Shown here one piece after another: positions 1 to 64,000 of a DNA stretch of 64,000 nt; within the stretch, counting starts at the first letter, position 1; each line of letters opens with the position of its first letter. The notes under the pieces were generated by a model. It did no database searches. It worked only from the letters and a program-made list of their open reading frames with translations, and was not told where the DNA came from. Source of the DNA: Thermoanaerobaculia bacterium (GTDB taxonomy: Bacteria; Acidobacteriota; Thermoanaerobaculia; Multivoradales; Multivoraceae); contig OY762911.1 in the NCBI GenBank assembly GCA_963666565.1, positions 2,560,001 through 2,624,000 on the forward strand. Reading direction: 5' to 3'. Both the position numbers and the translations under genes were made by a program.

Positions 1-68
1 CTGGCGCCGAAGATCAGGACGACGATCGCAAGGACGATCAGAAGTTCGCCGATTCCGAGGGTGGGCAT
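1..68 (-). CDS. tatA: Twin-arginine translocase TatA/E subunit (5' part; runs off the window edge)
   Basis: Not in the ORF track. Reverse strand from ATG at 68 reads MPTLGIGELLIVLAIVVLIFGA, the typical TatA N-terminal TM helix ending in the FG hinge. Confidence 0.85.
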   Translation of the reverse strand, partial: MPTLGIGELLIVLAIVVLIFGA

Positions 69-207
69 CTTTGGTGCTCCAGGTGGTTGACGGTCTGGAT
101 CTGCGGAGGGACGGCCCGCTCGCTGCGGGGGCCGCCAGCCGAGTCTGCCACACCGCCGCGCCGTTCGCCGCTGGCTGCTAGTGTTCGCCGCTTCGGAGGG
201 ATGCGGA

Positions 208-1059
208 ATGAGCCGTCTGACACGCGACGAGATACGCCGCGACGAGGTGCGGGAGGCCGTCTTCTCGGCTTCCACCTGGTTCGCGGAACACGTTCGAGAG
301 ATTCTGGCCGGCGTCGCCGCCGTCATCGCGGTGGTCGTCGGGATCGTGCTGTTCCTGAACTACCGCGAGGGGCAGGAGAAGGAAGCGAGCTACCGGCTCA
401 GCCGGGCCCTGGAGGTCTACCGGGCGCCGATCGACGAGCCGGCGACGGACGCGATCGACGACCTGTTCGGCACGCCTCCCGACAGCGCTCCCGGCGACGA
501 GGCGCCGGCCGAACCGGAGGCGGCCGGCGCGGGGAGCGCTGACGGCGACGGCAGCGCCGACGACGACCTCAGCTTCGCATCCGAGGCGGAGCGGCGCTCC
601 GCGGCGCGGACGGAACTCGAGGCCGTGTGGGAGAGCTACGGCTCGACCACGTCCGGCAGGCTGGCTTCCGTCTACCTGGGCCGGATCGCGGCGGCGGAGG
701 GGGACACCTCGAAGGCGCGGGAGCTGTGGTCCGGCTATCTCGACTCGGCCGGAAGCGACGATCCGCTGGCCCTCGGCGTCCAACTGAACCTCTACAGCCT
801 GGACCGGGCGGAGGGGCGGGGCGAGGAACTGGCGGCCGAACTGCGAGGCGCCGTGGCGGCCGAATCGTCGCCGCTGCCCAGGGACGCGCTGCTGTTCGAG
901 CTGGCCTCCACGCTCGCCCAGCTTGGCGACGAGGAGGGCGCGCGCGAGACCTTCCAGCGCGTCGTCGACGAGTTCCCCGACAGCGGCTACGCGCTTCGCG
1001 CCCGGCGGCAGCTCGGTCCCGAAGCGGGCGGCGCGGCGCCGTTCACCTTCGGCGGCTAG
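208..1059 (+). CDS. Membrane-anchored TPR-like protein (YfgM-like)
   Basis: ATG at 208 after GGAGG. Single N-terminal TM segment (ILAGVAAVIAVVVGIVLFL) and TPR-like helices ending ...FQRVVDEFPDSGYA. Confidence 0.7.
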   Translation: MSRLTRDEIRRDEVREAVFSASTWFAEHVREILAGVAAVIAVVVGIVLFLNYREGQEKEASYRLSRALEVYRAPIDEPATDAIDDLFGTPPDSAPGDEAPAEPEAAGAGSADGDGSADDDLSFASEAERRSAARTELEAVWESYGSTTSGRLASVYLGRIAAAEGDTSKARELWSGYLDSAGSDDPLALGVQLNLYSLDRAEGRGEELAAELRGAVAAESSPLPRDALLFELASTLAQLGDEEGARETFQRVVDEFPDSGYALRARRQLGPEAGGAAPFTFGG

Positions 1060-1081
1060 GGACCCTTCCGGCCTAGGCCCG

Positions 1082-2347
<1,266 letters not shown>

Positions 2348-2383
2348 CGAAGGCCGAAAACGAGACGAAGGTCGGAAGTGACG

Positions 2384-2440
2384 ATGACCCCGAGCATCAG
2401 GAACGAGGAGACCTGCCGTCTCGCACGGGACCTCCAGGGG
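2384..2440 (+). pseudogene. Possible VapB (Rv0623-like) antitoxin N-terminal remnant
   Basis: MTPSIRNEETCRLARDL resembles the 'LNIKxxETxRLAREL' start of Rv0623-like antitoxins. Similarity ends where it meets the convergent vapC 3' end. Confidence 0.4.
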
Positions 2441-2444
2441 GCGG

Positions 2445-2936
2445 TCAACGGAGTTCGTTCAACTCGTCATCCTTGGCGACCGATGGCCAGCCCACTCGTT
2501 CTCCGGGCGCCACGGCGTGGGGGAGCCGCTGCATGGCCGCGTCGAACGTGTAGACGCCGTCCAGCAGTTCGCCGTCGCTTGCGGCGGCCCGGAGGGCCTT
2601 GAAGACGATCAGCGCGTCGGCGAATCCGACTCGCTTGGCCGATCCCGTCTCGCCGGCCACTCCGTCGCCGCGGTAGGCGTGGAGAGCACGCCACACCACC
2701 TCGTCGTCCTCGAAACGGATGCCCGGCTCGCTGAACAGCCGTTCGAGGACGGCCACGAGTTGAGCCTTCCGCAGTCCGTACTTCCTGCCGGAGAGCGTCC
2801 AGACCGCTTCTGCCAGTACGACGTCGGCGATCAGAATCGTCTCGCCGGCAGCGAAGACTGCGGCTGCGCGAGCCCCCTGCTTCTCGTCGTCCTGGAGCAG
2901 ATAGCGGAGCAGGACGCTCGTGTCGACCGCGATCAA
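2445..2936 (-). CDS. vapC: PIN-domain VapC-family ribonuclease toxin
   Basis: TTG start, then IAVDTSVLLRYL, VLAEAVWTL, GFADALI and YTFD. These are the PIN acidic residues (C-terminal part of ORF 2445..4205). Confidence 0.85.
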   Translation of the reverse strand: MIAVDTSVLLRYLLQDDEKQGARAAAVFAAGETILIADVVLAEAVWTLSGRKYGLRKAQLVAVLERLFSEPGIRFEDDEVVWRALHAYRGDGVAGETGSAKRVGFADALIVFKALRAAASDGELLDGVYTFDAAMQRLPHAVAPGERVGWPSVAKDDELNELR

Positions 2937-3032
2937 GGCCTCGACGCGTCGAGCGCGCTCCGCAGCGACTCCTCGTCGCTCATCGCCGGACCGCCGCTGG
3001 CGGGTGCAAGCCACCCGGCTACACTGCGCCCG

Positions 3033-4355
3033 GTGAAGGCTTCGATTCTCGCGGTCGGCGGCGAACTGCTCGGAACGGACCGGCTCGATACGAACTCGCT
3101 GACGCTGACGGAGGTGTTGAGGCGGCGGGGAGTCGACCTCGTCTCGAAGGCCGTCGTCGGCGACGACCCGGTCGAGATCGCGGAGACGCTGGAGGCGCTG
3201 CGGGAGCGGGCGGAGCTGCTGCTCGTGACCGGCGGCCTGGGGCCGACGCGGGACGATCTGACGCGGGACGGCGTTGCCCGGCTGCTGGGCCGGTCCGTCG
3301 CCGTCGACGAAGCGCTGTGGGACCGGATCGAGCGCGGATTCCGCAAGCTCGGGCGGCGCATTCCGCGCGTCAATCGCAAGCAGGCGGAGCGGGTCGACGG
3401 CGCCGAGATGCTGCCGAACCGCGCCGGCGTCGCGCCGGGGCAGCGGATCGAGGACTCGACCCCGGCGCCGCGCGGCACGACGTACTTCCTGTTTCCCGGC
3501 GTGCCGCGGGAGCTTCAAGCCCTCGTCGAGGACGCGCTCGATCCGTGGCTGGCGGCGCGGGCGGAGGACGGCGCCGGCTTCGACCAGGTCGAGGTGCGGG
3601 TCGCGTGCCTGCCGGAGTCGGTCGTCGAGGAGCGGATCGCGCCGGTCTACGAGCGCTTCGGCGACGCGGACGTGTCCGTGCTGGCGCGGCCGGGCGAGAT
3701 CCGGCTGCGGCTGCGCGCCGGCGGGCCCGTCGCGGGGCGGGCGCCGCGGCTCGCGGAGATGGAAGCGGGAGTTCGGGAGGCCCTCGGCGAGGCGGTGTTC
3801 TACGTGGGGCCGATCGAGGACGGCATCGAGTTCGAGGCGGCGGTCGGCGGCCTGCTGGCGGAGCGCGGCGAGACGGTCGCGGTCGCCGAGTCCTGCACTG
3901 GCGGCCAGCTCGGCCAGCGGTTCACGGCGACCGCCGGCAGCAGCGCCTGGTTCGTCGGCGGCCTGCTGACCTACTCGAACAAGCTGAAGATGCGCCTGCT
4001 TGGCGTGCCGCGGGAGACCCTGACGGAACACGGCGCCGTCTCGGGCCCGACCGCGCTGGCGATGGCCGCGGGCGCCCGGGAGCGCTGCGGCAGCGACTAC
4101 GGCGTCGGCATCACCGGCGTCGCGGGTCCGGGCGGCGGCACCGACGAGCGGCCGGTTGGCACGGTCCACATCGCCGTGGCCGGACCGGCGGACTCGCGCT
4201 CGCATTTCGAGGCCCGGTTCCCCGGCGACCGTGCGCGCGTGCGGCAGCTCTCGACCCAGTTCGCGCTTGAGATGCTGCGGCGGATGCTGCTGTCCGGAGC
4301 AGGACCGGCCGACGCCCTGCCCTGGGCGGCGCCGTCGCGGATGGGTCCGCCGTGA
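3033..4355 (+). CDS. cinA: CinA-family competence/damage-inducible protein (MoCF-like + NMN deamidase domains)
   Basis: AVGGELLG..DTNS, GGLGPTRDDLTR, AESCTGG, GAVS and GITGVAGPGGGT motifs. Confidence 0.93.
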   Translation: MKASILAVGGELLGTDRLDTNSLTLTEVLRRRGVDLVSKAVVGDDPVEIAETLEALRERAELLLVTGGLGPTRDDLTRDGVARLLGRSVAVDEALWDRIERGFRKLGRRIPRVNRKQAERVDGAEMLPNRAGVAPGQRIEDSTPAPRGTTYFLFPGVPRELQALVEDALDPWLAARAEDGAGFDQVEVRVACLPESVVEERIAPVYERFGDADVSVLARPGEIRLRLRAGGPVAGRAPRLAEMEAGVREALGEAVFYVGPIEDGIEFEAAVGGLLAERGETVAVAESCTGGQLGQRFTATAGSSAWFVGGLLTYSNKLKMRLLGVPRETLTEHGAVSGPTALAMAAGARERCGSDYGVGITGVAGPGGGTDERPVGTVHIAVAGPADSRSHFEARFPGDRARVRQLSTQFALEMLRRMLLSGAGPADALPWAAPSRMGPP

Positions 4356-5023
4356 CGGCAGCCGGCCCGGTTGCGGTCGTCGCGGCCTACCTTCTCGGCT
4401 CGGCGCCGTTCAGCTATCTGGTCGTCCGCGTCCACCGCGGCATCGACGTGCGCACGATCGGAAGCCGCAGCGCCGGCGCCACGAACGTGCTCCGCGCGTC
4501 GGGCAGGTGGGCGGCTCTCCTCGCCCTGCTGCTCGACGCGGCGAAGGGCAGCGCGGCGGTCGTTGCGGCCCGCGCCCTCGACGCCGGGCCCTGGTGGCTC
4601 GCGGCCGCTGCGGTGGCGGCCGTCGTGGGCCACATGTTCCCGCTGTTCCTCGCCTTCCGGGGCGGCAAGGGCGTAGCGACGGCCGCCGGCGTCCTGGCGC
4701 TGCTGCTGCCCTGGGCCGGGCTCGGCGCGCTGGCCGTGTTCGTCGTGCTGGTGGCGTGGAAGCGCTATGTCTCGCTGGGCTCGATCGCGGCGGCGGCGTC
4801 CCTGCCGGTGCTGACGGCGGCTCGCTGGTGGAGCGGCGCGTTCACGGACGCGGACGGTGCGGATCACGGCTTGGCCCTGCTGGCCGGCGTTTCCGCCATC
4901 GCCGTCCTCGTCATCGTCAAGCACCGGACCAACCTGGCGCGGCTGCGGGCGGGCACGGAGTCGCGGCTGGGTGCCGAGTCGCAGCAGGATCCGGAGGCGC
5001 CCGCGCCGGAGGCCTCCGGTTGA
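4352..5023 (+). CDS. plsY: Glycerol-3-phosphate acyltransferase PlsY
   Basis: YLLGSAPF, GSRSAGATNVLR, GHMFPLFLAFRGGKGVAT, HRTNLARL. Confidence 0.93.
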   Translation: MTAAGPVAVVAAYLLGSAPFSYLVVRVHRGIDVRTIGSRSAGATNVLRASGRWAALLALLLDAAKGSAAVVAARALDAGPWWLAAAAVAAVVGHMFPLFLAFRGGKGVATAAGVLALLLPWAGLGALAVFVVLVAWKRYVSLGSIAAAASLPVLTAARWWSGAFTDADGADHGLALLAGVSAIAVLVIVKHRTNLARLRAGTESRLGAESQQDPEAPAPEASG

Positions 5024-6081
5024 CCGGCGCGGGATCCGGCGGCGGCATCGCCGTGCTCGGCGCCGGCGCCTGGGGTACCGCGCTCGCCGTTCACGCGGCG
5101 CGGGCGGGTACGCCGGCGCTGCTCTGGGCGCGCTCCGCCGAGTTCGGCGCCAGGCTGGCTTCCGAGCGGGTGAACGGGCGCTACCTGCCGGGCGTCGAAC
5201 TGCCCGCGGACGTTCGCGTCACCTGGGACCTTCGGCAGGCCGCCGCCAGCGGAACGGTGCTGGTGGTCGTTCCTTCCCACGGCTTCCGGGCCGTCGTCCG
5301 CGCCTTCCTCGACGCCCGAGCCGGCCTGGGCGCCGGCGCTCCGCTGCCCAAGCGGGTGACCCTGGTCTCCGGCGCCAAGGGGATCGAGTCGGACCGCCAG
5401 GGCGGTTTCCGGCGGATGGGCGACGTCTGCGCGGAGGAGGCCTCGGCCGCCGGCGCGGACATCGACTTCGCGACGATCAGCGGCCCGTCGTTCGCCGCGG
5501 AACTCGCCGCCGAGGCGCCGACCGCCTGCGTCGTGGCCTCGGAAGCGGCCGAGGTCGCGGAGCGGTTGCAGGCCGCGCTCTCGCACGAGGCGTTGCGGCT
5601 CTACACGTCGACCGACGTGGTCGGAGTCGAGATCGCCGGTGCGGCGAAGAACGTGATCGCGATCGCCGCCGGGGTGCTGGACGGCCTCGGCTACGGCTCG
5701 AACACGCGCGCGGCGCTCATCACCCGCGGCCTGCACGAGATGATGCGCCTGGGCCTCGCCTGCGGCGGCCGGCCGGCGACCTTCGCCGGGCTTGCCGGTC
5801 TGGGCGACCTGGTGCTGACCTGCACCGGCGGCCTCTCGCGCAACCGGAACACGGGGATGGAGCTGGGGCGCGGCCGCACCCTGGAGGAGATCGAGACGGA
5901 CCGGGCGGGAGTCGCCGAAGGCGTCCGCAACTCGCTCGCCCTGCTCGAACTGGCGGCCGAGAAGGAGGTCGAGTTGCCGATCACGGAACAGATGGTCGAG
6001 ATCCTCTATCGCGGCAAGAAACCGGCGGCGGCGATTCGCGATCTGATGGGTCGGGAACTCAAGGTAGAGTCCGCCCTGTAG
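5020..6081 (+). CDS. gpsA: NAD(P)H-dependent glycerol-3-phosphate dehydrogenase
   Basis: GAGAWGTALA, SGPSFAAE, KNVIAIA, GLGDLVLTC..SRN. TTG start overlaps the plsY stop. Confidence 0.93.
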   Translation: MTGAGSGGGIAVLGAGAWGTALAVHAARAGTPALLWARSAEFGARLASERVNGRYLPGVELPADVRVTWDLRQAAASGTVLVVVPSHGFRAVVRAFLDARAGLGAGAPLPKRVTLVSGAKGIESDRQGGFRRMGDVCAEEASAAGADIDFATISGPSFAAELAAEAPTACVVASEAAEVAERLQAALSHEALRLYTSTDVVGVEIAGAAKNVIAIAAGVLDGLGYGSNTRAALITRGLHEMMRLGLACGGRPATFAGLAGLGDLVLTCTGGLSRNRNTGMELGRGRTLEEIETDRAGVAEGVRNSLALLELAAEKEVELPITEQMVEILYRGKKPAAAIRDLMGRELKVESAL

Positions 6082-6163
6082 TGGTCCGCAACCGGTCAGT
6101 CTCCGGCGCGTTCTCCGGTCCTTTACGGCGCCGGATTCGGGAACCGCGGGTCGCTTTCGCCCC

Positions 6164-7729
<1,566 letters not shown>

Positions 7730-7848
7730 GCCGGGCCGCGTAACCGCCGTCCGCGCGCCGGATCGCGGCCAGGAGCCTGCGGGGCAGAAGCGGCGTGCGC
7801 CGGCGTTCCCGCCGGCATCCGGCGCGAGGCGCCGGCTAGGATCGACCC

Positions 7849-8649
7849 ATGATCTCGGAGCTGTTCAGTATCGGGCCGCTGTCGGTCTCGCCCTTCGGCG
7901 TCATGCTCGTCGCGGCGCTGTTCGCGGCCAGTCTGCAGTTGCGCTGGGGGCTCCGCCAGACGGGGTGGAGCCCGGCGAGTGCCGCGGACGACGCGGCGGC
8001 CCTGTTGCTGGCGGGCGCCCTGGGCGGCATCGTCGGCGGCAAGGCCTACTACGCCCTGCTCTACGGCGACTGGCGCCTGCTCTACAGCCGCGCCGGGCTG
8101 GTCTGGTACGGCGGCTTCCTGGTTGGCGCGGCGGCGGTGCTGTTCGTCATGCGGCGCCGCCGGATGCCGGCCTGGCGGGCGGCCGACGCGACGGCGCCCG
8201 CCCTGGCGCTGGGCTACGGCGTGGGCCGCATCGGTTGCCTGCTGGTCGGCGACGACTACGGCGTGCCGACCGATCTGCCCTGGGGAATGACGTTCCCCGA
8301 GGGCCCCATTCCGACGGTGGCGAGCGCCCTGGAGCGGGAGTTCGGGGTCGTGTTGCCGCCGGACACGGCCGCCGACGCCCTGGTTCCGGTGCATCCCACC
8401 CAGATCTACGAGACGGTCGCCGCGCTGCTCATCTTCTGGTTCGGCAGGTCGCTGCTCGCGCGCGGGACGGCGCCGGGCGGCGTGGCGCTCCCGATCGTCG
8501 GGCTGCTGTCGCTGGAGCGCTTCCTGGTCGAGTTCCTGCGCGCCAAGGACGACCGGTTCTTCGGCGCCCTGACGCTGGCGCAGGCGATCGCGGCCGCGAT
8601 CCTGCTCCTCGTCGCTTCGCTATGGCTGCGCCGCCGCCGCGCGTCCTGA
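7849..8649 (+). CDS. lgt: Prolipoprotein diacylglyceryl transferase
   Basis: GLVWYGG, GRIGCLLVGDDYG, HPTQIYE, RFLVEFLR and multiple TM segments. Confidence 0.92.
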   Translation: MISELFSIGPLSVSPFGVMLVAALFAASLQLRWGLRQTGWSPASAADDAAALLLAGALGGIVGGKAYYALLYGDWRLLYSRAGLVWYGGFLVGAAAVLFVMRRRRMPAWRAADATAPALALGYGVGRIGCLLVGDDYGVPTDLPWGMTFPEGPIPTVASALEREFGVVLPPDTAADALVPVHPTQIYETVAALLIFWFGRSLLARGTAPGGVALPIVGLLSLERFLVEFLRAKDDRFFGALTLAQAIAAAILLLVASLWLRRRRAS

Positions 8650-9464
8650 CGATCGCCGGTTCCGACTCCGGCGGCTGCTCGGGGGCGCCGGCGGACCTGA
8701 GGACCTTCGCGGCCTACGGGGTTCACGGGTTGTGCGCCCTGACCGCGGTCACCGCGCAGTCCGCCGCGGAGGTGCTCGCGGTCGAACCGCTGGGACCCGA
8801 GCTCGTGCTCGGGCAGCTCGAGGCGGCCGAGGAGATCGGCATCGACGCGATCAAGATCGGCATGCTCGCGGACGCCGCGACCGTCGAGGCGGTGGCCGAC
8901 TGGCTGGAGCGGCTGCCGCCGACGCCCGCCGTGCTCGACCCGGTCTTCCGATCGACCTCCGGAACGGCGCTGCTCGACGCCGAGGCGGTGCCCGTGCTGG
9001 TGGAACGGCTGCTTCCGCAGCTCCTGCTGGTGACGCCGAACCTGTTCGAGGCGGAGCGCCTGAGCGGAGCGAAGATCGCTTCTCTGCAGGAGGCCCGCGA
9101 CGCGGCGCGGCGGATCGAGCGGATGGGCCCCGGCGTTCTGGTCACCGGCGGGCACGGCTTCGCGGCCGCGGCGTCCTCGTCGAACGGCGGCGCCAGCGGC
9201 GGCGAAGTGACCGACCTCCTGTTCGACGGCAACCGCTTCGAGGCGTTCGTCCATCCGAGGATCCGGACGCCGTGGCGGCGGGGCACCGGTTGCACCCTCT
9301 CGGCCGCGGTCGCCGCCGGCCTGGGGTGGCACATGCCGCTGCGCGAGGCGGTGAAGCGGGCGGTCGCCTTCGTCGAGCGCGCGTTGCGGGGTTCCTATCC
9401 GCTGGGACGGAGCGGCGGGCAGGGCGCGCTCGACCCGATGGCGGGCCGTCGCGGCCGCCGGTGA
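8622..9464 (+). CDS. thiD: Hydroxymethylpyrimidine/phosphomethylpyrimidine kinase
   Basis: VLTIAGSDSGG, TAVTAQ, IKIGML, DPV, TPNLFEA, GTGCTLSAA. Confidence 0.92.
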   Translation: MAAPPPRVLTIAGSDSGGCSGAPADLRTFAAYGVHGLCALTAVTAQSAAEVLAVEPLGPELVLGQLEAAEEIGIDAIKIGMLADAATVEAVADWLERLPPTPAVLDPVFRSTSGTALLDAEAVPVLVERLLPQLLLVTPNLFEAERLSGAKIASLQEARDAARRIERMGPGVLVTGGHGFAAAASSSNGGASGGEVTDLLFDGNRFEAFVHPRIRTPWRRGTGCTLSAAVAAGLGWHMPLREAVKRAVAFVERALRGSYPLGRSGGQGALDPMAGRRGRR

Positions 9465-9519
9465 GGCCGGGCTGCCGGAATGCGGCGGGCGGCGCCGGCG
9501 TTGCGCGGGGGCAGTCCCC

Positions 9520-9525
9520 TATAAT
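9520..9525 (+). promoter_or_regulatory. Consensus -10 box (TATAAT) 9 nt upstream of the VWA gene start
   Basis: Perfect TATAAT in a very GC-rich context, with no Shine-Dalgarno before ATG 9535. Confidence 0.6.
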
Positions 9526-9534
9526 CGACTGCCG

Positions 9535-11307
9535 ATGACCCGATCGCCCTCAGTTCGACCGTCCGTCCTCGCCCTGGCGCTGCTCGCCGGGTCGGTGTCG
9601 ACCGTGCCGGTCCCGGTTGCCGCCCAGGAGACATCCTCCCAGACGCCGCGGGCCGCCTTCGAGGACGCGGTCCACGTCAAGGTGATCAACGTCCAGGTCT
9701 TCGTCCGCGACCGGGAGGGGAATCCCGTGGCCGGCCTGACGAAGGACGACTTCGTCCTCATGGAGGAGAAGCGTCCGGTACCGATCACGAACTTCTACGA
9801 GGTCCACGAGCGGGTCAAGGTGGGCGCGGTCGCCGGCCTGGTACCCGACGAGCCGGAGGTCCACATCATCGACAGGCCCGGCCTCGCTCGCCGGAGCTAC
9901 GTCGTGCCGGAGGACGAGCGGCTGAACCTGGTCGTCTACGTCGACCACCACAACATCCGCCCCCAGAACCGGAACAGGTTCTTCCGCTATGTCCGGGAGT
10001 TCCTGCGCCAGCACGTCACCCGCGACGATCGCGTCATGCTGCTGACCTTCAACCGGTCGGTCAAGGTGGAGCGCGAGTTCACGAGCGATCCGCAGTTGAT
10101 CGCGAACGCCCTCTACGACCTGGAGAAGCACACCGGCGGCCGGACGATGTGGGACTCGGACCGCGCCGACCTGATCCGCGACATCGGCGAGGAGGACCGG
10201 GACTACTACTTCGTCCAGGGGCGGGTGCGGATCTACTCGCAGCAGATCTACAACGACATGCAGTTCACGCTCGACGGGCTGAAGGACAGCGTGATTTCGC
10301 TCGCGGGCCTGCCGGGCCGCAAGGCCTTTCTCTACGTCTCGGACGGGCTGCCGATGCGGGCCGGCGCGGACATGTGGGAGGCGCTCGACCAGCGCGGCCG
10401 CTCGGTCGACTCGATCGAGTACAACCAGAACTTCTTCCTGGATTCGCTCCAGTACGACTCGAGCCGGCGCTTCACCGACCTCGTCGACACGGCGAACGCG
10501 AACGAGGTGTCGTTCTACACGGTCGACGCATCGGGGCCGATGGGCATCAACTCGCGCGACGCCTCGATGCAGGGCATGGCGTTCTCGTCGAACATCGACT
10601 CGGTCGCCCGGGACAACATGCACTCGTCCGTCATGTACATGGCGGAGGAGACCGGCGGCCAGTACATCGTCAACACGAACAACTTCCGCGACGGCCTGAA
10701 CCGGATCGCCCTGGACTTCGCCAGCTACTACTCGCTCGGCTTCCAGCCCGGCCACGCGGGGACGGGCCGCAGGTACCGGATCAAGGTCGAGCTCACGGAG
10801 GAGGCGAAGGAGCGGCTGGGCCTCAAGCGCGACCGCTTCGTCCGGCACCGGCTGAGCTATCGCGACAAGTCGGTCGACACGGAGATGACCGAGGGAACCC
10901 TGGCGGCGCTCAAGCTCGGCTACGAGAAGAACGACCTCGACATCAAGCTGATCAAGTCGGACGAGATCCGCCGCGAAGAGCGGGGGCTCTACACGGTCCA
11001 CCTCGACGTCCAGGTGCCGATCGGCGAGATGACCCTGGTACCGGTGGGGACCGAGGGCGAGCACCTCCTGCGCGCCCGCATCTGGGTGCAGGCCCTGGCT
11101 TCGAACGGCGACATCTCGCCGCCCCAGGTGGAGCCCTTCGAGCTGACGATTCCGGCGAAGGACCTGGACCGCGCGATGGAGAGCTTCTACACGTACACCC
11201 TGCCGCTGATCATGAAGGAGGGCGACCAACGCCTGACGGTGGCGGTGCGGGACGAAGTGGCCGGCCAGACCTCCTTCGTCACCCGGACCCTGCGTGTCGG
11301 CGCCTGA
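9535..11307 (+). CDS. Secreted VWA-domain protein (Acidobacterial VWFA-related family)
   Basis: Signal peptide, V(N)VQVFVRDREGNPVAGLTKDDF, GRKAFLYVSDG, AEETGG, YYSLGF. Confidence 0.85.
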   Translation: MTRSPSVRPSVLALALLAGSVSTVPVPVAAQETSSQTPRAAFEDAVHVKVINVQVFVRDREGNPVAGLTKDDFVLMEEKRPVPITNFYEVHERVKVGAVAGLVPDEPEVHIIDRPGLARRSYVVPEDERLNLVVYVDHHNIRPQNRNRFFRYVREFLRQHVTRDDRVMLLTFNRSVKVEREFTSDPQLIANALYDLEKHTGGRTMWDSDRADLIRDIGEEDRDYYFVQGRVRIYSQQIYNDMQFTLDGLKDSVISLAGLPGRKAFLYVSDGLPMRAGADMWEALDQRGRSVDSIEYNQNFFLDSLQYDSSRRFTDLVDTANANEVSFYTVDASGPMGINSRDASMQGMAFSSNIDSVARDNMHSSVMYMAEETGGQYIVNTNNFRDGLNRIALDFASYYSLGFQPGHAGTGRRYRIKVELTEEAKERLGLKRDRFVRHRLSYRDKSVDTEMTEGTLAALKLGYEKNDLDIKLIKSDEIRREERGLYTVHLDVQVPIGEMTLVPVGTEGEHLLRARIWVQALASNGDISPPQVEPFELTIPAKDLDRAMESFYTYTLPLIMKEGDQRLTVAVRDEVAGQTSFVTRTLRVGA

Positions 11308-11369
11308 CCGGCGCGCGAGCGTTCCCCGGCGATGAAGCCGGACGCGGCCGTTCCGAGGTCCCGCCGCCC

Positions 11370-11840
11370 ATGACCAACAAGATCGTCGAGGCCGTCGCAA
11401 CCCTCAGCGGACTGGGAGGCGCGCTGGCGCGGTCGGCGACGGCGCTGCTGGAGGCGGAGATCGAGCAGCTTCGCTTCGACCTGGCGCGGAACTGGGCACG
11501 CCTCGTCCGGCTCGTTCTGATCGCGGCCTTCGCCTTCGGCGTCGTATTCTGGGCGCTCGGCGCCCTGCTGTTCGCGGCGGGGGCCGGTCTGGCGACCGTG
11601 CTTCCGGCGTGGGCGGCGGCGCTGGCGGTGGCCGGCGGCCTCCTGGCGCTGGCGCTCGTCCTGCTGCTGGCGGTGCGGGCGCGGTTCCGCCGCCTCGAGT
11701 CGCCGGTGGGAACCGTCAAGCGGCGCGTCGGCAGCCACCTGGCGTTCTGGCGCGGAGTCCTGGACGACGCGGCCGGCCGGGACGGAGAAGGCGGCGAGGC
11801 GGGCGAGGCCGCCGACGACTCGCCGGGAGGGGCGCCGTGA
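11370..11840 (+). CDS. Phage-holin-family/YqjE-like membrane protein
   Basis: Amphipathic N-terminus (LLEAEIEQLRFDL) followed by two TM helices. Confidence 0.6.
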   Translation: MTNKIVEAVATLSGLGGALARSATALLEAEIEQLRFDLARNWARLVRLVLIAAFAFGVVFWALGALLFAAGAGLATVLPAWAAALAVAGGLLALALVLLLAVRARFRRLESPVGTVKRRVGSHLAFWRGVLDDAAGRDGEGGEAGEAADDSPGGAP

Positions 11841-12058
11841 GCCGGCGGTCCGAGGCCTTGGCGCGGGCGGCGGCGCTGGCGCGCCGGCGGGACGACGTCC
11901 GCGAGGCGGTGGCGGAGATGAGAGGCGCCCTCGACCGGGCGGGCGGCTCTCGTCTGGCGGCGTTTCCCGTCAAGGGCGGGGCCTGGATCCTGCCGCTCGC
12001 GGCCGGCGCACTCGGCATCGCCATCGCGTGGTCGCTGCGGCGACGCCGGAGAAGGTGA
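11837..12058 (+). CDS. Small hypothetical membrane-anchored protein (YqjK-like position)
   Basis: GTGA overlap with the upstream gene. C-terminal TM helix followed by an Arg-rich tail. Confidence 0.55.
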   Translation: MSRRSEALARAAALARRRDDVREAVAEMRGALDRAGGSRLAAFPVKGGAWILPLAAGALGIAIAWSLRRRRRR

Positions 12059-12762
12059 GCGCCCCGCGCCTGCTGCTCTTCGCCAGGGCGCCGGTTCCGG
12101 GCCGGGTGAAGACCCGGCTGGTCGCGCCCGGAGGGCTCACGGCGGCCGGCGCCGCTTCGCTCCACCGGGCGCTGGTGGAGGACCTGGGCCGCCGCCTGAG
12201 CGCGGGTCCCTGGCAACTCGTCGCGATGTGGGCGCTGGCGCCGGATGCCCGGCCGCCAAGGGACCTCGTGCCGCCGGGCGTGCCGTGGCGCCGCCAGGAC
12301 GGGCGGGACCTGGGGGAGCGCCTCTACCGTGGCCTCCGTTGGGCGGCCGAGGGCGCCGCCTGCGTGGCGGCGGTGGGCAGCGACCATCCCGATCTCGACT
12401 CCGTGCGCGTGGAGGAGGCCTTCGACGCCCTGGCCGCCGGCCGCGACGCCGTGCTCGGTCCGGCAACGGACGGCGGCTACTACCTGATCGCGCTGCGGCG
12501 GGAGGCGGTCCGGCGGCGGCTGTTCGAGGACGTTGCCTGGAGCACGCCGTCGGTGCTCGCCGGGACTCTCTCCCGTGCCGGTGAACTCGGCCTGGACGTG
12601 TCCCTGCTGCCGGAGGCGCGGGATCTCGACACGGTGGCCGACCTCGTCCGTTTTCGTGAAGAGCTGGAACGGCGGCCCGCGCTGCGGTCGCTCTGCCCGC
12701 GCACGGCCGAGGTTCTCCTCTCGGAGCGCCCGCTGCCAGCGGCCGCCGGGAGCGCCGGGTGA
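12055..12762 (+). CDS. TIGR04282/DUF2064 family glycosyltransferase-like (CofC-like) protein
   Basis: FARAPVPGRVKTRL, QDGRDLGERL, GSDHPDL, LGPATDGGYYLI, WSTPSVL, DLDTVADL. Confidence 0.88.
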   Translation: MSAPRLLLFARAPVPGRVKTRLVAPGGLTAAGAASLHRALVEDLGRRLSAGPWQLVAMWALAPDARPPRDLVPPGVPWRRQDGRDLGERLYRGLRWAAEGAACVAAVGSDHPDLDSVRVEEAFDALAAGRDAVLGPATDGGYYLIALRREAVRRRLFEDVAWSTPSVLAGTLSRAGELGLDVSLLPEARDLDTVADLVRFREELERRPALRSLCPRTAEVLLSERPLPAAAGSAG

Positions 12763-14309
12763 GAGTCGTCACGTCGGACGAGATGCGCGCCGCGGAGGCC
12801 GAGGCGATCGAGGGCCTCGGCGTGCCGGCGATCGTCCTGATGGAGAATGCCGCGCGCGCCGTGGCGGACGCGATCGCCGAGCGCTACCCGCGCGCCCGCC
12901 GGATCGGCATCGCCTGCGGCCGGGGCAACAACGGCGGCGACGGCCTGGCGCTGCTTCGCGACCTCGCGGCGCGCGGCTGCGAGGCCGCGGCGTACGTCGC
13001 CGGGCCGCTCGACCGGCTCAGCGCCGAGGCGGCGGAGCAGCTCGCGGCCTGCGAGCGGCTCGGTCTCCCGGTCCGGTCGGTAGCCGATCCGGCCGCGGAC
13101 GGCTCGGTGAACGAGGAGGTCGACCTCTGGGTCGACGCCCTGCTCGGCACGGGCCTGAACCGGCCGGTCGAGGGTCCGGTGGCGAACTGGGTCGCCTGGC
13201 TCGGGGAGCGGCGCGGCGGCGCGCCGCTGGTGTCGGTCGACGTGCCGACGGGCCTCGACGCCTCGGCGGCGACGCTGCCGGGTCCGCACGTGCGGGCCGA
13301 TCTCACCGTCGCCCTGGGGTTTCCGAAGGTCGCCAACGTGCTGGCGCCGGCCGCGGACGCCGGCGGGCGGCTGTGGATCGGCGATCTCGGCGTGGCGTTG
13401 CCCGAACCGCCGCCGGGTCCGGACGCCCTCTACCGCTCACGCCGGGAAGACCTCGTGGGCCGGCTGCGGACGCGCCGGCGCGACGCGCACAAGGGGACGT
13501 TCGGCCACGTCGTCGTCGCGGGAGGATCGACGGGGTACAGCGGCGCCGCGATCCTGGCGGCGCGAGCGGCGGTCAGGGGCGGCGCCGGGCTGGTGACGGC
13601 GGCCGTGCCGGAGCATCTCGTCGAGGCGGTGGACGCCGGCTCGGTCGAGTCGATGACGTTGGGGATGCCCGCGCAGGGGAAGGGCTGGTCGCGCGACGCC
13701 GTGGAGCATCTGCTGCAGGCGGTCGTCGAGCGCGCGTCGAGCGGCGGCGCCCTGGCGCTCGGCCCGGGCCTCGGGCTCTCCGACGACGCCCGCGCGCTGG
13801 CGCGGGAGGTCGCGGCCCGGAGCGCGGCGCCGGTCGTGCTCGACGCGGACGGCATCTCCGCCTTTGCCGGCGACGCGAACGCGCTCCGTGCGCGCGACGC
13901 CGACCTGGTCGTCACGCCGCATCCCGGAGAACTCGCCCGGCTTCTCGGCGTGCCGACTTCGGCGGTCGTCGAGAACCGCTGGGAGCACGCCCGGCGGGCC
14001 GCCCGCGAGACCGGGGCGGTCGTCGTGCTGAAGGGACGGCAGACCCTGATCTCGGATCCGGCGCTGGGCACCTGGGTCAACCCGACGGGCAATCCGGGCA
14101 TGGCGACCGGCGGCAGCGGCGACGTACTGACGGGCGTCATCGCGGCGCTCCTGGCCCAGGGACTCGATCCGCCGTCGGCGGCGCGGCTGGGCGTCTACGT
14201 CCACGGCCTGTCCGGCGACCTGGCGGCGAAGCGCTGGGGCGAGATCTCGATGGCCGCCAGCGACCTGGTGGACGAGCTCGGGGCGGCCTTCCGGTCGCTG
14301 GAGGCATGA
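12759..14309 (+). CDS. nnr: Bifunctional NAD(P)H-hydrate epimerase/dehydratase (YjeF)
   Basis: LMENAARAVA, GRGNNGGDG, DALLGTG, HKGTFG, TPHPGE, GMATGGSGDVLTG. Confidence 0.95.
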   Translation: MRVVTSDEMRAAEAEAIEGLGVPAIVLMENAARAVADAIAERYPRARRIGIACGRGNNGGDGLALLRDLAARGCEAAAYVAGPLDRLSAEAAEQLAACERLGLPVRSVADPAADGSVNEEVDLWVDALLGTGLNRPVEGPVANWVAWLGERRGGAPLVSVDVPTGLDASAATLPGPHVRADLTVALGFPKVANVLAPAADAGGRLWIGDLGVALPEPPPGPDALYRSRREDLVGRLRTRRRDAHKGTFGHVVVAGGSTGYSGAAILAARAAVRGGAGLVTAAVPEHLVEAVDAGSVESMTLGMPAQGKGWSRDAVEHLLQAVVERASSGGALALGPGLGLSDDARALAREVAARSAAPVVLDADGISAFAGDANALRARDADLVVTPHPGELARLLGVPTSAVVENRWEHARRAARETGAVVVLKGRQTLISDPALGTWVNPTGNPGMATGGSGDVLTGVIAALLAQGLDPPSAARLGVYVHGLSGDLAAKRWGEISMAASDLVDELGAAFRSLEA

Positions 14310-14761
14310 TCGTCTGCACCGGCAGCGCCGAGGAGACGCGGGGCCTCGGCGTCGAGCTGGCGAAGCGCCTCCTGCCCGACGGCACGGCCCTCCTGTTCGG
14401 CGATCTCGGTGCGGGCAAGACCGTGCTGACCCAGGGGATCGCGGAAGGGCTCGGGCTGGACGCCTCCCAGGTCCAGTCGCCGACGTTCACCCTGATTCAC
14501 GAATACGACCGGGGCGCCCGCTCCGGCCGGGGACACACGCGGCTCGTCCACATCGACTTGTACCGGCTGGAACCGGACGAGGTGGACGCGATCGGCGTGG
14601 ACGAGTTTCTGGCCGGGGACGGGGTCAAGGTGGTGGAGTGGGCGGACCGCCTGCCGCAACCGCCGTCCGGCCTCGAAGTGCGGATGCGAACGGGGGCGGG
14701 TCCGGAGGAACGGGAGATCGAGATCGCCTCGCGGGGAACCGGCCGCCTGCCGGGTGCCTGA
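14306..14761 (+). CDS. tsaE: tRNA threonylcarbamoyladenosine biosynthesis ATPase TsaE
   Basis: GDLGAGKT, QSPTFTLIHEY, HIDLYRL, VEWAD. Follows nnr as usual. Confidence 0.93.
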   Translation: MIVCTGSAEETRGLGVELAKRLLPDGTALLFGDLGAGKTVLTQGIAEGLGLDASQVQSPTFTLIHEYDRGARSGRGHTRLVHIDLYRLEPDEVDAIGVDEFLAGDGVKVVEWADRLPQPPSGLEVRMRTGAGPEEREIEIASRGTGRLPGA

Positions 14762-14870
14762 CCCGCTGCCGCCGAAGGCGGCCAGGAAGTCGCGCCCGGC
14801 GGCCAACTGTTAGGGTGCCGCCTCTGCCCGAACGGGCGCTGCGAACGACAAGAACGAGAAGGAAGAACCG

Positions 14871-15722
14871 ATGGAAGTGGAACGCGTAGGGCTGGTCGGC
14901 TGCGGTCTGATGGGCCGGGGCATCGCGGAGATCTGCGCGCGGGCCGGCATCCCGGTCACGGTGCGCGAGATCGACCGGGAGACGCTCGACAAGGGGCTCG
15001 GCGCGGTGCGCGCGTCCCTGGCGAAGAGCCTCGAACGGCGGCGCATCGATGTCGAGGAACACGACCGGGCACTGGCCAACCTGACCGGCACCGTCGAACT
15101 GTCCGATCTCGCCGGCGCCGACCTGGCGGTGGAGGCGATCGTCGAGGATCTGGAGACGAAGCGCGAGCTGTTCGTCGCGCTCGACGGCATCGTCGGCGAC
15201 GGCTGCATCTTCGCCAGCAACACGTCCTCGCTGACCCTGACCCAGCTCGCCGCCTCGACGGCGCGGCCCGACCGCTTCGTGGGGCTCCATTTCTTCAACC
15301 CCGTGCCGGCGATGCGGCTGGTCGAGGTGGTGCGGACCCTGATGACCTCGGACGAGGCCTACGACGCCTGCTGGCGCCTGGCCGAGCGGGTCGGCAAGAC
15401 GCCGGTCGCCTGCGGCGACAACTCCGGGTTCATCGTCAACCGGTTGCTGATCCCGTACCTTCTCGATGCCGTCCGCGCCTACGAGAGCGGCGTCGGCAGC
15501 ATGGAGGACATCGACACGGCGATGAAGCTCGGCTGCGGCTATCCGATGGGGCCCTTCACGTTGAGCGACTTCATCGGGCTGGACACGATGTACTCCGTCG
15601 CCAACATCATGTTCGACGAGTACCGGGAGACGCGCTTCGCGCCGCCGACCCTGTTGAAGCAACTGGTGCAGGCGGGACACCTGGGGCGCAAGACGGGCAA
15701 GGGCTTCTTTGACTACCGCTGA
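14871..15722 (+). CDS. 3-hydroxybutyryl-CoA (3-hydroxyacyl-CoA) dehydrogenase
   Basis: GCGLMGRGIA, EAIVE, ASNTSS, GLHFFNP, GFIVNRLL, PMGPF. Confidence 0.93.
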   Translation: MEVERVGLVGCGLMGRGIAEICARAGIPVTVREIDRETLDKGLGAVRASLAKSLERRRIDVEEHDRALANLTGTVELSDLAGADLAVEAIVEDLETKRELFVALDGIVGDGCIFASNTSSLTLTQLAASTARPDRFVGLHFFNPVPAMRLVEVVRTLMTSDEAYDACWRLAERVGKTPVACGDNSGFIVNRLLIPYLLDAVRAYESGVGSMEDIDTAMKLGCGYPMGPFTLSDFIGLDTMYSVANIMFDEYRETRFAPPTLLKQLVQAGHLGRKTGKGFFDYR

Positions 15723-16716
15723 ACCGGCGGCGCGGGCCAGAGGGCAGGTGACGCTGCCCGAGGAATCGGTGCGGGCGATCTGCGGCGCCCACGACGAGAA
15801 TCTGCGCCGGGTGGAGAAGGCGCTCGACGTCACTCTCGGGGTCCGCGGCGCCGCGGTGCAGATCCGGGGCGCCGCCCAGGCCGTGGGCGCGGCCGAGCGG
15901 CTGCTGACCGACCTCGGCGCCCTGGCGGCCGGGGGCCGGCGTCTCCGCCCCGACGACCTGGCCACCGCCTTGCGGGTCGTGGCCGAGGAGCCCGCGACCT
16001 CCCTGGTCGACTTCTTCCGGACGGGCGCCCTGATCCAGGCCTCGCGGCGGCTGGTGGCGCCGCGCAGCCTGAACCAGAAGCGCTACCTCCGCGCTATGCT
16101 GGACCATGAACTGGTCATCTCGACCGGGCCGGCCGGCACCGGCAAAACCTACCTGGCGGTGGCGGTCGCGGCGTCGGCGCTGAAGGAGCAGAAGGTGCGG
16201 CGCATCGTGCTCGCCAGGCCCGCCGTCGAGGCGGGCGAGAAGCTCGGCTTCCTGCCCGGCGACCTGGCGGAGAAGGTCAATCCGTACCTGCGGCCGCTCT
16301 ACGATGCCCTCTTCGACATCATCGGTTTCGACAAGGTGTCCCGGATGATGGAACGCGAGGTGATCGAGGTGGCGCCGCTCGCCTTCATGCGCGGCCGCTC
16401 GCTGAACGACAGCTTCATCATCCTCGACGAGGCGCAGAACACGACGCCCGAGCAGATGAAGATGTTCCTGACCCGCATCGGCTTCAACTCGAAGGCCGTG
16501 GTCAACGGCGACATCACCCAGATCGACCTGCCGCCCGGGCAGCAGTCCGGCCTGAAGCACGCGCTCCAGGTGCTCCGGGGCGAGGACGGCATCGAGTTCG
16601 TGCGCTTCGGGCGCTCCGACGTGGTCCGGCACGAACTCGTGCAGCGGATCGTCGGGGCCTACGACCGCTGGGAGGCGCGTCACGGCGACCGCTCCCGGGA
16701 CGAGGACGGCCGGTGA
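15709..16716 (+). CDS. phoH: PhoH-family ATPase (YbeZ)
   Basis: [46 protein letters not shown]. Confidence 0.95.
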
Positions 16717-19136
16717 GCGCGGCGATCAGGGCGCCGAGGCGCAGCCGGTCGGTCCGCAGGCGGGAGGCCCGCAAGCGGCTCCGCCGCAGCATGTACCGGC
16801 GCCACGGCGACCGCCTCACGGTCGCCGGCCTGTGGCACTACGCGCTGGAACTGGACGCCGTCTGGATCGCGCTCCTGGTCGTGGCCGGGGTCTGGATCAT
16901 GGCCCCGCCGGGCGTGTTCTTCGGACCCGATCTGGCGGAGGGGGACATTGCGACCCGCGACTACCACGCGACCCGCGACGTGCTGCTGCTCGACGAGGCG
17001 ACTTCCGAGGAACTGAAGGAGCGGGCCCGCTCCGACGTGCGGCCGCTCTACGACTTCGACGCCGAGCAGGCGGACGAGGTCGAGACCCGGATCGCGAACC
17101 TGTTCGAGATCGAGCGCGGGTTCGACGACGACGGGGTGGCCGAGCTCCTGCCCGAGGAGGAGGCGGCCGAGGAACGCCTGCGGCGGCTGCGGGTCGGAAG
17201 CGGCCTGCGGGTCGACGAAAACCACGCGGACCTGCTGGCGGTTCGCGTCGGCGGCGAGGACGGCGGCGCGGAGCTGGAGGAGCGCCTGACGCGCCTGGCG
17301 GGGCTGCTCCTGCGGGCCGGGATCGTCGAGAACAAGGAGACCCTGCTCCAGAACCGTCTCGAGGGCGTCACGCTGCACAACATGAAGACGGGCGAGGAGT
17401 CGGTCCAGTTCGACCTCTTCGGCTACCGCGGCTATCCGGTCGAAGTGGAGGCCTACCTGGAGGCGGAGGTCGGCCGCTGGGCGGGCTGGTCGCGGGCCGA
17501 CCGGGCCACCGTCGTCGACTTCCTGATGGTCAACCTGGCGCCCAACGTCTACCTCAACCTGAACGAGACCGAGGAGCGTCGGACCGCCGCGGCGGAGGAC
17601 GTCGGGCCGGTCTTCAACCAGATCCGTGCCGGCCAGGTCATCGTGCGCAACGGCGACGAGGTCGACGCGGAGGCGATGCGCCTGCTTGGCGAGCTGACCG
17701 GCAGCGAGAGCAACCTGTCGGTGCTCCGCTCGCCGCTGGCCTCGGCCCTGGTGCTCGGCCTCGCGGCGGCGTTCCTGTGGGTGGCGTTCCGGCGCAAGCG
17801 CCTGGTCGCGGTCGAGGGCCGCCACTTCGGCAGCGTCGTCCTGATTCTCGTGCTGGGCCTGGCGGCGACCCGGTTCGGCTTCCTCGTCGCCGATGCCCTC
17901 GCCGCCTCGTTCCCGGTGGAGGCCCTGAGTTCGGCGCGGAGCTACGTGTTCGCGATCCCCTTCGCGGCGGTGTCGCTGCTCGTCTCGGTGCTCTACGGCC
18001 GGGGCGCCGGCCTGCTCGCCGGCGTCGTCTTCTCCGTCCTGGTCGGCCGGCTGGGCTGGCTGGAGGCGGCGAACGCGCAGCTCGGGCTGGCGGGCGGCAC
18101 GATGCTCTACTGCCTGACCGGCAGCCTCGCCGCGGTGTTCGCCCTCGACCAGTTGAAGCAGCGGTCGGCGGTGACGAGGGCGGGTCTGCTGGTCGGACTC
18201 GTCAACGTCGCCTCGGTGACGACGCTGACCTTGCTCGGGGACGGCGCGACGGTCGTCGTCTGGGGGTTCGAGGCGCTCTGCGGGATCCTGGGCGGCCTGA
18301 TGGTGGCGGCGGCGGTCAGCTTCGCCGTTCCGGTGTTCGAGGCGATGCTGTTCCGCACGACCGACATCAAGCTGCTGGAACTCTCGGACACGAACCTGCC
18401 GCTGCTCCAGCGCCTGGCCTTCGAGGCGCCGGGGACGTTCCAGCACTCCCTGATGGTCGCCCACCTGGCCAAGGCCTGCTGCGAGGCGGTGGGCGGGAAC
18501 CCCACGCTGGCCTACGTCGGCGGTCTGTACCACGACATCGGCAAGGTGCTGCGGCCGGGGTACTTCGTGGAGAACCAGCGCGAGGGCGACAATCCGCACG
18601 ATGGCCTTCCGCCCTCCGCGTCCGCCGCGATCATCATGGACCACGTGACGCAAGGAGTCCGGCTGGCGCGGGAGAACCGGCTGCCGCAGCCGATCGTCGA
18701 CGCGATCGAGCAGCACCACGGCACCCGCAAGCTGGGCTTCTTCCTGGCCAGGGCGAAGGAGCAGGCGGCGCCGGCCGAACAGGTCAACGAGTACGAGTAT
18801 CGCTATCCGGGCCCGATGCCTCGGAGCAAGACGATGGCGGCGGTCATGGTCGCCGACACCGTCGAGGCCGCGAGCCGCACCCTCGGGGACTACTCCGAGG
18901 AGTCGATCCGGGCCCTGGTCGAGCGGCTCCTGGACGACATCCTCGACGACGGCCAGTTCGGCCAGACGGGCCTGACGCTCGCCGACCTGCGGCGCATGCG
19001 CTACACCCTGCAGAACGTCCTGAAGACGGTACACCACCATCGGGTGGACTACCCGGAGTTCGACTTCGGGCAGGGCGGCCGCGGCGCGTTGCGGGTGCTG
19101 CCCGGCGGCGCCGGCGGCGGGCCGGGCGGCGACTGA
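16713..19136 (+). CDS. 7TM-HDIG membrane HD-family phosphohydrolase (PgpH-like)
   Basis: Extracellular domain, ~7 TM helices, then [39 protein letters not shown]. Confidence 0.9.
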
Positions 19137-19144
19137 AGCCGGCG

Positions 19145-20488
19145 GTGGCGACCATCGACCTGCAGGTCGCGGCGGCGGTGGAGGACCGTTGCCGCGAGTG
19201 CCTCTCCGGCCTCCGCGCGATGACGGCCGAGGTCGTCGCCGAACTGGCGCCGGCGGCGACGCTCGCCGTCCGGCTGGTGGACGACGCCGAGATACGGGAA
19301 CTGAACCGCCGCTACCGGCGGATCGACGAGCCGACGGACGTGCTGTCCTTCCCGGGCGAAGAGACCCCGGAGGGGCGGCACCTGGGCGACGTTGTCATCT
19401 CGGTCGAGACCGCGGCCTCGCGGGCCGAGGGGACTCTCGAGCGGGAGCTCGGGGTCCTGGCCCTGCACGGCATCCTGCACTGCCTGGGTCACGACCACGA
19501 GACGGACGACGGCGAGATGGAGGCTCTGGAAACCCGGCTGCGGGCCCGGTTCCTGGGGCCGCGCGAGGCGCCGGGAACCGAACGCGAGGTTCCGCTGGCC
19601 GAAAGGGCCGGCACGGTGGCCCTCGTGGGCCGGCCGAACGCCGGCAAGTCGACGCTGATGAACCGGATGCTGGGCGAGAAGCTGGCCATCGTCTCGGACA
19701 AGCCGCAGACCACGCGCCACCGGCTGATCGGCATCCTGAGCACGGACCGCGGCCAGATGGTGTTCCACGACACGCCCGGCCTGCACCGGCCGCTGCACCG
19801 CCTGAACCGGCGCATGGTCCACGCCGCCTCGGCCGCGCTCAGGGAGGCCGACGTGGTGTGCCTGCTCCGCGACGCGGCGACTCCGTTCGGCCGGGGCGAC
19901 GCCTACGCTCTCGACCTCGTCGCCGCGGCGGCCGCCGAGCGGCCCAGGCCGATGGTCTGCCTGCTGAACAAGATCGATCTGATCTCCAAGCCCCGGCTCC
20001 TGCCTGAGATCGAGCGCTACGCCGGCCGCGGCGTGTTCGAGGAGATCGTGCCGGTTTCGGCGCTTACCGGCGACGGAGTCGGCGACCTGCTCGAACTGCT
20101 CTGGCGGCATCTGCCGGCCGGGACGCCGCGGCACGACCCGGAACTGCTGACCGTCCACACCGAGCGCTTCCTCGTCGCGGAGACGATCCGCGAGAAGGTC
20201 CTGGAACGGACGCGGGACGAACTGCCCTTCACCACGGCGGTGGTCGTCGAGGCCTGGGAGGACGGCGAGAAGCGGACGGACCTCCTGGCGAGCATCCTCG
20301 TCGACCGGGAGAGCCACAAGGGGATCGTCGTCGGCCGCGGAGGGAAACGGATCAAGGAGATCGGCACGGCGGCGCGCCGCGACCTGGAGGCGTTCCTGGA
20401 GCGGCGCGTGTACCTGGAGCTGCGGGTGCGCGCGGCGCCCGGATGGCGCGAGGACGCGGCGGTCCTGAGCCGTCTGGAGACCGGCTAG
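19145..20488 (+). CDS. ybeY-era: YbeY endoribonuclease - Era GTPase fusion protein
   Basis: One uninterrupted frame. YbeY part: LNRRYR..DEPTDVLSF, LGDVVIS, HGILHCLGHDH. Era part: GRPNAGKST, KPQTTR, DTPG, NKID, SAL, KH domain with GRGGKRIKEIG. Confidence 0.9.
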   Translation: MATIDLQVAAAVEDRCRECLSGLRAMTAEVVAELAPAATLAVRLVDDAEIRELNRRYRRIDEPTDVLSFPGEETPEGRHLGDVVISVETAASRAEGTLERELGVLALHGILHCLGHDHETDDGEMEALETRLRARFLGPREAPGTEREVPLAERAGTVALVGRPNAGKSTLMNRMLGEKLAIVSDKPQTTRHRLIGILSTDRGQMVFHDTPGLHRPLHRLNRRMVHAASAALREADVVCLLRDAATPFGRGDAYALDLVAAAAAERPRPMVCLLNKIDLISKPRLLPEIERYAGRGVFEEIVPVSALTGDGVGDLLELLWRHLPAGTPRHDPELLTVHTERFLVAETIREKVLERTRDELPFTTAVVVEAWEDGEKRTDLLASILVDRESHKGIVVGRGGKRIKEIGTAARRDLEAFLERRVYLELRVRAAPGWREDAAVLSRLETG

Positions 20489-20636
20489 GCGCGCCCGCGG
20501 CTTGCCTAGCTCATGGTCTCGCTGATAGACACGCCTCCACGGCGTTTCGTGTTCGAGCGTTGCGGCCGGGAGGCGTCCCGGCGACAGCAGATTTCGCGCG
20601 GCAGGTCCGCGGCAAGGAACAGCAAAGGAGAACTTC

Positions 20637-22058
20637 ATGTCAGAGGCAAGCCCCAAGTCGATCGTCGACCGGATCCGGGAGGAGGGGTTCCAGATCGTCG
20701 ACTTTCGTTTCACGGACTTTCCCGGCTTGTGGCAGCACTTCTCGGTGCCGGCCAGCGAGGTCGATGAGGACACCTTCGAGGACGGGCTCGGGTTCGACGG
20801 TTCGAGCATCCGCGGCTGGCAGGTGATCAACGAGTCGGACATGCTGGTGGTGCCGGATCCCGGCACGGCGTTCGTCGATCCGTACTTCGAGCACAAGACG
20901 CTCGTTCTCACCTGCGACATCGTCGATCCGATCACCCGCGAGAGTTACGGCCGCGACCCGCGCGGCGTCGCCAGGGCCGCGGAGGCCTACGTCCAGGCGA
21001 CGGGCCTCGCCGACACGGCCTACTTCGGACCCGAGGCGGAGTTCTTCATCTTCGACGACGTGCGCTTCGACGGCGGCCCGAACTTCGGCTTCTACGAGGT
21101 CGACTCGATCGAGGGCCGCTGGAACAGCGGGGCCGACGAAGGCCCGAACCTCGGCTACAAGCCCCGTTTCAAGGAGGGCTACTTCCCGGTGCCGCCGACC
21201 GACAAGCACCAGGACATGCGAAGCGAGATGATCCTGATCATGGAGGAGCTCGGTCTCAATCCCGAGTGCCAGCATCACGAAGTCGGCACCGGCGGCCAGG
21301 CCGAGATCGACCTGCGGTTCGCTCCGCTCGTCGAGATGGCGGACGCGATGATGCTCTACAAGTACATCATCAAGAACACGGCCGCCCGGCACGGCAAGAC
21401 GGTCACCTTCATGCCCAAGCCCCTGTTCGAGGACAACGGCAGCGGCATGCACACTCACCTCTCGCTCTGGAAGGACGGCGTGCCCCTGTTCGCCGGCGAC
21501 GGCTACGCCGGCCTCTCCGACATGGCGATGCACGCGATCGGCGGCCTGCTCAAGCACGCGCCGGCCCTGCTCGCCTTCACGAACCCGACGACGAACAGCT
21601 ACAAGCGGCTGGTGCCGGGCTTCGAGGCGCCGGTCAACCTGGTGTACTCGCAGCGCAACCGGAGCGCGGCGGTGCGGATCCCGATGTACTCGCCCTCGCC
21701 GAAGGCGAAGCGGGTCGAGTTCCGTTGCCCCGACCCGAGCTGCAACCCGTACCTGGCGTTCGCGGCGCTCCTGATGGCGGCGCTCGACGGCATCCAGAAC
21801 GAGATCGATCCGGGCAGTTCGCTCGACGTCGACATCTACGATCTGTCGCCGGAGGAGAGCCAGGGCGTGCCGACCACGCCGGCGACGCTCGACGAGGCTC
21901 TCGACGCCCTCGAGGAGGACCACGAGTTCCTCACCGCGGGCGGCGTCTTCGACGAGGACGTGATCGAGAACCACATCGCGTACAAGCGCGAGAGCGAGTG
22001 CCAGGAGGTGGCGCTGCGGCCGCATCCGCACGAGTTCGCGCTGTACTACGACATCTAG
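20637..22058 (+). CDS. glnA: Glutamine synthetase type I
   Basis: [67 protein letters not shown]. Confidence 0.98.
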
Positions 22059-22156
22059 GCGCCGGCGCTGCGACTTGCCGCGCCGATCCGCGTGAACCGG
22101 CCGCCGGCAGGAGCGTCGCGCCCTGCCGGCGGCGCAGCCAGCCAGGGAGGCCTCTC

Positions 22157-23503
22157 GTGCATGGCATAGCGATTCGCATCTTCGGTGTCGTCCTGGGTCT
22201 GGCGCTGGCGGCGCCGGCAGCGGCCGACGACTGGCCGCAGTGGCGGGGCGCCGACCGCTCCGGCGAGTGGCGCGAGGACGGCATCCTCGAGCAGTTCCCG
22301 GAGGACGGCCTCGACGTCGTCTGGCGCACGCCGATCGACGGCGGCTACTCGGGGCCTTCGGTGGCCGACGGCCGCGTCTTCATCACCGACTGGCGGCCCA
22401 AGGAGGGCTCGCGGATCAAGGAGGGCTTCGAGCGGGCCCTGGCGCTGGACGAGGAAACCGGCGAAGTCCTCTGGACCCACGAGTGGGAGGTCGGCTACGC
22501 GCCGCTCCAGGCGAGCTACGCGATCGGCCCGCGGGCGACGCCGACGGTCGACGGCGATCGGGTGTACATGGCCGGCGCGGTCGGCCACGTCCTGGCGTTC
22601 GAGGCCGCCACCGGCGAGGTGATCTGGTCCTACGACGCGCAGGAGGAGGGCGACGCCAGCGTCGCGATCTGGGGCTTCTCCAGCTCGCCGCTCGTCCATC
22701 GCGACCTGCTGATCGCCGTGGTCGGCGCCGAACCGGACGGCAAGGTGATGGCCTTCGACAAGCGTACCGGCGAGGAGGTGTGGCGCGCGCTTTCGTCGAA
22801 CTGGGAACCGGGCTACGGCCAGCCGCTCCTCGTCGAGCGCGGCGGCGTGGAGCAGCTCGTCATCTGGGAGCCGCAGGGGGTCAACTCGCTCAATCCGCGG
22901 ACCGGCGAGGTGTACTGGACGGTGCCCTGGGAGGGCGCGTCGTCGCTCACCGTGGCGACGCCGGTGGTCCACGACAACCGGTTGTTTCTGACTCAGTTCT
23001 ACCGCGGCTCGCTGATGCTCGAGTTCGACCGCGAGAAGCCCGCGGTGCGCGAGATCTGGCGCGGCCAGGGCCGGAGCGAACTGCCGGACCGGACGGAGGG
23101 CCTGCACTCGCTGATCACGACGCCGATTTTCGAGGGCGACACGATCTACGGCGTCTGCAGCTACGGCGAGCTGCGAGGGCTCAACGCCGCCGACGGCGCC
23201 CGGCTGTGGGTCACCGACCGGATGACGCGCCAGGGCCGGTGGGGCGCCGCCTTCATGGTGAAGCACGGCGACCGCTGGTTCGTCAACAACGACGAGGGCT
23301 ACCTGATCATCGCGCGCTTCTCCCGGGACGGCTACGAGGAAATCGACCGCGCGAAGCTGTTGAAGCCGACAGCCAATGCCGGCTTCGGTCCCCAGCGATT
23401 CGGAGAGGCGATGGTCAACTGGTCGCATCCGGCCTACGCCAACCGCCACATCGTCGCCCGCAACGACGAGGAGATCATCCGCGTGTCCCTCGCCGCGAAG
23501 TGA
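22157..23503 (+). CDS. Secreted PQQ-binding-like beta-propeller protein
   Basis: GGAGG RBS, signal peptide, DWPQWRG and repeated 'ALD..TGEVLW' propeller motifs. Confidence 0.85.
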   Translation: MHGIAIRIFGVVLGLALAAPAAADDWPQWRGADRSGEWREDGILEQFPEDGLDVVWRTPIDGGYSGPSVADGRVFITDWRPKEGSRIKEGFERALALDEETGEVLWTHEWEVGYAPLQASYAIGPRATPTVDGDRVYMAGAVGHVLAFEAATGEVIWSYDAQEEGDASVAIWGFSSSPLVHRDLLIAVVGAEPDGKVMAFDKRTGEEVWRALSSNWEPGYGQPLLVERGGVEQLVIWEPQGVNSLNPRTGEVYWTVPWEGASSLTVATPVVHDNRLFLTQFYRGSLMLEFDREKPAVREIWRGQGRSELPDRTEGLHSLITTPIFEGDTIYGVCSYGELRGLNAADGARLWVTDRMTRQGRWGAAFMVKHGDRWFVNNDEGYLIIARFSRDGYEEIDRAKLLKPTANAGFGPQRFGEAMVNWSHPAYANRHIVARNDEEIIRVSLAAK

Positions 23504-24819
23504 CGGTGAGCGCCGCGGGGATCACGCGTGGCGGGTACCCGGAGGCTCGCCGCCGCCGCGCGCGCCGCGAGGAGCGCGTCCCGGCGCTGGCCGCGGTCCT
23601 GCTGGCGGCGGCCGCCTTGCCCGCCGCCGGCCAGGGTCCAGCCGGCGAACTGATCTTCCCGCTCGAGCACTGGCACAACCACGGTTCGTCCGTGGTCGAA
23701 CTCCCGAACGGCGACCTGCTTGTGGCGTGGTTCCACGGCTCGGGCGAGCGGCGCTCCGACGACGTGCGGATCCTGGGCGCCCGCCTGCGAGCGGGCGCCA
23801 CGGCCTGGAGCGAGCCGTTCCTGCTCGCCGACACGCCCGGCTTCCCCGACACGAACTGCACCCTGCTGCTCGAACCGGTGGCGGCGGGGGGCCACCGGCT
23901 GTGGCTGTTCTGGCCCACGATCCAGGCGAACCTCTGGGAGAGCGCCCTGATGAAGGTCAAGGTCTCGACCGACTTCGATGGGCCGGGGCCGCCCGTGTGG
24001 CAGTGGCAGGACGTGCTCCACATGAAGCCGGGCGAGGGGTTCCACGACCTGGTGGCGGCGAAGACGGACGAGTACTTCCGGAGCCTCGGTTTCGCCGGCG
24101 CAACCGATCCGGCCGCGCCGGAGTCGGCCCGGCAGTGGGCCGCGCGCAACCTGGAGCAGGCCGCCGACAAGCTGACCCGGCGGCTCGGCTGGTTCACGCG
24201 CGCCCATCCGGTCGTCCTGCCGCTGCCCGAGGGCGGCCAACGGCTGCTCCTCGGCCTCTACTCGGACGGCTTCAGCTTCGCCTCCGCCACCTACAGCGAC
24301 GACGGCGGCCATACATGGACGATGAGCGAGCCGATCGTCGGCGGCGGCAGCATCCAGCCCACGTTCGCGCTGCGCGACGACGGCACGCTGGTCGCCTTCA
24401 TGCGCGACAACGGGCCGCCGCCGAAGCGCGCCCACGTCGCCGAGTCGCGGGACCTGGGGGCGACCTGGAGCATCGCCCGCGACCACCCGGACCTGGTCGA
24501 GACCGGCGCCGGGCTGGAGGTCCTGAAGCTCGCGAGCGGCCGCTGGATCGTCGTCCACAACGACATTCCCGATGGCCGCTACCGACTCGCGGTGTCCGTC
24601 TCCGAGGACGAGGGCCGCACTTTCAGGCACGGGCGCTACATCGAGCGCGAGGAGAAGGGCGTCGGCCGCTACCACTACCCGTCCGTCATCCAGGCCCGGA
24701 ACGGCCGCGTCCACGCGACCTACAGCTACCATGTCGCCGGCGCGCTCGACGACGGCGGCCAGGGCAAGAGCATCAAGCACGTGAGTTTCGAAGAAGCCTG
24801 GCTGCTCGGCGACGATTGA
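23500..24819 (+). CDS. BNR/Asp-box sialidase-family protein
   Basis: HGSSVVELPNGDLLVAWF. Asp boxes SDDGGHTW, SRDLGATW, SEDEGRTF. YPSVIQ. Start uncertain. Confidence 0.82.
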   Translation: MTVSAAGITRGGYPEARRRRARREERVPALAAVLLAAAALPAAGQGPAGELIFPLEHWHNHGSSVVELPNGDLLVAWFHGSGERRSDDVRILGARLRAGATAWSEPFLLADTPGFPDTNCTLLLEPVAAGGHRLWLFWPTIQANLWESALMKVKVSTDFDGPGPPVWQWQDVLHMKPGEGFHDLVAAKTDEYFRSLGFAGATDPAAPESARQWAARNLEQAADKLTRRLGWFTRAHPVVLPLPEGGQRLLLGLYSDGFSFASATYSDDGGHTWTMSEPIVGGGSIQPTFALRDDGTLVAFMRDNGPPPKRAHVAESRDLGATWSIARDHPDLVETGAGLEVLKLASGRWIVVHNDIPDGRYRLAVSVSEDEGRTFRHGRYIEREEKGVGRYHYPSVIQARNGRVHATYSYHVAGALDDGGQGKSIKHVSFEEAWLLGDD

Positions 24820-24851
24820 GATAGACCGAGAGAAACCGGGAGGAGTCCCCC

Positions 24852-26192
24852 ATGCATCGACGACCGATCTCCGCTCTGGCACTCGCCGCCATCCTCGCTT
24901 CCGGCCTGCTCGCGGGCTGCGCGCCCCAGGAAGGCGGCGGCGCGGGTGGCGAGACCTTCGCCGGCCTGCCGGTTGCAACACCCGAGAGCGCCGGCATGTC
25001 GAGCGAGCGGCTCGACCGCATCCGGCCGGCGTTCGAGAGCTACGTGACGGACGGCAAGCTGCCCGGCGTGGTCACCGTCGTGGCCCGCGACGGCCGGGTC
25101 GTCCACTTCGAGGCCAGCGGCCACCAGGACGTCGAAGCCGGCGAGCCGATGGCGGAGGACACCATCTTCCGCATGTACTCGATGACCAAGCCGATCGCCT
25201 CGGCGGCGCTGATGATCCTCTGGGAGGAGGGCCACTTCCTGCTGTCGACGCCGCTGTCCCAGGTCCTTCCCGAGTTTGCCGACACGCAGGTCTACGTCTC
25301 CGGCGACAGCGACGACATGGAGACGGAACCGCCGCGGCGGCCGATCGTCGTCCGCGACCTGATGACCCACACCTCGGGGCTGACCTACACCTTCATTCCC
25401 GGACCGGTCGCCGCCTCCTACGCGGCCGCGGGACTCGAAGGGTCGGCCGAGGCCGTTCCGCACGACGACCTTGCGCACTACGTGCGGGAACTGGCGAAGC
25501 AGCCGCTGATGGCGCACCCCGGGTCGGCCTGGAACTACAGCGTCGGCCTCGAGGTCGCGGGCCGGGTGGTCGAGGTCGTGTCCGGGCAGAGCTTTCGGGA
25601 CTTTCTGAAGGAGCGCATCTTCGACCCGCTGGAGATGGTCGACACGGACTTCCACGTCCCGGACGAGAAGCTCGACCGCCTGGCCGTCAACTACGCGCCG
25701 ACGCCGGAGGGCGGCATCGTCGTCATGGACGATCCGGAGACGAGCGCCTATCGCAAGCCGCCCAAGGTCGAGATGGGCGGCTCCGGCCTGGTCGCCACCG
25801 CCGGCGACTACCTGCGCTTCGCCCAGATGCTGGCGAACGGCGGCGAACTGGACGGCGTACGGATCCTCGGCACGCAGACGGTGGCCCTGATGATGGACAA
25901 CCACCTGGGCTCGGCCTACGGTCCGTCGCCGATGTCGAGCCTCAACCTCGACATGGGGATGAGCGAGGGGATGGGCTACGGCCTGGGCGGCTACTCGATT
26001 ACCGACACCGGGCTGACCGGCCTGCCGGCCTCGCCGGGCACCTACGGCTGGGGCGGCGCCGCCTCGACCGACTTCCTGGTCGATCCCGAGCAGGACCTCG
26101 TCGCCATGGTGCTAACCCAGTTGCTGCCGACCGGCACCTATCCGCTTCGCCCGACGATGGAGGTGCTGACGTATCAGGCGATCGTGGAGTAG
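24852..26192 (+). CDS. Serine hydrolase, beta-lactamase/class C family (probable lipoprotein)
   Basis: Lipobox LAGC, SMTK (SxxK), LMTHTSGL, WNYS, YGWGG. Confidence 0.9.
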   Translation: MHRRPISALALAAILASGLLAGCAPQEGGGAGGETFAGLPVATPESAGMSSERLDRIRPAFESYVTDGKLPGVVTVVARDGRVVHFEASGHQDVEAGEPMAEDTIFRMYSMTKPIASAALMILWEEGHFLLSTPLSQVLPEFADTQVYVSGDSDDMETEPPRRPIVVRDLMTHTSGLTYTFIPGPVAASYAAAGLEGSAEAVPHDDLAHYVRELAKQPLMAHPGSAWNYSVGLEVAGRVVEVVSGQSFRDFLKERIFDPLEMVDTDFHVPDEKLDRLAVNYAPTPEGGIVVMDDPETSAYRKPPKVEMGGSGLVATAGDYLRFAQMLANGGELDGVRILGTQTVALMMDNHLGSAYGPSPMSSLNLDMGMSEGMGYGLGGYSITDTGLTGLPASPGTYGWGGAASTDFLVDPEQDLVAMVLTQLLPTGTYPLRPTMEVLTYQAIVE

Positions 26193-26223
26193 GCGCCAGA
26201 CCCGCGCCGCTTCCGCGCAGGGC

Positions 26224-26892
26224 CTACGGGACCTGTCCTTCGGCGTTCAGGCGCCACACGATCGTCCGCCGGCACGCCTTGCAGATCGCGCCTTCGCGCA
26301 GCGAGCGGCTGAGCCGCTGGCGGGACCACGGCCTCTCGCAGCCGCACCTGCCGATCCAGCGGGGCAGCGTATGGCCGACGCTGGAGCAGCGCTCGGCCTT
26401 GCAGCCAATTTCCCGCGCCTTGGCCCGCCAGACGGCGTCGTGACGGTGCTCGACTCCGACGATCGCGTGGGCGATTTCGTGCAGCAGCGTGTCCTCGATC
26501 TCGTCCCGCGGCGCCCGAAGGCAGTAGCAGACGGAGAGGTCGATGCGCTTGCTCCGCTGGCGGCAGACGCCGGCGCGCGCCGTGGAGAGGTCGAAACCGA
26601 ACGTCCACTCGGCGCCCAGCCCGCTCCGCCGCCGATGACGCGCGAACAGACGGCGGGCCAGCTCTTCGACATCCGCCAGCGTGCATTCGCGTTCCGCTTC
26701 CCGCTCGACGACTCGCAGGAGCCGGTAGGGGACCTTCCACCGACCGTCGGCGCCCGCCGCCACGACCGCGTGGCGCTTGAGCAGCTTGGCGACGACGCCG
26801 GCGACCGACCGTCCACGCCCCGTGAACTCCACCCGGCTTCCGGGAGGAACCGCGGCGCCGGGGAAGTCGGCGGTGATGACGCTGGCGTTCAC
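26224..26892 (-). CDS. SprT-like zinc metalloprotease
   Basis: RAGVC, LLHEIAHAIVG..H.HD..W and C-terminal Zn ribbon (CGC...CKAC). Confidence 0.85.
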   Translation of the reverse strand: MNASVITADFPGAAVPPGSRVEFTGRGRSVAGVVAKLLKRHAVVAAGADGRWKVPYRLLRVVEREAERECTLADVEELARRLFARHRRRSGLGAEWTFGFDLSTARAGVCRQRSKRIDLSVCYCLRAPRDEIEDTLLHEIAHAIVGVEHRHDAVWRAKAREIGCKAERCSSVGHTLPRWIGRCGCERPWSRQRLSRSLREGAICKACRRTIVWRLNAEGQVP

Positions 26893-26951
26893 GGGGTTTC
26901 AGTCGGCGAGCGGCGCCCTGTTGCTTCGTCGCTCATGGCCGGCGCCCGGGG

Positions 26952-28811
26952 TCAATCGACCCGGTCGAAGAAGCCGGCGTTCTCGCCGATGATCGGAACC
27001 ACGAGGGCGCGGTCGAGGTAGTCGTTCCTCATCTCGCAGGAGGTTTCCGCCACGAGCGTGCAGCCATGACACGCGGCCCCGTGCAGCCAGCGCTGTTCCG
27101 TGCTCGACTGCGGCACATGCTGGGCGCACACCGGGTCGTTCGAGCACAAGGCGGCGATGTGGAGCGCCTGGCGCAGGTGATCGCCCATGCGGCGGGCCTG
27201 CTGCACCAGGCCGCCGAGCGTGCCTTCGGCGTCCGCGCTGGCGGTGTAGAGCAGGAGTCCGTAGCGCTTCGCGGCTTCGTCGACGTAGATGCGCTCCCGG
27301 ATCGAAGCTGCCGGGTAGCCGCAGCGCAGGGCGAGCGACTGGATCAGCAGGTGGGACAGGGTATGCAGCAGGACGTAGCGGCCGCCGGGGAAGGGGCGCT
27401 CGCTCTGGCCGCGGCCGCCGGTTCGACGTTCGACCCAACGCTCATGGCCCGCCCGGAGTGCCGCGCAGCGCGTCTGCACGTCCGGCTTCCGGCGCCAATC
27501 GGAGATGGCCGAGCCGTTCAGCAGGACGAACACGCCCTCGCCCCGGTTCTCGACCGCCGGGAACCAGGACGGTTCGAGCGCCAGGTCGGCGCGTTCGACG
27601 TCCGTGTCGTATTCGCCGTCGACGTTCGGGGTCGGCGCCTCGAATCGCGTGAAGCCGGCGAGGGCCGACACTTCGCGCAGTCGATGGACCTGCACGACCG
27701 CCTCGACGCGGTCCAGGAACGCGGCGCCGGTGGCCCGCCACTCGCGGGCCGGCAGGCGGCGGGCGTGGAACCGGGGGTCCACCGGAACGTTGTCGTCGTA
27801 GCCTTCGGGGGCCGCCAGCAGCGCGTCGAGTTCGGCGTGCTTCATCGGTTGTTCTTCCGGGTCGCCCGCCCGGCGGCGCTCGATGGCGGCGACGACTTCG
27901 GCGTCGTCGAACCCCTGCAGGGCCGCCTTGACCCTGGGGATGCCCTTGAGCAAGGCCAGATTCTCCTCCGTCTTGACGACCTGGAGCGTGTCCCACAGCT
28001 CGCCGACCGCCTGATCGACGACCGATCTCCGCCGCGGCAGGGAGAGGGCCGTGACGACCTGCGGAAACCAGGCGTTCGTCGCGGTGCGGATCAGCAGGCG
28101 GCTCGGCAGGTTGCAGTCCTCGTTCGCGTTGCGGCCGAGCCAGGGACGGGCGCCGTTGCAGATGCCGAGCGGCCGTTCCTCCAGCGTCTTCGCCTCGTGC
28201 ATGCCGCGGTTGCTGCCGCAACTGCAGCGAACGACGAGATTCGAGAGGTCGCCGCCGGTGCCGGTCTCGTCAAGCCGAAGTTCGCCTCTGCATTGGGACT
28301 TGCCGCCGTGGACGAAGCGATACCAGTCGATGTCGTCCACATGGCCCCGTGGGCAGCCCTGGACGAACCGGGTCGCGACCACGGGCTTGCCGTCGAACCT
28401 CCGGCGGTCGTCCAGGGCGGTGCGATGGACGATCCGGCGGGAGGTGCGGCCCGGGCGATCGCCGGCGTCGGAAGCGGCATCGTTCTGCACCAGGAACCAC
28501 TCCGGGAAGCGCGGCGAGGCGATGCCCGGCGAGTTGGCCCCTGGACGGTCAGACGCCGGGGGCGGAGCGAACAGGCCCGGCGGCGTACCGCCGGTGAGCG
28601 CCCGCAGCCGCTCCGCGAGCCTCGGTTCTTCGATCGCTTCGAGCAGATGCGGCGGCGGCCACCAGTCGAGGCCGCCGACGACCGCCGAGTCCCTGGGCAA
28701 GTCGATCAGGGCGCCCGGCCCGTAGGTCGTGATGACCTGGCTCCGGCGTACGCTGCCCCTGCTGCCGCCCTTGCCAGCCTTGCCGGCCTTGCCGCGCCCG
28801 CGCCGGGCCAT
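26952..28811 (-). CDS. drmB: DISARM DrmB (DUF1998 domain)
   Basis: VRRSQVITTYGPGALIDL, CPRGH, HTLSHLLI, GTLGGL, CSNDPVC..ACHGC..SCE..N..LDR. Directly downstream of drmA. Confidence 0.92.
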   Translation of the reverse strand: MARRGRGKAGKAGKGGSRGSVRRSQVITTYGPGALIDLPRDSAVVGGLDWWPPPHLLEAIEEPRLAERLRALTGGTPPGLFAPPPASDRPGANSPGIASPRFPEWFLVQNDAASDAGDRPGRTSRRIVHRTALDDRRRFDGKPVVATRFVQGCPRGHVDDIDWYRFVHGGKSQCRGELRLDETGTGGDLSNLVVRCSCGSNRGMHEAKTLEERPLGICNGARPWLGRNANEDCNLPSRLLIRTATNAWFPQVVTALSLPRRRSVVDQAVGELWDTLQVVKTEENLALLKGIPRVKAALQGFDDAEVVAAIERRRAGDPEEQPMKHAELDALLAAPEGYDDNVPVDPRFHARRLPAREWRATGAAFLDRVEAVVQVHRLREVSALAGFTRFEAPTPNVDGEYDTDVERADLALEPSWFPAVENRGEGVFVLLNGSAISDWRRKPDVQTRCAALRAGHERWVERRTGGRGQSERPFPGGRYVLLHTLSHLLIQSLALRCGYPAASIRERIYVDEAAKRYGLLLYTASADAEGTLGGLVQQARRMGDHLRQALHIAALCSNDPVCAQHVPQSSTEQRWLHGAACHGCTLVAETSCEMRNDYLDRALVVPIIGENAGFFDRVD

Positions 28812-31800
28812 CAGCGCTCTCCACCGCCGGCAGGATCCCGGACGTACAGGTGGACCTCGGGTTCGACGTCGCGCAAGGACCGGTTGGCCCGGAACCTTCG
28901 GTGGTGGTCCGAATCGAACTCGGTGTCCAGCATCTCCCGCAGCAGAGGCTGGCCGGCCCGCCGTTCGTAGCGCTGGTACTTAACGTCGGTTCCCACCTCG
29001 CGGTAGGCGTCGACGACGTGCTGCCAAGAGTCGAGCAGATCGGCGGTGCGGCTCCTTACGCTCCGCAGCTTCTCCTCCCGCTCCGCTTCCTCCAGCGGCT
29101 GAGCGTGGAGCCGGTCGCGGAACGCTTCTACCAGCCGGCGCTCGATCTCGGCCCGGGCGTCGGCCAGCCTCCCCACGCCCTGGGCGGGCGTCAGGGACGG
29201 TTCGGCGTGGCGGGCAAGCGCCACCAGCGCACCAGCCATCCCGCGGTCGAGCGCGCGGGCCGCGAAGGGCGTCACGCTTCCGGCCTCGACGGCGCGGTAG
29301 AAGGTCTCGTGGTAGTGGCGAAAGCGCTCGTAGTAGGAGCGGTCCCGCGGCTTGTGGACGTTCAGGAGGGTGAGCACCAGCCCCGGTCTGGCGTCGTCCC
29401 GGCCGACCCGGCTCGTCGCCTGGATGTACTCGGCGTTCGTCTTGGGCTGGCCCAGGACGACCATGAGTCCGAGGCGCTGGATGTCGAGACCGACCGAGAT
29501 CATGTTCGTGGCCAAGGCGCAGTCGACGCGGCCGCTCCGGTGGAACGGCAGGCCGAGCCTCTGGCGGGCCTGGGCGACGTCGGCGGTCGAGACCCGCGAG
29601 GTCAGCTCCAGCGGTTCCACGTAGGTCGAACGGTCCCGGAAGTACCTTCGTTCCTGGCCGATTCGCCTGCGCGCGCCATACCGCCGGAGGGTGTTCTGCA
29701 CCTCTTCTTCCACGATCCGGCGTGCGCCGCCCAGTTCGCGCAGACTGTTGAAGTAGGCCAGCACCGTCATGTACGGGTCGGCGGGGTTGGCGGCGTTGTC
29801 TCTGCCCCCGGCGTCGCGGTACGCCTTCTGGGCCGCCGCCATCAACGGCAGCAGCACGCGGCGCATCATGACCTTCGCGTTCTTCCCCGGCGACGCGATG
29901 CCCAGGTAGAGCCGCGCGGGCGTCTCGCTCGGCGGCTTGACCTGGGCGAAGAACGAATCCCGGCGGGTGAGTCCGGGCGGCGGGAAGATCTGCGTCACCG
30001 GACGGCCGAAGAGCGCCTGGATCTGGTCCCGCGCGTGGCGCGTCGTGGCCGTGGACGCGACGATCTTCGGCTTCGCCGGGCCACCGCCGCCGGACTGGCG
30101 GAGCGAGAGCGCCTCGATGGCCGTCTCGTACAGGCCGGTCATCGAGCCGAGCGGCCCCGCGATCAGGTGCAGCTCGTCCTGGACGATCAGGTCGGGGCCG
30201 GCAAGCGGCGCCGGCAGCGGCTGGCCGCGACCGGGCTCCGCGGCGCCGTAGAACCCGGCGTCGTCGTAGCGGTCGGCGCCGCCGAGGAGCGCGCCCGACC
30301 GCGCTTCCCACGGCAAGGCGGCGAACTTGTCGACCGTCGAGATCAGGAAGCAGGGCAGGCGGCGGTAGAGCGGTTCGTCGACGGCGACGATCGGCAACGG
30401 ACGGTCGCCGGAGAACTCGCATTCCCAGGCGGCGCACGCCACTCGCAGGTTCCGCGGTTCGTCCTTGTTCGGTTCCAGCGAGAAGGAGTCGGGAGTGAAC
30501 TGCTCGCCGCACCACGGGCAGTTCTCGAGCGGGATCGGCGACGGATTGCGGTCGGGTTCGCGCTGGTAGCGCGTCGTCTTGGAGCGCGCCGACTCGCTGT
30601 CGCCGTCGCCCTTGCGGCCGAGCACGTTCGGCGTGGCCGCCTTGCCGACCCAGAGTCCGATCTCGAACGGCCATTCGCCGTAGCGCTCGGGATCGTCCGC
30701 CCGCTCCAGTTCCAGCGCACAGACCAGGCCGGCGGCTCTCGCCAGCTGGTCGAGGGTCAGCAGGCGCAGGGTGTAGCGCATGACGACCGACACGCCGGCG
30801 CCGGCTCGGCCGGCGGCTTCCGGGTGGCGAAGGCGGCGCAGCACGATGGCGAAGGCGGCCAGGCCGAGGTAGGCCTCCGTCTTGCCGCCGCCGGTGGGGA
30901 AGAAGAGCAGGTCCACGAACTCGCGGTGCGGGTCTTCCGGGTCGGCGAGCGGGGCCAGGTTGAGCAGGATGAAGGCGAGTTGGAAGGCGCGCCACTTCGG
31001 GTCGTTCTCCGTGAACACGTCCGGGTTTCGCCGCCGAAGCGCCTGGGCGATGGCCCGGTTGGCGACGCGAAAGGCGTCGAGGGCCTGTTCGTCCCGCTGC
31101 AGGGCGGCGACGCCCCGTTCCATCCGGTCGGCGGCGAACTCGGCCCGTCGCAGAAGTTCCTCGGCGGTTTCGGTGTGGTCGGCGTCGATGCCCGGAAGAT
31201 CGGCTCGGCGGTCCTCGATCCACTCGCGGTAGGCGGCCGTCAGCGGTTGAAGCGCCGCCTCCGCATCGGCCGCGCCGGGCAGCGCGCCGAGCCGGTCCAT
31301 CGAGAGGTCGACGCCGGAAGGCTCGAACGTCTCCGTCTTCTCGACCTCGGCGCTCGGGATCCAGGCCGTCCGTACCGTGCGGCAACTGCCGTCTTCCTCC
31401 TGGTCCCACTCGGCCGACACGTTGTGGCCGGTGGCGTACCGGGGCGCGTCCGCGTAGTGCAGGGCCGCCACCTGCTCGTCCCAATCGTCGTCCTGGGCCG
31501 AGCGGAGGTCGGGGCGGCGTAGGAAGGGCCGGTCGCCATGCACTTCGATCTCGGCCTGGAAGGCGTACGTCGCTTCCTGGTCGTCGAACGCGTCGGCCGG
31601 CTGCCGGTTGTTCACCAGGAACACGGTGACCGCCAGGGCGCCGGCGGGAATCGCCTTGATCTCCGAAATCAGCCGGCGCTCGATGTGAAGCTGCAGGCCG
31701 CCCGAGGCGGGAACGTCGTGGACCGTGGCGCCTTCGCCGCCGCCCAGATCGACCGGGACGACCTCCTCCCGCGGCGTCCGCAGCCAGAAGCGGCGGCTTC

Positions 31801-32215
31801 CGCCGGAATCGTCCTTCTCTTCCGACCGCTCGTAGTCGCCCCAGCGGACGGTGACCCGCAGAGCCGTGTCCCCTGCGAGGAAGCTCAGCCCCATCGACGA
31901 CGGGAAGAAGGCCTTCTTCGCCGCCTTGCGGTCCTCGCTCGATTCCTCGGCAAGGCCCGACCGTTCGGGAACCTCGTCGAGGTCGTCGTCGTCTTCGTCG
32001 TCGCGGCTCGTGCTGAGCTCCGGCGGCGTACCGGAGGGAATCAGGAACCCGGTGAGGTACCAGTTCGACGGCGTTTCGTTCGCGGGCAGCCGCTCGCGGG
32101 CGAGTTCGTGACCCGCGCCGGGGCCGACGAGGTCGACCTTGAGGGCGTCGACGATGTCCTGGCGGACCTCGACGGAAGTTGTCGCCGCCGAAAGGACGGC
32201 GTCGGCTTCGGACAC
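28811..32215 (-). CDS. drmA: DISARM helicase DrmA
   Basis: DLVGP..YLTGFL N-terminus, WRAFQLAF, FPTGGGKTEAY, QDELH, STAT, TNMISVGLD, YIQATSRVGR. Confidence 0.92.
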   Translation of the reverse strand: MSEADAVLSAATTSVEVRQDIVDALKVDLVGPGAGHELARERLPANETPSNWYLTGFLIPSGTPPELSTSRDDEDDDDLDEVPERSGLAEESSEDRKAAKKAFFPSSMGLSFLAGDTALRVTVRWGDYERSEEKDDSGGSRRFWLRTPREEVVPVDLGGGEGATVHDVPASGGLQLHIERRLISEIKAIPAGALAVTVFLVNNRQPADAFDDQEATYAFQAEIEVHGDRPFLRRPDLRSAQDDDWDEQVAALHYADAPRYATGHNVSAEWDQEEDGSCRTVRTAWIPSAEVEKTETFEPSGVDLSMDRLGALPGAADAEAALQPLTAAYREWIEDRRADLPGIDADHTETAEELLRRAEFAADRMERGVAALQRDEQALDAFRVANRAIAQALRRRNPDVFTENDPKWRAFQLAFILLNLAPLADPEDPHREFVDLLFFPTGGGKTEAYLGLAAFAIVLRRLRHPEAAGRAGAGVSVVMRYTLRLLTLDQLARAAGLVCALELERADDPERYGEWPFEIGLWVGKAATPNVLGRKGDGDSESARSKTTRYQREPDRNPSPIPLENCPWCGEQFTPDSFSLEPNKDEPRNLRVACAAWECEFSGDRPLPIVAVDEPLYRRLPCFLISTVDKFAALPWEARSGALLGGADRYDDAGFYGAAEPGRGQPLPAPLAGPDLIVQDELHLIAGPLGSMTGLYETAIEALSLRQSGGGGPAKPKIVASTATTRHARDQIQALFGRPVTQIFPPPGLTRRDSFFAQVKPPSETPARLYLGIASPGKNAKVMMRRVLLPLMAAAQKAYRDAGGRDNAANPADPYMTVLAYFNSLRELGGARRIVEEEVQNTLRRYGARRRIGQERRYFRDRSTYVEPLELTSRVSTADVAQARQRLGLPFHRSGRVDCALATNMISVGLDIQRLGLMVVLGQPKTNAEYIQATSRVGRDDARPGLVLTLLNVHKPRDRSYYERFRHYHETFYRAVEAGSVTPFAARALDRGMAGALVALARHAEPSLTPAQGVGRLADARAEIERRLVEAFRDRLHAQPLEEAEREEKLRSVRSRTADLLDSWQHVVDAYREVGTDVKYQRYERRAGQPLLREMLDTEFDSDHHRRFRANRSLRDVEPEVHLYVRDPAGGGER

Positions 32216-32219
32216 GCGG

Positions 32220-32810
32220 CTATGACCCTCGCGAATGGTGAAGCAGCGAGGTCACGTCGCGCCACAGTTTGTCGAAGGATGGCGCTGCGCGTGCGGCGTT
32301 CAGGTCGAAGGCTGCGGTGAATCTGGCCTGGTGGCGCGTCGGCCGGTAGGTCTCGCCGGTAAGTGCGTTTCGGCTCAACCAGCCCTTGGCGTCCTTGATC
32401 GACTCCGGATCTCGATGCAATTCGGCCGCACCCATCGCCCGGCCGGCGATCGACTCGACGGCGGAGATGAACCAGGACTCGTACTCCACCTTCGCCAAGA
32501 CGGTACGGATGGAGCGGTCAGCGCGTGCAGCCTTGGCGCGCTCGTTTAGCTCGACGGCGAGTTCGGCGGGACAGCCGTCCTCGGCATCCAGCAGGATCAG
32601 GATTGCCCCGGCAGCGCCTGCCCGGACGGCCGCAAGCTGGACGTACCGCTCCAACTCTCCGGGCTTCACGACACTCTGGCGCTTCACTCGGATGGGCCGT
32701 GGGACGTGAATCGGAGTAGAGGGTGCCACCGCTTGTGCGATCCGCCGTAGCAGGATCGGCAGGGCCGCGACTTCACCGTGGCCCTCCACGATGGAGGCGA
32801 TCGTGAGCAT
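32220..32810 (-). CDS. DUF4276-family (TOPRIM-like) protein
   Basis: IVEGHGE...LLDAEDGCP...EYESWF...PE..KGWL...SFDKL pattern. Downstream partner of an AAA ATPase. Confidence 0.75.
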   Translation of the reverse strand: MLTIASIVEGHGEVAALPILLRRIAQAVAPSTPIHVPRPIRVKRQSVVKPGELERYVQLAAVRAGAAGAILILLDAEDGCPAELAVELNERAKAARADRSIRTVLAKVEYESWFISAVESIAGRAMGAAELHRDPESIKDAKGWLSRNALTGETYRPTRHQARFTAAFDLNAARAAPSFDKLWRDVTSLLHHSRGS

Positions 32811-32811
32811 C

Positions 32812-34017
32812 TCAGGGCTCAGAGCCGAACAACCGGATTTGGCTCGGCCTGGGGCTCGACCGGACCGGATCCGGATCGAGTTGGTCTATCCGTAACAGCT
32901 CGCCAGCGGTGAACATGTGCTCTTTGAGAGCGGAACGCCCGGCCTCATCCAGGGGGCCGATGCGGCTTTCCCCGTGGTCGGCGCGGACGGCCAGAATCGA
33001 GTCGGCCGAGATCTCCTCGTCGTCCAGAAGGTCGGCGCTGTGGCTGGTCACCAGAATCTGAATGCGCTCCGCGGCGTCGCGCAGGCTGTCGATGAGGATC
33101 CCGGCCGCTGCCGGATGGAGCGCCACTTCCGGTTCCTCGATTCCCACCAGACCCGGCATCGCGTTCCCGTTGCCGGCGCCTTGGAAGACCGCCACGAGGA
33201 TGCCTAGGGCGCGAAGGGTGCCGTCCGACATGTTGTTCGCCTCAAACTTCCAAGGGTGTTTGGCGCCGCGCACGTCTTGGCGGAACTCGAGGGTCTCTCT
33301 CGGACCCGCCATTTTGCGGGCGACGCTGGCGATCCCCGGTACGACGCTGCTCAGGTAGTCCTGGATTCGCCGTTGTGCGTCGGGCGAACGCGTCGAGACG
33401 TTGGCCAGCACGCTCGCGATGTTCCTGCCGTCCCGACTTAGAAGTTGGCCGGGGTCGGGTGGTTGAGGTTGCCGGATCTCCTGGGGGTTCAGGCTGTAGA
33501 AGCCGAGGGTGGACAGCGCGTCGTAGATGGGGCGGAAGGGCTTGTGGCCGGAGACGTTGACCAGGTACAGCCGGTCCGAGGCGGCGACTGGTCCGATCAG
33601 CAGGCTGCTCCTCCTGACCTCGCCCTTCTCCACACGGTAGTGGTCCGGGTCCCCACCATCGCGGGGGACCACCACACAGTCCTCGCGCTGGACCTCGAAG
33701 CCGCCTGGCCTCTTGGCGCCTACCGTGAACGCGTAGTGCCCGTGGGACTCCTCCAGATCGACTTCGACGCGAATGCCGAAGTGCGTCGGGTGACCGCCGG
33801 ACCTTCGGCGCACGTCGTTGACTCCGCCCCGGTCCCGCAGCGCATGGTCGATGGAGTGCCGGAGCGAGTCCCGCACGAAGCAGAGCGCGTCGAGGAAGTT
33901 GCTCTTGCCGGCGCCGTTCGGCCCCACGAGGAAGCAGAGGTTGGCCGGAGAGACGTCGCAAGCGGCGATGCTCTTATAGTTGCGGAGGGCAACGCGAGTC
34001 AACAGGCGGTCCCTCAT
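32812..34017 (-). CDS. ABC/AAA_21-type ATPase
   Basis: NYKSI, GPNGAGKSN (Walker A), MSDGTLR (signature), IEEPE..LHP (Walker B/D-loop), TSHS (H-switch). Confidence 0.9.
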   Translation of the reverse strand: MRDRLLTRVALRNYKSIAACDVSPANLCFLVGPNGAGKSNFLDALCFVRDSLRHSIDHALRDRGGVNDVRRRSGGHPTHFGIRVEVDLEESHGHYAFTVGAKRPGGFEVQREDCVVVPRDGGDPDHYRVEKGEVRRSSLLIGPVAASDRLYLVNVSGHKPFRPIYDALSTLGFYSLNPQEIRQPQPPDPGQLLSRDGRNIASVLANVSTRSPDAQRRIQDYLSSVVPGIASVARKMAGPRETLEFRQDVRGAKHPWKFEANNMSDGTLRALGILVAVFQGAGNGNAMPGLVGIEEPEVALHPAAAGILIDSLRDAAERIQILVTSHSADLLDDEEISADSILAVRADHGESRIGPLDEAGRSALKEHMFTAGELLRIDQLDPDPVRSSPRPSQIRLFGSEP

Positions 34018-34023
34018 GCGGCG

Positions 34024-34029
34024 AGTCTA
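34024..34029 (-). promoter_or_regulatory. -10 box (TAGACT) 6 nt upstream of the ATPase ATG; probable leaderless promoter
   Basis: Minus strand reads TAGACT-cgccgc-ATG with no SD sequence. Confidence 0.5.
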
Positions 34030-34087
34030 GTCGTTGGGCGCGGAGCTGCTCTGGGTTCTCGGCCGTCCGCTCGCGGCCGCCAAGGTC

Positions 34088-34591
34088 CTACGTGGGCCAC
34101 TTCCTGAGCGCCATGTTCAATGCGAGCTGCGCTCGGCGGCTGGCTGCATCCGGCACCTCGAACCCGCAGGACCGGAGGCGCTCCTCGCGGTCCTTGGCCC
34201 GCTGGGCGGCGGCGTCACCCAAGGCGCGGGCCGCCTTGAGCGCTGCAACGACCCGGTCGGGTGCGAGTTGTTCTTGGGAGAGCATCTCGATGAGAGAGAC
34301 TTGTTCGGGCTTCGGCGGGTGACGGACGAAGCGGGCGTTGAGGGGAGCCGTGTCGGATACCGATGCGAGCTGGAGAATGCCGGCGAGGCGATGCAACCGC
34401 GCGACGGCGGCTGCGGAGGGCTCTGCGCCTTGGCGCCAGGAGTCCACCGTTGCCCGCGTCACTCTCAGGATCCGGGCGATTTGGGACTTGTTCAGGGACA
34501 GGGCAGCGGCCAGGTCCCTCACCTGCTCTGTAACCGGAGGCGTCTTAGCGTCTTTGCAGGGCGCGCCGACTGTGACGATTGCCTTGTCCAT
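34088..34591 (-). CDS. HTH-domain (XRE-like/antitoxin-like) protein
   Basis: LSLNKSQIARILRVTRATVDSWRQG is a Cro/XRE-type HTH. C-terminus not recognised. Confidence 0.6.
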   Translation of the reverse strand: MDKAIVTVGAPCKDAKTPPVTEQVRDLAAALSLNKSQIARILRVTRATVDSWRQGAEPSAAAVARLHRLAGILQLASVSDTAPLNARFVRHPPKPEQVSLIEMLSQEQLAPDRVVAALKAARALGDAAAQRAKDREERLRSCGFEVPDAASRRAQLALNMALRKWPT

Positions 34592-34764
34592 GTGGATGTG
34601 GCGGCCGACGATACCGCCTCGTGAAGCTGGCTCGCGCCCTGCTGGTGGTCCTCATCTTCGCGATCCCGGTCTGCTGGGCGGGTGCAGCGGGGCGGTCTGG
34701 CCGCAGGTGGGAGCCTAGCTGCTACCTTCGCTCGGTGTGTAGCTTCCGCTGTTGCGGTCTCGAC

Positions 34765-35421
34765 TTGGCCGCTGATCCCGTCGTGGAAGAGGTTCGACGG
34801 CTTCTTCCAGAGGTGACAGTGAGTGGCGGTTCCTTTGCGCGTTCGCTGCCTCCTCTGGCTCGGACTGGCCGAGAGAATCGAGTCGAGGAACTGCGACGCG
34901 TGAAGAGAGTCGCCACCGCCTGTTGTCTCGTCGACCTCCTAAGGGGTGCCGGACTACCGGCCGTTGAACCCACTCGACGGGTCTCTGGGGAGAGGGTGTG
35001 GCCTTCGGGCTTCATGGGCAGTGTCAGCCACAAAGGCACCAAGGTCGTAGCCGTGCTCGCGCCATCGCGTGCCTTCGATGGCGTAGGAGTGGACATCGAG
35101 GCTGCCGAGCCAGGGGATCTGATGCGCGTTAGATCCCTCCGAACGGCACCCGATCTTCCGCCGGGTCTGCACCCCCGTCTTGCAGTAGCGGTCCTCTTCT
35201 CCGTCAAGGAGGCCGCCTTCAAAGCCCTTTTCCCGTTGGTGAGGGAGAGGATGACGTTCGAGGACGTCGTGGTGCGATGGTCGGCTGGCGGCGTGGACGG
35301 GGTGCTCCATGGAACTTCGGTCTTCCGTCGGGTTTCGATCGAGGTCCGCTGCTCGACGGGAGTTCCAGACTGGGTCGTCTCTTGTGCCCTAGCACAGAGG
35401 GGCATAGTAGGCTGTGTTTGA
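34765..35421 (+). CDS. 4'-phosphopantetheinyl transferase (EntD/Sfp-like)
   Basis: WPSGFMGSVSH, GVGVDIE and LFSVKEAAFKALFP are EntD-type PPTase motifs. Start uncertain (34621, 34765 or 34783). Confidence 0.85.
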   Translation: MAADPVVEEVRRLLPEVTVSGGSFARSLPPLARTGRENRVEELRRVKRVATACCLVDLLRGAGLPAVEPTRRVSGERVWPSGFMGSVSHKGTKVVAVLAPSRAFDGVGVDIEAAEPGDLMRVRSLRTAPDLPPGLHPRLAVAVLFSVKEAAFKALFPLVRERMTFEDVVVRWSAGGVDGVLHGTSVFRRVSIEVRCSTGVPDWVVSCALAQRGIVGCV

Positions 35422-35445
35422 AATTCGGACGCCATCGTGTAGACT
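35418..35445 (+). promoter_or_regulatory. Candidate sigma70 promoter upstream of the ACP-like gene
   Basis: TTGAAA (35418-35423), 16-nt spacer, TAGACT (35440-35445). Confidence 0.45.
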
Positions 35446-35481
35446 GTGCCGAAGTCGAACGGACGATGTGGAGCGAGAGCT

Positions 35482-35787
35482 ATGGCCCAGGACCATCGCA
35501 AGGCTGAGCTAGAGCGGCGAGTACGGGAGGCGTTGGCGGAGAAACTCCGGGACTGGGACGAGCTTGTTCGGGATGGCGTTACGGGTGAGGTGGACCATGA
35601 ACACGCCGACGCTTGGGGGTCGATGCCCGTGATCGACTCAAAGGTCGTGGTCGAGCTCGTCCCGGTCTTCGAGGACGTTCTCGGTTGCGACTTCGACCTC
35701 AAGCTCATACGTGCCGGCGGTTACAACAGCGAAGATGAACTGGTCGCGGAACTGATCCCTGCGGTTCTTGAGGCAGCCGCACGGTGA
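35482..35787 (+). CDS. Stand-alone acyl/peptidyl carrier-like protein
   Basis: Small acidic protein. IDSKVVVELVPVFEDVLGCDF aligns with ACP 'xDSLDxVELVMxxEExFG'. Adjacent to the PPTase. Confidence 0.7.
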   Translation: MAQDHRKAELERRVREALAEKLRDWDELVRDGVTGEVDHEHADAWGSMPVIDSKVVVELVPVFEDVLGCDFDLKLIRAGGYNSEDELVAELIPAVLEAAAR

Positions 35788-35814
35788 CGATCGTGGAGCA
35801 AGGAGGAGAAGGAG

Positions 35815-36162
35815 ATGACTGAAGAACGGTCGAGTAGCGACAGTCTCGGGATCAGGCTCCGGGACGCGCGCAAGTACTGTGGCTTCTCCCAGGAAGAGGT
35901 GGCGCGGCACTTGAACGTATCCCGATCGGCCGTGTCTCTGATGGAGAGCGGCTCTCGGAGCGTCAACGCCATGGAGCTAGGGCGACTGGCGCGGCTCTAT
36001 CAGCGGAGCATGGAGAGCCTTACCGGCACCGTGTCAAGCGAGTCGGAAGCGGAGTCGGTCGGTTTCTTGGCCCGGGCAACGGCAGATCTCTCCAAACGGG
36101 ACCGGCAGGAAGTGCTTCGATTCGCAGAGTTCCTCCGATCGAGGAGGAGTGCCAGTGACTAG
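35815..36162 (+). CDS. XRE-family HTH transcriptional regulator
   Basis: RLRDARKYCGFSQEEVARHLNVSRSAVSLMESGSR. Strong AAGGAG RBS. Confidence 0.92.
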   Translation: MTEERSSSDSLGIRLRDARKYCGFSQEEVARHLNVSRSAVSLMESGSRSVNAMELGRLARLYQRSMESLTGTVSSESEAESVGFLARATADLSKRDRQEVLRFAEFLRSRRSASD

Positions 36163-37144
36163 GCGAGAAGGGATTCTACAGGCGGTGGCGGAAGCCTCAA
36201 AGCTGCTCGGCGAGGTCCCAGTCGGTGCCCGAACGAGCTTCGACATCGTGCGCGCTGTCGTGTCACGCCGCATCCCTCTCTTCTTTCGGCCGCTCGATGG
36301 GTTGCTCGGTGCCAACATTCGCTCAGACGATGGCGCCGCCGGCATCCTCGTGACAACTCGGCGCAACCTCGCCATACAGCGGTTCACGCTCGCTCACGAA
36401 CTCGGTCACATCCTCCTCGACCATCAGCCCCATCTCGACACGATGACGACGGTGGATGTTCAGGGTCCCTATTCCACCCCCGATGCCGACCTGCACGAGG
36501 TCGCGGCGAACACGTTCGCCTCCGAACTTCTGGGGGCTAGAGACCTCGTCCTTCGGTCGGCCCGTCGCCACGGTTGGACGAGGAAGGCGCTTCGACAAAG
36601 ACGCAACGTGTATCAACTCGCGCTTCGTCTTGGGCTCAGCTACAAGGCCACATGCTGGGCTCTGCGCACGGCTTCTGTACTCACGCACGAAGAGGCGCGT
36701 TGTCTCCAGAAGTTGCCGGTCAAGCAGATCAAGCAGTCGTTCGATCCTCTCCGCCTGCAGACCAACGCGCGAACGGATGTGTGGCTACTCACCTCGGCGG
36801 ATCGAGACACGTGTCTAGAAGCTGGACCGGAAGACCTGTTCGCGGTTGAACTGTCCGACCACGTGGCGGCCGGCTATCTGTGGAGGCTCAAGGGAACGGG
36901 CGGCGCGGCGAAGGTGGTTGGGGAGGCCCCTCCGAGTCTGAGCCTCGACTATGGCGGCAGGAGCACGAGAACGGTGTATCTCCGATTCGACGCCCCGGGC
37001 ATGCACGAACTGTCGTTTGAACTCGCACGGCCTTGGACCGGCGCTACCTTGGATCAGCTAACCGTCAACATACATGCTCTCGGCTCGGAGCAGGAAGGCC
37101 TGCCACGGCGCCAGAAGCGAGAGGCGCTGGCAAGTGCGGCATGA
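36149..37144 (+). CDS. ImmA/IrrE-family metallopeptidase with C-terminal chagasin-like (I42) domain
   Basis: QRFTLAHELGH...EVAANTFASELL. C-terminal VELSDHVAAGYLW...GG...F..ARPW. Confidence 0.85.
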   Translation: MPVTRREGILQAVAEASKLLGEVPVGARTSFDIVRAVVSRRIPLFFRPLDGLLGANIRSDDGAAGILVTTRRNLAIQRFTLAHELGHILLDHQPHLDTMTTVDVQGPYSTPDADLHEVAANTFASELLGARDLVLRSARRHGWTRKALRQRRNVYQLALRLGLSYKATCWALRTASVLTHEEARCLQKLPVKQIKQSFDPLRLQTNARTDVWLLTSADRDTCLEAGPEDLFAVELSDHVAAGYLWRLKGTGGAAKVVGEAPPSLSLDYGGRSTRTVYLRFDAPGMHELSFELARPWTGATLDQLTVNIHALGSEQEGLPRRQKREALASAA

Positions 37145-37770
37145 ACGTGGCTATCGAGCTGGACCTGCGGCCCGCGTTAGGTCCTGTGCGGGACCAACGC
37201 GAACTCCCGACGTGCTTGGCTTTTGCAGTGACGGCTGCACACGAACACGCCCTGAGATCAGGTGTGGAGCTCTCGCCCCGGCAGCTCCATCTTCAAGCCG
37301 CTGGAACGCAGATAGGGAAGGGTGTGTCGATTGAGTCCATTCGCGACGCTCTACTGGAACCGGGGCAGGCGCTCGAGGCCGACTGTCCCTACGATCTGGT
37401 GGAATCGGAGCCAGACTGGCTGCCTGTTCCTGGCTTGCCACTCTTTCGACGAGACAGCGAGATGTTGAGCCCGACACCGCCCGACGTGATGTCGGCGCTT
37501 GAATCAGAACATGTCCCGGTCCTGGGCATCAGCCTGCCTGCTGCGTTCCTGAGCCCTTCTGCACCGTGGCTAGTAGAGCCGGGAGACGTAGTGGGTGGGC
37601 TACATGCGGTTGCGGGTGTAGGGCTCGGCCTTCACAGCAGCGGGCGTTGCGTCCTGATCAGGAACAGTTGGGGCGCAGGCTGGGGTGACGCCGGCCATGT
37701 TTGGCTGTCCGAGCGCTTCGTCGCTCGGCATCTTCATGAGCTGATGGTGCTGTCGGACGCGCCAGGATGA
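37141..37770 (+). CDS. Papain-like (C1) cysteine peptidase, cytoplasmic, no propeptide
   Basis: DLR..LGPVRDQRELPTCLAFA (Q19, C25), GLHAVAGVG, IRNSWGAGWGDAG. ATGA coupling to the upstream gene. Confidence 0.88.
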   Translation: MNVAIELDLRPALGPVRDQRELPTCLAFAVTAAHEHALRSGVELSPRQLHLQAAGTQIGKGVSIESIRDALLEPGQALEADCPYDLVESEPDWLPVPGLPLFRRDSEMLSPTPPDVMSALESEHVPVLGISLPAAFLSPSAPWLVEPGDVVGGLHAVAGVGLGLHSSGRCVLIRNSWGAGWGDAGHVWLSERFVARHLHELMVLSDAPG

Positions 37771-38546
37771 CGGTGGAAGTGATCCATGCGGCTGGCCGGG
37801 TGGAGGCGTGGGTGAAGGCGGCGCGGCGACTACTCGAGAGCCAACGACTGCTGAATCTCGTACTCGACATCGCTTCCACTTACGTTCCCGGTACGGAAGC
37901 GCTGGAGCGCCGTATCGACAGCTACATGGCGTCACAAGGGAAGGAGTCCTTGCACAGCGTGGCGGAGACGATCTTCCCTTGCTCGCTGTATTGGCGGGAG
38001 GGTAGTCGGGGAGTGTTGGAACTGTACCCGAAGAACATCTACCCGGTTCTAAGGAGGAGAGAGCCCCGTCGGTGGGGTAACTATGCAGGACGTCTGCTTC
38101 GGCGGGAGACCAGCGCGGGCGACACGATCAACCCTCTGGATCAGATGCTCCGGAAGATGCGTTCGGAAGTCACCGGTTCGCGCACGAAGCGCGCGTGCTA
38201 CGAAATGGGCATCTGTCCTGCGGAGTACGAGCTGCCGCTCTACAGCGCCGCGAGAGACCGACGGCAGAGAATGGGTTTTCCGTGTTTGTCTCATCTGTCG
38301 TTCAAGGTATGGGGCAACGCCGTTCACCTGACGGCCCTCTACCGCAGTCACGACTATGGCGTGAAGGTGCCGGGCAACCTCCTCGGCCTCTCGCGGTTAC
38401 TGTTGTTTGTGGCGAACGAGACGGGGCAGCGGCCTGGTGGATTGGTCGTTCACTCGTCCTACGCCTACATTGACGGGCCGAAGACACCTCTGCGGGGTGC
38501 CTTGGATGAAATCGAGCGTTTACAGGGAGGAGAGTCGCCGTCATGA
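37767..38546 (+). CDS. Thymidylate synthase-like protein (divergent)
   Basis: GNYAGRL, FPCLSHLSF (catalytic Cys), YRSHDYGVKVPGN (equivalent to ThyA RSxD...N). Confidence 0.75.
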   Translation: MTVEVIHAAGRVEAWVKAARRLLESQRLLNLVLDIASTYVPGTEALERRIDSYMASQGKESLHSVAETIFPCSLYWREGSRGVLELYPKNIYPVLRRREPRRWGNYAGRLLRRETSAGDTINPLDQMLRKMRSEVTGSRTKRACYEMGICPAEYELPLYSAARDRRQRMGFPCLSHLSFKVWGNAVHLTALYRSHDYGVKVPGNLLGLSRLLLFVANETGQRPGGLVVHSSYAYIDGPKTPLRGALDEIERLQGGESPS

Positions 38547-39643
38547 GTGATTGGTTTCTGGAGTTCGAAGAGGCGGCCGCTCGGACGGACCAGTTCAGTC
38601 AGCGGCCGAATCACGCTGCGCTTCTGGCGGCGGGGCTGCTCGGCGAGGTCGGGAGCGTGCTGGCCGAAATCAAGAAGGAAGTTCGGGAGGCCGCTGCCTA
38701 TCCGGGGCATCGAAGGCGATTGGTCGAGGAGTTGGGCGACGTCCTGTGGTACTTCACTCGGCTTGCGCGCGTGTCGGAGCCGGATCTGCTTGGGAGGATC
38801 GCTTCTCGTCTGGAGGAGGGCGGGGATGGCGACCGGGACGCGGTGACCGCTGCTCTGGCACTGGGCCGCGATGTAGGAGGGCTCTGGGCGAGGGTAGAGC
38901 ACGGCAGACGGGAAGGGATTCGCAGGGGTCTCCTTGATGTGGCTGTGCGCATAGGTAGCGTGGCCAGGCTCGCCGATGTAGGGTGGCCAGAGGCCGCCCG
39001 GTGGAATAGGGCGAAGATCGAGAGCAGGTGGCCCAGCTCACGTAAGCACGCGCCGCTGTTCGATAGTGACTTTCCCGTGTACGAGCAGTTGCCGCGGCAG
39101 CTTGAGGTGGAGTTCATTCCGATTGAGCGGGGGAAGACCGAGAGCGTACTGCTGCGGTGTCGGGGCCTCAATATGGGTGATCGGCTGACGGACAACGCGA
39201 AGGACCCGGACTCATACCGGTATCACGATGTGATTCACCTATCGTATGCGGCATTCTTGGGCTGGTCGCCTGTGATCCGGAGTCTGCTGAAGTGCAAACG
39301 GAAGAGCAATCCGGACGTCGACGAAGTGGAGGACGGTGCTAGAGCGGCGGTGGCCGAGGAGGCGGTGTCTTTCGCGGTGTTTCGGCGGGCGAAGGAGATG
39401 AGTCTCTTCAAGGGCGTCGAACGTGTGGACTTCGACCTCCTGAAGGCAGTTCGACAGCTCGTCGTGGGTTTGGAGGTGGCGGCGCTTCCGTACTGGCAGT
39501 GGGAGGAGGCGATCCTGGAGGGGTATCGTGTGTTCCGGCGGCTGACGCGGAACCGGGGCGGGGCCGTGGAGATCGACCTGAATGAGCGAAGAGTGGTGTA
39601 CCGGCGGACGGCCTCTTCGAGTGGCGGCGCTACAGGCAGTTGA
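38543..39643 (+). CDS. MazG-like NTP pyrophosphohydrolase with MazG_C domain
   Basis: GLLGEVGSVLAEIKK..EELGDVLWY (MazG). C-terminal DSYRYHDVIH and DEVEDGARA motifs. Confidence 0.85.
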   Translation: MSDWFLEFEEAAARTDQFSQRPNHAALLAAGLLGEVGSVLAEIKKEVREAAAYPGHRRRLVEELGDVLWYFTRLARVSEPDLLGRIASRLEEGGDGDRDAVTAALALGRDVGGLWARVEHGRREGIRRGLLDVAVRIGSVARLADVGWPEAARWNRAKIESRWPSSRKHAPLFDSDFPVYEQLPRQLEVEFIPIERGKTESVLLRCRGLNMGDRLTDNAKDPDSYRYHDVIHLSYAAFLGWSPVIRSLLKCKRKSNPDVDEVEDGARAAVAEEAVSFAVFRRAKEMSLFKGVERVDFDLLKAVRQLVVGLEVAALPYWQWEEAILEGYRVFRRLTRNRGGAVEIDLNERRVVYRRTASSSGGATGS

Positions 39644-39682
39644 GGACCGGTAAGGGCTGCTGAAGGTTCCCCTTGACCAAGA

Positions 39683-42600
39683 CTAAAGAAGTCGGCGCTC
39701 CTCGTCGGCGGCTCGCCGTGCGTTGAGTTCGAGCAGGCGGACGAGGACCTCGTCGCGGACTTCGTCGGGCCAGCGGTAGCGGTAGGGCTTCTTCCTGGCG
39801 CCCCAGGTCTCTTCGTCGATCTCGTAGTCGAGGAGGAACTCGCAGTCGGTGGGGATGTCGGTCCAGCCGTAGGCGTCGAGGACGGCGCGGTCCATGTTGG
39901 TGTGTAGGTCGCGGAGTTCACGGATGGCGGGGCTGGTCTCGGAGGGGTCGTGGAAGCGGTTGTAGGTCGCGGTTAGGCCCTCGTCGTTCTCGACCATTTT
40001 GGTGGCGCGCCGGTCGTAGTAGGCCCTGCCGGCGGCCTCAAGGTCGGGGCTGGTTTCCCAGTTCTCGGGGAAGGGGAAGGTCTCGAAGCAGTCTGAGGGG
40101 GTGTAGCGGAGGTCGTCTTTCATGGAGGAGCCCAAGAACCGGACCCAGAGTTCGTGGGGACGGGACTGGAGGGCGGTGAAGGCGGCGTAAGTGGGGAGAG
40201 GGAAGACGATGAAGCTCTCAGCGTAGACCATGCCGTTGGGAAGGTACGCGAAGGTGGCGTACTGGCCGACGCGCGAGACGGCGAGGATACGGTCGAGGTC
40301 GGCGATGGCGGCGTAGAGTCCGGGGCGCTTCTCGGCGTAGTGCCACCACCGCTCGCGAAGCGCCTTGCGGTTCTGGGAGTCGCGGTCCGGCTTCACCCGC
40401 TCCTCCACGACCGCCAACAACTCGGGCCAATCCGCCGCCACGGGATCTGGGTAGTCGTCGGGCACTACGCCGGATTGCCGCCATTCGCGCCGTTCCGTTT
40501 CGTCTGCTTGGTGCCACGACCGATCGAGTCGACTGCGCCGTAGCGGATAGTCCTTGAAGTTGATGATGAAGCGGTGATGAGTGTGAGCGGGGCTGGCATT
40601 GAGCTCGGCGCCGCCGATGTACGGGAAGATCGCCTCCCGGTTCTTGGGGTTGTCGGCGATCAGACGCTTCATCTCGGCAAGCGGCGTCGCCACGCCCTTC
40701 TTGTCCGTGTCGTCAAACGTGAAGCCCATTCCGAGCACGATGCTTCCTTGGAAGCTCTTGCCTGCGTTCTCGGTCAGACGCGCCGGGTCCTCGTGGCCGC
40801 CGCGGTGGAACAGGAAGGCGGTGATGGTCGGCGCTGGCTTGGCGTCCAGCAGTCTCGGGCCAGACCAGGCGCCGCGGTGGACGTGGACGACGCTGACAAT
40901 GACCGCCGCCAGTCCGGGCCACTGGACCCGCCGTCGCGCTCGGTAGATCTCGCCGCCGCTCTGGCAGATGTGGCGCAGGCCGGTGGCGCGCGTGTCGCCC
41001 TGGGCGATCGTGTTCGTGGCGATCAGGCCGAGGGCGCCACGGGCGCGCAGCAGGTCGAACGAGCGCCGGAAGAAGTGGGCGACCAGGTCGGCGTTGCCGT
41101 GGCTCCGCTCGTGGAGCTGCTGCAGCCAGTCCTTGTAGCCGGGGACGTTCGCCGCGGCGATCGTGTTCTTGCCGGCAAACGGCGGGTTGCCGACGATCCC
41201 GTCGAAGCCTGGGTTCTCGCGTTCTCCGGGCAGCAGCACTTCCGGGAACTCGATCTCCCAGTGGAACGGGGCCAGCGGTGGGCTCGCCTTGCGGAGTTCT
41301 TCGAGCCAACCGACGTAGGCGTGGGTGCCCGGAAGGCCGGTCTCGTCTTCTGTAGGCGACTGCAGGGCTTGGGCAAACTCTCGCCGCAGCGCTTCCCGCT
41401 CCTTCGGCTTCTTCCCTTCAAAGAAAGCGGCCAGCGCCAGGTCGCCGTGTCTCTTCACCCGCGCCACTTCGCTGTCGGCCTCGCGGAGCCGGTCCCGCAA
41501 CTCACGATCCGGCGTCTCGTCGCCGGCGTCCTGGATCTCCCGCCGCAGGCGTAGCGCCTTCTCGACCTGCTCGCGGATCCAGGTCGTTTCGATGCCTGCC
41601 TGGAACCTCTTCTCCCCGCCCTTCCAGTGGAACGCCCGGATCTGCTCCAGGGTCAGGCCGACAAGCGAATCGCCTTCGCGGAGCGCGTGGTCGAGGAAGG
41701 TCAGCGGGTGGTTCCTGGCCAGGGTGACGAGCCAGAGGGACAGCTTCGCCAGATCGACGGCAACGGGATTCCGGTCGACGCCGTAGAGGCAGTTCCGCGC
41801 GACCAAACGGCGGGCATGGACGATCTCGTCCTCGTCGGGCGGGATCGCGGGCACGGCGTCGTGGGCGTACCAGGAGTCCACGAGGACGTCGGCGAGTTGG
41901 CGGCAGGCTTCGACCAGGAAGGCGCCGGAGCCCATGGCGGGGTCGCAGACCTTGAGGTCGAGGATCTCGGCTGGCCGTGGCACCGCGGTTTCCGCCGCCT
42001 CCCGGCGCAGCCGGTCGAGGATCGGTTCCAAGGTGTCGCGGACGATCGGTTCGGTGAGTTCCCGCGGCGTGTAGTGCGATCCTGAGCGCCGGCGCTCTTC
42101 GCTCGGCTGGAGGATGAGATCGCCTGTGCGGACGAGGTCGGGCGTCGCGTCGCGGTCGATGGCCTTGTCCAGAGCGGCATGGAGTTCGTCGAGCGTGGCC
42201 GCGTCGCGGAGCGCCTTTGCCGCGGCGCCGGTCAGGTTGCGGTCGGTCTGCTCCCGGAGCCAGCGGACGCGGCGGCCCGGCGCCTCGGTCAGCAGCGCTT
42301 CCAGGTTCACCGTTGCCGGCGCCCCGTGCTTTTTCGCCGCCTTGATCGCGGCCGAGCGGCCTTCCGCTCGTTCGAGGCGGAAGCCCATCATGGTCTCGTA
42401 TACGGCACCGATGTGCTCTACGTCCAGCGCCCGGTAGGACAGGCGCTCCCCGTCGAGCACTAGGAGCTTGGCGAGCGCCCGGTGGATCGTGCCGTCGGAG
42501 ACGAGGGGCGCGGCGACGCGCTCATGGTTCTGTGCCACCGCGCCCAGCGGCCGGCCCTCTAGGAACGTGTAGCGGTCCGGGTCGAAGAGGACGCCGTGCC

Positions 42601-43708
42601 GGGGCGGCAGACGCAGCTTTGCACCCTTCGCGCCGTCGTGGATCATGCGGAACAGCGCGAGCAACTGGGCCCAGGCGCCGAAGCGCTGGTCCATCGTGTC
42701 TGGGTGGAGCGCGGCGTCGGCCCGGAGCCGGTCGTGGAGACCGGCCAGGGAGTAGTGGCGAACGAACGTCTCGTCCTCCGAGAGCAGATCGCGCTCTTCC
42801 GCGAAGAGCAGGAAGACGAGCCTGAGAACGACCGTGAGCAGGCCCCGGTAGATGCCGCCGGGGTCTTCGCGCAACTGGTCGTTCAGCAGGTCGCCGCGCG
42901 AGGCGTCGTGGGCGGCCTGGAATCCCCGCAGCAGCTCGTAGAGCGCGTGCAGCACCTGCACCGCGAGCTTCTCGCTGACCTCGTTCTGGTACTTCCGGCT
43001 GTCGGCGAGCAGGGCGGCGAGCCGCTGGTTCCTCGGCAGGGCCAGCAGCCGGCGCTCGTTCAGCAGCAGCCGGAGCGCGGTGCAGATGGGGCGCCCGGCC
43101 GGAAGCAGCATGTCGGCGACGCGGAAGTCCATCCAGCCGGAGCTCTCGCCCCGCGGGGCCGAGACGAGTCGAAGGGAACGGCCGTTGAAGAGCAGGCCGG
43201 CGGGGACGTTCTTCGCCCGGAGCAGGCGCTCCAGCCGGCTGTGGGGCGAGGCCTCGAGCCGGCCGGCGTCGGCCGCGACCCGATCGAAGTCCTGGCCGGT
43301 CTCAAGGGTTCGCACCAGCAGTTGCCAAGCCGAGCCGCCCTCTTCCGGTTCGCGCTCGCGGACCCCGAAGTCCGGGCGCAGGGTTTCACCGTAGTCCGGT
43401 AATTGAAGGCTCAGTTCGTCCGGCAGCGAGGCGCCGAGGCCGCCGGCGTAGCCCCTGGGCGAGAACTTCCAGTCGAGCACGGAGCGGGCGAACTTCTCGA
43501 AGTCGGGCAGGAAGGGCCGCGGCGCCTCGCCTTCTCCGAACCGCCGCTCTTCGACGGCTGCCTGCAGGCGCTGCTGGCCCTCCCGGTCGCTTCGCTGCAG
43601 CACGACGCCGGCCTTGTCCAGCGCCGGGGCCGAGACGACAAGCCCGGTCGGCTGAACGAAGCCGAGCCACTCCAGGTGCGCGAGCGTGTTCGCGTTCGGT
43701 CGGGCCAT
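39683..43708 (-). CDS. drmMI: DISARM adenine DNA methyltransferase DrmMI (type IIG/Eco57I-like)
   Basis: SGSHYTP, DPAMGSGAFL (motif I), YGVD, FHWEIEFPEV, GNPPF (motif IV). Lies directly downstream of drmD. Confidence 0.88.
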   Translation of the reverse strand: MARPNANTLAHLEWLGFVQPTGLVVSAPALDKAGVVLQRSDREGQQRLQAAVEERRFGEGEAPRPFLPDFEKFARSVLDWKFSPRGYAGGLGASLPDELSLQLPDYGETLRPDFGVREREPEEGGSAWQLLVRTLETGQDFDRVAADAGRLEASPHSRLERLLRAKNVPAGLLFNGRSLRLVSAPRGESSGWMDFRVADMLLPAGRPICTALRLLLNERRLLALPRNQRLAALLADSRKYQNEVSEKLAVQVLHALYELLRGFQAAHDASRGDLLNDQLREDPGGIYRGLLTVVLRLVFLLFAEERDLLSEDETFVRHYSLAGLHDRLRADAALHPDTMDQRFGAWAQLLALFRMIHDGAKGAKLRLPPRHGVLFDPDRYTFLEGRPLGAVAQNHERVAAPLVSDGTIHRALAKLLVLDGERLSYRALDVEHIGAVYETMMGFRLERAEGRSAAIKAAKKHGAPATVNLEALLTEAPGRRVRWLREQTDRNLTGAAAKALRDAATLDELHAALDKAIDRDATPDLVRTGDLILQPSEERRRSGSHYTPRELTEPIVRDTLEPILDRLRREAAETAVPRPAEILDLKVCDPAMGSGAFLVEACRQLADVLVDSWYAHDAVPAIPPDEDEIVHARRLVARNCLYGVDRNPVAVDLAKLSLWLVTLARNHPLTFLDHALREGDSLVGLTLEQIRAFHWKGGEKRFQAGIETTWIREQVEKALRLRREIQDAGDETPDRELRDRLREADSEVARVKRHGDLALAAFFEGKKPKEREALRREFAQALQSPTEDETGLPGTHAYVGWLEELRKASPPLAPFHWEIEFPEVLLPGERENPGFDGIVGNPPFAGKNTIAAANVPGYKDWLQQLHERSHGNADLVAHFFRRSFDLLRARGALGLIATNTIAQGDTRATGLRHICQSGGEIYRARRRVQWPGLAAVIVSVVHVHRGAWSGPRLLDAKPAPTITAFLFHRGGHEDPARLTENAGKSFQGSIVLGMGFTFDDTDKKGVATPLAEMKRLIADNPKNREAIFPYIGGAELNASPAHTHHRFIINFKDYPLRRSRLDRSWHQADETERREWRQSGVVPDDYPDPVAADWPELLAVVEERVKPDRDSQNRKALRERWWHYAEKRPGLYAAIADLDRILAVSRVGQYATFAYLPNGMVYAESFIVFPLPTYAAFTALQSRPHELWVRFLGSSMKDDLRYTPSDCFETFPFPENWETSPDLEAAGRAYYDRRATKMVENDEGLTATYNRFHDPSETSPAIRELRDLHTNMDRAVLDAYGWTDIPTDCEFLLDYEIDEETWGARKKPYRYRWPDEVRDEVLVRLLELNARRAADEERRLL

Positions 43709-43749
43709 CGGCTACCGCAAAGTACGCAGGGGAATCGAGCCAGGCGAGG

Positions 43750-46700
43750 TCAGTTCGTCTCGGGCCACAGGTAGACGATGCCGAGCGGCTCGACCGGCGG
43801 CACGGCGCGGACTTCGTAGAAGTCGCGTACGCGGCGGGGCTCGCGGTCCAGATCGCGGTCGAACTGGTCCAGGCGGCGGCGCCAGGAGTTCATGTCGGCC
43901 AGGAGTTGCCGCTCTTCGGCCTGGCTGAAGGCCAGGGTTCGCTGCTTCAGCGCCGATTGGCGTCGTTCCAGTTCGCCGCCGACGTGGCCGCGCTGGTGTT
44001 CGAGCGTCTCGCGGAGCTCCCGGCTCTCGCGTTCGCCGCGCTCGCGCAGACGCTCGGTCGCCGACTTCTCCATCGCGCGGGCGCGGGTCTCCAACTGCGG
44101 CCGGAGTTCGTCCACGTCGCGCGGCGCGGAGCCGAGCAGTCGGCGGACGACGACGTCGTTCACCGGGCGACCGCCGGAACGCGCCAGCGACTGTTCGAGC
44201 AGGTCGAGGGCACGGATTTCCGCGTCGCGCGCGTAGGCGGCGAGCGGGGCGTCGCGCCTCCCCGGTTCGACCCAGCGGGCCGCTGCCGTCACGATCTCCT
44301 CGTGCAGCCGTTCGGCGCGCCGGCCGTAGAGGGTCAGCCGGCCGAGCAGGACGACGCGGGGAATCGAATCCGCCGACTGGGCAAGACAGGCGCGCGAGAG
44401 GTCGTGATGCACGAAGCCCTGGGAGCGGAAGCGGGCCAGCAGACGCTGGGCGACGCGCTGTTCGAGATGAAGGTGAACCGTGTCGTCGGTGAGGATGCCG
44501 GGATCCTGGAACACGACCGGGCGCGGCGGTTCTTCCTTCCGCCATTCGGTGAGCTTCTGGTTGCGGCGTCGTGGTCGGCGCAAGGAGTCGAGGGTGCCTG
44601 CCCAGCTCGGGTCGGCGTGGGTCTGACCGTCCAGAGCGGGGAAGGTCCAAACCTTGCCGTTGTCTTCGCTCCGCGTTTGCCGCAACGGCGCCGCGCCGGC
44701 GATTTCGAGCGAACACGACAGAGCGTCGCGGAAGGCGTTCTCCTCGAACTGAACCCACTGGCGGGACCGCTGCAGGAGGTCCCGGCAACGCGCGATCTGG
44801 CCCTTCAGGTCGTCCCGGCGTTGGCGCGCGGCCTCGAGTTCTTCGTTGACCAGGCGCCGGCGCTCGGCGTCGATGTCGGCCCGCTCGATCTCGCGGGCCA
44901 GTCGGCCGGCGTCACGGTGGCGGATGCCGCTCTTCGTCAGGCGGCGTTCCACCGCGTCGTCTATGACCTGGGACAGGCTGCCGAGCTCGGTCTTGATGGT
45001 CTCCGTCTTCCTGACGAGAACCTGGAGTACGCGGTCCTCGGCGCGCTGGGGCAGGACGAAGTAGTGACAGCGGACCTCGGGCGCCTGCTGGAGCTTGCGG
45101 TCGATACGGCCGTTTCGCTGCTCGATGCGGCCGGGATTCCAGGGCAAGTCGAAGTGGAACAGGTCCGTGCAGTGAGCCTGGAAGTTCAGTCCCTCGCGGG
45201 CGGCGTCGGTCGCCAGGAGGATGCGAAGCGGCTCGTCCTTCGGGTCGGTGTTGAACCGGCGCTGGATCTCGCGCCGCCGGGGTCCGCGAGTGAGTCCGTC
45301 GATCGTCACGATCCGTTCCTCCGCGCGGTCGGTGGAGGCGATCGCGTCGTCGAGCATCGCGCGGAGGTAGCGCTTCGTGCCCTCCCGGTTCTCGGTAAAG
45401 ACGAGGAGGCGGCGGTCGTTCCAGCGCGGCGGCGGGGAGCCGGCGGGGAGCGCTTGGCCCAGGGGCGGCAGGCCGGGGCAGAGGTGTTCGCGGATCCAGT
45501 CGACGAGTTCGCGGGTCTTCGCGTCGGGCCTGCCGCGAGCTTGCTCGGCGATTCGCTGCATCCGATCGAGCAGGTCGTTCTCGCGCTGGAGGGGGCTGCC
45601 CTCAGCCCGTTCGGCTCCGTGTGCGGACTCGGCCGAGGCGTTCAGGTCGCGGATCTGGGCCTCCTCCTCTCGGTCGGCTTCTTCGCCCGTAAAGGCCGCG
45701 CGGTCCTCGTCGCCTTCTTCCCCGGCCAGCCACGAGCCCGAGACGAAACGCTCCGTCCGGTCCGAGCCGCCGCTCCGCCCGGCGGCGTCCGCTGCCTTCC
45801 GGCGCCGGCGCTCGAGCGTGCCGCGGTGCGTCCTCAGGCTGCGCGCGAACGCCTCGATGGAGGACAGCAGCCGCTGCTGAAGGCCGACGACGAGCAGACC
45901 GGAGGCGGCGCGGGCCGACTGCGGCGCCGCCTGGAACCGCTCCTCGCGGGCCTCGCGGTACTCGTCGAGCAGGCGGGAGAGCAGGAGTTCGGGGGCGTCC
46001 TCGGGGAGATCGTCGATCTTCACGGGCACGACGCGGCGTCTCGGAAAGCCGCCCTGGACGTCGCGGATGTCCTCCTTCAGGCGGCGCACCATCACGGCTT
46101 CGAGCGACCGCTTGCGCACCTTGACCCCGCGGGTGAAGCGGTTCGGGTCCAGCAGTTCGAGCAGCGTGGAGAAGCTGTTCGAGTGGCCGTTGTGGGGCGT
46201 CGCCGAGAGGAAGAGCCGGTGCTCGAAGCGGCCGCTGAGGTCGCGAACGGCGCGGGTGAACTTCGACTCGATGCCGTAGCGGCCGCCGCTGGCAGGGGCG
46301 GCATGGTGGGCCTCGTCGAGGATCAGCAGGCTCCCGGAGAGCACCGGTCCCAACCACTCGCGCATCGGGTCGGCGTAGGTGGCGTCGCGCAGCAGGCTGT
46401 GCGAGACGAGGAAGCGGCTGTGAGTCCGCCACGGATTGACGCCGAAGCCCCGCTCGCGCCGCATGCGCGTGAACCAGGCGCGGTCGAGGATCTCGAACAG
46501 CAGCCCGAACCGTTCCTCCATCTCGGCTTGCCACTGTTCGAGGACGGAACTCGGCGCGGAGACGACGATCGTCTTGACCTTCTTGCGGAGCAGCAGCTCG
46601 CGGGCGATGAGGCCTGCCTCGATCGTCTTGCCCAGGCCGGTGTCGTCCGCAATGAAGAGGTTGACGCGGGGCATCCGCAGCGCCTTGCGCAGCGGCTCCA

Positions 46701-47088
46701 TCTGGTAGGCGTCCAGCTTGATGCCGGCCCGGAACGGCGCCTGGAAGAGGTTCGGATCCGTGGCGGTGACGCAGTTCCATCGGAGCGTGTGCAGGAAGGC
46801 TGCGAAGCGGCGCGGCGTGTCGAAGCCCTTGGCGGCAAGTTCGCCCCAGCCTTCCTGCTTCAGGATGCGCCGGTCGATCTCGTGGTTCCAGAAGACCTCG
46901 ATCTCCTCGCCCTGGGCGTCGTCTTCGGCGCAGGCGAGACGGACGACGGAGGAGTGGCCGGGCTTCTCGCCCGGTTGAACGTCCTCCACGAGCCAGCGAC
47001 GTGAGCGGACGTGGACGAGTTGGCCGACTTCCGGGTCGCGTTCGGGGAGCTCGCGTTCAGGAAACGGGGAAGCGGCTGGGGGCGTCAT
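43750..47088 (-). CDS. drmD: DISARM SNF2-like helicase DrmD
   Basis: PEVGQLVHVRSRRW, FQAPFRAGI, ADDTGLGKT, DEAHH, SATPHNG, EGLNFQ, QRNGRIDR. Confidence 0.92.
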   Translation of the reverse strand: MTPPAASPFPERELPERDPEVGQLVHVRSRRWLVEDVQPGEKPGHSSVVRLACAEDDAQGEEIEVFWNHEIDRRILKQEGWGELAAKGFDTPRRFAAFLHTLRWNCVTATDPNLFQAPFRAGIKLDAYQMEPLRKALRMPRVNLFIADDTGLGKTIEAGLIARELLLRKKVKTIVVSAPSSVLEQWQAEMEERFGLLFEILDRAWFTRMRRERGFGVNPWRTHSRFLVSHSLLRDATYADPMREWLGPVLSGSLLILDEAHHAAPASGGRYGIESKFTRAVRDLSGRFEHRLFLSATPHNGHSNSFSTLLELLDPNRFTRGVKVRKRSLEAVMVRRLKEDIRDVQGGFPRRRVVPVKIDDLPEDAPELLLSRLLDEYREAREERFQAAPQSARAASGLLVVGLQQRLLSSIEAFARSLRTHRGTLERRRRKAADAAGRSGGSDRTERFVSGSWLAGEEGDEDRAAFTGEEADREEEAQIRDLNASAESAHGAERAEGSPLQRENDLLDRMQRIAEQARGRPDAKTRELVDWIREHLCPGLPPLGQALPAGSPPPRWNDRRLLVFTENREGTKRYLRAMLDDAIASTDRAEERIVTIDGLTRGPRRREIQRRFNTDPKDEPLRILLATDAAREGLNFQAHCTDLFHFDLPWNPGRIEQRNGRIDRKLQQAPEVRCHYFVLPQRAEDRVLQVLVRKTETIKTELGSLSQVIDDAVERRLTKSGIRHRDAGRLAREIERADIDAERRRLVNEELEAARQRRDDLKGQIARCRDLLQRSRQWVQFEENAFRDALSCSLEIAGAAPLRQTRSEDNGKVWTFPALDGQTHADPSWAGTLDSLRRPRRRNQKLTEWRKEEPPRPVVFQDPGILTDDTVHLHLEQRVAQRLLARFRSQGFVHHDLSRACLAQSADSIPRVVLLGRLTLYGRRAERLHEEIVTAAARWVEPGRRDAPLAAYARDAEIRALDLLEQSLARSGGRPVNDVVVRRLLGSAPRDVDELRPQLETRARAMEKSATERLRERGERESRELRETLEHQRGHVGGELERRQSALKQRTLAFSQAEERQLLADMNSWRRRLDQFDRDLDREPRRVRDFYEVRAVPPVEPLGIVYLWPETN

Positions 47089-47158
47089 TCTGGCCGGTAC
47101 AAGGGGGCTGGCACGCGACCGAGCGTGTTTTCGGGGCGAACAACATACACGGGATGAA

Positions 47159-47178
47159 TGCTATTGGGCCGAATAGCA
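47159..47178. promoter_or_regulatory. Operator-like palindrome upstream of drmD
   Basis: TGCTATT-N6-AATAGCA perfect inverted repeat in an AT-rich intergenic patch. Confidence 0.45.
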
Positions 47179-47210
47179 CAAATGGCGAGCGCGGGAGTTG
47201 GCTTGTTTCC

Positions 47211-48263
47211 TCAGCCGTACATCACCGCCGCGGCCTGCTCCCGCAGCGCCGTCGGGTTTCCCATCATCTGGCGGTCGTAGCCGACGCGCTTGTAGAAGAT
47301 GTGCATGTCGCACTCGTGGGTGAAGCCGATGCCGCCGAAGACCTGGGTGGTCAACGTGACGGCGTTCGTCGCGACTTCGGTGGCGTGGGCCTTCAGCAAG
47401 GGGGCGAGGTGGTCGATCTCGTCGGACTCCTGGTCCCAGGCGTCGGCGGCGTGCCAGAGCAGGGACTGGACGGGCTCGACTTCGGCCAGGACCTCGGCGC
47501 AGATGTGCTTGACCGCCTGGAAGGAGCCGATGATGCGCTCGAACTGCTTGCGCTCCCTGGCGTAGTCCACCGCGATCTGGAGCCCTTTCTGGGCGGCGCC
47601 CAGGGCGTCGGCCGCCAGGGCGATCCGGGCCGCCTGGACGGCGCGGCGGGTCGATTCGGCGCTGCCGCCGAGGTTCTCGGCCGCTCCGAGGTCGATCCCG
47701 GAGAAGGTGACCTCGGCGACTCGCCGGGTGTCGTCGACGGTATCGAGCGGCGTGATGTCGATGCCGGAGATGGACGCGTCGAGCACGTACAGGCTGCCCC
47801 CCGATTCGAGGAGAAAAGCGTCGGCCCACGCCGCATCGGGCACGTAGAGGGCGGCGCCTTCGATCCGGCCGTCGTCGACCGGCGCGTCGAGGATCGGCGC
47901 GACCAGCGTTCCGCCCTCGGCGATCCCCTCGAGCAGTTCGTTCCGGCGTTCGCCCGCGTCCGCGCCGGCAAGCAGCAGCGGCGCCAGAACGCAGGCCGAG
48001 TGGAAGTTGACCGGCGCCGCGGCGCGGCCGATCTCCTGGGCCGCGATCCCGGCCTCCTGCAGCCCGAGTTCCGCGCCGCCCCGGTCCATGTCGATCAGCA
48101 GGCCGGCGATTCCCTGGTCGCCGAGCTGGCCGTGGATCGCCTCGTCGCGGCCCGAGTCCGAGTCCATGACGGAGCGAACGCGTTCGATGCCCACATCCTG
48201 GGCGAGAAAGCGGGCGATCGTGTCGCGGAGCAGTTCCTGCGGCTGCGTCAGGCCAAAGTCCAT
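47211..48263 (-). CDS. Acyl-CoA dehydrogenase family protein (short subunit)
   Basis: MDFGLTQPQELLR, YARERKQFERIIGSFQAVKH, QVFGGIGFT. Confidence 0.9.
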   Translation of the reverse strand: MDFGLTQPQELLRDTIARFLAQDVGIERVRSVMDSDSGRDEAIHGQLGDQGIAGLLIDMDRGGAELGLQEAGIAAQEIGRAAAPVNFHSACVLAPLLLAGADAGERRNELLEGIAEGGTLVAPILDAPVDDGRIEGAALYVPDAAWADAFLLESGGSLYVLDASISGIDITPLDTVDDTRRVAEVTFSGIDLGAAENLGGSAESTRRAVQAARIALAADALGAAQKGLQIAVDYARERKQFERIIGSFQAVKHICAEVLAEVEPVQSLLWHAADAWDQESDEIDHLAPLLKAHATEVATNAVTLTTQVFGGIGFTHECDMHIFYKRVGYDRQMMGNPTALREQAAAVMYG

Positions 48264-48324
48264 GCCGGACTCCTCTTGCGGTTTGCGGCGCGGTTCGTTC
48301 GGGTGGGGCGGCGGCCGGATGGAC

Positions 48325-49518
48325 TCAGGCCGCGGCCGGCTTCGGCTCCCGCGGCAGGCCGAGCCCCCGCTCGCCGATGATGTTCTTCTGGATCTGGGCG
48401 GTGCCGCCGCCGATGATGAGCCCCAGGGCGTACATGTAGTTGCGCTGCCAGTTGCCGTAGTCGCGCACGTGCTTCGAGCCGCGCTTGAGCACGCCCCGCT
48501 CGGCCATCGCGTCGATCGCCAGGGCGCAGACGTCGTAGTTCAACTGGCAGTTGTTCAGCTTGACGATCAAGCCGCCGGCGCCGGAGTCGCGCTTCTTCAG
48601 CATGTCGGTGAGCAGCCGCAACTGGTGGTACTTCATCGCCTGCACGCGGCCCTCCAGCCTGGCCAGGCGGTCGCGGTAGACGGGGGAGTCGATGAGCCCG
48701 GTCTCGCGCAGGATGTCGACGCAGCCGGAGAGGTAGTTCTCGGTCGCGTTCGACCGGCCCAGCATGTTCCGCTCGTAGCGCAGCGTGTAGGTGCCGACCT
48801 CCCAGCCCTGACCGGGGCGGCCGATCACGTTCGTGGCCGGCACCCGCACGTCGGTGAAGAACACCTCGTTGAAGGAGGCGTCGCCGGTCATCGTCATCAG
48901 CGGTCGGACCTCGATGCCCGGGGTGTCCATCGGCAGCACGAGGTAGCTGATGCCCGCGTGCTTGCCGGCATCCGCCTCGGTGCGGATCAGCGCGAACATC
49001 ATCTCCGCTTCCTTCGCGCCGCTCGTCCAGATCTTCTGGCCGTTGATCACGTACTCGTCGCCGTCGAGGCGCGCCGAGGTGCGGAGCGACGCAAGGTCCG
49101 AGCCGGAGCCGGGCTCGCTGTAGCCCTGGCACCAGATCATCTCGCCGCGGATCGTGGGCCGGATCAGGTCCTGCTTCTGGTCTTCGCGGCCGTAGTGCAG
49201 CAGGGTGGGCACGAACATGCTGATGCCCTGGTTCTCCATGCCGAGCGAGATGCCGGCGTCCTGGAACTCCTTCTCGATCACCAGGCCGGCGAGCGGGTCG
49301 GGATCGTGGCCGGCGCCGCCGTACCGCTGCGGGATCGTGCGGGCGGCGTAGCCGGCGTCGACCAGTCGTCCCTGCCACTCGAGGGTTCGCGCCCGGACCT
49401 CGGAGGCGTCGCCGCCGAAGCCGGGACCCGCCGGCACGACGGCGTCTTCGTTGGAGGCGAAGAAGGAGCGGATCTCTTCGCGGAGGGAGTCGTACTCGGT
49501 GCCGATCGATGTGTCCAT
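48325..49518 (-). CDS. Acyl-CoA dehydrogenase family protein
   Basis: WCQGYSEPGSGSDLASL, INGQKIWTS, FNEVFF, IGGGTAQIQKNIIGER (C-terminal part of ORF 48325..53070). Confidence 0.92.
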   Translation of the reverse strand: MDTSIGTEYDSLREEIRSFFASNEDAVVPAGPGFGGDASEVRARTLEWQGRLVDAGYAARTIPQRYGGAGHDPDPLAGLVIEKEFQDAGISLGMENQGISMFVPTLLHYGREDQKQDLIRPTIRGEMIWCQGYSEPGSGSDLASLRTSARLDGDEYVINGQKIWTSGAKEAEMMFALIRTEADAGKHAGISYLVLPMDTPGIEVRPLMTMTGDASFNEVFFTDVRVPATNVIGRPGQGWEVGTYTLRYERNMLGRSNATENYLSGCVDILRETGLIDSPVYRDRLARLEGRVQAMKYHQLRLLTDMLKKRDSGAGGLIVKLNNCQLNYDVCALAIDAMAERGVLKRGSKHVRDYGNWQRNYMYALGLIIGGGTAQIQKNIIGERGLGLPREPKPAAA

Positions 49519-49635
49519 GATGGGCGCGACTCTATCGCGGGCGCGACCTTCGTCGGCGAGCCCGGAGGTTCGGAGTAAGCTTGGCCGCCGCGGCATTCCG
49601 GCGGGCCACGACATGGGAAGGACGGCGCGAGCGAT

Positions 49636-50811
49636 ATGAGCGACGACACGGTTGGACAGGATCGGGCCCTGGACGCGGAGGACGCCGCCGAGGAGGCGCC
49701 GCCGACTCGCGACGCCGTGGCTCTCGACAGGTTGAGGCAGGCGGCTGCCGCGGCCGGCGCCGAGGCCGTCGTGCTGACGCCGGGCGCGACGATGACCTGG
49801 CTCCTTGGCCACCGCTTCGAGGGCCACGAACGGCTGTTCCTGCTCGTCGTGCCGACCACCGGCGCGCCGGTCGCGGTGGTTCCGGCCTTGGAGGAGGCCA
49901 ACTTCCGCGGCGCGGCGCCGGCGGTCGAGTCGGTGCATCTCTGGGACGACGCGGACGGCCCGGAGGCGGCCGCGGCCGCGGCATTCGAGGGGCTCGCCAA
50001 GGCGTCGCGGGTGGCGATCGAGCCGCTGAGCCTCCGCTACATGGAGATCCAGCACCTGAGCCGCGAGCTGCCGAAGGCGAAGCTCGAGAGCGCCGAGTCG
50101 ATCGTGAGCGAGCTGCGGCTCAAGAAGACCGACGAAGAGGCGGCGGCGATGCAGCAGGCGTCCAAGATCGCCGAGGCGGCGCTCGAGTTCACGCTGCGCG
50201 ACGTCAAGCCGGGGCGCACCGAGCGCGAGATCGCGGCCAAGCTGTCGAGCGAGCTGCTGCGCCGCGGCGGGGGCGGCATCTCCTTCGGCCCGATCGTCCT
50301 CAGCGGACCGAAGAGCGCGCTGCCCCACGGCGTGCCGGACGACCGGGAGATGCAGGAGGGCGAGTTCCTGCTCGTCGACTTCGGAACCTCCTTCGAGGGC
50401 TACCACTGCGACATCACCCGCACCTTCGTGGTCAGCGGCTCGCCGTCGGACCGCATGCGGGAGGTCTACGAGGCGGTGCTGCAGGCGAACATCCGCGGGG
50501 TGGCGGCGTCGCGGCCGGGCGTGACCTACGACTACGTCGACAGGAACTGCCAGGCGAACCTGCGCGCCTCCCGGTTCAAGGGGTTCATGACCCACCGCAC
50601 CGGCCACGGCCTGGGCCTGGAGATCCACGAGCCGCCGTCCGTGATGGCGGGCAACGAGGACATCGTCGAGGAGGGGGCGGTGTTCACGGTCGAGCCCGGC
50701 CTGTACCTGGAGGGCTGGGGCGGGGTGAGGATCGAGGACAACGTCCGCGTGACGGAGCAGGGTTGCGAACTGCTGACGTCGTCGCCGCGGGAGCTGCGGA
50801 TCCTCGGCTGA
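49636..50811 (+). CDS. Xaa-Pro peptidase (M24 family)
   Basis: SALPHG, DFG..GYHCDITRT, HRTGHGLGLEIHE, TVEPGLY, GVRIED. Confidence 0.93.
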   Translation: MSDDTVGQDRALDAEDAAEEAPPTRDAVALDRLRQAAAAAGAEAVVLTPGATMTWLLGHRFEGHERLFLLVVPTTGAPVAVVPALEEANFRGAAPAVESVHLWDDADGPEAAAAAAFEGLAKASRVAIEPLSLRYMEIQHLSRELPKAKLESAESIVSELRLKKTDEEAAAMQQASKIAEAALEFTLRDVKPGRTEREIAAKLSSELLRRGGGGISFGPIVLSGPKSALPHGVPDDREMQEGEFLLVDFGTSFEGYHCDITRTFVVSGSPSDRMREVYEAVLQANIRGVAASRPGVTYDYVDRNCQANLRASRFKGFMTHRTGHGLGLEIHEPPSVMAGNEDIVEEGAVFTVEPGLYLEGWGGVRIEDNVRVTEQGCELLTSSPRELRILG

Positions 50812-50825
50812 CGAACGCGCGGCGC

Positions 50826-53800
50826 CTAGAAGTGGACGTGCAGGCCGATCTGGCCGCGGCGGCTGTCTCCCAGGCCGCTGCGGATCGTGCCGTCGAAGTT
50901 GAAGAGCAGCGAGCCCTGGGAGGCGTCGAGCCGGTTGTCGGCGTTCGTCAGGTTGAAGATCTCGAACACCGGTTCGAGGGTGACGCCTCTGCCCAGGGTG
51001 AACGGTCTGGACAGGCGGATGTCCCAGGTCAGGAACTCGTTGTCGCGCCGCAGGGTGTTGCGCTGGAGGATGCTGCCGTCGGCGCAGATGCGGTCGGACG
51101 GCTGGGCGGCGCGCTGGCCGCGGTTGGCGCATGACTCGGAGACGGGCGACGCGGAGAGGTAGCGGAACGAGTTGCTGAGCCGGACATCGCCGGGCAGGGC
51201 GAAGAGGAGGTAGCCGGCGACCTGGTGCCGTCGGTCGCGGTCCGACCAGCCGTACTCGGGGCCGAAGTCGGTCGGGTCGGCGTAGCGGTAGGTGAACGGG
51301 TCCCGCTCGTTGTCGTCGTCCGATCGGTCCCGGCTGAGCGTGTAGTTCACCTCGAAGGTGAGCAGGCCGCCCGCGGCGTTCCGGCCGCGCAGGGTGGCCG
51401 TCAGGGCGTGGTAGCGCGACCGCGCCGTGCTCTCCGCGCTGTTCAGGGCGTTGATGCCGCCGCCGCCGGGATGCGTGCCGACGCCGAAGGGCGCGCCCAG
51501 GGCGGCGGCGTTGCGGTCGACGAAGCGGAACAGGCGGCTGCTCCGGGCGTGCTGGACCGTGAGTTCGCCGACGATTCCGCCGCCCAGCCGCCGCTCCAGG
51601 CCGAGGGCGAGGGAACGGGTCTCGGGCAGTTCGAAGTCGCGGTCCCAGACGTAGATGTCGGGCAGGAACGGCGAGGTCGTCGAACCGTCGATCTGCTCGT
51701 CGATGGCGGGCACGCGGCCCAGCGCGGGCGAGGCGGCGCTGCTGCGGAACAGGGTCTGCTGGTAGGCCCCGTTCGTCGTGCGGGGCGTCGCCATCATCAG
51801 GCTCGGCACGCGCGACACGTAGGAACCCGCGTTCGCCCGGAGCACCGTGGCGCCGTCGCCGGCGACGTCCCAGGCCAGGCCCAGGCGCGGCTGAAGGTTG
51901 TCCAGGTCGTCGGGGAACGTGCCGTCGGACGGGAACCTCGGGTCGTCGAGGTACGGGGCGAACCAGGTGTCCTCCGGCTGGATCAGCGGACCCGGATACC
52001 AGGTCCCCTCCCAGCGCAGGCCGAGGTTCAGGACCAGCCGGTCCGCCGCCTGCCAGGCGTCCTGGACGAAGACGCCAACCTCGTCGACCTCGTAGTCCTG
52101 CAGGCCGAGGCGCTCGGGCGGCACGCCGGGGACGGTAGCGGCCTGCAGGTAGAGCAGCACGGGCCCCCGGATCTCTGCGCCTGGGGGGCAGACGCCCTCG
52201 GCGCTGCTCGAGCCGTCGGAGCAGGTCACGTAGCCGTTCCCCTGCTCGACGAAGGCGATGAAGCCGTCGACGGAGTCGAAGAGGTAGCGGCTGTTCGCGA
52301 AGCCGATGAACTGCTGCCCGACGCCGGTGCGGTTCACCTCGATTCCGGCCTTGACGAGGTGGTCGTCGAGCAGGATCGAGACGTTGTCCACTGCCTGCCT
52401 GCGGCTGTCGAAGGAGCTCGGGATAGGCAGGAAGAAGGGCAGGCCGATGCGGAAGCCGTCCGCGAAGTCCATCCCGATGTCGGGGAACGGCCGTCCTCCC
52501 TGGCCGGCGAAGAGCGGCGGCGCCGGCGCCCCCGGGAGGTTGGGGCCGCCGTAGCGCCGGGGCCGGTCCTCGCGCGCCCACTGCAGGCGCGCCTCGTTCG
52601 AGGTCCGGTTGTTCAGGAGCGACCGGAGGCTCAGGTTGACCGCGTGCGAGTAGTCCTGCTCGATGCCGTTCGCGGACAGACCCCAGGAATCGACGTCGAA
52701 CGTGCCGTTGACCTGCTCCGACCAGGTGTAGTTGTACTTGACCGACGCCTGGTGGCTCGGGCCGAGGTTGACGTCGAGCTTCGCGATCAGGGCGCGGTTG
52801 TCGTCCGTGCGCTCGATGGGGCCGAACTCGTCGTCGAAGAGGCCGGGCCAGCGGCGCTGGAGGAAGGCGTCGAGCCGGGCGAGGTTGGCGGGACCCGCGA
52901 CCTCGCGCACGGCCTGCTTCGTCTCCGCCGCGTCCTGCTCGTCGTAAGCGCCGAAGAAGAAGATCCGGTCGCGCCGGATCGGGCCGCCGAAGGTGAAGCC
53001 GTACTGAAGGCGCTCGAAGTCCGGCTTCGCCGCCTCGCCCGAGGGGTGCTCCGACGAGATCCCGTCCCATTGCCGGAACGTGTGGGCGGTGCCCTCGAAC
53101 TCGTTCGTGCCGGACTTCGTGATCACGTTGACGAAGCCGCCGGCCGAGCGGCCGAACTCGGCGGTCGCGCCCTGGTTGATGACCACCATCTCCTGGATCG
53201 CGTCCTGGTTGAAGGTGAAGGCCGGCCGCTGGCCGCCGCGCTGCTCGCCGAAGAACGAGTTGTTGAAGTCGGCGCCGTCGACGATGAAGTTGTTGAAGAT
53301 GCCGCGCTGGCCGCTGACGTTCAGTTCGTCGCCGTCCGGTCCCTGGGAGATCGAGGCGCCGGGCGTCAGCAGGGTCAGGTCGAAGAAGTTGCGGCCGTTC
53401 GTGGGCAGGCCTTCGATCACCTCGTCGTCGAGCCGCTGGGACGACGTGGTGTCCTCGGTGGCGGCCGTGCCCCAGGCGTCGGCGACGACCGGGATCTCCT
53501 CGGCGACGACCGGTCTGAGGTCGATGTCGAGGTTCAGGCTCTGGCCGACCCGCAGCGTGATGCCCGAGAGCCGCTCCATCAGGCCGTCGGCGTCCCTGGT
53601 CACGATCAGCTCGTACGACCCGAGCGGCAGCAGCGTGCGAGCGAAGGCGCCCGTGGCCGTCGTCTCGACGGAGGTCGTGAACCCCGTCTCGGTGTGCTGG
53701 AACAGCACCTGGGCGCCGGCGACCGGCGCCCCGCCGGGGCCGCGCACGGTGCCGCGGATGATCCCGGTCGTCGCTTCGGACTGGCCGGCAACGGGGACGG

Positions 53801-53846
53801 CGGCGGCAGCGAGCAGGATGGTGGCGAGCGTCGAACGGAGGGACAT
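50826..53846 (-). CDS. TonB-dependent receptor-like outer-membrane protein (carboxypeptidase regulatory-like N-terminus)
   Basis: Signal peptide, LPTNGRNF..L..LTPG, VDGADFN, AEFGRSAGG..NVITKSGTN, QPRLGLAW and C-terminal Phe. Confidence 0.9.
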   Translation of the reverse strand: MSLRSTLATILLAAAAVPVAGQSEATTGIIRGTVRGPGGAPVAGAQVLFQHTETGFTTSVETTATGAFARTLLPLGSYELIVTRDADGLMERLSGITLRVGQSLNLDIDLRPVVAEEIPVVADAWGTAATEDTTSSQRLDDEVIEGLPTNGRNFFDLTLLTPGASISQGPDGDELNVSGQRGIFNNFIVDGADFNNSFFGEQRGGQRPAFTFNQDAIQEMVVINQGATAEFGRSAGGFVNVITKSGTNEFEGTAHTFRQWDGISSEHPSGEAAKPDFERLQYGFTFGGPIRRDRIFFFGAYDEQDAAETKQAVREVAGPANLARLDAFLQRRWPGLFDDEFGPIERTDDNRALIAKLDVNLGPSHQASVKYNYTWSEQVNGTFDVDSWGLSANGIEQDYSHAVNLSLRSLLNNRTSNEARLQWAREDRPRRYGGPNLPGAPAPPLFAGQGGRPFPDIGMDFADGFRIGLPFFLPIPSSFDSRRQAVDNVSILLDDHLVKAGIEVNRTGVGQQFIGFANSRYLFDSVDGFIAFVEQGNGYVTCSDGSSSAEGVCPPGAEIRGPVLLYLQAATVPGVPPERLGLQDYEVDEVGVFVQDAWQAADRLVLNLGLRWEGTWYPGPLIQPEDTWFAPYLDDPRFPSDGTFPDDLDNLQPRLGLAWDVAGDGATVLRANAGSYVSRVPSLMMATPRTTNGAYQQTLFRSSAASPALGRVPAIDEQIDGSTTSPFLPDIYVWDRDFELPETRSLALGLERRLGGGIVGELTVQHARSSRLFRFVDRNAAALGAPFGVGTHPGGGGINALNSAESTARSRYHALTATLRGRNAAGGLLTFEVNYTLSRDRSDDDNERDPFTYRYADPTDFGPEYGWSDRDRRHQVAGYLLFALPGDVRLSNSFRYLSASPVSESCANRGQRAAQPSDRICADGSILQRNTLRRDNEFLTWDIRLSRPFTLGRGVTLEPVFEIFNLTNADNRLDASQGSLLFNFDGTIRSGLGDSRRGQIGLHVHF

Positions 53847-53948
53847 GATCGAAGCCGGGAAGACGGCGGCCCGCGGCGGAGACGGGATGATAGCCGGCGC
53901 CGTGGTGGCGCAGGCGGTGGATGTCGAAGGACGGAGTAGATTGCGGTC

Positions 53949-54932
53949 ATGGGTGGCCGGCGGATGGCGGTGACGATGGGGGATGCCGCGGGAGTTGGAC
54001 CGGAGATCGCGGTACGCCGGTTTGCCGAGGGGTTGTTGGGCAGTGACAGCGTGGTCTACGGCGACGCGGCGGTGCTGGCGAGCGCGGCGGCGGTCCTGGG
54101 TATGGATGTACGGATCCAATCGGTCCAGGATCCGGACGAGGCGGTCGAAGGTGCGCTGAACGTCCGCGACCTGAGATTGCTGAGCGCGGATCGGGTGACG
54201 CCAGGGGTCCTGAGTCGAGAGGCGGGCGCGGCGGCTTTGGCCTATGTCGACTGTGCCACCCGTGACGCATTGTCGGGCAACGTCGCGGGGGTCGTCACCC
54301 TGCCGATGAACAAGGAGGCGACGCGGATGTCGCGGCCGGGCTTCCAGGGGCACACGGAGTTCATCGCCGGGCTGTGCGGCGTCCGCGACTTCGCGATGAT
54401 GCTGACGGTGCCGGAGTTGGCCGTGACGCACGTCAGCGCTCACGTCAGCCTGCGCGAGGCGATCGAGCGGGTGGAACCGGTGCGGATCCGCAAGGTGATC
54501 GACCTGACCCACGAGGCGCTGTCGCGGTTCGTCGAGCGGCCGCGGATCGCCGTCTGCGGGTTGAACCCTCATGCCGGGGAGCACGGCCTGTTCGGCGTCG
54601 AGGACGAGGAGATCGTCCGGCCGACGATCGAGGCCGCGGCGGCCGACGGTATCGACGTGTCCGGTCCGCATCCGGCGGATACGGTCTTCCGTCAGGCGAT
54701 TCATCTCGACCGCTACGACGCCGTCGTCTGCATGTACCACGACCAGGGCCATGCGCCGATGAAGCTCTACGGCTTCGAACGGGGCGTCAATGTGACGATC
54801 GGCCTGCCCATCGTCCGTACCTCGGTCGACCATGGCACCGCCTTCGACATCGCCTGGCAGGGCAAGGCGTTCACGGACTCGCTGGGCCACGCGCTGGAGT
54901 ACGCGCGGAAGTTGGCAGGGCGAACGAAGTAG
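53949..54932 (+). CDS. pdxA: 4-hydroxythreonine-4-phosphate dehydrogenase (PdxA family)
   Basis: TMGDAAGVGPE, GHTE, GLNPHAGE, MYHDQG, RTSVDHGTAFDIA. Confidence 0.93.
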   Translation: MGGRRMAVTMGDAAGVGPEIAVRRFAEGLLGSDSVVYGDAAVLASAAAVLGMDVRIQSVQDPDEAVEGALNVRDLRLLSADRVTPGVLSREAGAAALAYVDCATRDALSGNVAGVVTLPMNKEATRMSRPGFQGHTEFIAGLCGVRDFAMMLTVPELAVTHVSAHVSLREAIERVEPVRIRKVIDLTHEALSRFVERPRIAVCGLNPHAGEHGLFGVEDEEIVRPTIEAAAADGIDVSGPHPADTVFRQAIHLDRYDAVVCMYHDQGHAPMKLYGFERGVNVTIGLPIVRTSVDHGTAFDIAWQGKAFTDSLGHALEYARKLAGRTK

Positions 54933-55069
54933 GCCTCGGTCTGCGGGTATTCTGTGCGGCGAACAGGGCAAGATCCTGACGGGAGCGAACCGCTTGCCGG
55001 AGAAGTAGTTCGGCCCTCGTCGGAGAGCACGATCGGGTTCACCGGAAGAGTCTGAAGGGGAGAGAGGCC

Positions 55070-56302
55070 ATGAGGATGGGTAGTGACATGGCGCCTGGCC
55101 GACGGTGCCGGGCCGCTGCGGCATGGGTGATGTTGGCGATGGCACTGTTTCTTGGCGCCTGCGAACCGGCAGCGGCTCCTGACCGCGGCCCGCTTTCGGA
55201 GGACGAACTGACGGCGCTGGCCGCCGAAGTCGGCCCCGACTGGGAGGTCGTGCAGGAGTACCGGAAGAGCCATCAGGAGTGGAACGAGCGCGTTCTCGAC
55301 AGCCTCGGTTCGCAGGAGGAAGAAGGAGAAACCGTCGACGGTGCGGACGCGGATCTGGAGTCGGAACGGCCCGACATCAGCCGTGCTGCCGCCGCGGCGA
55401 TCGCGATTCTCGAGCACGAGGCCGGGCACGAGAAGAGGGGTGAGGCGGCACGGTTTCTTGCCGTGGACGGGGCCAGGGCACCGGGGGGCGACGACCTTGC
55501 TTATCGAGGGGCGAAGGCCCTGTTCGACGGCGACGCCGAGGTGCAGGGGTGGCCGATGCTCCTGGCCCAGATGGACATCGCGCGGCAACTCGGCGAGGAC
55601 GGAGAGCCGACCGGCTCCGCCATCGACCGGTTCTTCGAGGAACTGGCCTCCGGCGCCGGCGATCCCAGGTACCGCGCGGCCGGGCGCTTCTACTTCGCGT
55701 CGGGGCTCATTGCCTCGCTCAACGTGGGCCCGCTGTCCTCGGCGGATCGCGCGGCCAGACGCGAGCGCGCGCTGCAGGCGGCGACCGGGTTGAGCGCCGG
55801 CGTCGAAGACGAGCGTGTCCTGCTGGTTGCTCGCGTTCGGACGTTTGCGGAGGCGGAGGAGGACCTCGTTCGGACGATCCGCCACGCAACCGTCGGTGCG
55901 ACGGTCGCGGACGTCGAGGGCGCCGGGCTCGACGGCGCCCCGGAGGCGTTGTCCGACTATCGGGGCAAGGTGGTGCTGCTCGACTTCTGGGCGACGTGGT
56001 GCAAGCCGTGCATCGCGGCGTTGCCTGAACTCCGGCGTCTGGTCGCCGATCTGCCTGCGGACCGGTTCGTTCTACTGGCGATCAGCGTCGACGGTCAGCT
56101 CGAGACCGCGACCCGCTTCATGGAGAGCGAGCCGATGCCTTTCACTCACTGGTACGTTGGCGCGCAGAGCGACATCGCACGGATCCTGGATGTCTACTCC
56201 TTTCCCACCTACATGCTGATCGACGAGCAGGGCGAGATTCTGGCCAGAACGAACGGACTCGACGACGACTTCCTGGCCCTGATCGAAGAGACGGTGGGCT
56301 AG
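55070..56302 (+). CDS. TlpA-like thiol-disulfide oxidoreductase lipoprotein
   Basis: Lipobox LGAC. C-terminal YRGKVVLLDFWATWCKPC...FPT. Confidence 0.85.
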   Translation: MRMGSDMAPGRRCRAAAAWVMLAMALFLGACEPAAAPDRGPLSEDELTALAAEVGPDWEVVQEYRKSHQEWNERVLDSLGSQEEEGETVDGADADLESERPDISRAAAAAIAILEHEAGHEKRGEAARFLAVDGARAPGGDDLAYRGAKALFDGDAEVQGWPMLLAQMDIARQLGEDGEPTGSAIDRFFEELASGAGDPRYRAAGRFYFASGLIASLNVGPLSSADRAARRERALQAATGLSAGVEDERVLLVARVRTFAEAEEDLVRTIRHATVGATVADVEGAGLDGAPEALSDYRGKVVLLDFWATWCKPCIAALPELRRLVADLPADRFVLLAISVDGQLETATRFMESEPMPFTHWYVGAQSDIARILDVYSFPTYMLIDEQGEILARTNGLDDDFLALIEETVG

Positions 56303-56304
56303 CC

Positions 56305-57639
56305 GTGGGCGGGAGCCGTTCTTCCTTCGCTGTCGCTCTCCTGCTGGCGGCGCTCCTCGCCGGGCCGGCGGCCGTTTCCTCCCAGGACCTCGCCGACGCG
56401 ATCGCCGAGGACTACCGGACCGAACTGAAGGCCCTCTTCGAGCACTTCCACCGCAACCCGGAACTCTCCTTCCTCGAACACGAGACGGCGGCGCGGCTCG
56501 CCGACGAGCTGAGCGAATCGGGCGTCGAGGTGACGGAGGGCATCGGCCGAACCGGCATCGTCGGCATGATGGAGAACGGCGACGGACCGCTGGTCCTCGT
56601 GCGGGCCGACATGGACGGTCTGCCGGTGGCGGAGAGGTCCGAACTGCCCTACGCCTCGACGGCGACCCAGGTCGACCTCTCGGGCGAGGAAGTCCCGGTC
56701 ATGCACGCCTGCGGCCACGACATGCACATCACGACGATGGTCGGGGTGGCGCGGCGGCTCGCCGCGATGCGCGACCGGTGGTCGGGCACGGTCATGTTCG
56801 TGGGCCAGCCGGCGGAAGAGCGGATCATGGGCGCCCGCGAAATGCTCGAGGACGGCCTGTACGAGCGCTTCGGCGTGCCGGACTACGCGCTGGCGCTCCA
56901 CGTTTCGGCCGGCCGGCCGGCCGGGAAGATCGAGGTGCCGCCGGGCCTGCTCGCGTCGTCGTCGGACAGCGTCGACATCACCGTGTTCGGGGTCGGCGCG
57001 CACGGGGCGTCGCCGCACCGGGGCAAGGACCCGATCTACATCGCGGCGCAACTCGTCGTCGCGCTCCAGGGCATCGTGAGCCGCGAGCTCAATCCGCTCG
57101 ACCCCGGCGTCGTGACGGTCGGTGCGATCCACGGCGGCTTCAAGCACAACGTGATCCCGGACCGGGTCGAACTGCAGCTCACGGTGCGGGCGAACAACGA
57201 GGAGACGCGGGAGCAATTGCTCTCGGCGATCGAGCGGATCGCGGAGGGCGTCGGCCGCGCGGCAGGGCTTCCCGCCTCGCTGCTGCCGAACGTGGTGCGC
57301 ACGAAGGAATCGACTCCGGTCACGGAGAACGACCCGGAACTCGCGGCCCGGGTGCGCGCCGCGATCGCCGCGGGCATGGGCGAGGACGTGTTCTACAGCG
57401 CGCCGCCCTCGGGCATGGGCGCCGAGGACTTCGCCTACTTCGTCCGCACCGAGCACAAGGTGCCCGGCACTTACTTCAACGTCGGCGGCACGGACCCCGC
57501 CGACCTGGAAGCGGAGGCGGCCGGCGGACCGCCGGTCCCGGGGCACCACTCCCCCTTCTTCCGCATCGAACCGGAACCGTCGATCCGCGCCGGCGTCGAG
57601 GCGATGACGCTGGCGGTGCTCGACCTGCTGCGGCCCTAG
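56305..57639 (+). CDS. M20-family amidohydrolase (hippurate hydrolase-like), secreted
   Basis: HRNPELS, RADMDGL, HACGHDMH, QPAEE, GAEDF, HHSP. Confidence 0.92.
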   Translation: MGGSRSSFAVALLLAALLAGPAAVSSQDLADAIAEDYRTELKALFEHFHRNPELSFLEHETAARLADELSESGVEVTEGIGRTGIVGMMENGDGPLVLVRADMDGLPVAERSELPYASTATQVDLSGEEVPVMHACGHDMHITTMVGVARRLAAMRDRWSGTVMFVGQPAEERIMGAREMLEDGLYERFGVPDYALALHVSAGRPAGKIEVPPGLLASSSDSVDITVFGVGAHGASPHRGKDPIYIAAQLVVALQGIVSRELNPLDPGVVTVGAIHGGFKHNVIPDRVELQLTVRANNEETREQLLSAIERIAEGVGRAAGLPASLLPNVVRTKESTPVTENDPELAARVRAAIAAGMGEDVFYSAPPSGMGAEDFAYFVRTEHKVPGTYFNVGGTDPADLEAEAAGGPPVPGHHSPFFRIEPEPSIRAGVEAMTLAVLDLLRP

Positions 57640-57641
57640 CG

Positions 57642-58310
57642 GTGCCCAGACCGGAAGGCCCGTTCGAACCGATACCGGAACCGGGACTGCGCGAGGTTCT
57701 CGCCGAACTCGAGCGGCTGTATCCGGACGCGGACTGCGAACTGCGGCACGAGAACGCGCTGCAACTCCTGATCGCGACGATCCTCTCGGCCCAGTCGACG
57801 GACGTGCGGGTCAATCAGGTGACGGAGACCCTGTTCGAGCGCTATCGGAACGTCGAGGACTTCGCCGCGGCCGATCCGGCCGTCTTCGAGCAGGAGATCC
57901 GGAGCACCGGCTTCTTCCGCAACAAGACGAAGAGCGTGCTCGGCGCGGCCCGGAAGATCGTCGACGACTTCGGCGGCAAGGTGCCGGACACGATGGAGGA
58001 GCTGGTTACCCTTCCCGGCGTGGCGCGGAAGACGGCGAACGTGGTGCTCGGCACCTGGTTCGGGAAGCCGGTCGGCGTCGTCGTCGACACCCACATCGGC
58101 CGGCTGGGGCGACGTCTGGGCATCACCGCCGAGACCGATCCGGTCAAGGTCGAGCGGGACCTGATGCGGCGGCTGCCGCGCGACAAGTGGATCTTCATGG
58201 GCCACGCGATCATCTGGCACGGCCGCCGCGTCTGCGCCGCGCGGCGGCCCGATTGCGCGAGCTGCACGCTCGCCGAGTGGTGCCCTCGCAACGGTCTGCC
58301 GGCCTGCTAG
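57642..58310 (+). CDS. nth: Endonuclease III
   Basis: LSAQSTD, HhH LPGVARKTANVV, VDTH and 4Fe-4S motif CAARRPDCASCTLAEWC. Confidence 0.95.
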   Translation: MPRPEGPFEPIPEPGLREVLAELERLYPDADCELRHENALQLLIATILSAQSTDVRVNQVTETLFERYRNVEDFAAADPAVFEQEIRSTGFFRNKTKSVLGAARKIVDDFGGKVPDTMEELVTLPGVARKTANVVLGTWFGKPVGVVVDTHIGRLGRRLGITAETDPVKVERDLMRRLPRDKWIFMGHAIIWHGRRVCAARRPDCASCTLAEWCPRNGLPAC

Positions 58311-58326
58311 GCTGCCGCCGTTCGCA

Positions 58327-61209
58327 ATGAGGATGACCGCCACCGCCGGCCCGGCGTTCCGATGTGCAGCCTTGGGGTTGCTGGCCGCTCTGCCGGTCGC
58401 CGCCGGGCCGCCACCCGAGCCGCCGCCGTTCTATGCGATCGAGAACGTGCGGGTCGAGGTGGGCGACGGCACGGTCCTGGAGCGCGCGACGGTGGTCGTC
58501 GAGAACGGGACGATCACGGCGGTGGCGGAGGATGCGGCCGTTCCGGCTCATGCCTGGGTCATCGACGGCGAGGGGCTCACGGTCTATCCGGGGTTGATCG
58601 ATGCGATGGGCAGGTTGCCGCAGGCTCGTCGGCCTCCGGGCGGTCCGGGCGCGGGAGGTCCGCCGGGGGGCCAGCGGCGCCGGCCGGATCCCGAGCGGCA
58701 ACTGCCTCGCGGCCCGGAGGACCGTCCGCTGACGACCCCCTGGAAGCGGGCGGCCGACGGCCTGACGCTGGACGCGGAAGCGGTCGAGGCCTGGCGCAAG
58801 GCCGGCGTCACCTCGATCGCGGCAAGGCCCGGCGACGGCCTGTTCCCGGGGCGGCTTTCCCTGGTACGACTGGGCGCTCCCGGCCGCGATCCGGAACACC
58901 AGGTGGTAGCGCCCGAGCTGGCCCAGGTGGCCTCCCTGAGTAGCGGCGGCGGCTTCGGTTCCTACCCCGGCGCGCTGATGGGCAGGGTCGCCTACTTCCG
59001 GCAACTGCTCCTGGACGCGGCTCACTACGCCGCCGCGATTGCCGCTTACGAGGCCGATCCCGCCGGCTGGCGGCGGCCCGAGTTCGACCGCACCCTGGCG
59101 CCCCTGGCGGCCGTCGCCTCGGGGGAGGAACGGATCCTCCTGCCGGGATCGAGTGCGGTCGAGATCGCCCGGGCGCTCCGGCTCGGCGAGGAACTCGGTC
59201 TCGACTTCTCGATCTACGGCGGCCAGGAGGGATACCGGCTGGCCGGCGAACTGGCGGATGCCGGCGTGGCGGTGCTCGCGTTTGTGGACTGGCCCGAGCC
59301 GCTGCCCGAGCGCGACCGCGATCCGGATGCCGACCGGCCGCTTCGCGAGATCCTTCACGAGCGGCTGGCGCCGACGACGCCGGTCGAACTGGCCGAGGCG
59401 GGGGTGCCGTTCGCTCTCGGTTCCGGCGACGCCGGCGGTGCGGACGACTTCCTGGCCGGCGTGCGCCGAGCGATCGAGGGCGGCCTCGAACCGGCGCGGG
59501 CGCTTCAGGCGCTCACCCGGGACGCGGCGGCGATCCACGGCCTGGACGACCGGATCGGCACGGTGGCCGCGGGAATGGCGGCCGACCTCGTGCTGGCCGA
59601 CGGCTACCCGTGGAGTGAGTCGAGCCGCGTCGAGGCGGTGTTCATCGACGGCGTCCGGTACGCCGTCTCCGACGGCGACGAGGCCGGAGGCGACGGCGAG
59701 GACGGCGAGAGCGGCGACGGCGCCGAGGCGGGCGGCGAGGGCGCTCGGGAAGCCGAAGCGGCCGAGGAACCGGACGAGGCCCGGCCGCGTGGACGGCGCG
59801 GCCCTGGCGGCCCCGGGGGCCGCGGCGGTTCGACCGAAGCGCCCGTGCCGATGCGGCTGGCCGAGGTCGCCGAGAGGTACGCCGAGGTCGCGGGCGACGG
59901 CACGGTCCCGATGACCGGTCCCTACCGCGAGGACGACGTGCTCGCCATCGTCGGCGGCACCGTTCTGACGATGGCCGGCGAGACGATCGAGAACGGCACG
60001 GTGGTCGTGCGGGACGGCCGCATCGCCCGGGTCGGCCGCGGCAGGCCGCCCAGTGGCGCGCATGTGATCGACGCCGCGGGCGGCTACGTGACACCGGGCA
60101 TCATCGACGCGCACTCGCACATCGCGACCGCGGGGGGCGTCAACGAGGGCAGCCTGGCGGTGACCGCGATGGTGCGGATCGAGGATGTCGTCGATCCGAC
60201 CGACGTCGCGATCTACCGGGCGCTCGCAGGCGGCGTCACGACGATCAACGTGCTCCACGGCAGCGCGAATCCGATCGGCGGCCAGAACCAGGTCTTGAAG
60301 CTCCGCTGGGGGCAGGACGCCGACGGCATGCGGTTCGAAGGCGCGCCGCCGGGCATCAAGTTCGCGCTCGGCGAGAACCCGAAGCGCTCGCGGAGCTTCG
60401 GCCAGGGTCCGCGGCGCTACCCGGCGACGCGCATGGGGGTTCTCGACGTCATCCGGCAGGCGTTCACGGAGGCGGCGGAGTACCGCGATGCCTGGCGGCG
60501 GCACGAGGAAGCGGTGGCCGCCGGCGCGCGCAGCCGTCCGCCCGCGCGCGACCTGCAACACGAGGCCCTGGTCGAGATCCTGGAGGGCGAACGCCTCGTT
60601 CACGCCCACAGCTACCGGGCCGACGAGATCCTCCAGTTGCTGCGCCTCGCCGAGGAGCTCGGCTTCCGGATCGCGACGCTGCAGCACGTGCTGGAGGGCT
60701 ACCGGGTAGCCGACGAGATCGCGGCCCACGGCGCCGGCGCTTCCACCTTCTCGGACTGGTGGGCCTACAAGGTCGAGGCTTACGAGGCGATTCCCCACAA
60801 CGCGGCCCTGATGACCGAACGCGGCGTGCTGTCGTCGATCAACTCGGACGACGCGGAGGAGATGCGGCACCTGAACCACGAGGCGGCGAAGGCGGTCAGG
60901 TGGGGCGGACTCTCCGACGACGCGGCGCTCGCCCTGGTCACGATCAACCCGGCGAAGCAGTTCGGGATCGACGACCGGGTGGGCTCGATCGAGGTCGGCA
61001 AGGACGCCGATCTCGTGGTCTACGACCGGCATCCGCTGAGTTCGTACGCCGTCGTCCAGACCACCCTGGTGGACGGCAAGGTCTACTTCGACCGCGCGCT
61101 GGACCGGCTGCGGCGCGAGCGGCTGGCGGCGCTCGAACAGTCGCTGCTGGAGTCGGCGGAGGGCGACTCCGAGGACGAGGCCGCCGCCGCGGACGAGGGG
61201 GAGCGATGA
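58327..61209 (+). CDS. Secreted tandem amidohydrolase-family protein (two domains)
   Basis: N-domain YPGLIDAMG...IGTVAAGMAADLV. C-domain PGIIDAHSH, HSYRADE, GSIEVGKDADLV. Acidic linker between them. Confidence 0.85.
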   Translation: MRMTATAGPAFRCAALGLLAALPVAAGPPPEPPPFYAIENVRVEVGDGTVLERATVVVENGTITAVAEDAAVPAHAWVIDGEGLTVYPGLIDAMGRLPQARRPPGGPGAGGPPGGQRRRPDPERQLPRGPEDRPLTTPWKRAADGLTLDAEAVEAWRKAGVTSIAARPGDGLFPGRLSLVRLGAPGRDPEHQVVAPELAQVASLSSGGGFGSYPGALMGRVAYFRQLLLDAAHYAAAIAAYEADPAGWRRPEFDRTLAPLAAVASGEERILLPGSSAVEIARALRLGEELGLDFSIYGGQEGYRLAGELADAGVAVLAFVDWPEPLPERDRDPDADRPLREILHERLAPTTPVELAEAGVPFALGSGDAGGADDFLAGVRRAIEGGLEPARALQALTRDAAAIHGLDDRIGTVAAGMAADLVLADGYPWSESSRVEAVFIDGVRYAVSDGDEAGGDGEDGESGDGAEAGGEGAREAEAAEEPDEARPRGRRGPGGPGGRGGSTEAPVPMRLAEVAERYAEVAGDGTVPMTGPYREDDVLAIVGGTVLTMAGETIENGTVVVRDGRIARVGRGRPPSGAHVIDAAGGYVTPGIIDAHSHIATAGGVNEGSLAVTAMVRIEDVVDPTDVAIYRALAGGVTTINVLHGSANPIGGQNQVLKLRWGQDADGMRFEGAPPGIKFALGENPKRSRSFGQGPRRYPATRMGVLDVIRQAFTEAAEYRDAWRRHEEAVAAGARSRPPARDLQHEALVEILEGERLVHAHSYRADEILQLLRLAEELGFRIATLQHVLEGYRVADEIAAHGAGASTFSDWWAYKVEAYEAIPHNAALMTERGVLSSINSDDAEEMRHLNHEAAKAVRWGGLSDDAALALVTINPAKQFGIDDRVGSIEVGKDADLVVYDRHPLSSYAVVQTTLVDGKVYFDRALDRLRRERLAALEQSLLESAEGDSEDEAAAADEGER

Positions 61210-62543
61210 GCGGCATCGACGTCCGACCGGCCCCGCGGCGCCTCGGGCGGTTCCCGGGCGCGCTCGCGGCGGGCCTCGCGCTCCTCCTCGCCGTGGTGCT
61301 CGCCGCCGCGCCCGCCGCGGCGCAGACGCTGGCGATCGAGGGCGGCACGGTTCACCCGGTCTCCGGGGCCTCCTTCGCCGGTACGGTCGTGGTGCGGAAC
61401 GGCCTGATCGAGGCGGCGGGCGCGGACGTCGCGACGCCGGAAGGCGCCGAGACGATCGACGCGACCGGTCTGCACGTCTACCCCGGTCTCTTCAACGCCT
61501 TCACTTCGGTGGGCCTCGACGAGATCGGCTCGGTCGCCGCCACCCAGGACGCGAACGAACTGGGCGACACGCCGCACCTGCTGGCGGTCGAGGCGATCCA
61601 CCCGGCGAGCGAGATCGTTCCGGTCACCCGGGAGACCGGGATCACGCACGTCCTGTCCGCCCCCGGCGGCGGCCCCTGGGCGGGTCAGGCGTCGGCGATC
61701 CTCCTGGACGGCTGGACGGTGGAGGAGATGACGGTCGAGAGGAGCGTGGGCGTGGTGCTGGAGTGGCCGAGCCTCGACACCCGCGAGTTCGACTTCTCGA
61801 CCTTCAGCGTGCGCGAGAGGAAGTTCTCCGAGGCGAAGAAGGAGTACGACCGGACGGTCGGCGAACTCGGCGACTGGATCGAGGCGGCACGCCAGTACGA
61901 CCATGCGCGCTCGAACGCCGGTTCCGCGGCGGCGGTGGAGCAGGACCACGCGCTCGAGGCCGTTGCGCGCGTGGCGCGCGGCGAACTGCCGCTGCTGGTC
62001 GTCGCGGACCGGGCCCGGGCCATTCGCGACGCCGTCGCGTTCGCGAACGAACACGGTCTGCGGCTCGTGCTGGCCTCGGGACGCGACGCGGCGAAGGAGG
62101 CGGACCTGCTGGCCGGGAAGGGCGTGCCGGTCATCCTGGGCGCGGTGCAGGCGTTGCCGGTTCAGGAAGACGATCCTTACGACGGCCCCTTCACGGCGCC
62201 GGGCGAGCTCCAACGCGCCGGCGTACCGATCGCGTTCGGAACCTTCGACGCGTCGAGCGCCCGCGTTCTTCCGTACGAGGCGGCCACCGCCGTGGCTTTC
62301 GGCCTCGAACCCGAAGCCGCGCTCCGCGCCCTGACCCTCGGCGCGGCGGAGATCCTCGGCCTGGACGATCGGCTGGGTTCCATCGAACCGGGCAAGTGGG
62401 CGAACCTGATCGTCACGGACGGCGATCCGCTGGAAGTCCGGACCGCGGTGCGGCGCCTGATCGTCCGCGGCCGCGACGTCGACCTCTCGAACCGGCACAG
62501 CCGCTCCTACGAGCTGTACCGGCGGCGTCCGGCGCCTCCGTAG
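61206..62543 (+). CDS. Secreted amidohydrolase-family protein
   Basis: Signal peptide, IDATGLHVYPGL, GSIEPGKWANLIV..GDPL. ATGA overlap with the upstream gene. Confidence 0.85.
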   Translation: MSGIDVRPAPRRLGRFPGALAAGLALLLAVVLAAAPAAAQTLAIEGGTVHPVSGASFAGTVVVRNGLIEAAGADVATPEGAETIDATGLHVYPGLFNAFTSVGLDEIGSVAATQDANELGDTPHLLAVEAIHPASEIVPVTRETGITHVLSAPGGGPWAGQASAILLDGWTVEEMTVERSVGVVLEWPSLDTREFDFSTFSVRERKFSEAKKEYDRTVGELGDWIEAARQYDHARSNAGSAAAVEQDHALEAVARVARGELPLLVVADRARAIRDAVAFANEHGLRLVLASGRDAAKEADLLAGKGVPVILGAVQALPVQEDDPYDGPFTAPGELQRAGVPIAFGTFDASSARVLPYEAATAVAFGLEPEAALRALTLGAAEILGLDDRLGSIEPGKWANLIVTDGDPLEVRTAVRRLIVRGRDVDLSNRHSRSYELYRRRPAPP

Positions 62544-62591
62544 CCGTCCTCGCGGCCCGGCCTCGGGCGGCTCGGGGCCCGCCGGGCGGGC

Positions 62592-63137
62592 CTACGGCTC
62601 CGGGCTCGACTCCGCCTGCCGTTCCTGCGCCTGGAGCATCTCGACGACGCGCTGGGTCAGGTCGACCCGGGCGCTGGCGTGGAGCACGCCGCCGATGCTG
62701 GCGTTCAGGATCAGGTCGTAGCCGTTCTCGTCGATCAGTTGCTGAACGATCGGCCGGAGGCGCTCGTTGATTTCCTGCAGCGTCTCTTCCTGCCGCTTCG
62801 CCGCGCGGCGCTCGACGTCGTTGGCGAGGCGCTGGGATTCGCGCTGCAGATCCTCGATCTGGTGCTGGATGCCTCGCAGTTCGTCCGGTCCCTTGCCGGC
62901 CGCGTTCTGGCGCAGCGCTTCGACCCGGCTGGCGTTGGCTTCCAGGGCGGTCCGGGTCTCCGTTTCGATCTGCTGAAGGAACTCCGCGAGCTCCCTGCCC
63001 TCGCGCGCTTCGGCGACCACCAGTTCGACGTTGATCACGGCGACGCGGGCGGTCTCCTGGGCCGGGAGCGCCGGCGACCCGAGGACGGACAGCAGGACGG
63101 CAAGCGAGCAGACAGCGAGAACGCGGCGGCTGGTCAT
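62592..63137 (-). CDS. skp: OmpH/Skp outer-membrane chaperone
   Basis: Signal peptide, RVAVINVE, coiled coil, GYDLIL...DLTQRVV. Confidence 0.85.
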   Translation of the reverse strand: MTSRRVLAVCSLAVLLSVLGSPALPAQETARVAVINVELVVAEAREGRELAEFLQQIETETRTALEANASRVEALRQNAAGKGPDELRGIQHQIEDLQRESQRLANDVERRAAKRQEETLQEINERLRPIVQQLIDENGYDLILNASIGGVLHASARVDLTQRVVEMLQAQERQAESSPEP

Positions 63138-63475
63138 GTGGTCTCTCCACCGGGCGTGTAGATCGGCATCGGGAACGGCGTTACCTTCCGGCTCTCGCGG
63201 CGTTCGACATCGCGGATCCGGGCCGTCCCCCGCTTCGTGACCTGGTCGATGCGCAGCACCGAGTGCATCGGCAGGTAGGTCCGCTCGACGCCCTTGAACT
63301 CGCGTTGCAGCCGTTCCTCGGAGGGGTCGACGACGACCTGGGTCCTCTCCCCGAACACGAGCTCGCCGATCTCGACGAAGCCCAGCAGGCCGCCCTGGGA
63401 GACCGAGCGGGCGTAGACCTCGTAGATCTCGCCCTGGCTCAGGAAGGTCACCCGGTAGATCAGGTCGTCGGACAT
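63134..63475 (-). CDS. DUF1820 family protein
   Basis: IYRVTFLSQGEIYEVYAR...VVVDPSEERL..EF.GV.RTYLPMHSVLRID. Confidence 0.8.
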   Translation of the reverse strand: MSDDLIYRVTFLSQGEIYEVYARSVSQGGLLGFVEIGELVFGERTQVVVDPSEERLQREFKGVERTYLPMHSVLRIDQVTKRGTARIRDVERRESRKVTPFPMPIYTPGGETT

Positions 63476-63478
63476 GCG

Positions 63479-64000
63479 CTACTTCGGTTGCTGGAGTTTG
63501 GCGAAGGCCGCGGCCATGACGTTCAGCCCCGTCGACTGCTTCTGTCGCTGCCGGTACTTCTTGTAGTCCGTCTTCGTGCCCACGAGCTGCGATCCGGGCG
63601 GCGCCAGTCCCAGGCGGCGCCGCTTCCGGTCGATGCTCTCGATCACGACCTTGACCTCCCGGCCGGGCGGGTAGGCGCGCCGGGCCTGGTTGCCCTCCGG
63701 CAGGGTCACGGCGGACATCGGCAGCAGGCCGGTGAGGCCGGGCTCGAGTTCGACGAAGATGCCGAACCGCGACACCTGCTCGACCTTCCCCTCGACCTCG
63801 GCGCCCTCGACGTACTGCTTGCCCAGGTTCTTCCAGGGGTCGCTCGCCGGCACCTCGCGCAGCGAGAGGGCGAGCCGGCGGCGCCTGGGAGCGACCTCGA
63901 CCACCCAGCCTTCGACTTCCTCGCCGGTGGCGAACGAGGGATGGCTCATCGACTTGCCGATGGGGAGCTGGGAGGTGTGGATCAGGCCGTCGAGGCCGGG
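63479..64000 (-). CDS. S1 RNA-binding domain protein (ribosomal S1-like; 3' part, 5' end outside the window)
   Basis: S1 repeats PGLDGLIHTSQL and VEGKVEQVSRFGIFVELEPGLTGLL. Frame is open to the window edge. Confidence 0.85.
   Translation of the reverse strand, partial: PGLDGLIHTSQLPIGKSMSHPSFATGEEVEGWVVEVAPRRRRLALSLREVPASDPWKNLGKQYVEGAEVEGKVEQVSRFGIFVELEPGLTGLLPMSAVTLPEGNQARRAYPPGREVKVVIESIDRKRRRLGLAPPGSQLVGTKTDYKKYRQRQKQSTGLNVMAAAFAKLQQPK

Follow-up and report, generated by a model that had tools for sequence, protein, structure and literature searches.

A phosphopantetheinyl transferase and a putative, very divergent carrier protein head a conserved and apparently mobile operon of repressor, protease and nucleotide-enzyme genes

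Introduction

Carrier proteins armed by 4'-phosphopantetheinyl transferases (PPTases) serve as shuttles in the biosynthesis of fatty acids, polyketides, peptides and a few other products. The PPTases share signature motifs for metal binding and catalysis, namely GxDxE, SxKEAxxK and WPxGxxGSxSH. In the CapH/CapP switches, the protease CapP is activated by DNA damage. Carrier proteins are, to our knowledge, not known to work in antiviral cassettes that modify the building blocks of DNA. An anti-phage system composed of a thymidylate synthase (TS) and a 5-hmdU kinase was validated in the DefensePredictor study (PMC13092281). That paper also lists MazG and MazG-C among the predicted, unvalidated defence domains, and cites Burroughs et al. 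2015 (NAR) for the MazG-type predictions.

The window analysed here is the whole stretch of 64,000 nucleotides (2560001-2624000) from a Thermoanaerobaculia bacterium. A sequence-only reading of the window had described an EntD-like PPTase directly before a small acidic protein with a DS motif and an ACP-like helix II. The two were regarded as a dedicated PPTase and an orphan carrier with no biosynthetic enzymes. The literature was searched as well, and no paper was found that joins a PPTase or a carrier protein with the cassette described below.

Results and discussion

The PPTase gene and the carrier gene

The features of the first two genes are as follows.

34765..35421, + strand: Sfp/EntD-type PPTase, 218 aa (Pfam profiles, partial NCBIfam matches, conserved motifs)
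35418..35445, + strand: promoter-like site in the gap between the PPTase and carrier genes (weak consensus match, 9/12 positions)
35482..35787, + strand: putative carrier protein of an unnamed ACP-fold family, 101 aa, pI 4.5 (relatives, invariant D52-S53, model)
35638..35640, + strand: Ser53 codon TCA, predicted phosphopantetheine attachment site (sequence, invariant column)

The open reading frame of the PPTase spans 34579-35421 (+); the in-frame TTG at 34765, which gives the 218-aa protein, agrees with the N-termini of 29 relatives. The protein scored above the cut-offs of both Pfam profiles, ACPS (PF01648; 28.7 bits, cut-off 25) and 4PPT_N (PF17837; 27.5 bits, cut-off 27), and its top NCBIfam matches, all of them partial, were PptT, Npt and EntD. 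Residues W79, P80, G82, G85, K90, G108, D110, E112, K148, E149, K153 and A154 were invariant in all 30 aligned relatives, and S86 and H89 were conserved in at least 90% of them. The profile matches and the intact metal-binding and catalytic motifs identify the predicted product as a PPTase of the Sfp/EntD type, in agreement with the sequence-only reading. The genome also encodes a second Sfp-type PPTase, for general use. Two promoter-like sites were found against 0.6 expected in shuffled sequences, which is a lead and no proof of function; a search of 35380-35500 for an inverted repeat (operator) found none.

The carrier gene starts with an ATG at 35482, and 60 nt separate it from the stop codon of the PPTase. 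Its product is acidic, with 24 D/E against 12 K/R, as had been read from the sequence. A profile built from four close relatives collected 138 representative proteins (clusters) at E<=1e-3 and 39 at E<=1e-10. D52 and S53 were the sole invariant columns in the 60 aligned members, which share 23-41% identity; P49, K54, G79, G80 and Y81 were conserved in at least 90% of them. The signature DSK...GGY and a long extra N-terminal helix are kept across bacteria and archaea with different AcpPs, and relatives show DSL or DSM at the attachment motif. The window holds a single occurrence of the DNA pattern for the carrier motif; shuffled sequences gave an expectation of 0.00. Of ten family clusters looked up, one carried a name; any names given to these proteins are of the kind 'hypothetical'. 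The family now has an HMM-ready signature, MPxIDSK...GGY.

Two candidates were rejected. DUF5805 reached 28.4 bits (cut-off 28.5) in the N-terminal helix; only 3/60 members match, and it was taken for a chance match to a charged helix. A supposed relative from the Acidobacteriota (L003) was spurious, the match being a KLRDWDEL stretch inside a 735-aa protein.

Fold of the carrier and its relation to known ACPs

The AlphaFold2 model of the carrier (pLDDT 84.1) has helices at 2-31, 53-58, 60-67 and 84-100. Ser53 caps the second of these, so that the model resembles the helical bundle of ACPs, in which the attachment serine opens helix II; the earlier reading had noted an ACP-like helix II. Among the best 50 structural matches of VIA-align, at least 16 were named carrier proteins, with Z-scores of 4.1-5.8; all Z-scores of the carrier were below 8, a range in which helical bundles may match by chance. 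The top carrier-protein match (Z 5.8) had an rmsd of 2.7 A over 64 residues. In the ESM Atlas, 5 of the 30 clusters nearest to the carrier belong to the ACP family. Foldseek gave no match of the model in the PDB at E<=0.001.

Sequence comparison gave weaker signals. In the PDB profile search the best match, which was weak, was 2lki, where DS fell on DS; this entry is titled 'putative uncharacterized protein', and we take it to be a holo-ACP. The third match, 2n98, also weak, is a named ACP, and a search with the single carrier sequence found nothing meaningful in the PDB. Where profiles matched weakly, Ser53 coincided with the DS of ACPs. The PP-binding profile PF00550 did not match the carrier of the window at E<=0.1, nor any of the 60 family members at E<=0.01. 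The hhalign probability was 6.4% against a profile of 26 ACP domains, 12.6% against the AcpP of the same genome (24 aligned columns) and 0.4% against a second ACP, and hmmsearch --max with a custom ACP profile gave the carrier 8.6 bits, a score that was set aside. The PP-binding check proposed with the sequence-only reading was negative at the level of the HMM, and the structure model showed an ACP-like bundle with modest Z-scores.

Plasmid loci found through the TS-like gene of the cassette were informative in this respect. A small protein was encoded directly before the HTH gene in 9/9 of them, and the carrier HMM matched seven of these nine proteins. Two of the nine, both from Streptomyces, exceeded the cut-off of PF00550 (32 bits) and carry the record name 'acyl carrier protein'; three further ones had sub-threshold PF00550 matches at the DS site. 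These positional counterparts grade into true PP-binding proteins. The model, the invariant DS and these counterparts suggest that the product of 35482-35787 belongs to a new family of carriers, with a very divergent form of the ACP fold.

Linkage and spread of the cassette

The genes downstream of the carrier are as follows.

35815..36162, + strand: XRE/CapH-like HTH repressor, 115 aa (HTH_31 E 1.5e-13; PADLOC capH E 6.4e-9)
36149..37144, + strand: IrrE/ImmA (CapP-like) metalloprotease fused to a chagasin-type (I42) cysteine-protease inhibitor domain, 331 aa (Peptidase_M78 E 1.6e-11; Inhibitor_I42 E 3.2e-8)
37138..37770, + strand: papain-family (C1) cysteine peptidase, 210 aa (Peptidase_C1 E 1.6e-7)
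37767..38546, + strand: thymidylate-synthase-fold (TS-like) enzyme, 259 aa (TIGR03283 partial match E 1.4e-10; structure model)
38543..39643, + strand: MazG NTP pyrophosphohydrolase with a MazG_C domain, 366 aa (MazG_C E 4.2e-76; MazG E 8e-6)

The order of the operon is therefore PPTase, carrier, XRE/CapH-like, IrrE/CapP-like-chagasin, papain C1, TS-fold and MazG-MazG_C. The XRE and IrrE genes are adjacent and the HEXXH motif is present, as in CapH/CapP-type regulators; the IrrE protein also matched PADLOC capP (E 1.1e-15), and its HEXXH residues H83, E84 and H87 were invariant in 16/16 aligned sequences. The papain residues Q20, C26, H156, N176, S177 and W178 were likewise invariant (16/16). 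The TS-like enzyme scored 22.7 bits with PF00303, below the cut-off of 24.3, and the PDB profile search with its alignment found no match at E<=0.01. Its model (pLDDT 86) was matched to ThyA by Foldseek (E 1.1e-8, probability 1.00), and P172, C173, H176, R193 and N204 were invariant. A gene of the 5-hmdU-DNA-kinase family was present in 18 of 62 related loci, and the cassette of the window has no kinase gene. PF18723 did not match in the window's own genome, but it matched in none of the control genomes either. PADLOC had no model at E<=0.01 for five of the seven cassette proteins (PPTase, carrier, papain, TS-like and MazG).

Related loci were retrieved by a degenerate DNA pattern, and linkage was counted in 59 metagenome loci with the carrier, the denominators being the loci with room for each gene. 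The PPTase preceded the carrier in 34/38. Downstream of the carrier were found the XRE gene in 42/42, the IrrE-chagasin gene in 22/23, papain C1 in 20/20, the TS-like gene in 17/18 and MazG in 9/12, and the genes kept their order and strand. Sampling through the TS-like gene gave the same linkage of the carrier in 9/9 plasmid loci, so that the association with the XRE-IrrE-papain-TS-MazG core, whose frequency elsewhere had been posed as a check, was found in both samples. Linkage was nearly universal, which decisively goes against the refuting condition set with the sequence-only reading, namely that the pair should nowhere else be joined to these genes. The term 'orphan' used for the carrier was therefore wrong. 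The PPTase-carrier pair is the head of a conserved and horizontally mobile operon.

The exceptions are also of interest. Four of the 38 loci (L012 = L067, L048, L077) had no PPTase remnant in any frame; L012 has a 225-aa open reading frame at the PPTase position with no Pfam match. In L055, the PPTase, carrier and XRE genes are kept and the IrrE-chagasin gene is fused to the papain gene, without TS-like and MazG genes, which argues against an obligatory TS-like partner for the carrier. Among the plasmid loci of the wider family, a PPTase was found in cis in only 3/9 and was absent in 6/9. The PPTase beside the carrier is of the Sfp type in the window and in Haloarcula, and of the AcpS type on Bradyrhizobium and Rhizobium plasmids. 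The description of the PPTase as 'dedicated' thus holds for the subfamily, where it lies in cis in most loci, and does not extend to the wider family, in which the enzyme is often missing and can be of another type. The stop codon of the carrier gene overlapped the start of the HTH gene in 9/9 annotated plasmid loci.

The cassette was found on a haloarchaeal plasmid and on bacterial plasmids, where it also occurs alone, and relatives lie on conjugative plasmids and next to Mrr-type nucleases or AbiEii. Within the phylum, 2/401 genomes carry the pair, counting the genome of the window itself, and such rarity speaks for a mobile element. The GC content of the cassette is 62-63%, against about 70% in the flanks.

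Genomic context

In the window, the cassette is embedded in a class-1 DISARM system, as given by the flanking genes drmA, drmB, drmMI and drmD (PADLOC DrmA 1.7e-269, DrmB 1.9e-79, DrmMI E 0, DrmD E 0), and HEC-01A/B adjoin it. These neighbours, the GC difference and the relatives on conjugative plasmids or beside Mrr-type nucleases or AbiEii make up the evidence for a defence context. The same position between drmA/B and drmMI/D was seen in L002. The cassette lies inside DISARM in L010, judged by MTase and SNF2 genes, and adjoins drmA/B in L008. Among the 59 metagenome carrier loci, many of which are on short contigs, DISARM genes were found only in L010, and several loci whose flanks reach 3-12 kb had none, among them L063, L012 and L087.

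No adenylation, ketosynthase, condensation or acyltransferase gene was found inside the window, which bears out the earlier remark on the lack of thiotemplate enzymes nearby. The genome-wide profile matches (19 AMP-binding, 5 ketosynthase, 0 condensation and 1 acyltransferase) all lie outside it. It is barely credible that the pair is left over from, or acts in trans for, some ordinary pathway of secondary metabolites or lipids whose genes lie elsewhere in this genome. Clusters of that kind commonly contain ACP/PPTase pairs that stand alone, and the AMP-binding and ketosynthase matches would be at hand. But none of these is in the window, the XRE-IrrE-papain-TS genes accompany the pair across phyla, domains and plasmids, and its rarity in the phylum suggests a mobile element.

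Predicted complex and proposed working

Complex prediction was carried out with four chains (IrrE, papain and TS-like, with the carrier as the partner). The complex score was 0.62, against 0.31 for the best control, in a four-chain job with custom 16-row alignments that differs from the setting in which the tool was calibrated; in the calibration, a mark of 0.32 was attained by 58/80 solved complexes and 2/110 mismatched pairs. Three runs shared at least 75% of the contacts, with a carrier pLDDT of at least 71. The residues W25, D26, L28 and V29 of the carrier were predicted to contact IrrE 135-145 (expected error 1.5-2.3 A), and carrier residues 42-48, 53-54, 57-60 and 73-76 were predicted to contact residues 38-51, 62-76 and 206-223 of the TS-like enzyme. 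When IrrE was replaced, the score dropped from 0.62 to 0.31, below the mark, so that the TS-like contact on its own falls short of it. In the predicted complex, the Ser53 face of the carrier lies against the TS-fold enzyme, and its N-terminal helix against IrrE. Two suggestions of the sequence-only reading, a carrier serving the TS-like enzyme and a modification-dependent regulatory partner, gained some support from these two predicted interfaces, respectively.

The genes, their catalytic motifs, the conservation of Ser53 throughout the family and the linkage in an operon are shown by the sequences; phosphopantetheinylation, docking, the chemistry and a role in defence are inferred. In the proposed working, the PPTase would transfer 4'-phosphopantetheine from CoA to Ser53 of the carrier; the presence of two types of PPTase beside the carrier suggests this modification. 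The holo-carrier would then dock on two partners, the TS-fold enzyme through its Ser53 face and the IrrE protease through its N-terminal helix. Its thiol arm might join C5/C6 chemistry on a uracil nucleotide as a tether, nucleophile or one-carbon donor, and this chemistry would be set in a repressor/protease-gated, probably antiviral, pyrimidine-modifying system. Such a reading, in which a dedicated PPTase arms the carrier and the thiol of the holo form is put to use in pyrimidine chemistry, within an inducible and probably antiviral mobile cassette, is the one we favour, by a little over even confidence. A bolder version is doubtful and is offered as speculation. The system might be the first phosphopantetheine-dependent immune or nucleotide-modification system, in which the arm enters the TS-fold enzyme in place of the folate cofactor and either delivers a one-carbon unit (e.g. 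as a hemithioacetal) or traps the activated C5-methylene of the uracil nucleotide. The protein-tethered or thio-modified pyrimidine would be processed by MazG/kinase/UDG partners and papain into an antiviral product, and the same carrier would report to the IrrE switch.

Alternative explanations

The holo-carrier might instead act mainly in the IrrE/XRE switch, as its regulatory or sensor subunit, with the state of the arm (apo, holo or adducted) controlling the protease and hence induction, and with no role as a substrate carrier for the TS-fold enzyme. The contacts with IrrE are the most confident ones predicted and its replacement halves the score, in the nine plasmid loci translation of the carrier gene is coupled to that of the HTH gene, and L055 retains the switch genes with the PPTase and carrier while TS-like and MazG are missing. 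However, the shorter proteobacterial carriers lack the N-terminal W/D helix through which IrrE is contacted, and the contact therefore cannot be universal; Ser53 was predicted at the TS-like interface and not at IrrE; and we found no earlier example of a protease switch that depends on phosphopantetheine. This explanation is considered unlikely.

The favoured role of the carrier in pyrimidine chemistry would be unchanged if the cassette were a constitutive module that modifies self-DNA or the nucleotide pool in cooperation with DISARM (an epigenetic mark), and not an inducible antiviral effector. The positions inside DISARM (here, L002 and L010) and beside drmA/B (L008) are consistent with it, and the enzyme families concerned (HMUDK_hel, TS fold) are those that phages use for thymidine hypermodification. 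Yet DISARM genes were rare among the metagenome loci, many of which are on short contigs, the cassette also stands alone on plasmids, and the XRE/IrrE pair resembles the damage-triggered CapH/CapP switches, all of which make a constitutive module improbable.

It is quite improbable that the small protein is never phosphopantetheinylated and acts as an acidic adaptor or an inhibitor (antitoxin-like), the PPTase having another substrate or moonlighting. The silence of PF00550, the hhalign probabilities of 6-13%, the modest structural Z-scores and the absence of the PPTase in cis from part of the family would fit such a protein. Against this, Asp-Ser is the sole invariant pair in such divergent sequences, true PP-binding proteins occur among the positional counterparts, two unrelated PPTase types were recruited beside the carrier, and another Sfp-type enzyme in the genome covers general use.

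The earlier suggestion of a decoy or guard, in which the carrier mimics AcpP and a phage factor attacking ACP triggers the system, is very improbable. The ACP-like fold, the acidic surface, the placement in a defence island and the predicted contact with the switch protease agree with it, but the carrier is too unlike the genome's own AcpP to be more than a very poor mimic of it (low hhalign probability over few columns, no PF00550 match), and it conserves DSK...GGY and the long N-terminal helix independently of the differing AcpPs.

Comparison with known systems

The putative carrier family is new. In bacteria, in archaea and on plasmids it appears to travel together with a repressor/protease switch and enzymes of pyrimidine nucleotides, within defence islands and with no loading enzyme. 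Use of the arm, be it by the TS-fold enzyme or by the switch, would amount to a new cofactor chemistry for antiviral defence or for the modification of DNA. As in the EntD/EntB and Sfp/PCP clusters, a two-domain PPTase of about 220 aa adjoins a small, acidic protein that is modelled as helical, with a conserved (D)S where helix II begins; unlike in those clusters, the window has no adenylation, ketosynthase, condensation or acyltransferase partner. Typical ACPs and PCPs differ from the carrier of the window, which escapes PF00550 and has the DSK...GGY signature and an N-terminal helix of 30 residues. Around it lie genes for a repressor, two proteases and nucleotide enzymes, which sets it apart from the carriers of biosynthetic clusters.

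The TS-fold enzyme, the kinase-family genes of the 18 related loci and the MazG/MazG_C protein recall the phage enzymes of thymidine hypermodification and the TS/5-hmdU-kinase system of PMC13092281. The cassette of the window differs from the latter system, as its main text describes it, in having the TS fold and no kinase found; the terms 'carrier protein', 'pantethein' and 'papain' do not occur in the main text of that paper. The adjacent I42 domain and C1 peptidase, with its intact Q-C-H-N set, are like known chagasin/papain pairs; however, the inhibitor is here a domain of a metalloprotease, within a seven-gene operon headed by the carrier protein. The adjacent XRE HTH and M78 metallopeptidase genes, the latter with HEXXH, are like the CapH/CapP switches of CBASS and other defence operons. 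The cassette departs from these switches in two respects: the protease bears a chagasin-type inhibitor domain and is followed by the papain C1 gene, to which it is fused in L055, and the gene of a putative carrier protein is coupled to the HTH gene.

The putative carrier protein and its predicted structure

The putative carrier and its immediate neighbours occupy the following positions:

34088-34591, minus strand: 167-aa protein, divergent from the PPTase, with weak HTH, Xre-antitoxin-like and Tap-like matches only
34579-35421, plus strand: ORF of the phosphopantetheinyl transferase (PPTase); Pfam ACPS 28.7 bits (cut-off 25) and 4PPT_N 27.5 bits (cut-off 27)
35482-35787, plus strand: carrier gene (ATG start), 60 bases downstream of the PPTase; 101 aa, pI 4.5
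35638-35640, plus strand: TCA codon of Ser53, within the carrier gene

A word-index sequence search with the carrier found only four proteins; searching 1.84 billion representatives with a profile raised this to 138 at E<=1e-3, of which 39 reached E<=1e-10, and almost all of them measure 100-135 aa. Sixty relatives were aligned, which share 23-41% identity with the window's protein, two close relatives apart. Asp52 and Ser53 are the sole invariant columns, P49, K54, G79, G80 and Y81 are conserved in at least 90%, and the family signature is MPxIDSK...GGY. The PP-binding HMM, proposed in the sequence-only reading as a check of the ACP-like character, gave no Pfam match in the window's carrier or in any of the 60 aligned relatives. 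A borderline match of the N-terminal helix to DUF5805 was common to just 3 of the 60 members, and this identity was rejected. Comparison with 26 ACP domains by hhalign gave a probability of 6.4%; the DS was nonetheless aligned on DS. The top and third matches of a PDB profile search were both weak, with the DS in register: 2lki (E 0.1), titled 'putative uncharacterized protein', which we take to be a holo-ACP, and 2n98 (E 0.87), named ACP. The sequence-profile evidence for the carrier identity is weak.

The AlphaFold2 model of the carrier (pLDDT 84.1) contains a long helix (2-31), a loop, helices 53-58 and 60-67, and helix 84-100. Ser53 begins helix 53-58, which is consistent with the ACP-like helix II of the sequence-only reading, and carrier proteins appeared among the structural matches; the scores of these matches were modest. 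No Foldseek match reached E<=0.001, and 14 of the 43 matches listed are titled as carrier proteins or complexes containing one. VIA-align against 48,161 chains gave Z values up to 5.8, which helical proteins can attain by chance; ACP, PCP or PP-binding proteins are named in at least 16 of the best 50 rows. ACP families also made up 5 of the 30 nearest ESM Atlas clusters. The predicted structure is consistent with the carrier identity, and this evidence is modest.

The PPTase and the plasmid counterparts

PptT, Npt and EntD were the top partial NCBIfam matches of the PPTase ORF, and translation from TTG at 34765, a start that agrees with the N-termini of relatives, gives a 218-aa enzyme. The ORFs, Pfam and NCBIfam all bear out an EntD-like PPTase directly before an acidic protein of about 101 aa. 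The genome has one other PPTase, also Sfp-type, so the cassette PPTase is an extra copy. No homologue of the divergent 167-aa protein was found in the related loci.

Independent support for the carrier identity comes from plasmids. A tblastn search with the TS-like (thymidylate-synthase fold) protein returned 18 records, eight of which were analysed together with a Haloarcula plasmid found via the carrier. All nine loci have a gene for a product of 86-115 aa that immediately precedes the HTH gene and runs into its start; the carrier HMM matches seven of the nine products. The two Streptomyces counterparts score 32 bits against PF00550, above the cut-off, and their records call them 'acyl carrier protein'; three further ones show sub-threshold PF00550 matches at the DS site. 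A PPTase stands beside the carrier in three of the nine loci: the Haloarcula enzyme is of the Sfp type, and those of the Bradyrhizobium and Rhizobium plasmids are AcpS-type and encoded divergently. Recruitment of two unrelated PPTase types to the same small protein would be hard to explain unless Ser53 is phosphopantetheinylated.

Gene content of the related loci

A degenerate DNA pattern for the carrier motif retrieved 82 metagenome stretches, 59 of which encode true family members. The sequence-only reading had called the carrier-like protein an orphan; the PPTase-carrier pair is in fact accompanied by the XRE-IrrE-papain-TS-MazG core, whose linkage that reading had also suggested examining, and the gene order is constant.

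Table. Genes accompanying the carrier, counted only in loci with enough room on the contig
Gene; loci with the gene; loci without it
PPTase (upstream, same strand); 34/38; L012 = L067, L048, L077
XRE; 42/42; none
IrrE; 22/23; L084
Papain; 20/20; none
TS-like; 17/18; L055
MazG; 9/12; L044, L087, L047

The loci without the PPTase carry no remnant of it in any frame; in L012, a 225-aa ORF (11528-12205) with no Pfam match holds its position. In L044 (5170-6207) and L087 (7929-8987), MazG gives way to an additional thymidylate synthase that is longer and more canonical, and the L047 cassette terminates in an integrase. Upstream of its PPTase, L044 further carries a dCTP-deaminase-like gene. In L055 (1981-3585), IrrE, chagasin and papain are fused (534 aa) in a four-gene cassette lacking TS-like and MazG; it is followed, on the opposite strand, by a gene for a PNKP-type RNA repair ligase.

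An HMUDK_hel (5-hmdU-DNA-kinase family) gene lies upstream or convergent downstream in 18 of 62 carrier loci, and in 6 of 8 with full view; neither the window nor its close relatives L001 and L002 have one. Genes for a dCTP-deaminase-like protein, a dTMP kinase and a uracil-DNA glycosylase are further optional neighbours. The last is convergent with TS-like on the proteobacterial plasmids L125, L127, L128 and L130-L132, as is a MazG-type or same-sized gene on all of these except L127. These convergent genes point to a theme of uracil-containing DNA or nucleotides.

In L008 (11968-16210), which belongs to a different family of the phylum, TS-like is detectable only in its last third (residues 163-249), and about 3.7 kb of other DNA lies between it and MazG, which suggests a disrupted copy. 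In L001 (4243-5838), a deletion from mid-IrrE into drmMI has removed papain, TS-like and MazG and left the PPTase, carrier and XRE.

Genomic setting

The window is GC-rich DNA (about 70%) from an Acidobacteriota genome of the Candidatus Multivorans kind. The cassette has a GC content of 62-63%, against about 70% in the flanks, and interrupts a class-1 DISARM system, with drmA/drmB on one side, drmMI/drmD on the other and HEC-01A/B adjoining it:

26952-32215 and 39683-47088: DISARM halves (DrmB, DrmA, DrmMI, DrmD; PADLOC), with embedded genes over about 7.5 kb between them
32220-34017, minus strand: HEC-01B (DUF4276) and HEC-01A (ABC-type ATPase), a pair lying inside the DISARM locus as well

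The cassette is likewise embedded in DISARM in L002 and, by MTase and SNF2 genes, in L010; in L008 it adjoins drmA/drmB only, and other loci with 3-12 kb of flank show no DISARM genes. The carrier occurs in 2 of 401 genomes of the phylum, including the window's own. Relatives of the cassette are found on conjugative plasmids and one archaeal plasmid, and one carrier-family member is from a Thermoplasmata MAG. Payne et al. (10.1101/2024.01.29.577857) argue that genes found inside DISARM frequently form defence systems; according to the same paper, HEC-01A/B, a PADLOC candidate system, gave no protection in its authors' assays.

Partner enzymes and a possible mechanism

Judged by alignments of 16 sequences, all the enzymes look active: IrrE keeps HEXXH, papain keeps Q20, C26, H156 and N176, and TS-like keeps P172-C173, R193 and N204, a pattern resembling that of ThyA, with its nucleophile, an Arg that binds phosphate and an Asn that binds uracil. 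Thymidylate synthases were matched by the TS-like model (pLDDT 86) at a Foldseek E of 1e-8, as were flavin-dependent dCMP hydroxylases of the same fold (TM 0.55-0.65). As the sequence-only reading had noticed, the window holds no NRPS, PKS, adenylation or acyltransferase gene: the matches found across the genome, 19 to AMP-binding, 5 to ketosynthase, 0 to condensation and 1 to acyltransferase, all fall outside it.

A complex of IrrE, papain, TS-like and the carrier as partner scored 0.62 (runs 0.62, 0.57 and 0.64) with four chains and purpose-made alignments, a setup unlike the calibration, in which the mark is reached by 58 of the 80 solved complexes and by 2 of the 110 mismatched pairs. Replacing the partner gave control scores of 0.00 and 0.00, and replacing IrrE gave 0.31. 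At least 75% of contacts are common to the runs, and the partner pLDDT is at least 71. Carrier W25, D26, L28 and V29 are predicted to contact IrrE 135-145 and 174-177 (expected error 1.5-2.3 A), and the Ser53 face (42-48, 53-54, 57-60, 73-76) to contact TS-like 38-51, 62-76 and 206-223 (4.5-5.8 A).

In the proposed mechanism, the PPTase would arm the carrier, and the thiol arm might then join the C5/C6 chemistry of a uracil nucleotide at the TS-fold enzyme; the carrier would meanwhile contact the switch protease. A carrier with a regulatory role only is the chief alternative, and would fit the stronger IrrE contact and the L055 cassette; however, the IrrE-contacting helix is missing from the shorter proteobacterial carriers. 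A decoy of host ACP, also raised by the sequence-only reading, is unlikely because the carrier is only weakly like AcpP.

Comparison with known systems

No published description of the cassette was found in the full texts that could be searched. The main text of the DefensePredictor paper (PMC13092281) does not mention a carrier protein; it reports a validated system that combines TS and 5-hmdU-kinase domains, and places MazG/MazG-C among the defence domains that are predicted but unvalidated. PADLOC capH and capP are matched by the XRE and IrrE proteins of the cassette.

Follow-up and report, generated by a model that had tools for sequence, protein, structure and literature searches.

A divergent thymidylate-synthase-fold gene and its MazG–MazG_C partner within a conserved seven-gene cassette in a DISARM locus: a plausible nucleotide-based role in phage conflict

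Why should a bacterium with a canonical thymidylate synthase (ThyA) carry, amid DISARM genes, a second and highly divergent thymidylate synthase (TS)-like gene running directly into a gene for a MazG-type pyrophosphatase? The locus lies in a 64,000 nt stretch of contig OY762911.1 of a Thermoanaerobaculia bacterium, referred to here in its entirety as the window. A first-pass annotation, made from the sequence alone, had proposed that the two genes form a nucleotide-pool or base-modification effector. Both ORFs are present as described, each with an ATG start, and overlap by 4 nt:

37767..38546, + strand: divergent TS-fold enzyme, 259 aa; Cys173 is the putative nucleophile and R193, S194 and N204 are kept
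38543..39643, + strand: MazG-type all-alpha NTP pyrophosphatase domain (residues 1–164) fused to MazG_C (residues 169–355), 366 aa (Pfam and structural model)

The catalytic motifs attributed to the TS-like protein are seen directly in its translation as P172-C173, R193-S194-H195-D196 and N204. The genome's own canonical ThyA (264 aa; C146, R166, D169, N177) served as the reference for their spacing, which is equal to that of ThyA as had been claimed, with 20 residues from C173 to R193 and 8 from D196 to N204. Alignment of the TS-like family to this ThyA with hhalign places the catalytic residues in register (Prob 83.5%, E 8.4e-6, 107 columns). The suspected loss of a histidine also holds, as the motif HSSYAY occupies residues 229–234 and Y232 is aligned to ThyA H207. 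By score the protein falls short of Pfam PF00303 (22.7 bits, under the 24.3 cut-off), and it reaches 10–41 bits against the NCBIfam TS equivalogs, whose cut-offs are 174–427 (TIGR03283: 41 bits versus 174.55).

Despite this weak sequence likeness, the predicted structure clearly has the full TS fold. The AlphaFold model (pLDDT 90.0, pTM 0.89) retrieved 396 PDB chains with Foldseek at E<=0.001, TS or a TS homologue throughout the matches listed, and VIA Z values against TS structures are 14–18. The closest solved structure is the AfhB dCMP hydroxylase 9iqu (Z 17.8, rmsd 3.2, 196 residues aligned), followed by 9iqc (Z 17.1) and MilA (Z 16.8), with ThyA at about 15. Structural alignments stop at approximately residue 226 of the 264 in ThyA; the last ~38 residues of ThyA are missing from the TS-like protein. 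Relative to ThyA, about 14 residues of low pLDDT are inserted at 150–170.

At least 501 homologues of the TS-like protein were found. An alignment of 60 sequences contains 24 invariant columns, among them the block P172–K180 (PCLSHLSFK), R193 and N204; C173 is thus invariant, and S194 occurs in 50 of the 60. The family profile has 1340 matches among 1.84 billion cluster representatives at E<=0.001, falls into 193 clusters at E<=1e-30, and first reaches solved thymidylate synthases at E>=0.14, so the bulk of ThyA proteins is presumed not to be reached by it. The sequence comparisons confirm a real conserved family and not a chance motif match. Its range covers many bacterial phyla and one haloarchaeal plasmid. 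Among 72,556 plasmids 21 carry a member, 12 of them conjugative, and the family was not found in any of 50,697 phage records. In all five plasmid records inspected the gene is labelled hypothetical.

The claim that this is not a housekeeping ThyA is borne out: a canonical ThyA is encoded elsewhere in the genome (412.9 bits), and the TS-like gene is present in 2 of 61 related genomes. This patchy occurrence and the separate ThyA rule out the TS-like protein as the sole or essential source of dTMP. In ThyA, D169, F176, H147 and the C-terminal tail are folate-site or closing elements, and Leu143 is a water-excluding residue. Canonical ThyA and the TS-like protein have in common the fold, the equivalents of C146, R166, S167 and N177, and their spacing. 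They differ in H147, F176 and the C-terminal tail of ThyA, which are unmatched, and in D169, H207 and Y209, which are not conserved in the family. D196, at the D169 position, varies widely (Y24/D19/H7/F5/W4/R1 in the 60-sequence alignment), as do the H207 and Y209 positions; invariant residues stand in for H147 (Leu, L174) and F176 (Gly, G203), and the L143 position is occupied by G170 (G46/N8/P3 and others across the family). The folate-site and closing elements of ThyA are thus not retained as a set. An ordinary or decaying second TS accompanied by a MazG housecleaning enzyme would explain the fold and the core residues, but is extremely unlikely given the canonical ThyA in the same genome, the distinct conserved family with its fixed non-metabolic neighbourhood, the missing folate-closing C-terminus and the unconserved D169, H207 and Y209 positions.

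Asn at the ThyA N177 position specifies uracil, while in hydroxymethylases and hydroxylases, by the rule set out in section 24 of PMC13326640, the L143 position is acidic and N177 is exchanged for Asp. The uracil-specifying Asn pointed out in the initial annotation, N204, is invariant across the 60 TS-like sequences; with Asn instead of Asp at this position, uracil rather than cytosine is the expected base. The residue signature of T4 gp42, MilA and AfhB is absent from the TS-like protein, which has G170 and the invariant N204. The AfhB/5hodCMP synthases, MilA and T4-type hydroxymethylases share with it the fold, the nucleophilic Cys and the phosphate-binding Arg-Ser pair, yet sequence identity is 10–17 %, the TS-like protein has Asn at the N177 position, its L143 position is taken by Gly instead of an acidic residue, and its gene is cellular or plasmid-borne, not phage-borne.

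The MazG motifs reported for the second gene are found as EELGD at residues 62–66 and DSYRYHDVIH at 223–232. One intact EELGD repeat had been proposed together with a degenerate second repeat; the former stands, whereas the model has a single seven-helix N-terminal domain (1–164) in which two repeats are not recognisable. Pfam MazG is matched over 28–79 (8e-6; 26.5 bits versus a cut-off of 22), and MazG_C over 169–355 (4.2e-76; 255.2 bits versus 29.7; profile positions 2–188 of 190). E35, E62, E63 and D66 are each conserved in at least 90 % of sequences. Run against the PDB, the family profile retrieves DCTPP1 as well as small MazG proteins (2e-6 to 2e-4). In the model (pLDDT 93.0) the N-terminal domain is helical and nearest in shape to dimeric dUTPases (Z 12.3, 11.7 and 8.4; next match 7.7), a modelled likeness that falls in the chance range for helical bundles. 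In MazG_C 25 columns are invariant, with Asp, His, Arg and Glu prominent among them. Profile and structure searches of the PDB found no solved fold for it, and no similarity to the helical domain of the 5-hmdU kinase was detected. A passage of PMC13092281 calls MazG_C a predicted nucleotide kinase.

Neighbourhoods of 80 related loci rule out the TS-like and MazG genes as a two-gene unit; instead, they are the 3′ end of a seven-gene cassette in the order phosphopantetheinyl transferase (PPTase), carrier-like protein, HTH regulator, ImmA-chagasin protein, C1 peptidase, TS-like protein and MazG–MazG_C. All seven genes lie on one strand in the window, the five from HTH through MazG with start-to-stop overlaps, and the cassette has a G+C content of 0.63–0.67 while its flanks are at about 0.70–0.77. 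The upstream features are as follows:

34579..35421, + strand: Sfp-type 4′-phosphopantetheinyl transferase; the listed ORF starts with TTG, the conserved part from near 34720
35418..35445, + strand: match to a sigma-70-like promoter, TTGAAA-16-TAGACT, immediately before the carrier-like gene, a consensus match only
35446..35787, + strand: small acidic protein; likely start ATG 35482 (101 aa) with GGAG 8–11 nt upstream
35815..36162, + strand: XRE-type HTH regulator, CapH-like (Pfam HTH_31 1.5e-13, HTH_3 9.7e-11; PADLOC capH 6.4e-9)
36149..37144, + strand: ImmA/IrrE (M78) metallopeptidase with a C-terminal chagasin-type (I42) cysteine-peptidase inhibitor domain (Pfam, PADLOC)
37138..37770, + strand: cytoplasmic papain-like C1 cysteine peptidase (Pfam Peptidase_C1 1.6e-7)

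Promoter-type sites number 2, compared with 0.6 expected in shuffles. An HTH protein and an HEXXH ImmA-like protease lie together upstream of enzyme genes, as in the CapH/CapP gene pair, and the cassette has in common with the CapH/CapP switch of CBASS that an HTH and M78 pair heads the operon. The ImmA protein matches Peptidase_M78 (1.6e-11) and Inhibitor_I42 (3.2e-8) in Pfam and capP (1.1e-15) in PADLOC; across 41 sequences the HEXXH residues H83, E84 and H87 never vary, and conservation extends to G242, W245, R294 and W296. Unlike CapP, which is not known to have one, it carries a chagasin-type inhibitor domain, and this inhibitor is paired with a C1 peptidase. Homologues of the ImmA protein lie upstream of the TS-like gene in 69 of the 80 loci, and C1 peptidase homologues are found in 72.

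The C1 ATG (37138) overlaps the stop of the ImmA gene by 7 nt, and Q20, C26, H156, N176 and W178 of the peptidase are invariant in 42 sequences. A predicted complex of chagasin domain and C1 peptidase scored 0.86, with the best control at 0.00, on a scale where 58 of 80 solved complexes and 2 of 110 mismatched pairs attain the mark. The runs have at least 96 % of contacts in common, partner pLDDT is at least 73, and Q20, C26, H156 and W178 of the peptidase are contacted by loops 237–244, 264–272 and 294–297. The conserved AGYLW, Gly loop and RPW of the ImmA protein resemble chagasin's three loop motifs and in the model enter the active-site cleft of the peptidase as in chagasin (I42)–papain pairs. 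Unlike in those pairs, the inhibitor is fused to a metallopeptidase, its target is cytoplasmic and encoded by the adjacent gene, and the operon encodes nucleotide enzymes. The modelling supports a chagasin domain that plugs the active site of the neighbouring C1 peptidase as a second control layer, although the score may stem from likeness to solved chagasin–protease complexes.

Towards the 5′ end, the PPTase matches Pfam ACPS (1.4e-6) and 4PPT_N (3.4e-6) and has the motifs GVDIE and FSVKEAAFK; a homologue is upstream in 30 of the 80 loci, with a second PPTase cluster in 6 more. Homologues of the small acidic protein lie upstream of the TS-like gene in 68 loci. The Ser of an (I/V)DS motif is present in all 69 aligned sequences, a GGY motif is also conserved, and hhalign aligns the Ser with that of the DSL motif in two PP-binding proteins encoded by this genome, at a Prob of only 48% and 49% (E 1.9e-4 and 1.8e-4). 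Pfam PP-binding is not matched; the one Pfam match is to DUF5805, at 28.4 bits and under the 28.5 cut-off. The protein at the corresponding position of a Streptomyces plasmid bears the PGAP label ‘acyl carrier protein’, with an hhalign Prob of 12% to the carrier-like family. On sequence features, the small acidic protein is probably acyl-carrier-like.

A carrier-like protein with a PPTase is typical of secondary metabolism, and one of the structures closest to the TS-like model is that of MilA (Z 16.8), a CMP hydroxymethylase from antibiotic biosynthesis. A carrier-dependent nucleoside or nucleotide metabolite, antibiotic or signal, made by a TS-fold enzyme like MilA or BcmA to which the carrier delivers a group, is nevertheless quite unlikely: no adenylation, condensation, ketosynthase or tailoring genes were seen in the cassette, the operon is small, headed by an HTH/ImmA switch and placed inside DISARM, and conjugative plasmids spread it among bacteria and to one archaeon.

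The composition of the related loci bears on what the cassette acts upon. MazG–MazG_C is near the TS-like gene in 65 of the 80 loci, from many phyla. It is non-adjacent in many relatives, and in 25 loci the sole MazG homologue found is on the opposite strand. Five loci have TS and MazG without ImmA or C1 homologues, three have TS alone, and the cassette of the S. cathayae plasmid likewise has no C1. The core common to the architectures comprises the carrier-like, HTH, ImmA-chagasin, C1 and TS-like genes, the carrier-like protein and C1 peptidase being the tightest partners of the TS-like gene, which a nucleotide-pool model does not account for. The nucleotide enzymes vary. A 5-hmdU DNA kinase domain protein adjoins TS-like and MazG–MazG_C in 5 loci and a dCTP-deaminase-like gene is near the TS-like gene in 11. 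A second TS lies beside it in 7, its residues at the L143 and N177 positions being Asp and Asn. Thymidylate-kinase-like and dNK-like kinases are near in some loci, and tmk and ‘nucleotide kinase’ genes stand beside the TS-like gene on plasmids, the latter on two. All of these variable partners are pyrimidine-nucleotide enzymes. Since a more canonical, hydroxymethylase-like TS is encoded alongside in 7 loci, the TS-like family itself may not make the modified nucleotide.

These patterns could also describe a sensor-effector abortive system, in which the TS-fold protein, as a sensor, binds or covalently traps a phage-made pyrimidine nucleotide and the C1 peptidase, freed from the chagasin domain, is the effector cutting host or phage proteins, the nucleotide enzymes being accessory. 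Such a system would suit the invariant core, the variability of the nucleotide enzymes, the invariant C1 catalytic residues and the model-supported inhibitor complex, and the second TS in 7 loci could provide the chemistry. However, the variable partners form a coherent path (dUMP source, C5 modifier, kinases), some loci dispense with ImmA or C1 homologues, and the invariant PCLSHLSFK, R193 and N204 suit catalysis equally well as binding. This explanation is considered unlikely. Modification of self DNA, whereby modified thymidine or uridine in host or plasmid DNA, as in phages, gives nuclease protection or a self mark for DISARM, would fit the 5 loci with the kinase domain protein, as 5-hmdU DNA kinase is a post-replicative hypermodification enzyme, and the similar ‘nucleotide kinase’ genes on two plasmids. 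It is very unlikely: the HTH/ImmA gate suggests induced and not constitutive expression, the family is absent from the phage records, and neither a DNA kinase nor a transferase is encoded by the cassette in the window.

Within DISARM, the cassette occupies the interval from drmA to drmMI, next to HEC-01, and is convergent with drmMI and drmD:

26952..28811, – strand: DrmB (PADLOC, 266.3 bits)
28811..32215, – strand: DrmA (PADLOC, 894.2 bits)
32220..32810, – strand: HEC-01B (PADLOC, 227.1 bits)
32812..34017, – strand: HEC-01A (PADLOC, 528.7 bits)
39683..43708, – strand: DrmMI (PADLOC, 1321.8 bits)
43750..47088, – strand: DrmD (PADLOC, 1017.1 bits)

With drmD, drmMI, drmA and drmB all in the window, the system is DISARM class 1; the ORF at 26224–26892 gave no DrmC match in PADLOC. 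DISARM genes flank 9 of the 80 related loci. The initial annotation had suggested that the pair may counter phages whose modified DNA escapes DISARM. A functional link between cassette and DISARM is conceivable from this recurrence, but the DrmMI copies are 56–77 % identical and the nine may represent one inherited event. The TS-like, MazG, C1, PPTase and carrier-like proteins match no PADLOC v2 model, and the defence-island signal is weak: across the family, no PADLOC family is matched by more than 2 of the 137 nearest flanking ORFs at E<=1e-10.

Manipulation of nucleotide pools is a proven route of bacterial immunity (dCTP deaminase, dGTPase, viperins), and nucleotide-centric systems were reportedly treated by Burroughs et al. 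in 2015. According to passages of PMC13092281, a TS-domain system has been validated as defence in E. coli, MazG/MazG-C defence systems are predicted by DefensePredictor, and TS, MazG, MazG-C, dNMP kinase and 5-hmdU kinase are named as defence-associated. The cassette has TS and MazG/MazG-C domains in common with those systems as described there; the passages of that paper on TS/MazG systems make no mention of an ImmA-chagasin protein, C1 peptidase, PPTase or carrier protein. The location also fits the ‘guilt by embedding’ of defence genes in DISARM, BREX and Hma outlined in parts of Payne et al. (bioRxiv 10.1101/2024.01.29.577857), in the text of which ‘Thymidylate’, ‘MazG’ and ‘peptidase’ have 0 occurrences each. 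No description of the cassette was found in the literature searched, nor of the combination of a carrier protein with its own PPTase, a protease–inhibitor pair fused to an ImmA switch and a recurrent position in DISARM.

The cassette is conserved and horizontally spread, and it is plausible by association that it serves in phage conflict by acting on the nucleotide pool or by modifying bases. The balance tips slightly towards TS-like and MazG–MazG_C as the enzymatic end of a mobile, transcriptionally gated pyrimidine-nucleotide cassette in conflict with phage or invader DNA. Marginally favoured, likewise, is an inducible cassette that converts a pyrimidine dNTP to a C5-modified uracil nucleotide, or depletes that dNTP, and so blocks phage. 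The HTH repressor and ImmA/IrrE protease would act as a CapH/CapP-like switch, with a damage or infection cue leading to de-repression of the operon. The MazG domain would take a pyrimidine dNTP, dUTP being the best guess, to the monophosphate, and Cys173 of the TS-fold enzyme would attack C6 of the uracil nucleotide, a group being added at C5. As the ThyA tail is absent, D169, H207 and Y209 are variable and H147, F176 and L143 are replaced, the product would probably not be dTMP. MazG_C, as a predicted nucleotide kinase, would re-phosphorylate it. There would be one of two outcomes: dUTP/dTTP would be lost, or replicating DNA would be poisoned or marked by a non-canonical dNTP. As the complex model suggests, the ImmA protein would also hold the neighbouring C1 peptidase in check, with its chagasin domain blocking the catalytic site.

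A more specific proposal, and a long shot, is that the TS-fold enzyme is folate-free and partnered with a phosphopantetheinylated carrier, such that a carrier-borne group is passed to uracil C5, or the pantetheine thiol captures the C5 intermediate, and the chagasin-gated papain-like enzyme releases or transfers the product. If so, a protein-linked or unusually substituted pyrimidine nucleotide would be made on demand, and the family would represent new TS-superfamily chemistry and a new kind of immune effector pathway common to bacteria and archaea.

Phages build modified DNA with TS homologues, and the cassette looks like such a phage-type toolkit (NTP pyrophosphatase, TS-fold C5 enzyme, putative kinase) on the cellular side. 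Studying it may bring to light a modified nucleotide not seen before, reveal a new cofactor logic among TS-superfamily enzymes, and give insight into the layering of defence systems.

Both genes singled out in the first-pass annotation are real, as two overlapping plus-strand ORFs exactly span the interval 37767–39643:

37767–38546, plus strand: divergent thymidylate synthase (TS)-like protein, 259 aa
38543–39643, plus strand: MazG-MazG_C protein, 366 aa, overlapping the TS-like ORF

The catalytic spacing reported for the TS-like protein was confirmed against the canonical ThyA of the same genome, in which the Pro-Cys, Arg-Ser-x-Asp and Asn positions are spaced as are P172-C173, R193-S194-H195-D196 and N204. 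The segment HSSYAY occupies the place of GDAHLY in that ThyA. Judged by sequence alone, the protein is only marginally a member of the TS family: it scores 22.7 bits against Pfam TS (under the 24.3 cut-off) and 41 bits against TIGR03283 (cut-off 174.55), its best match among solved chains has an E value of 0.02, and the family profile matches solved TS only at 0.14 or worse. The AlphaFold model is confident (pLDDT 90.0, pTM 0.89, 60-row alignment) and has the TS fold throughout, and Foldseek retrieved 396 PDB chains for it at E≤0.001. In structure comparison the phage dCMP hydroxylase AfhB scored Z 17.8 (rmsd 3.2, 196 residues aligned), its FAD complex 17.1 and the CMP hydroxymethylase MilA 16.8, with many ThyA chains at Z 14–15.

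Across 60 diverse members of the family W15, F70, P71, Y75, G104, Y106, R109, the block P172-K180, L188, Y192, R193, G203, N204, G207, L208 and L211 are invariant. The register to ThyA was taken from hhalign, which aligned TS-like residues 114–235 only, and within it the active site departs from ThyA at several positions. The positions of ThyA H147 and F176 are an invariant Leu and an invariant Gly, respectively, that of D169 varies (Y in 24 members, D in 19, H in 7, F in 5, W in 4 and R in 1), and those of H207 and Y209 are variable. The chain stops at ThyA residue ~226, leaving the last ~38 ThyA residues without counterpart; an insert at ~150–170 is of low confidence in the model. According to PMC13326640 (section 24), an Asn in the place of N177 makes dUMP, not dCMP, the substrate, and the bulky Leu143 keeps water out, with hydroxymethylases having an acidic residue there. 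The TS-like family has the Asn, and its L143 position is neither Leu nor acid (mostly Gly, in 46 of 60 members). These residues suggest an enzyme acting at C5 of a uracil nucleotide, and make a normal folate-dependent methylase unlikely.

That the gene is not a housekeeping thyA, as had been proposed, is borne out by a canonical ThyA in the same genome (412.9 bits over the full profile length, ~0.8 Mb away) and by the occurrence of the TS-like gene in only 2 of 61 related genomes: the source genome and 1 of 36 others of its genus, with none among 24 genomes from other genera of the order. The family is also large and well conserved. Of the candidates drawn by a word-indexed search, 501 reach E≤0.001, and an exhaustive search of 1.84 billion cluster representatives gave 193 at E≤1e-30, 702 at 1e-10 and 1340 at 1e-3; the last total is far too small to contain the bulk of ThyA. 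A housekeeping role was rejected on these three grounds, and the reading of the protein as an ordinary second TS, for which the TS fold and core residues speak, is almost excluded. Of 72,556 plasmids, 21 carry a member of the family, and 12 of these are conjugative. The TS-like protein had no tblastn match in 50,697 phage records (E≤1e-5), and its one PHROGs match was weak and generic to TS (1.2e-5); a phage origin is therefore rejected for now. Fused forms also occur among the family proteins. The C-terminal extension of one (P0185) has no similarity to MazG and no Pfam match, and two others (P0193, P0238), in which M78, TS and MazG pieces are joined, may be gene-calling or deletion artefacts.

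In the partner protein, Pfam places MazG at residues 28–79 and MazG_C at residues 169–355 (4.2e-76). Two MazG repeats had been described, the second degenerate; MazG is present, but in the structural model the ‘second repeat’ is the latter half of a single seven-helix N-terminal domain. The closest relatives of the MazG domain are small MazG proteins and DCTPP1 when judged by sequence, and dimeric dUTPases when judged by shape (Z 12.3 with rmsd 3.2 over 150 aligned residues, 11.7 and 8.4; next 7.7), although helical bundles can reach such Z values by chance. The MazG_C domain is rich in invariant Asp, His, Arg and Glu and is termed a ‘predicted nucleotide kinase’ in the available text of PMC13092281. 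Neither profile nor structure searches found a solved relative of MazG_C; the structure-comparison rows mostly cover residues 12–154 and hardly sample the C-terminal domain. The whole model had no Foldseek match in the PDB at E≤0.001, an Atlas search returned MazG_C clusters only (scores up to 0.89), and MazG_C showed no similarity to the helical domain of 5-hmdU kinase (Prob 0.15 %).

The TS-like and MazG genes are part of a larger conserved cassette. In the window it consists of seven co-directional genes, for a phosphopantetheinyl transferase (PPTase), a small carrier-like protein, an HTH protein, an ImmA protein with a chagasin domain, a C1 peptidase, the TS-like protein and MazG-MazG_C, with start-to-stop overlaps joining the last five. 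When one genome per species was scanned by pattern, 121 loci had a TS-like relative, and the 80 retained belong to Acidobacteriota, Pseudomonadota, Myxococcota, Planctomycetota, Verrucomicrobiota, Actinomycetota, Chloroflexota and other phyla. When the window proteins were run by phmmer against mechanically called ORFs of these loci, homologues were found for ImmA in 69, the C1 peptidase in 72 and MazG-MazG_C in 65, and the order ImmA, C1, TS-like is fixed. In 23 loci the sole MazG-MazG_C homologue comes directly after the TS-like gene and shares its strand; in 25 it is convergent and lies on the other strand, and mixed or truncated patterns make up the rest. All-against-all clustering placed the small protein upstream in 68 loci and the PPTase in 30, with a further PPTase cluster in 6; the small protein and the PPTase are both present in the window:

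34579–35421, plus strand: PPTase
35446–35787, plus strand: small carrier-like protein

No operator-like palindrome was found upstream and no terminator-like site follows the MazG gene; one 10 nt palindrome lies within the carrier-like gene. A minus-strand ORF at 34722–35708 (328 aa, no Pfam match) was judged spurious, the plus-strand PPTase frame being the conserved one.

Another architecture, proteobacterial, is found in the Pseudomonas locus L035 and about 30 others, where MazG-MazG_C belongs to a convergent operon of its own, together with a conserved 223 aa protein that has no Pfam or PHROG match. Ahead of these come a DUF4031 protein (7.2e-26; phrog_4887 is matched as well, at 1.6e-18) and a second, divergent HTH. 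The coordinates in L035 are:

L035:6775–7446 and L035:8615–9040, minus strand: region of the 223 aa and DUF4031 proteins

On a Haloarcula marina plasmid (NZ_CP100410.1, 63291–78067) the PPTase, small protein, HTH, ImmA, C1 and TS-like genes (the last at 37 % identity) adjoin tmk, a gene annotated ‘nucleotide kinase’ and one for a restriction endonuclease, and the cassette thus crosses the boundary between bacteria and archaea. A Streptomyces plasmid carries ‘acyl carrier protein’, HTH, ImmA and TS-like genes, with an NTP pyrophosphohydrolase and a ‘nucleotide kinase’ encoded on the flanks. Elsewhere, a DDE transposase (L012:6967–8256, minus strand) directly follows the TS-like gene in the place of MazG, and a TIR-domain protein (L021:1776–2834, plus strand) flanks the cassette.

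In other architectures the nucleotide enzymes are exchanged. Five loci have a 5-hmdU DNA kinase domain protein beside the TS-like and MazG genes, 11 a dCTP-deaminase-like gene, and some have thymidylate-kinase-like and dNK-like kinases nearby. A second TS adjoins the TS-like gene in seven loci (L024, L028, L030, L033, L040, L041 and L049); the two members that were scanned match Pfam at 2.7e-19 to 9.2e-22. Its own companions often include a dCTP-deaminase-like gene and one for a P-loop dNMP kinase. The L143 position of this second TS, which precedes the catalytic Cys by three residues, is Asp and its N177 position is Asn, the pattern expected of a dUMP hydroxymethylase.

The HTH and ImmA proteins resemble the CapH/CapP switch (PADLOC 6.4e-9 and 1.1e-15), and the HEXXH motif of ImmA is invariant. 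The C-terminus of ImmA is an inhibitor domain of the chagasin type (Pfam I42, 3.2e-8), in which AGYLW, a Gly loop and RPW are conserved, and Q20, C26, H156, N176 and W178 of the C1 peptidase are kept in 42 of 42 sequences. A modelled complex of the peptidase with ImmA residues 205–331 scored 0.86, 0.86 and 0.85 in three runs, against 0.00 for the best of three controls; 58 of 80 solved complexes attain this mark, as do 2 of 110 mismatched pairs. At least 96 % of contacts are common to the runs, with partner pLDDT of at least 73, and in the model the three loops of the chagasin domain contact the catalytic residues of the peptidase. As chagasin–protease complexes have already been solved, the model is read as a likeness to these and not as proof that this pair binds. 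A rival reading, an abortive system built from a sensor and a protease, with the C1 peptidase as effector, is rather unlikely.

The small protein has a GGY motif and a single invariant Ser in an (I/V)DS motif, which hhalign places on the phosphopantetheine Ser of two carrier proteins from the same genome at modest confidence (Prob 48–49 %). The catalytic motifs of the cassette PPTase are intact. The Ser alignment, the adjacent PPTase and the PGAP label on the plasmid gene make a carrier protein probable. Carrier-dependent biosynthesis of a nucleoside metabolite, a further rival reading, is distinctly unlikely.

The window has ~71 % G+C, falling to 0.63–0.67 over 32–40 kb, and the cassette and the HEC-01A/HEC-01B genes are enclosed by drmMI and drmA of a class 1 DISARM system, drmD and drmB being on the outer sides. 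The HEC-01 pair (32220–34017, minus strand; an ABC-type ATPase and a DUF4276/TOPRIM-like protein) matches PADLOC at 528.7 and 227.1 bits, and its homologues adjoin the cassette in L001 (both) and L016 (HEC-01A). In the available text of Payne et al. (bioRxiv 10.1101/2024.01.29.577857), HEC-01 gave no protection in assays. The ~700 bp divergent gap between the HEC-01A and PPTase genes (34018–34719) contains a 167 aa ORF (34088–34591, minus strand) with weak HTH matches (E 0.0019 and 0.0093), which may be a regulator or else spurious. An ORF just after drmB (26224–26892, minus strand), where drmC might be expected, has no PADLOC match. Just past drmD, acyl-CoA-dehydrogenase-like genes occupy 47211–53070 on the minus strand, including a 1581 aa ORF with three ACAD domains in its C-terminal ~350 residues that may be an over-long call in high-G+C DNA.

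When the DISARM proteins of the window were searched by tblastn against the 80 loci, DrmMI matches lay on the downstream side of the cassette in L001, L002, L007 and L016 and, as fragments, in L006 and L010; DrmA lay on the upstream side in L004, L009, L010 and L014. These nine loci all fall within the 16 closest relatives, so the placement may be one inherited arrangement. The defence-island signal outside this group is weak. For the 80 loci, the first ORF of 150 aa or more was taken to either side of the cassette, whose borders come from noisy clustering. This gave 137 ORFs, some loci having no such ORF on one side; at E≤1e-10 no PADLOC family was matched by more than two of them, with single matches including SIR2, ThsB, AbiEii, HEC-01A and capP. 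None of the models in PADLOC v2 covers the TS-like, MazG, C1, PPTase or carrier-like proteins, and a known defence system was rejected as the identity of these proteins on that basis.

The logic of the cassette is that of the phage route to modified dNTPs, but on cellular and plasmid DNA, where it is gated by HTH/ImmA and set within a restriction-like system. The MazG/dUTPase-like and dCTP-deaminase-like partners would supply dUMP, the TS-fold enzyme would modify it at C5, and the kinase step would fall to one or more of MazG_C (as predicted), tmk, the dNK-like kinases and the 5-hmdU kinase family. Modification of the cell's own DNA, another rival reading, is very doubtful. The coherence of the path, together with the gate and the setting, favours an inducible system that rewrites or depletes the pyrimidine nucleotide pool, a reading held with slightly better than even confidence. 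This reading leaves unexplained why the carrier protein and the gated cysteine peptidase are the most constant partners, and why some loci have a second TS.

In its available text, PMC13092281 describes an E. coli defence system that contains a TS domain and was validated, as well as predicted MazG and MazG-C systems, crediting Burroughs et al. 2015 with earlier predictions; its figures and supplements may hold related architectures, and overlap with the TS-like family is possible. Payne et al. (bioRxiv 10.1101/2024.01.29.577857) report defence genes embedded in DISARM, the available text making no mention of the domains of this cassette. No account of the TS-like, MazG_C, ImmA-chagasin, C1 peptidase and carrier proteins together was found in the searchable literature. 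The cassette is kin to nucleotide-modifying candidate defence systems already in print, to which it adds unusual parts.
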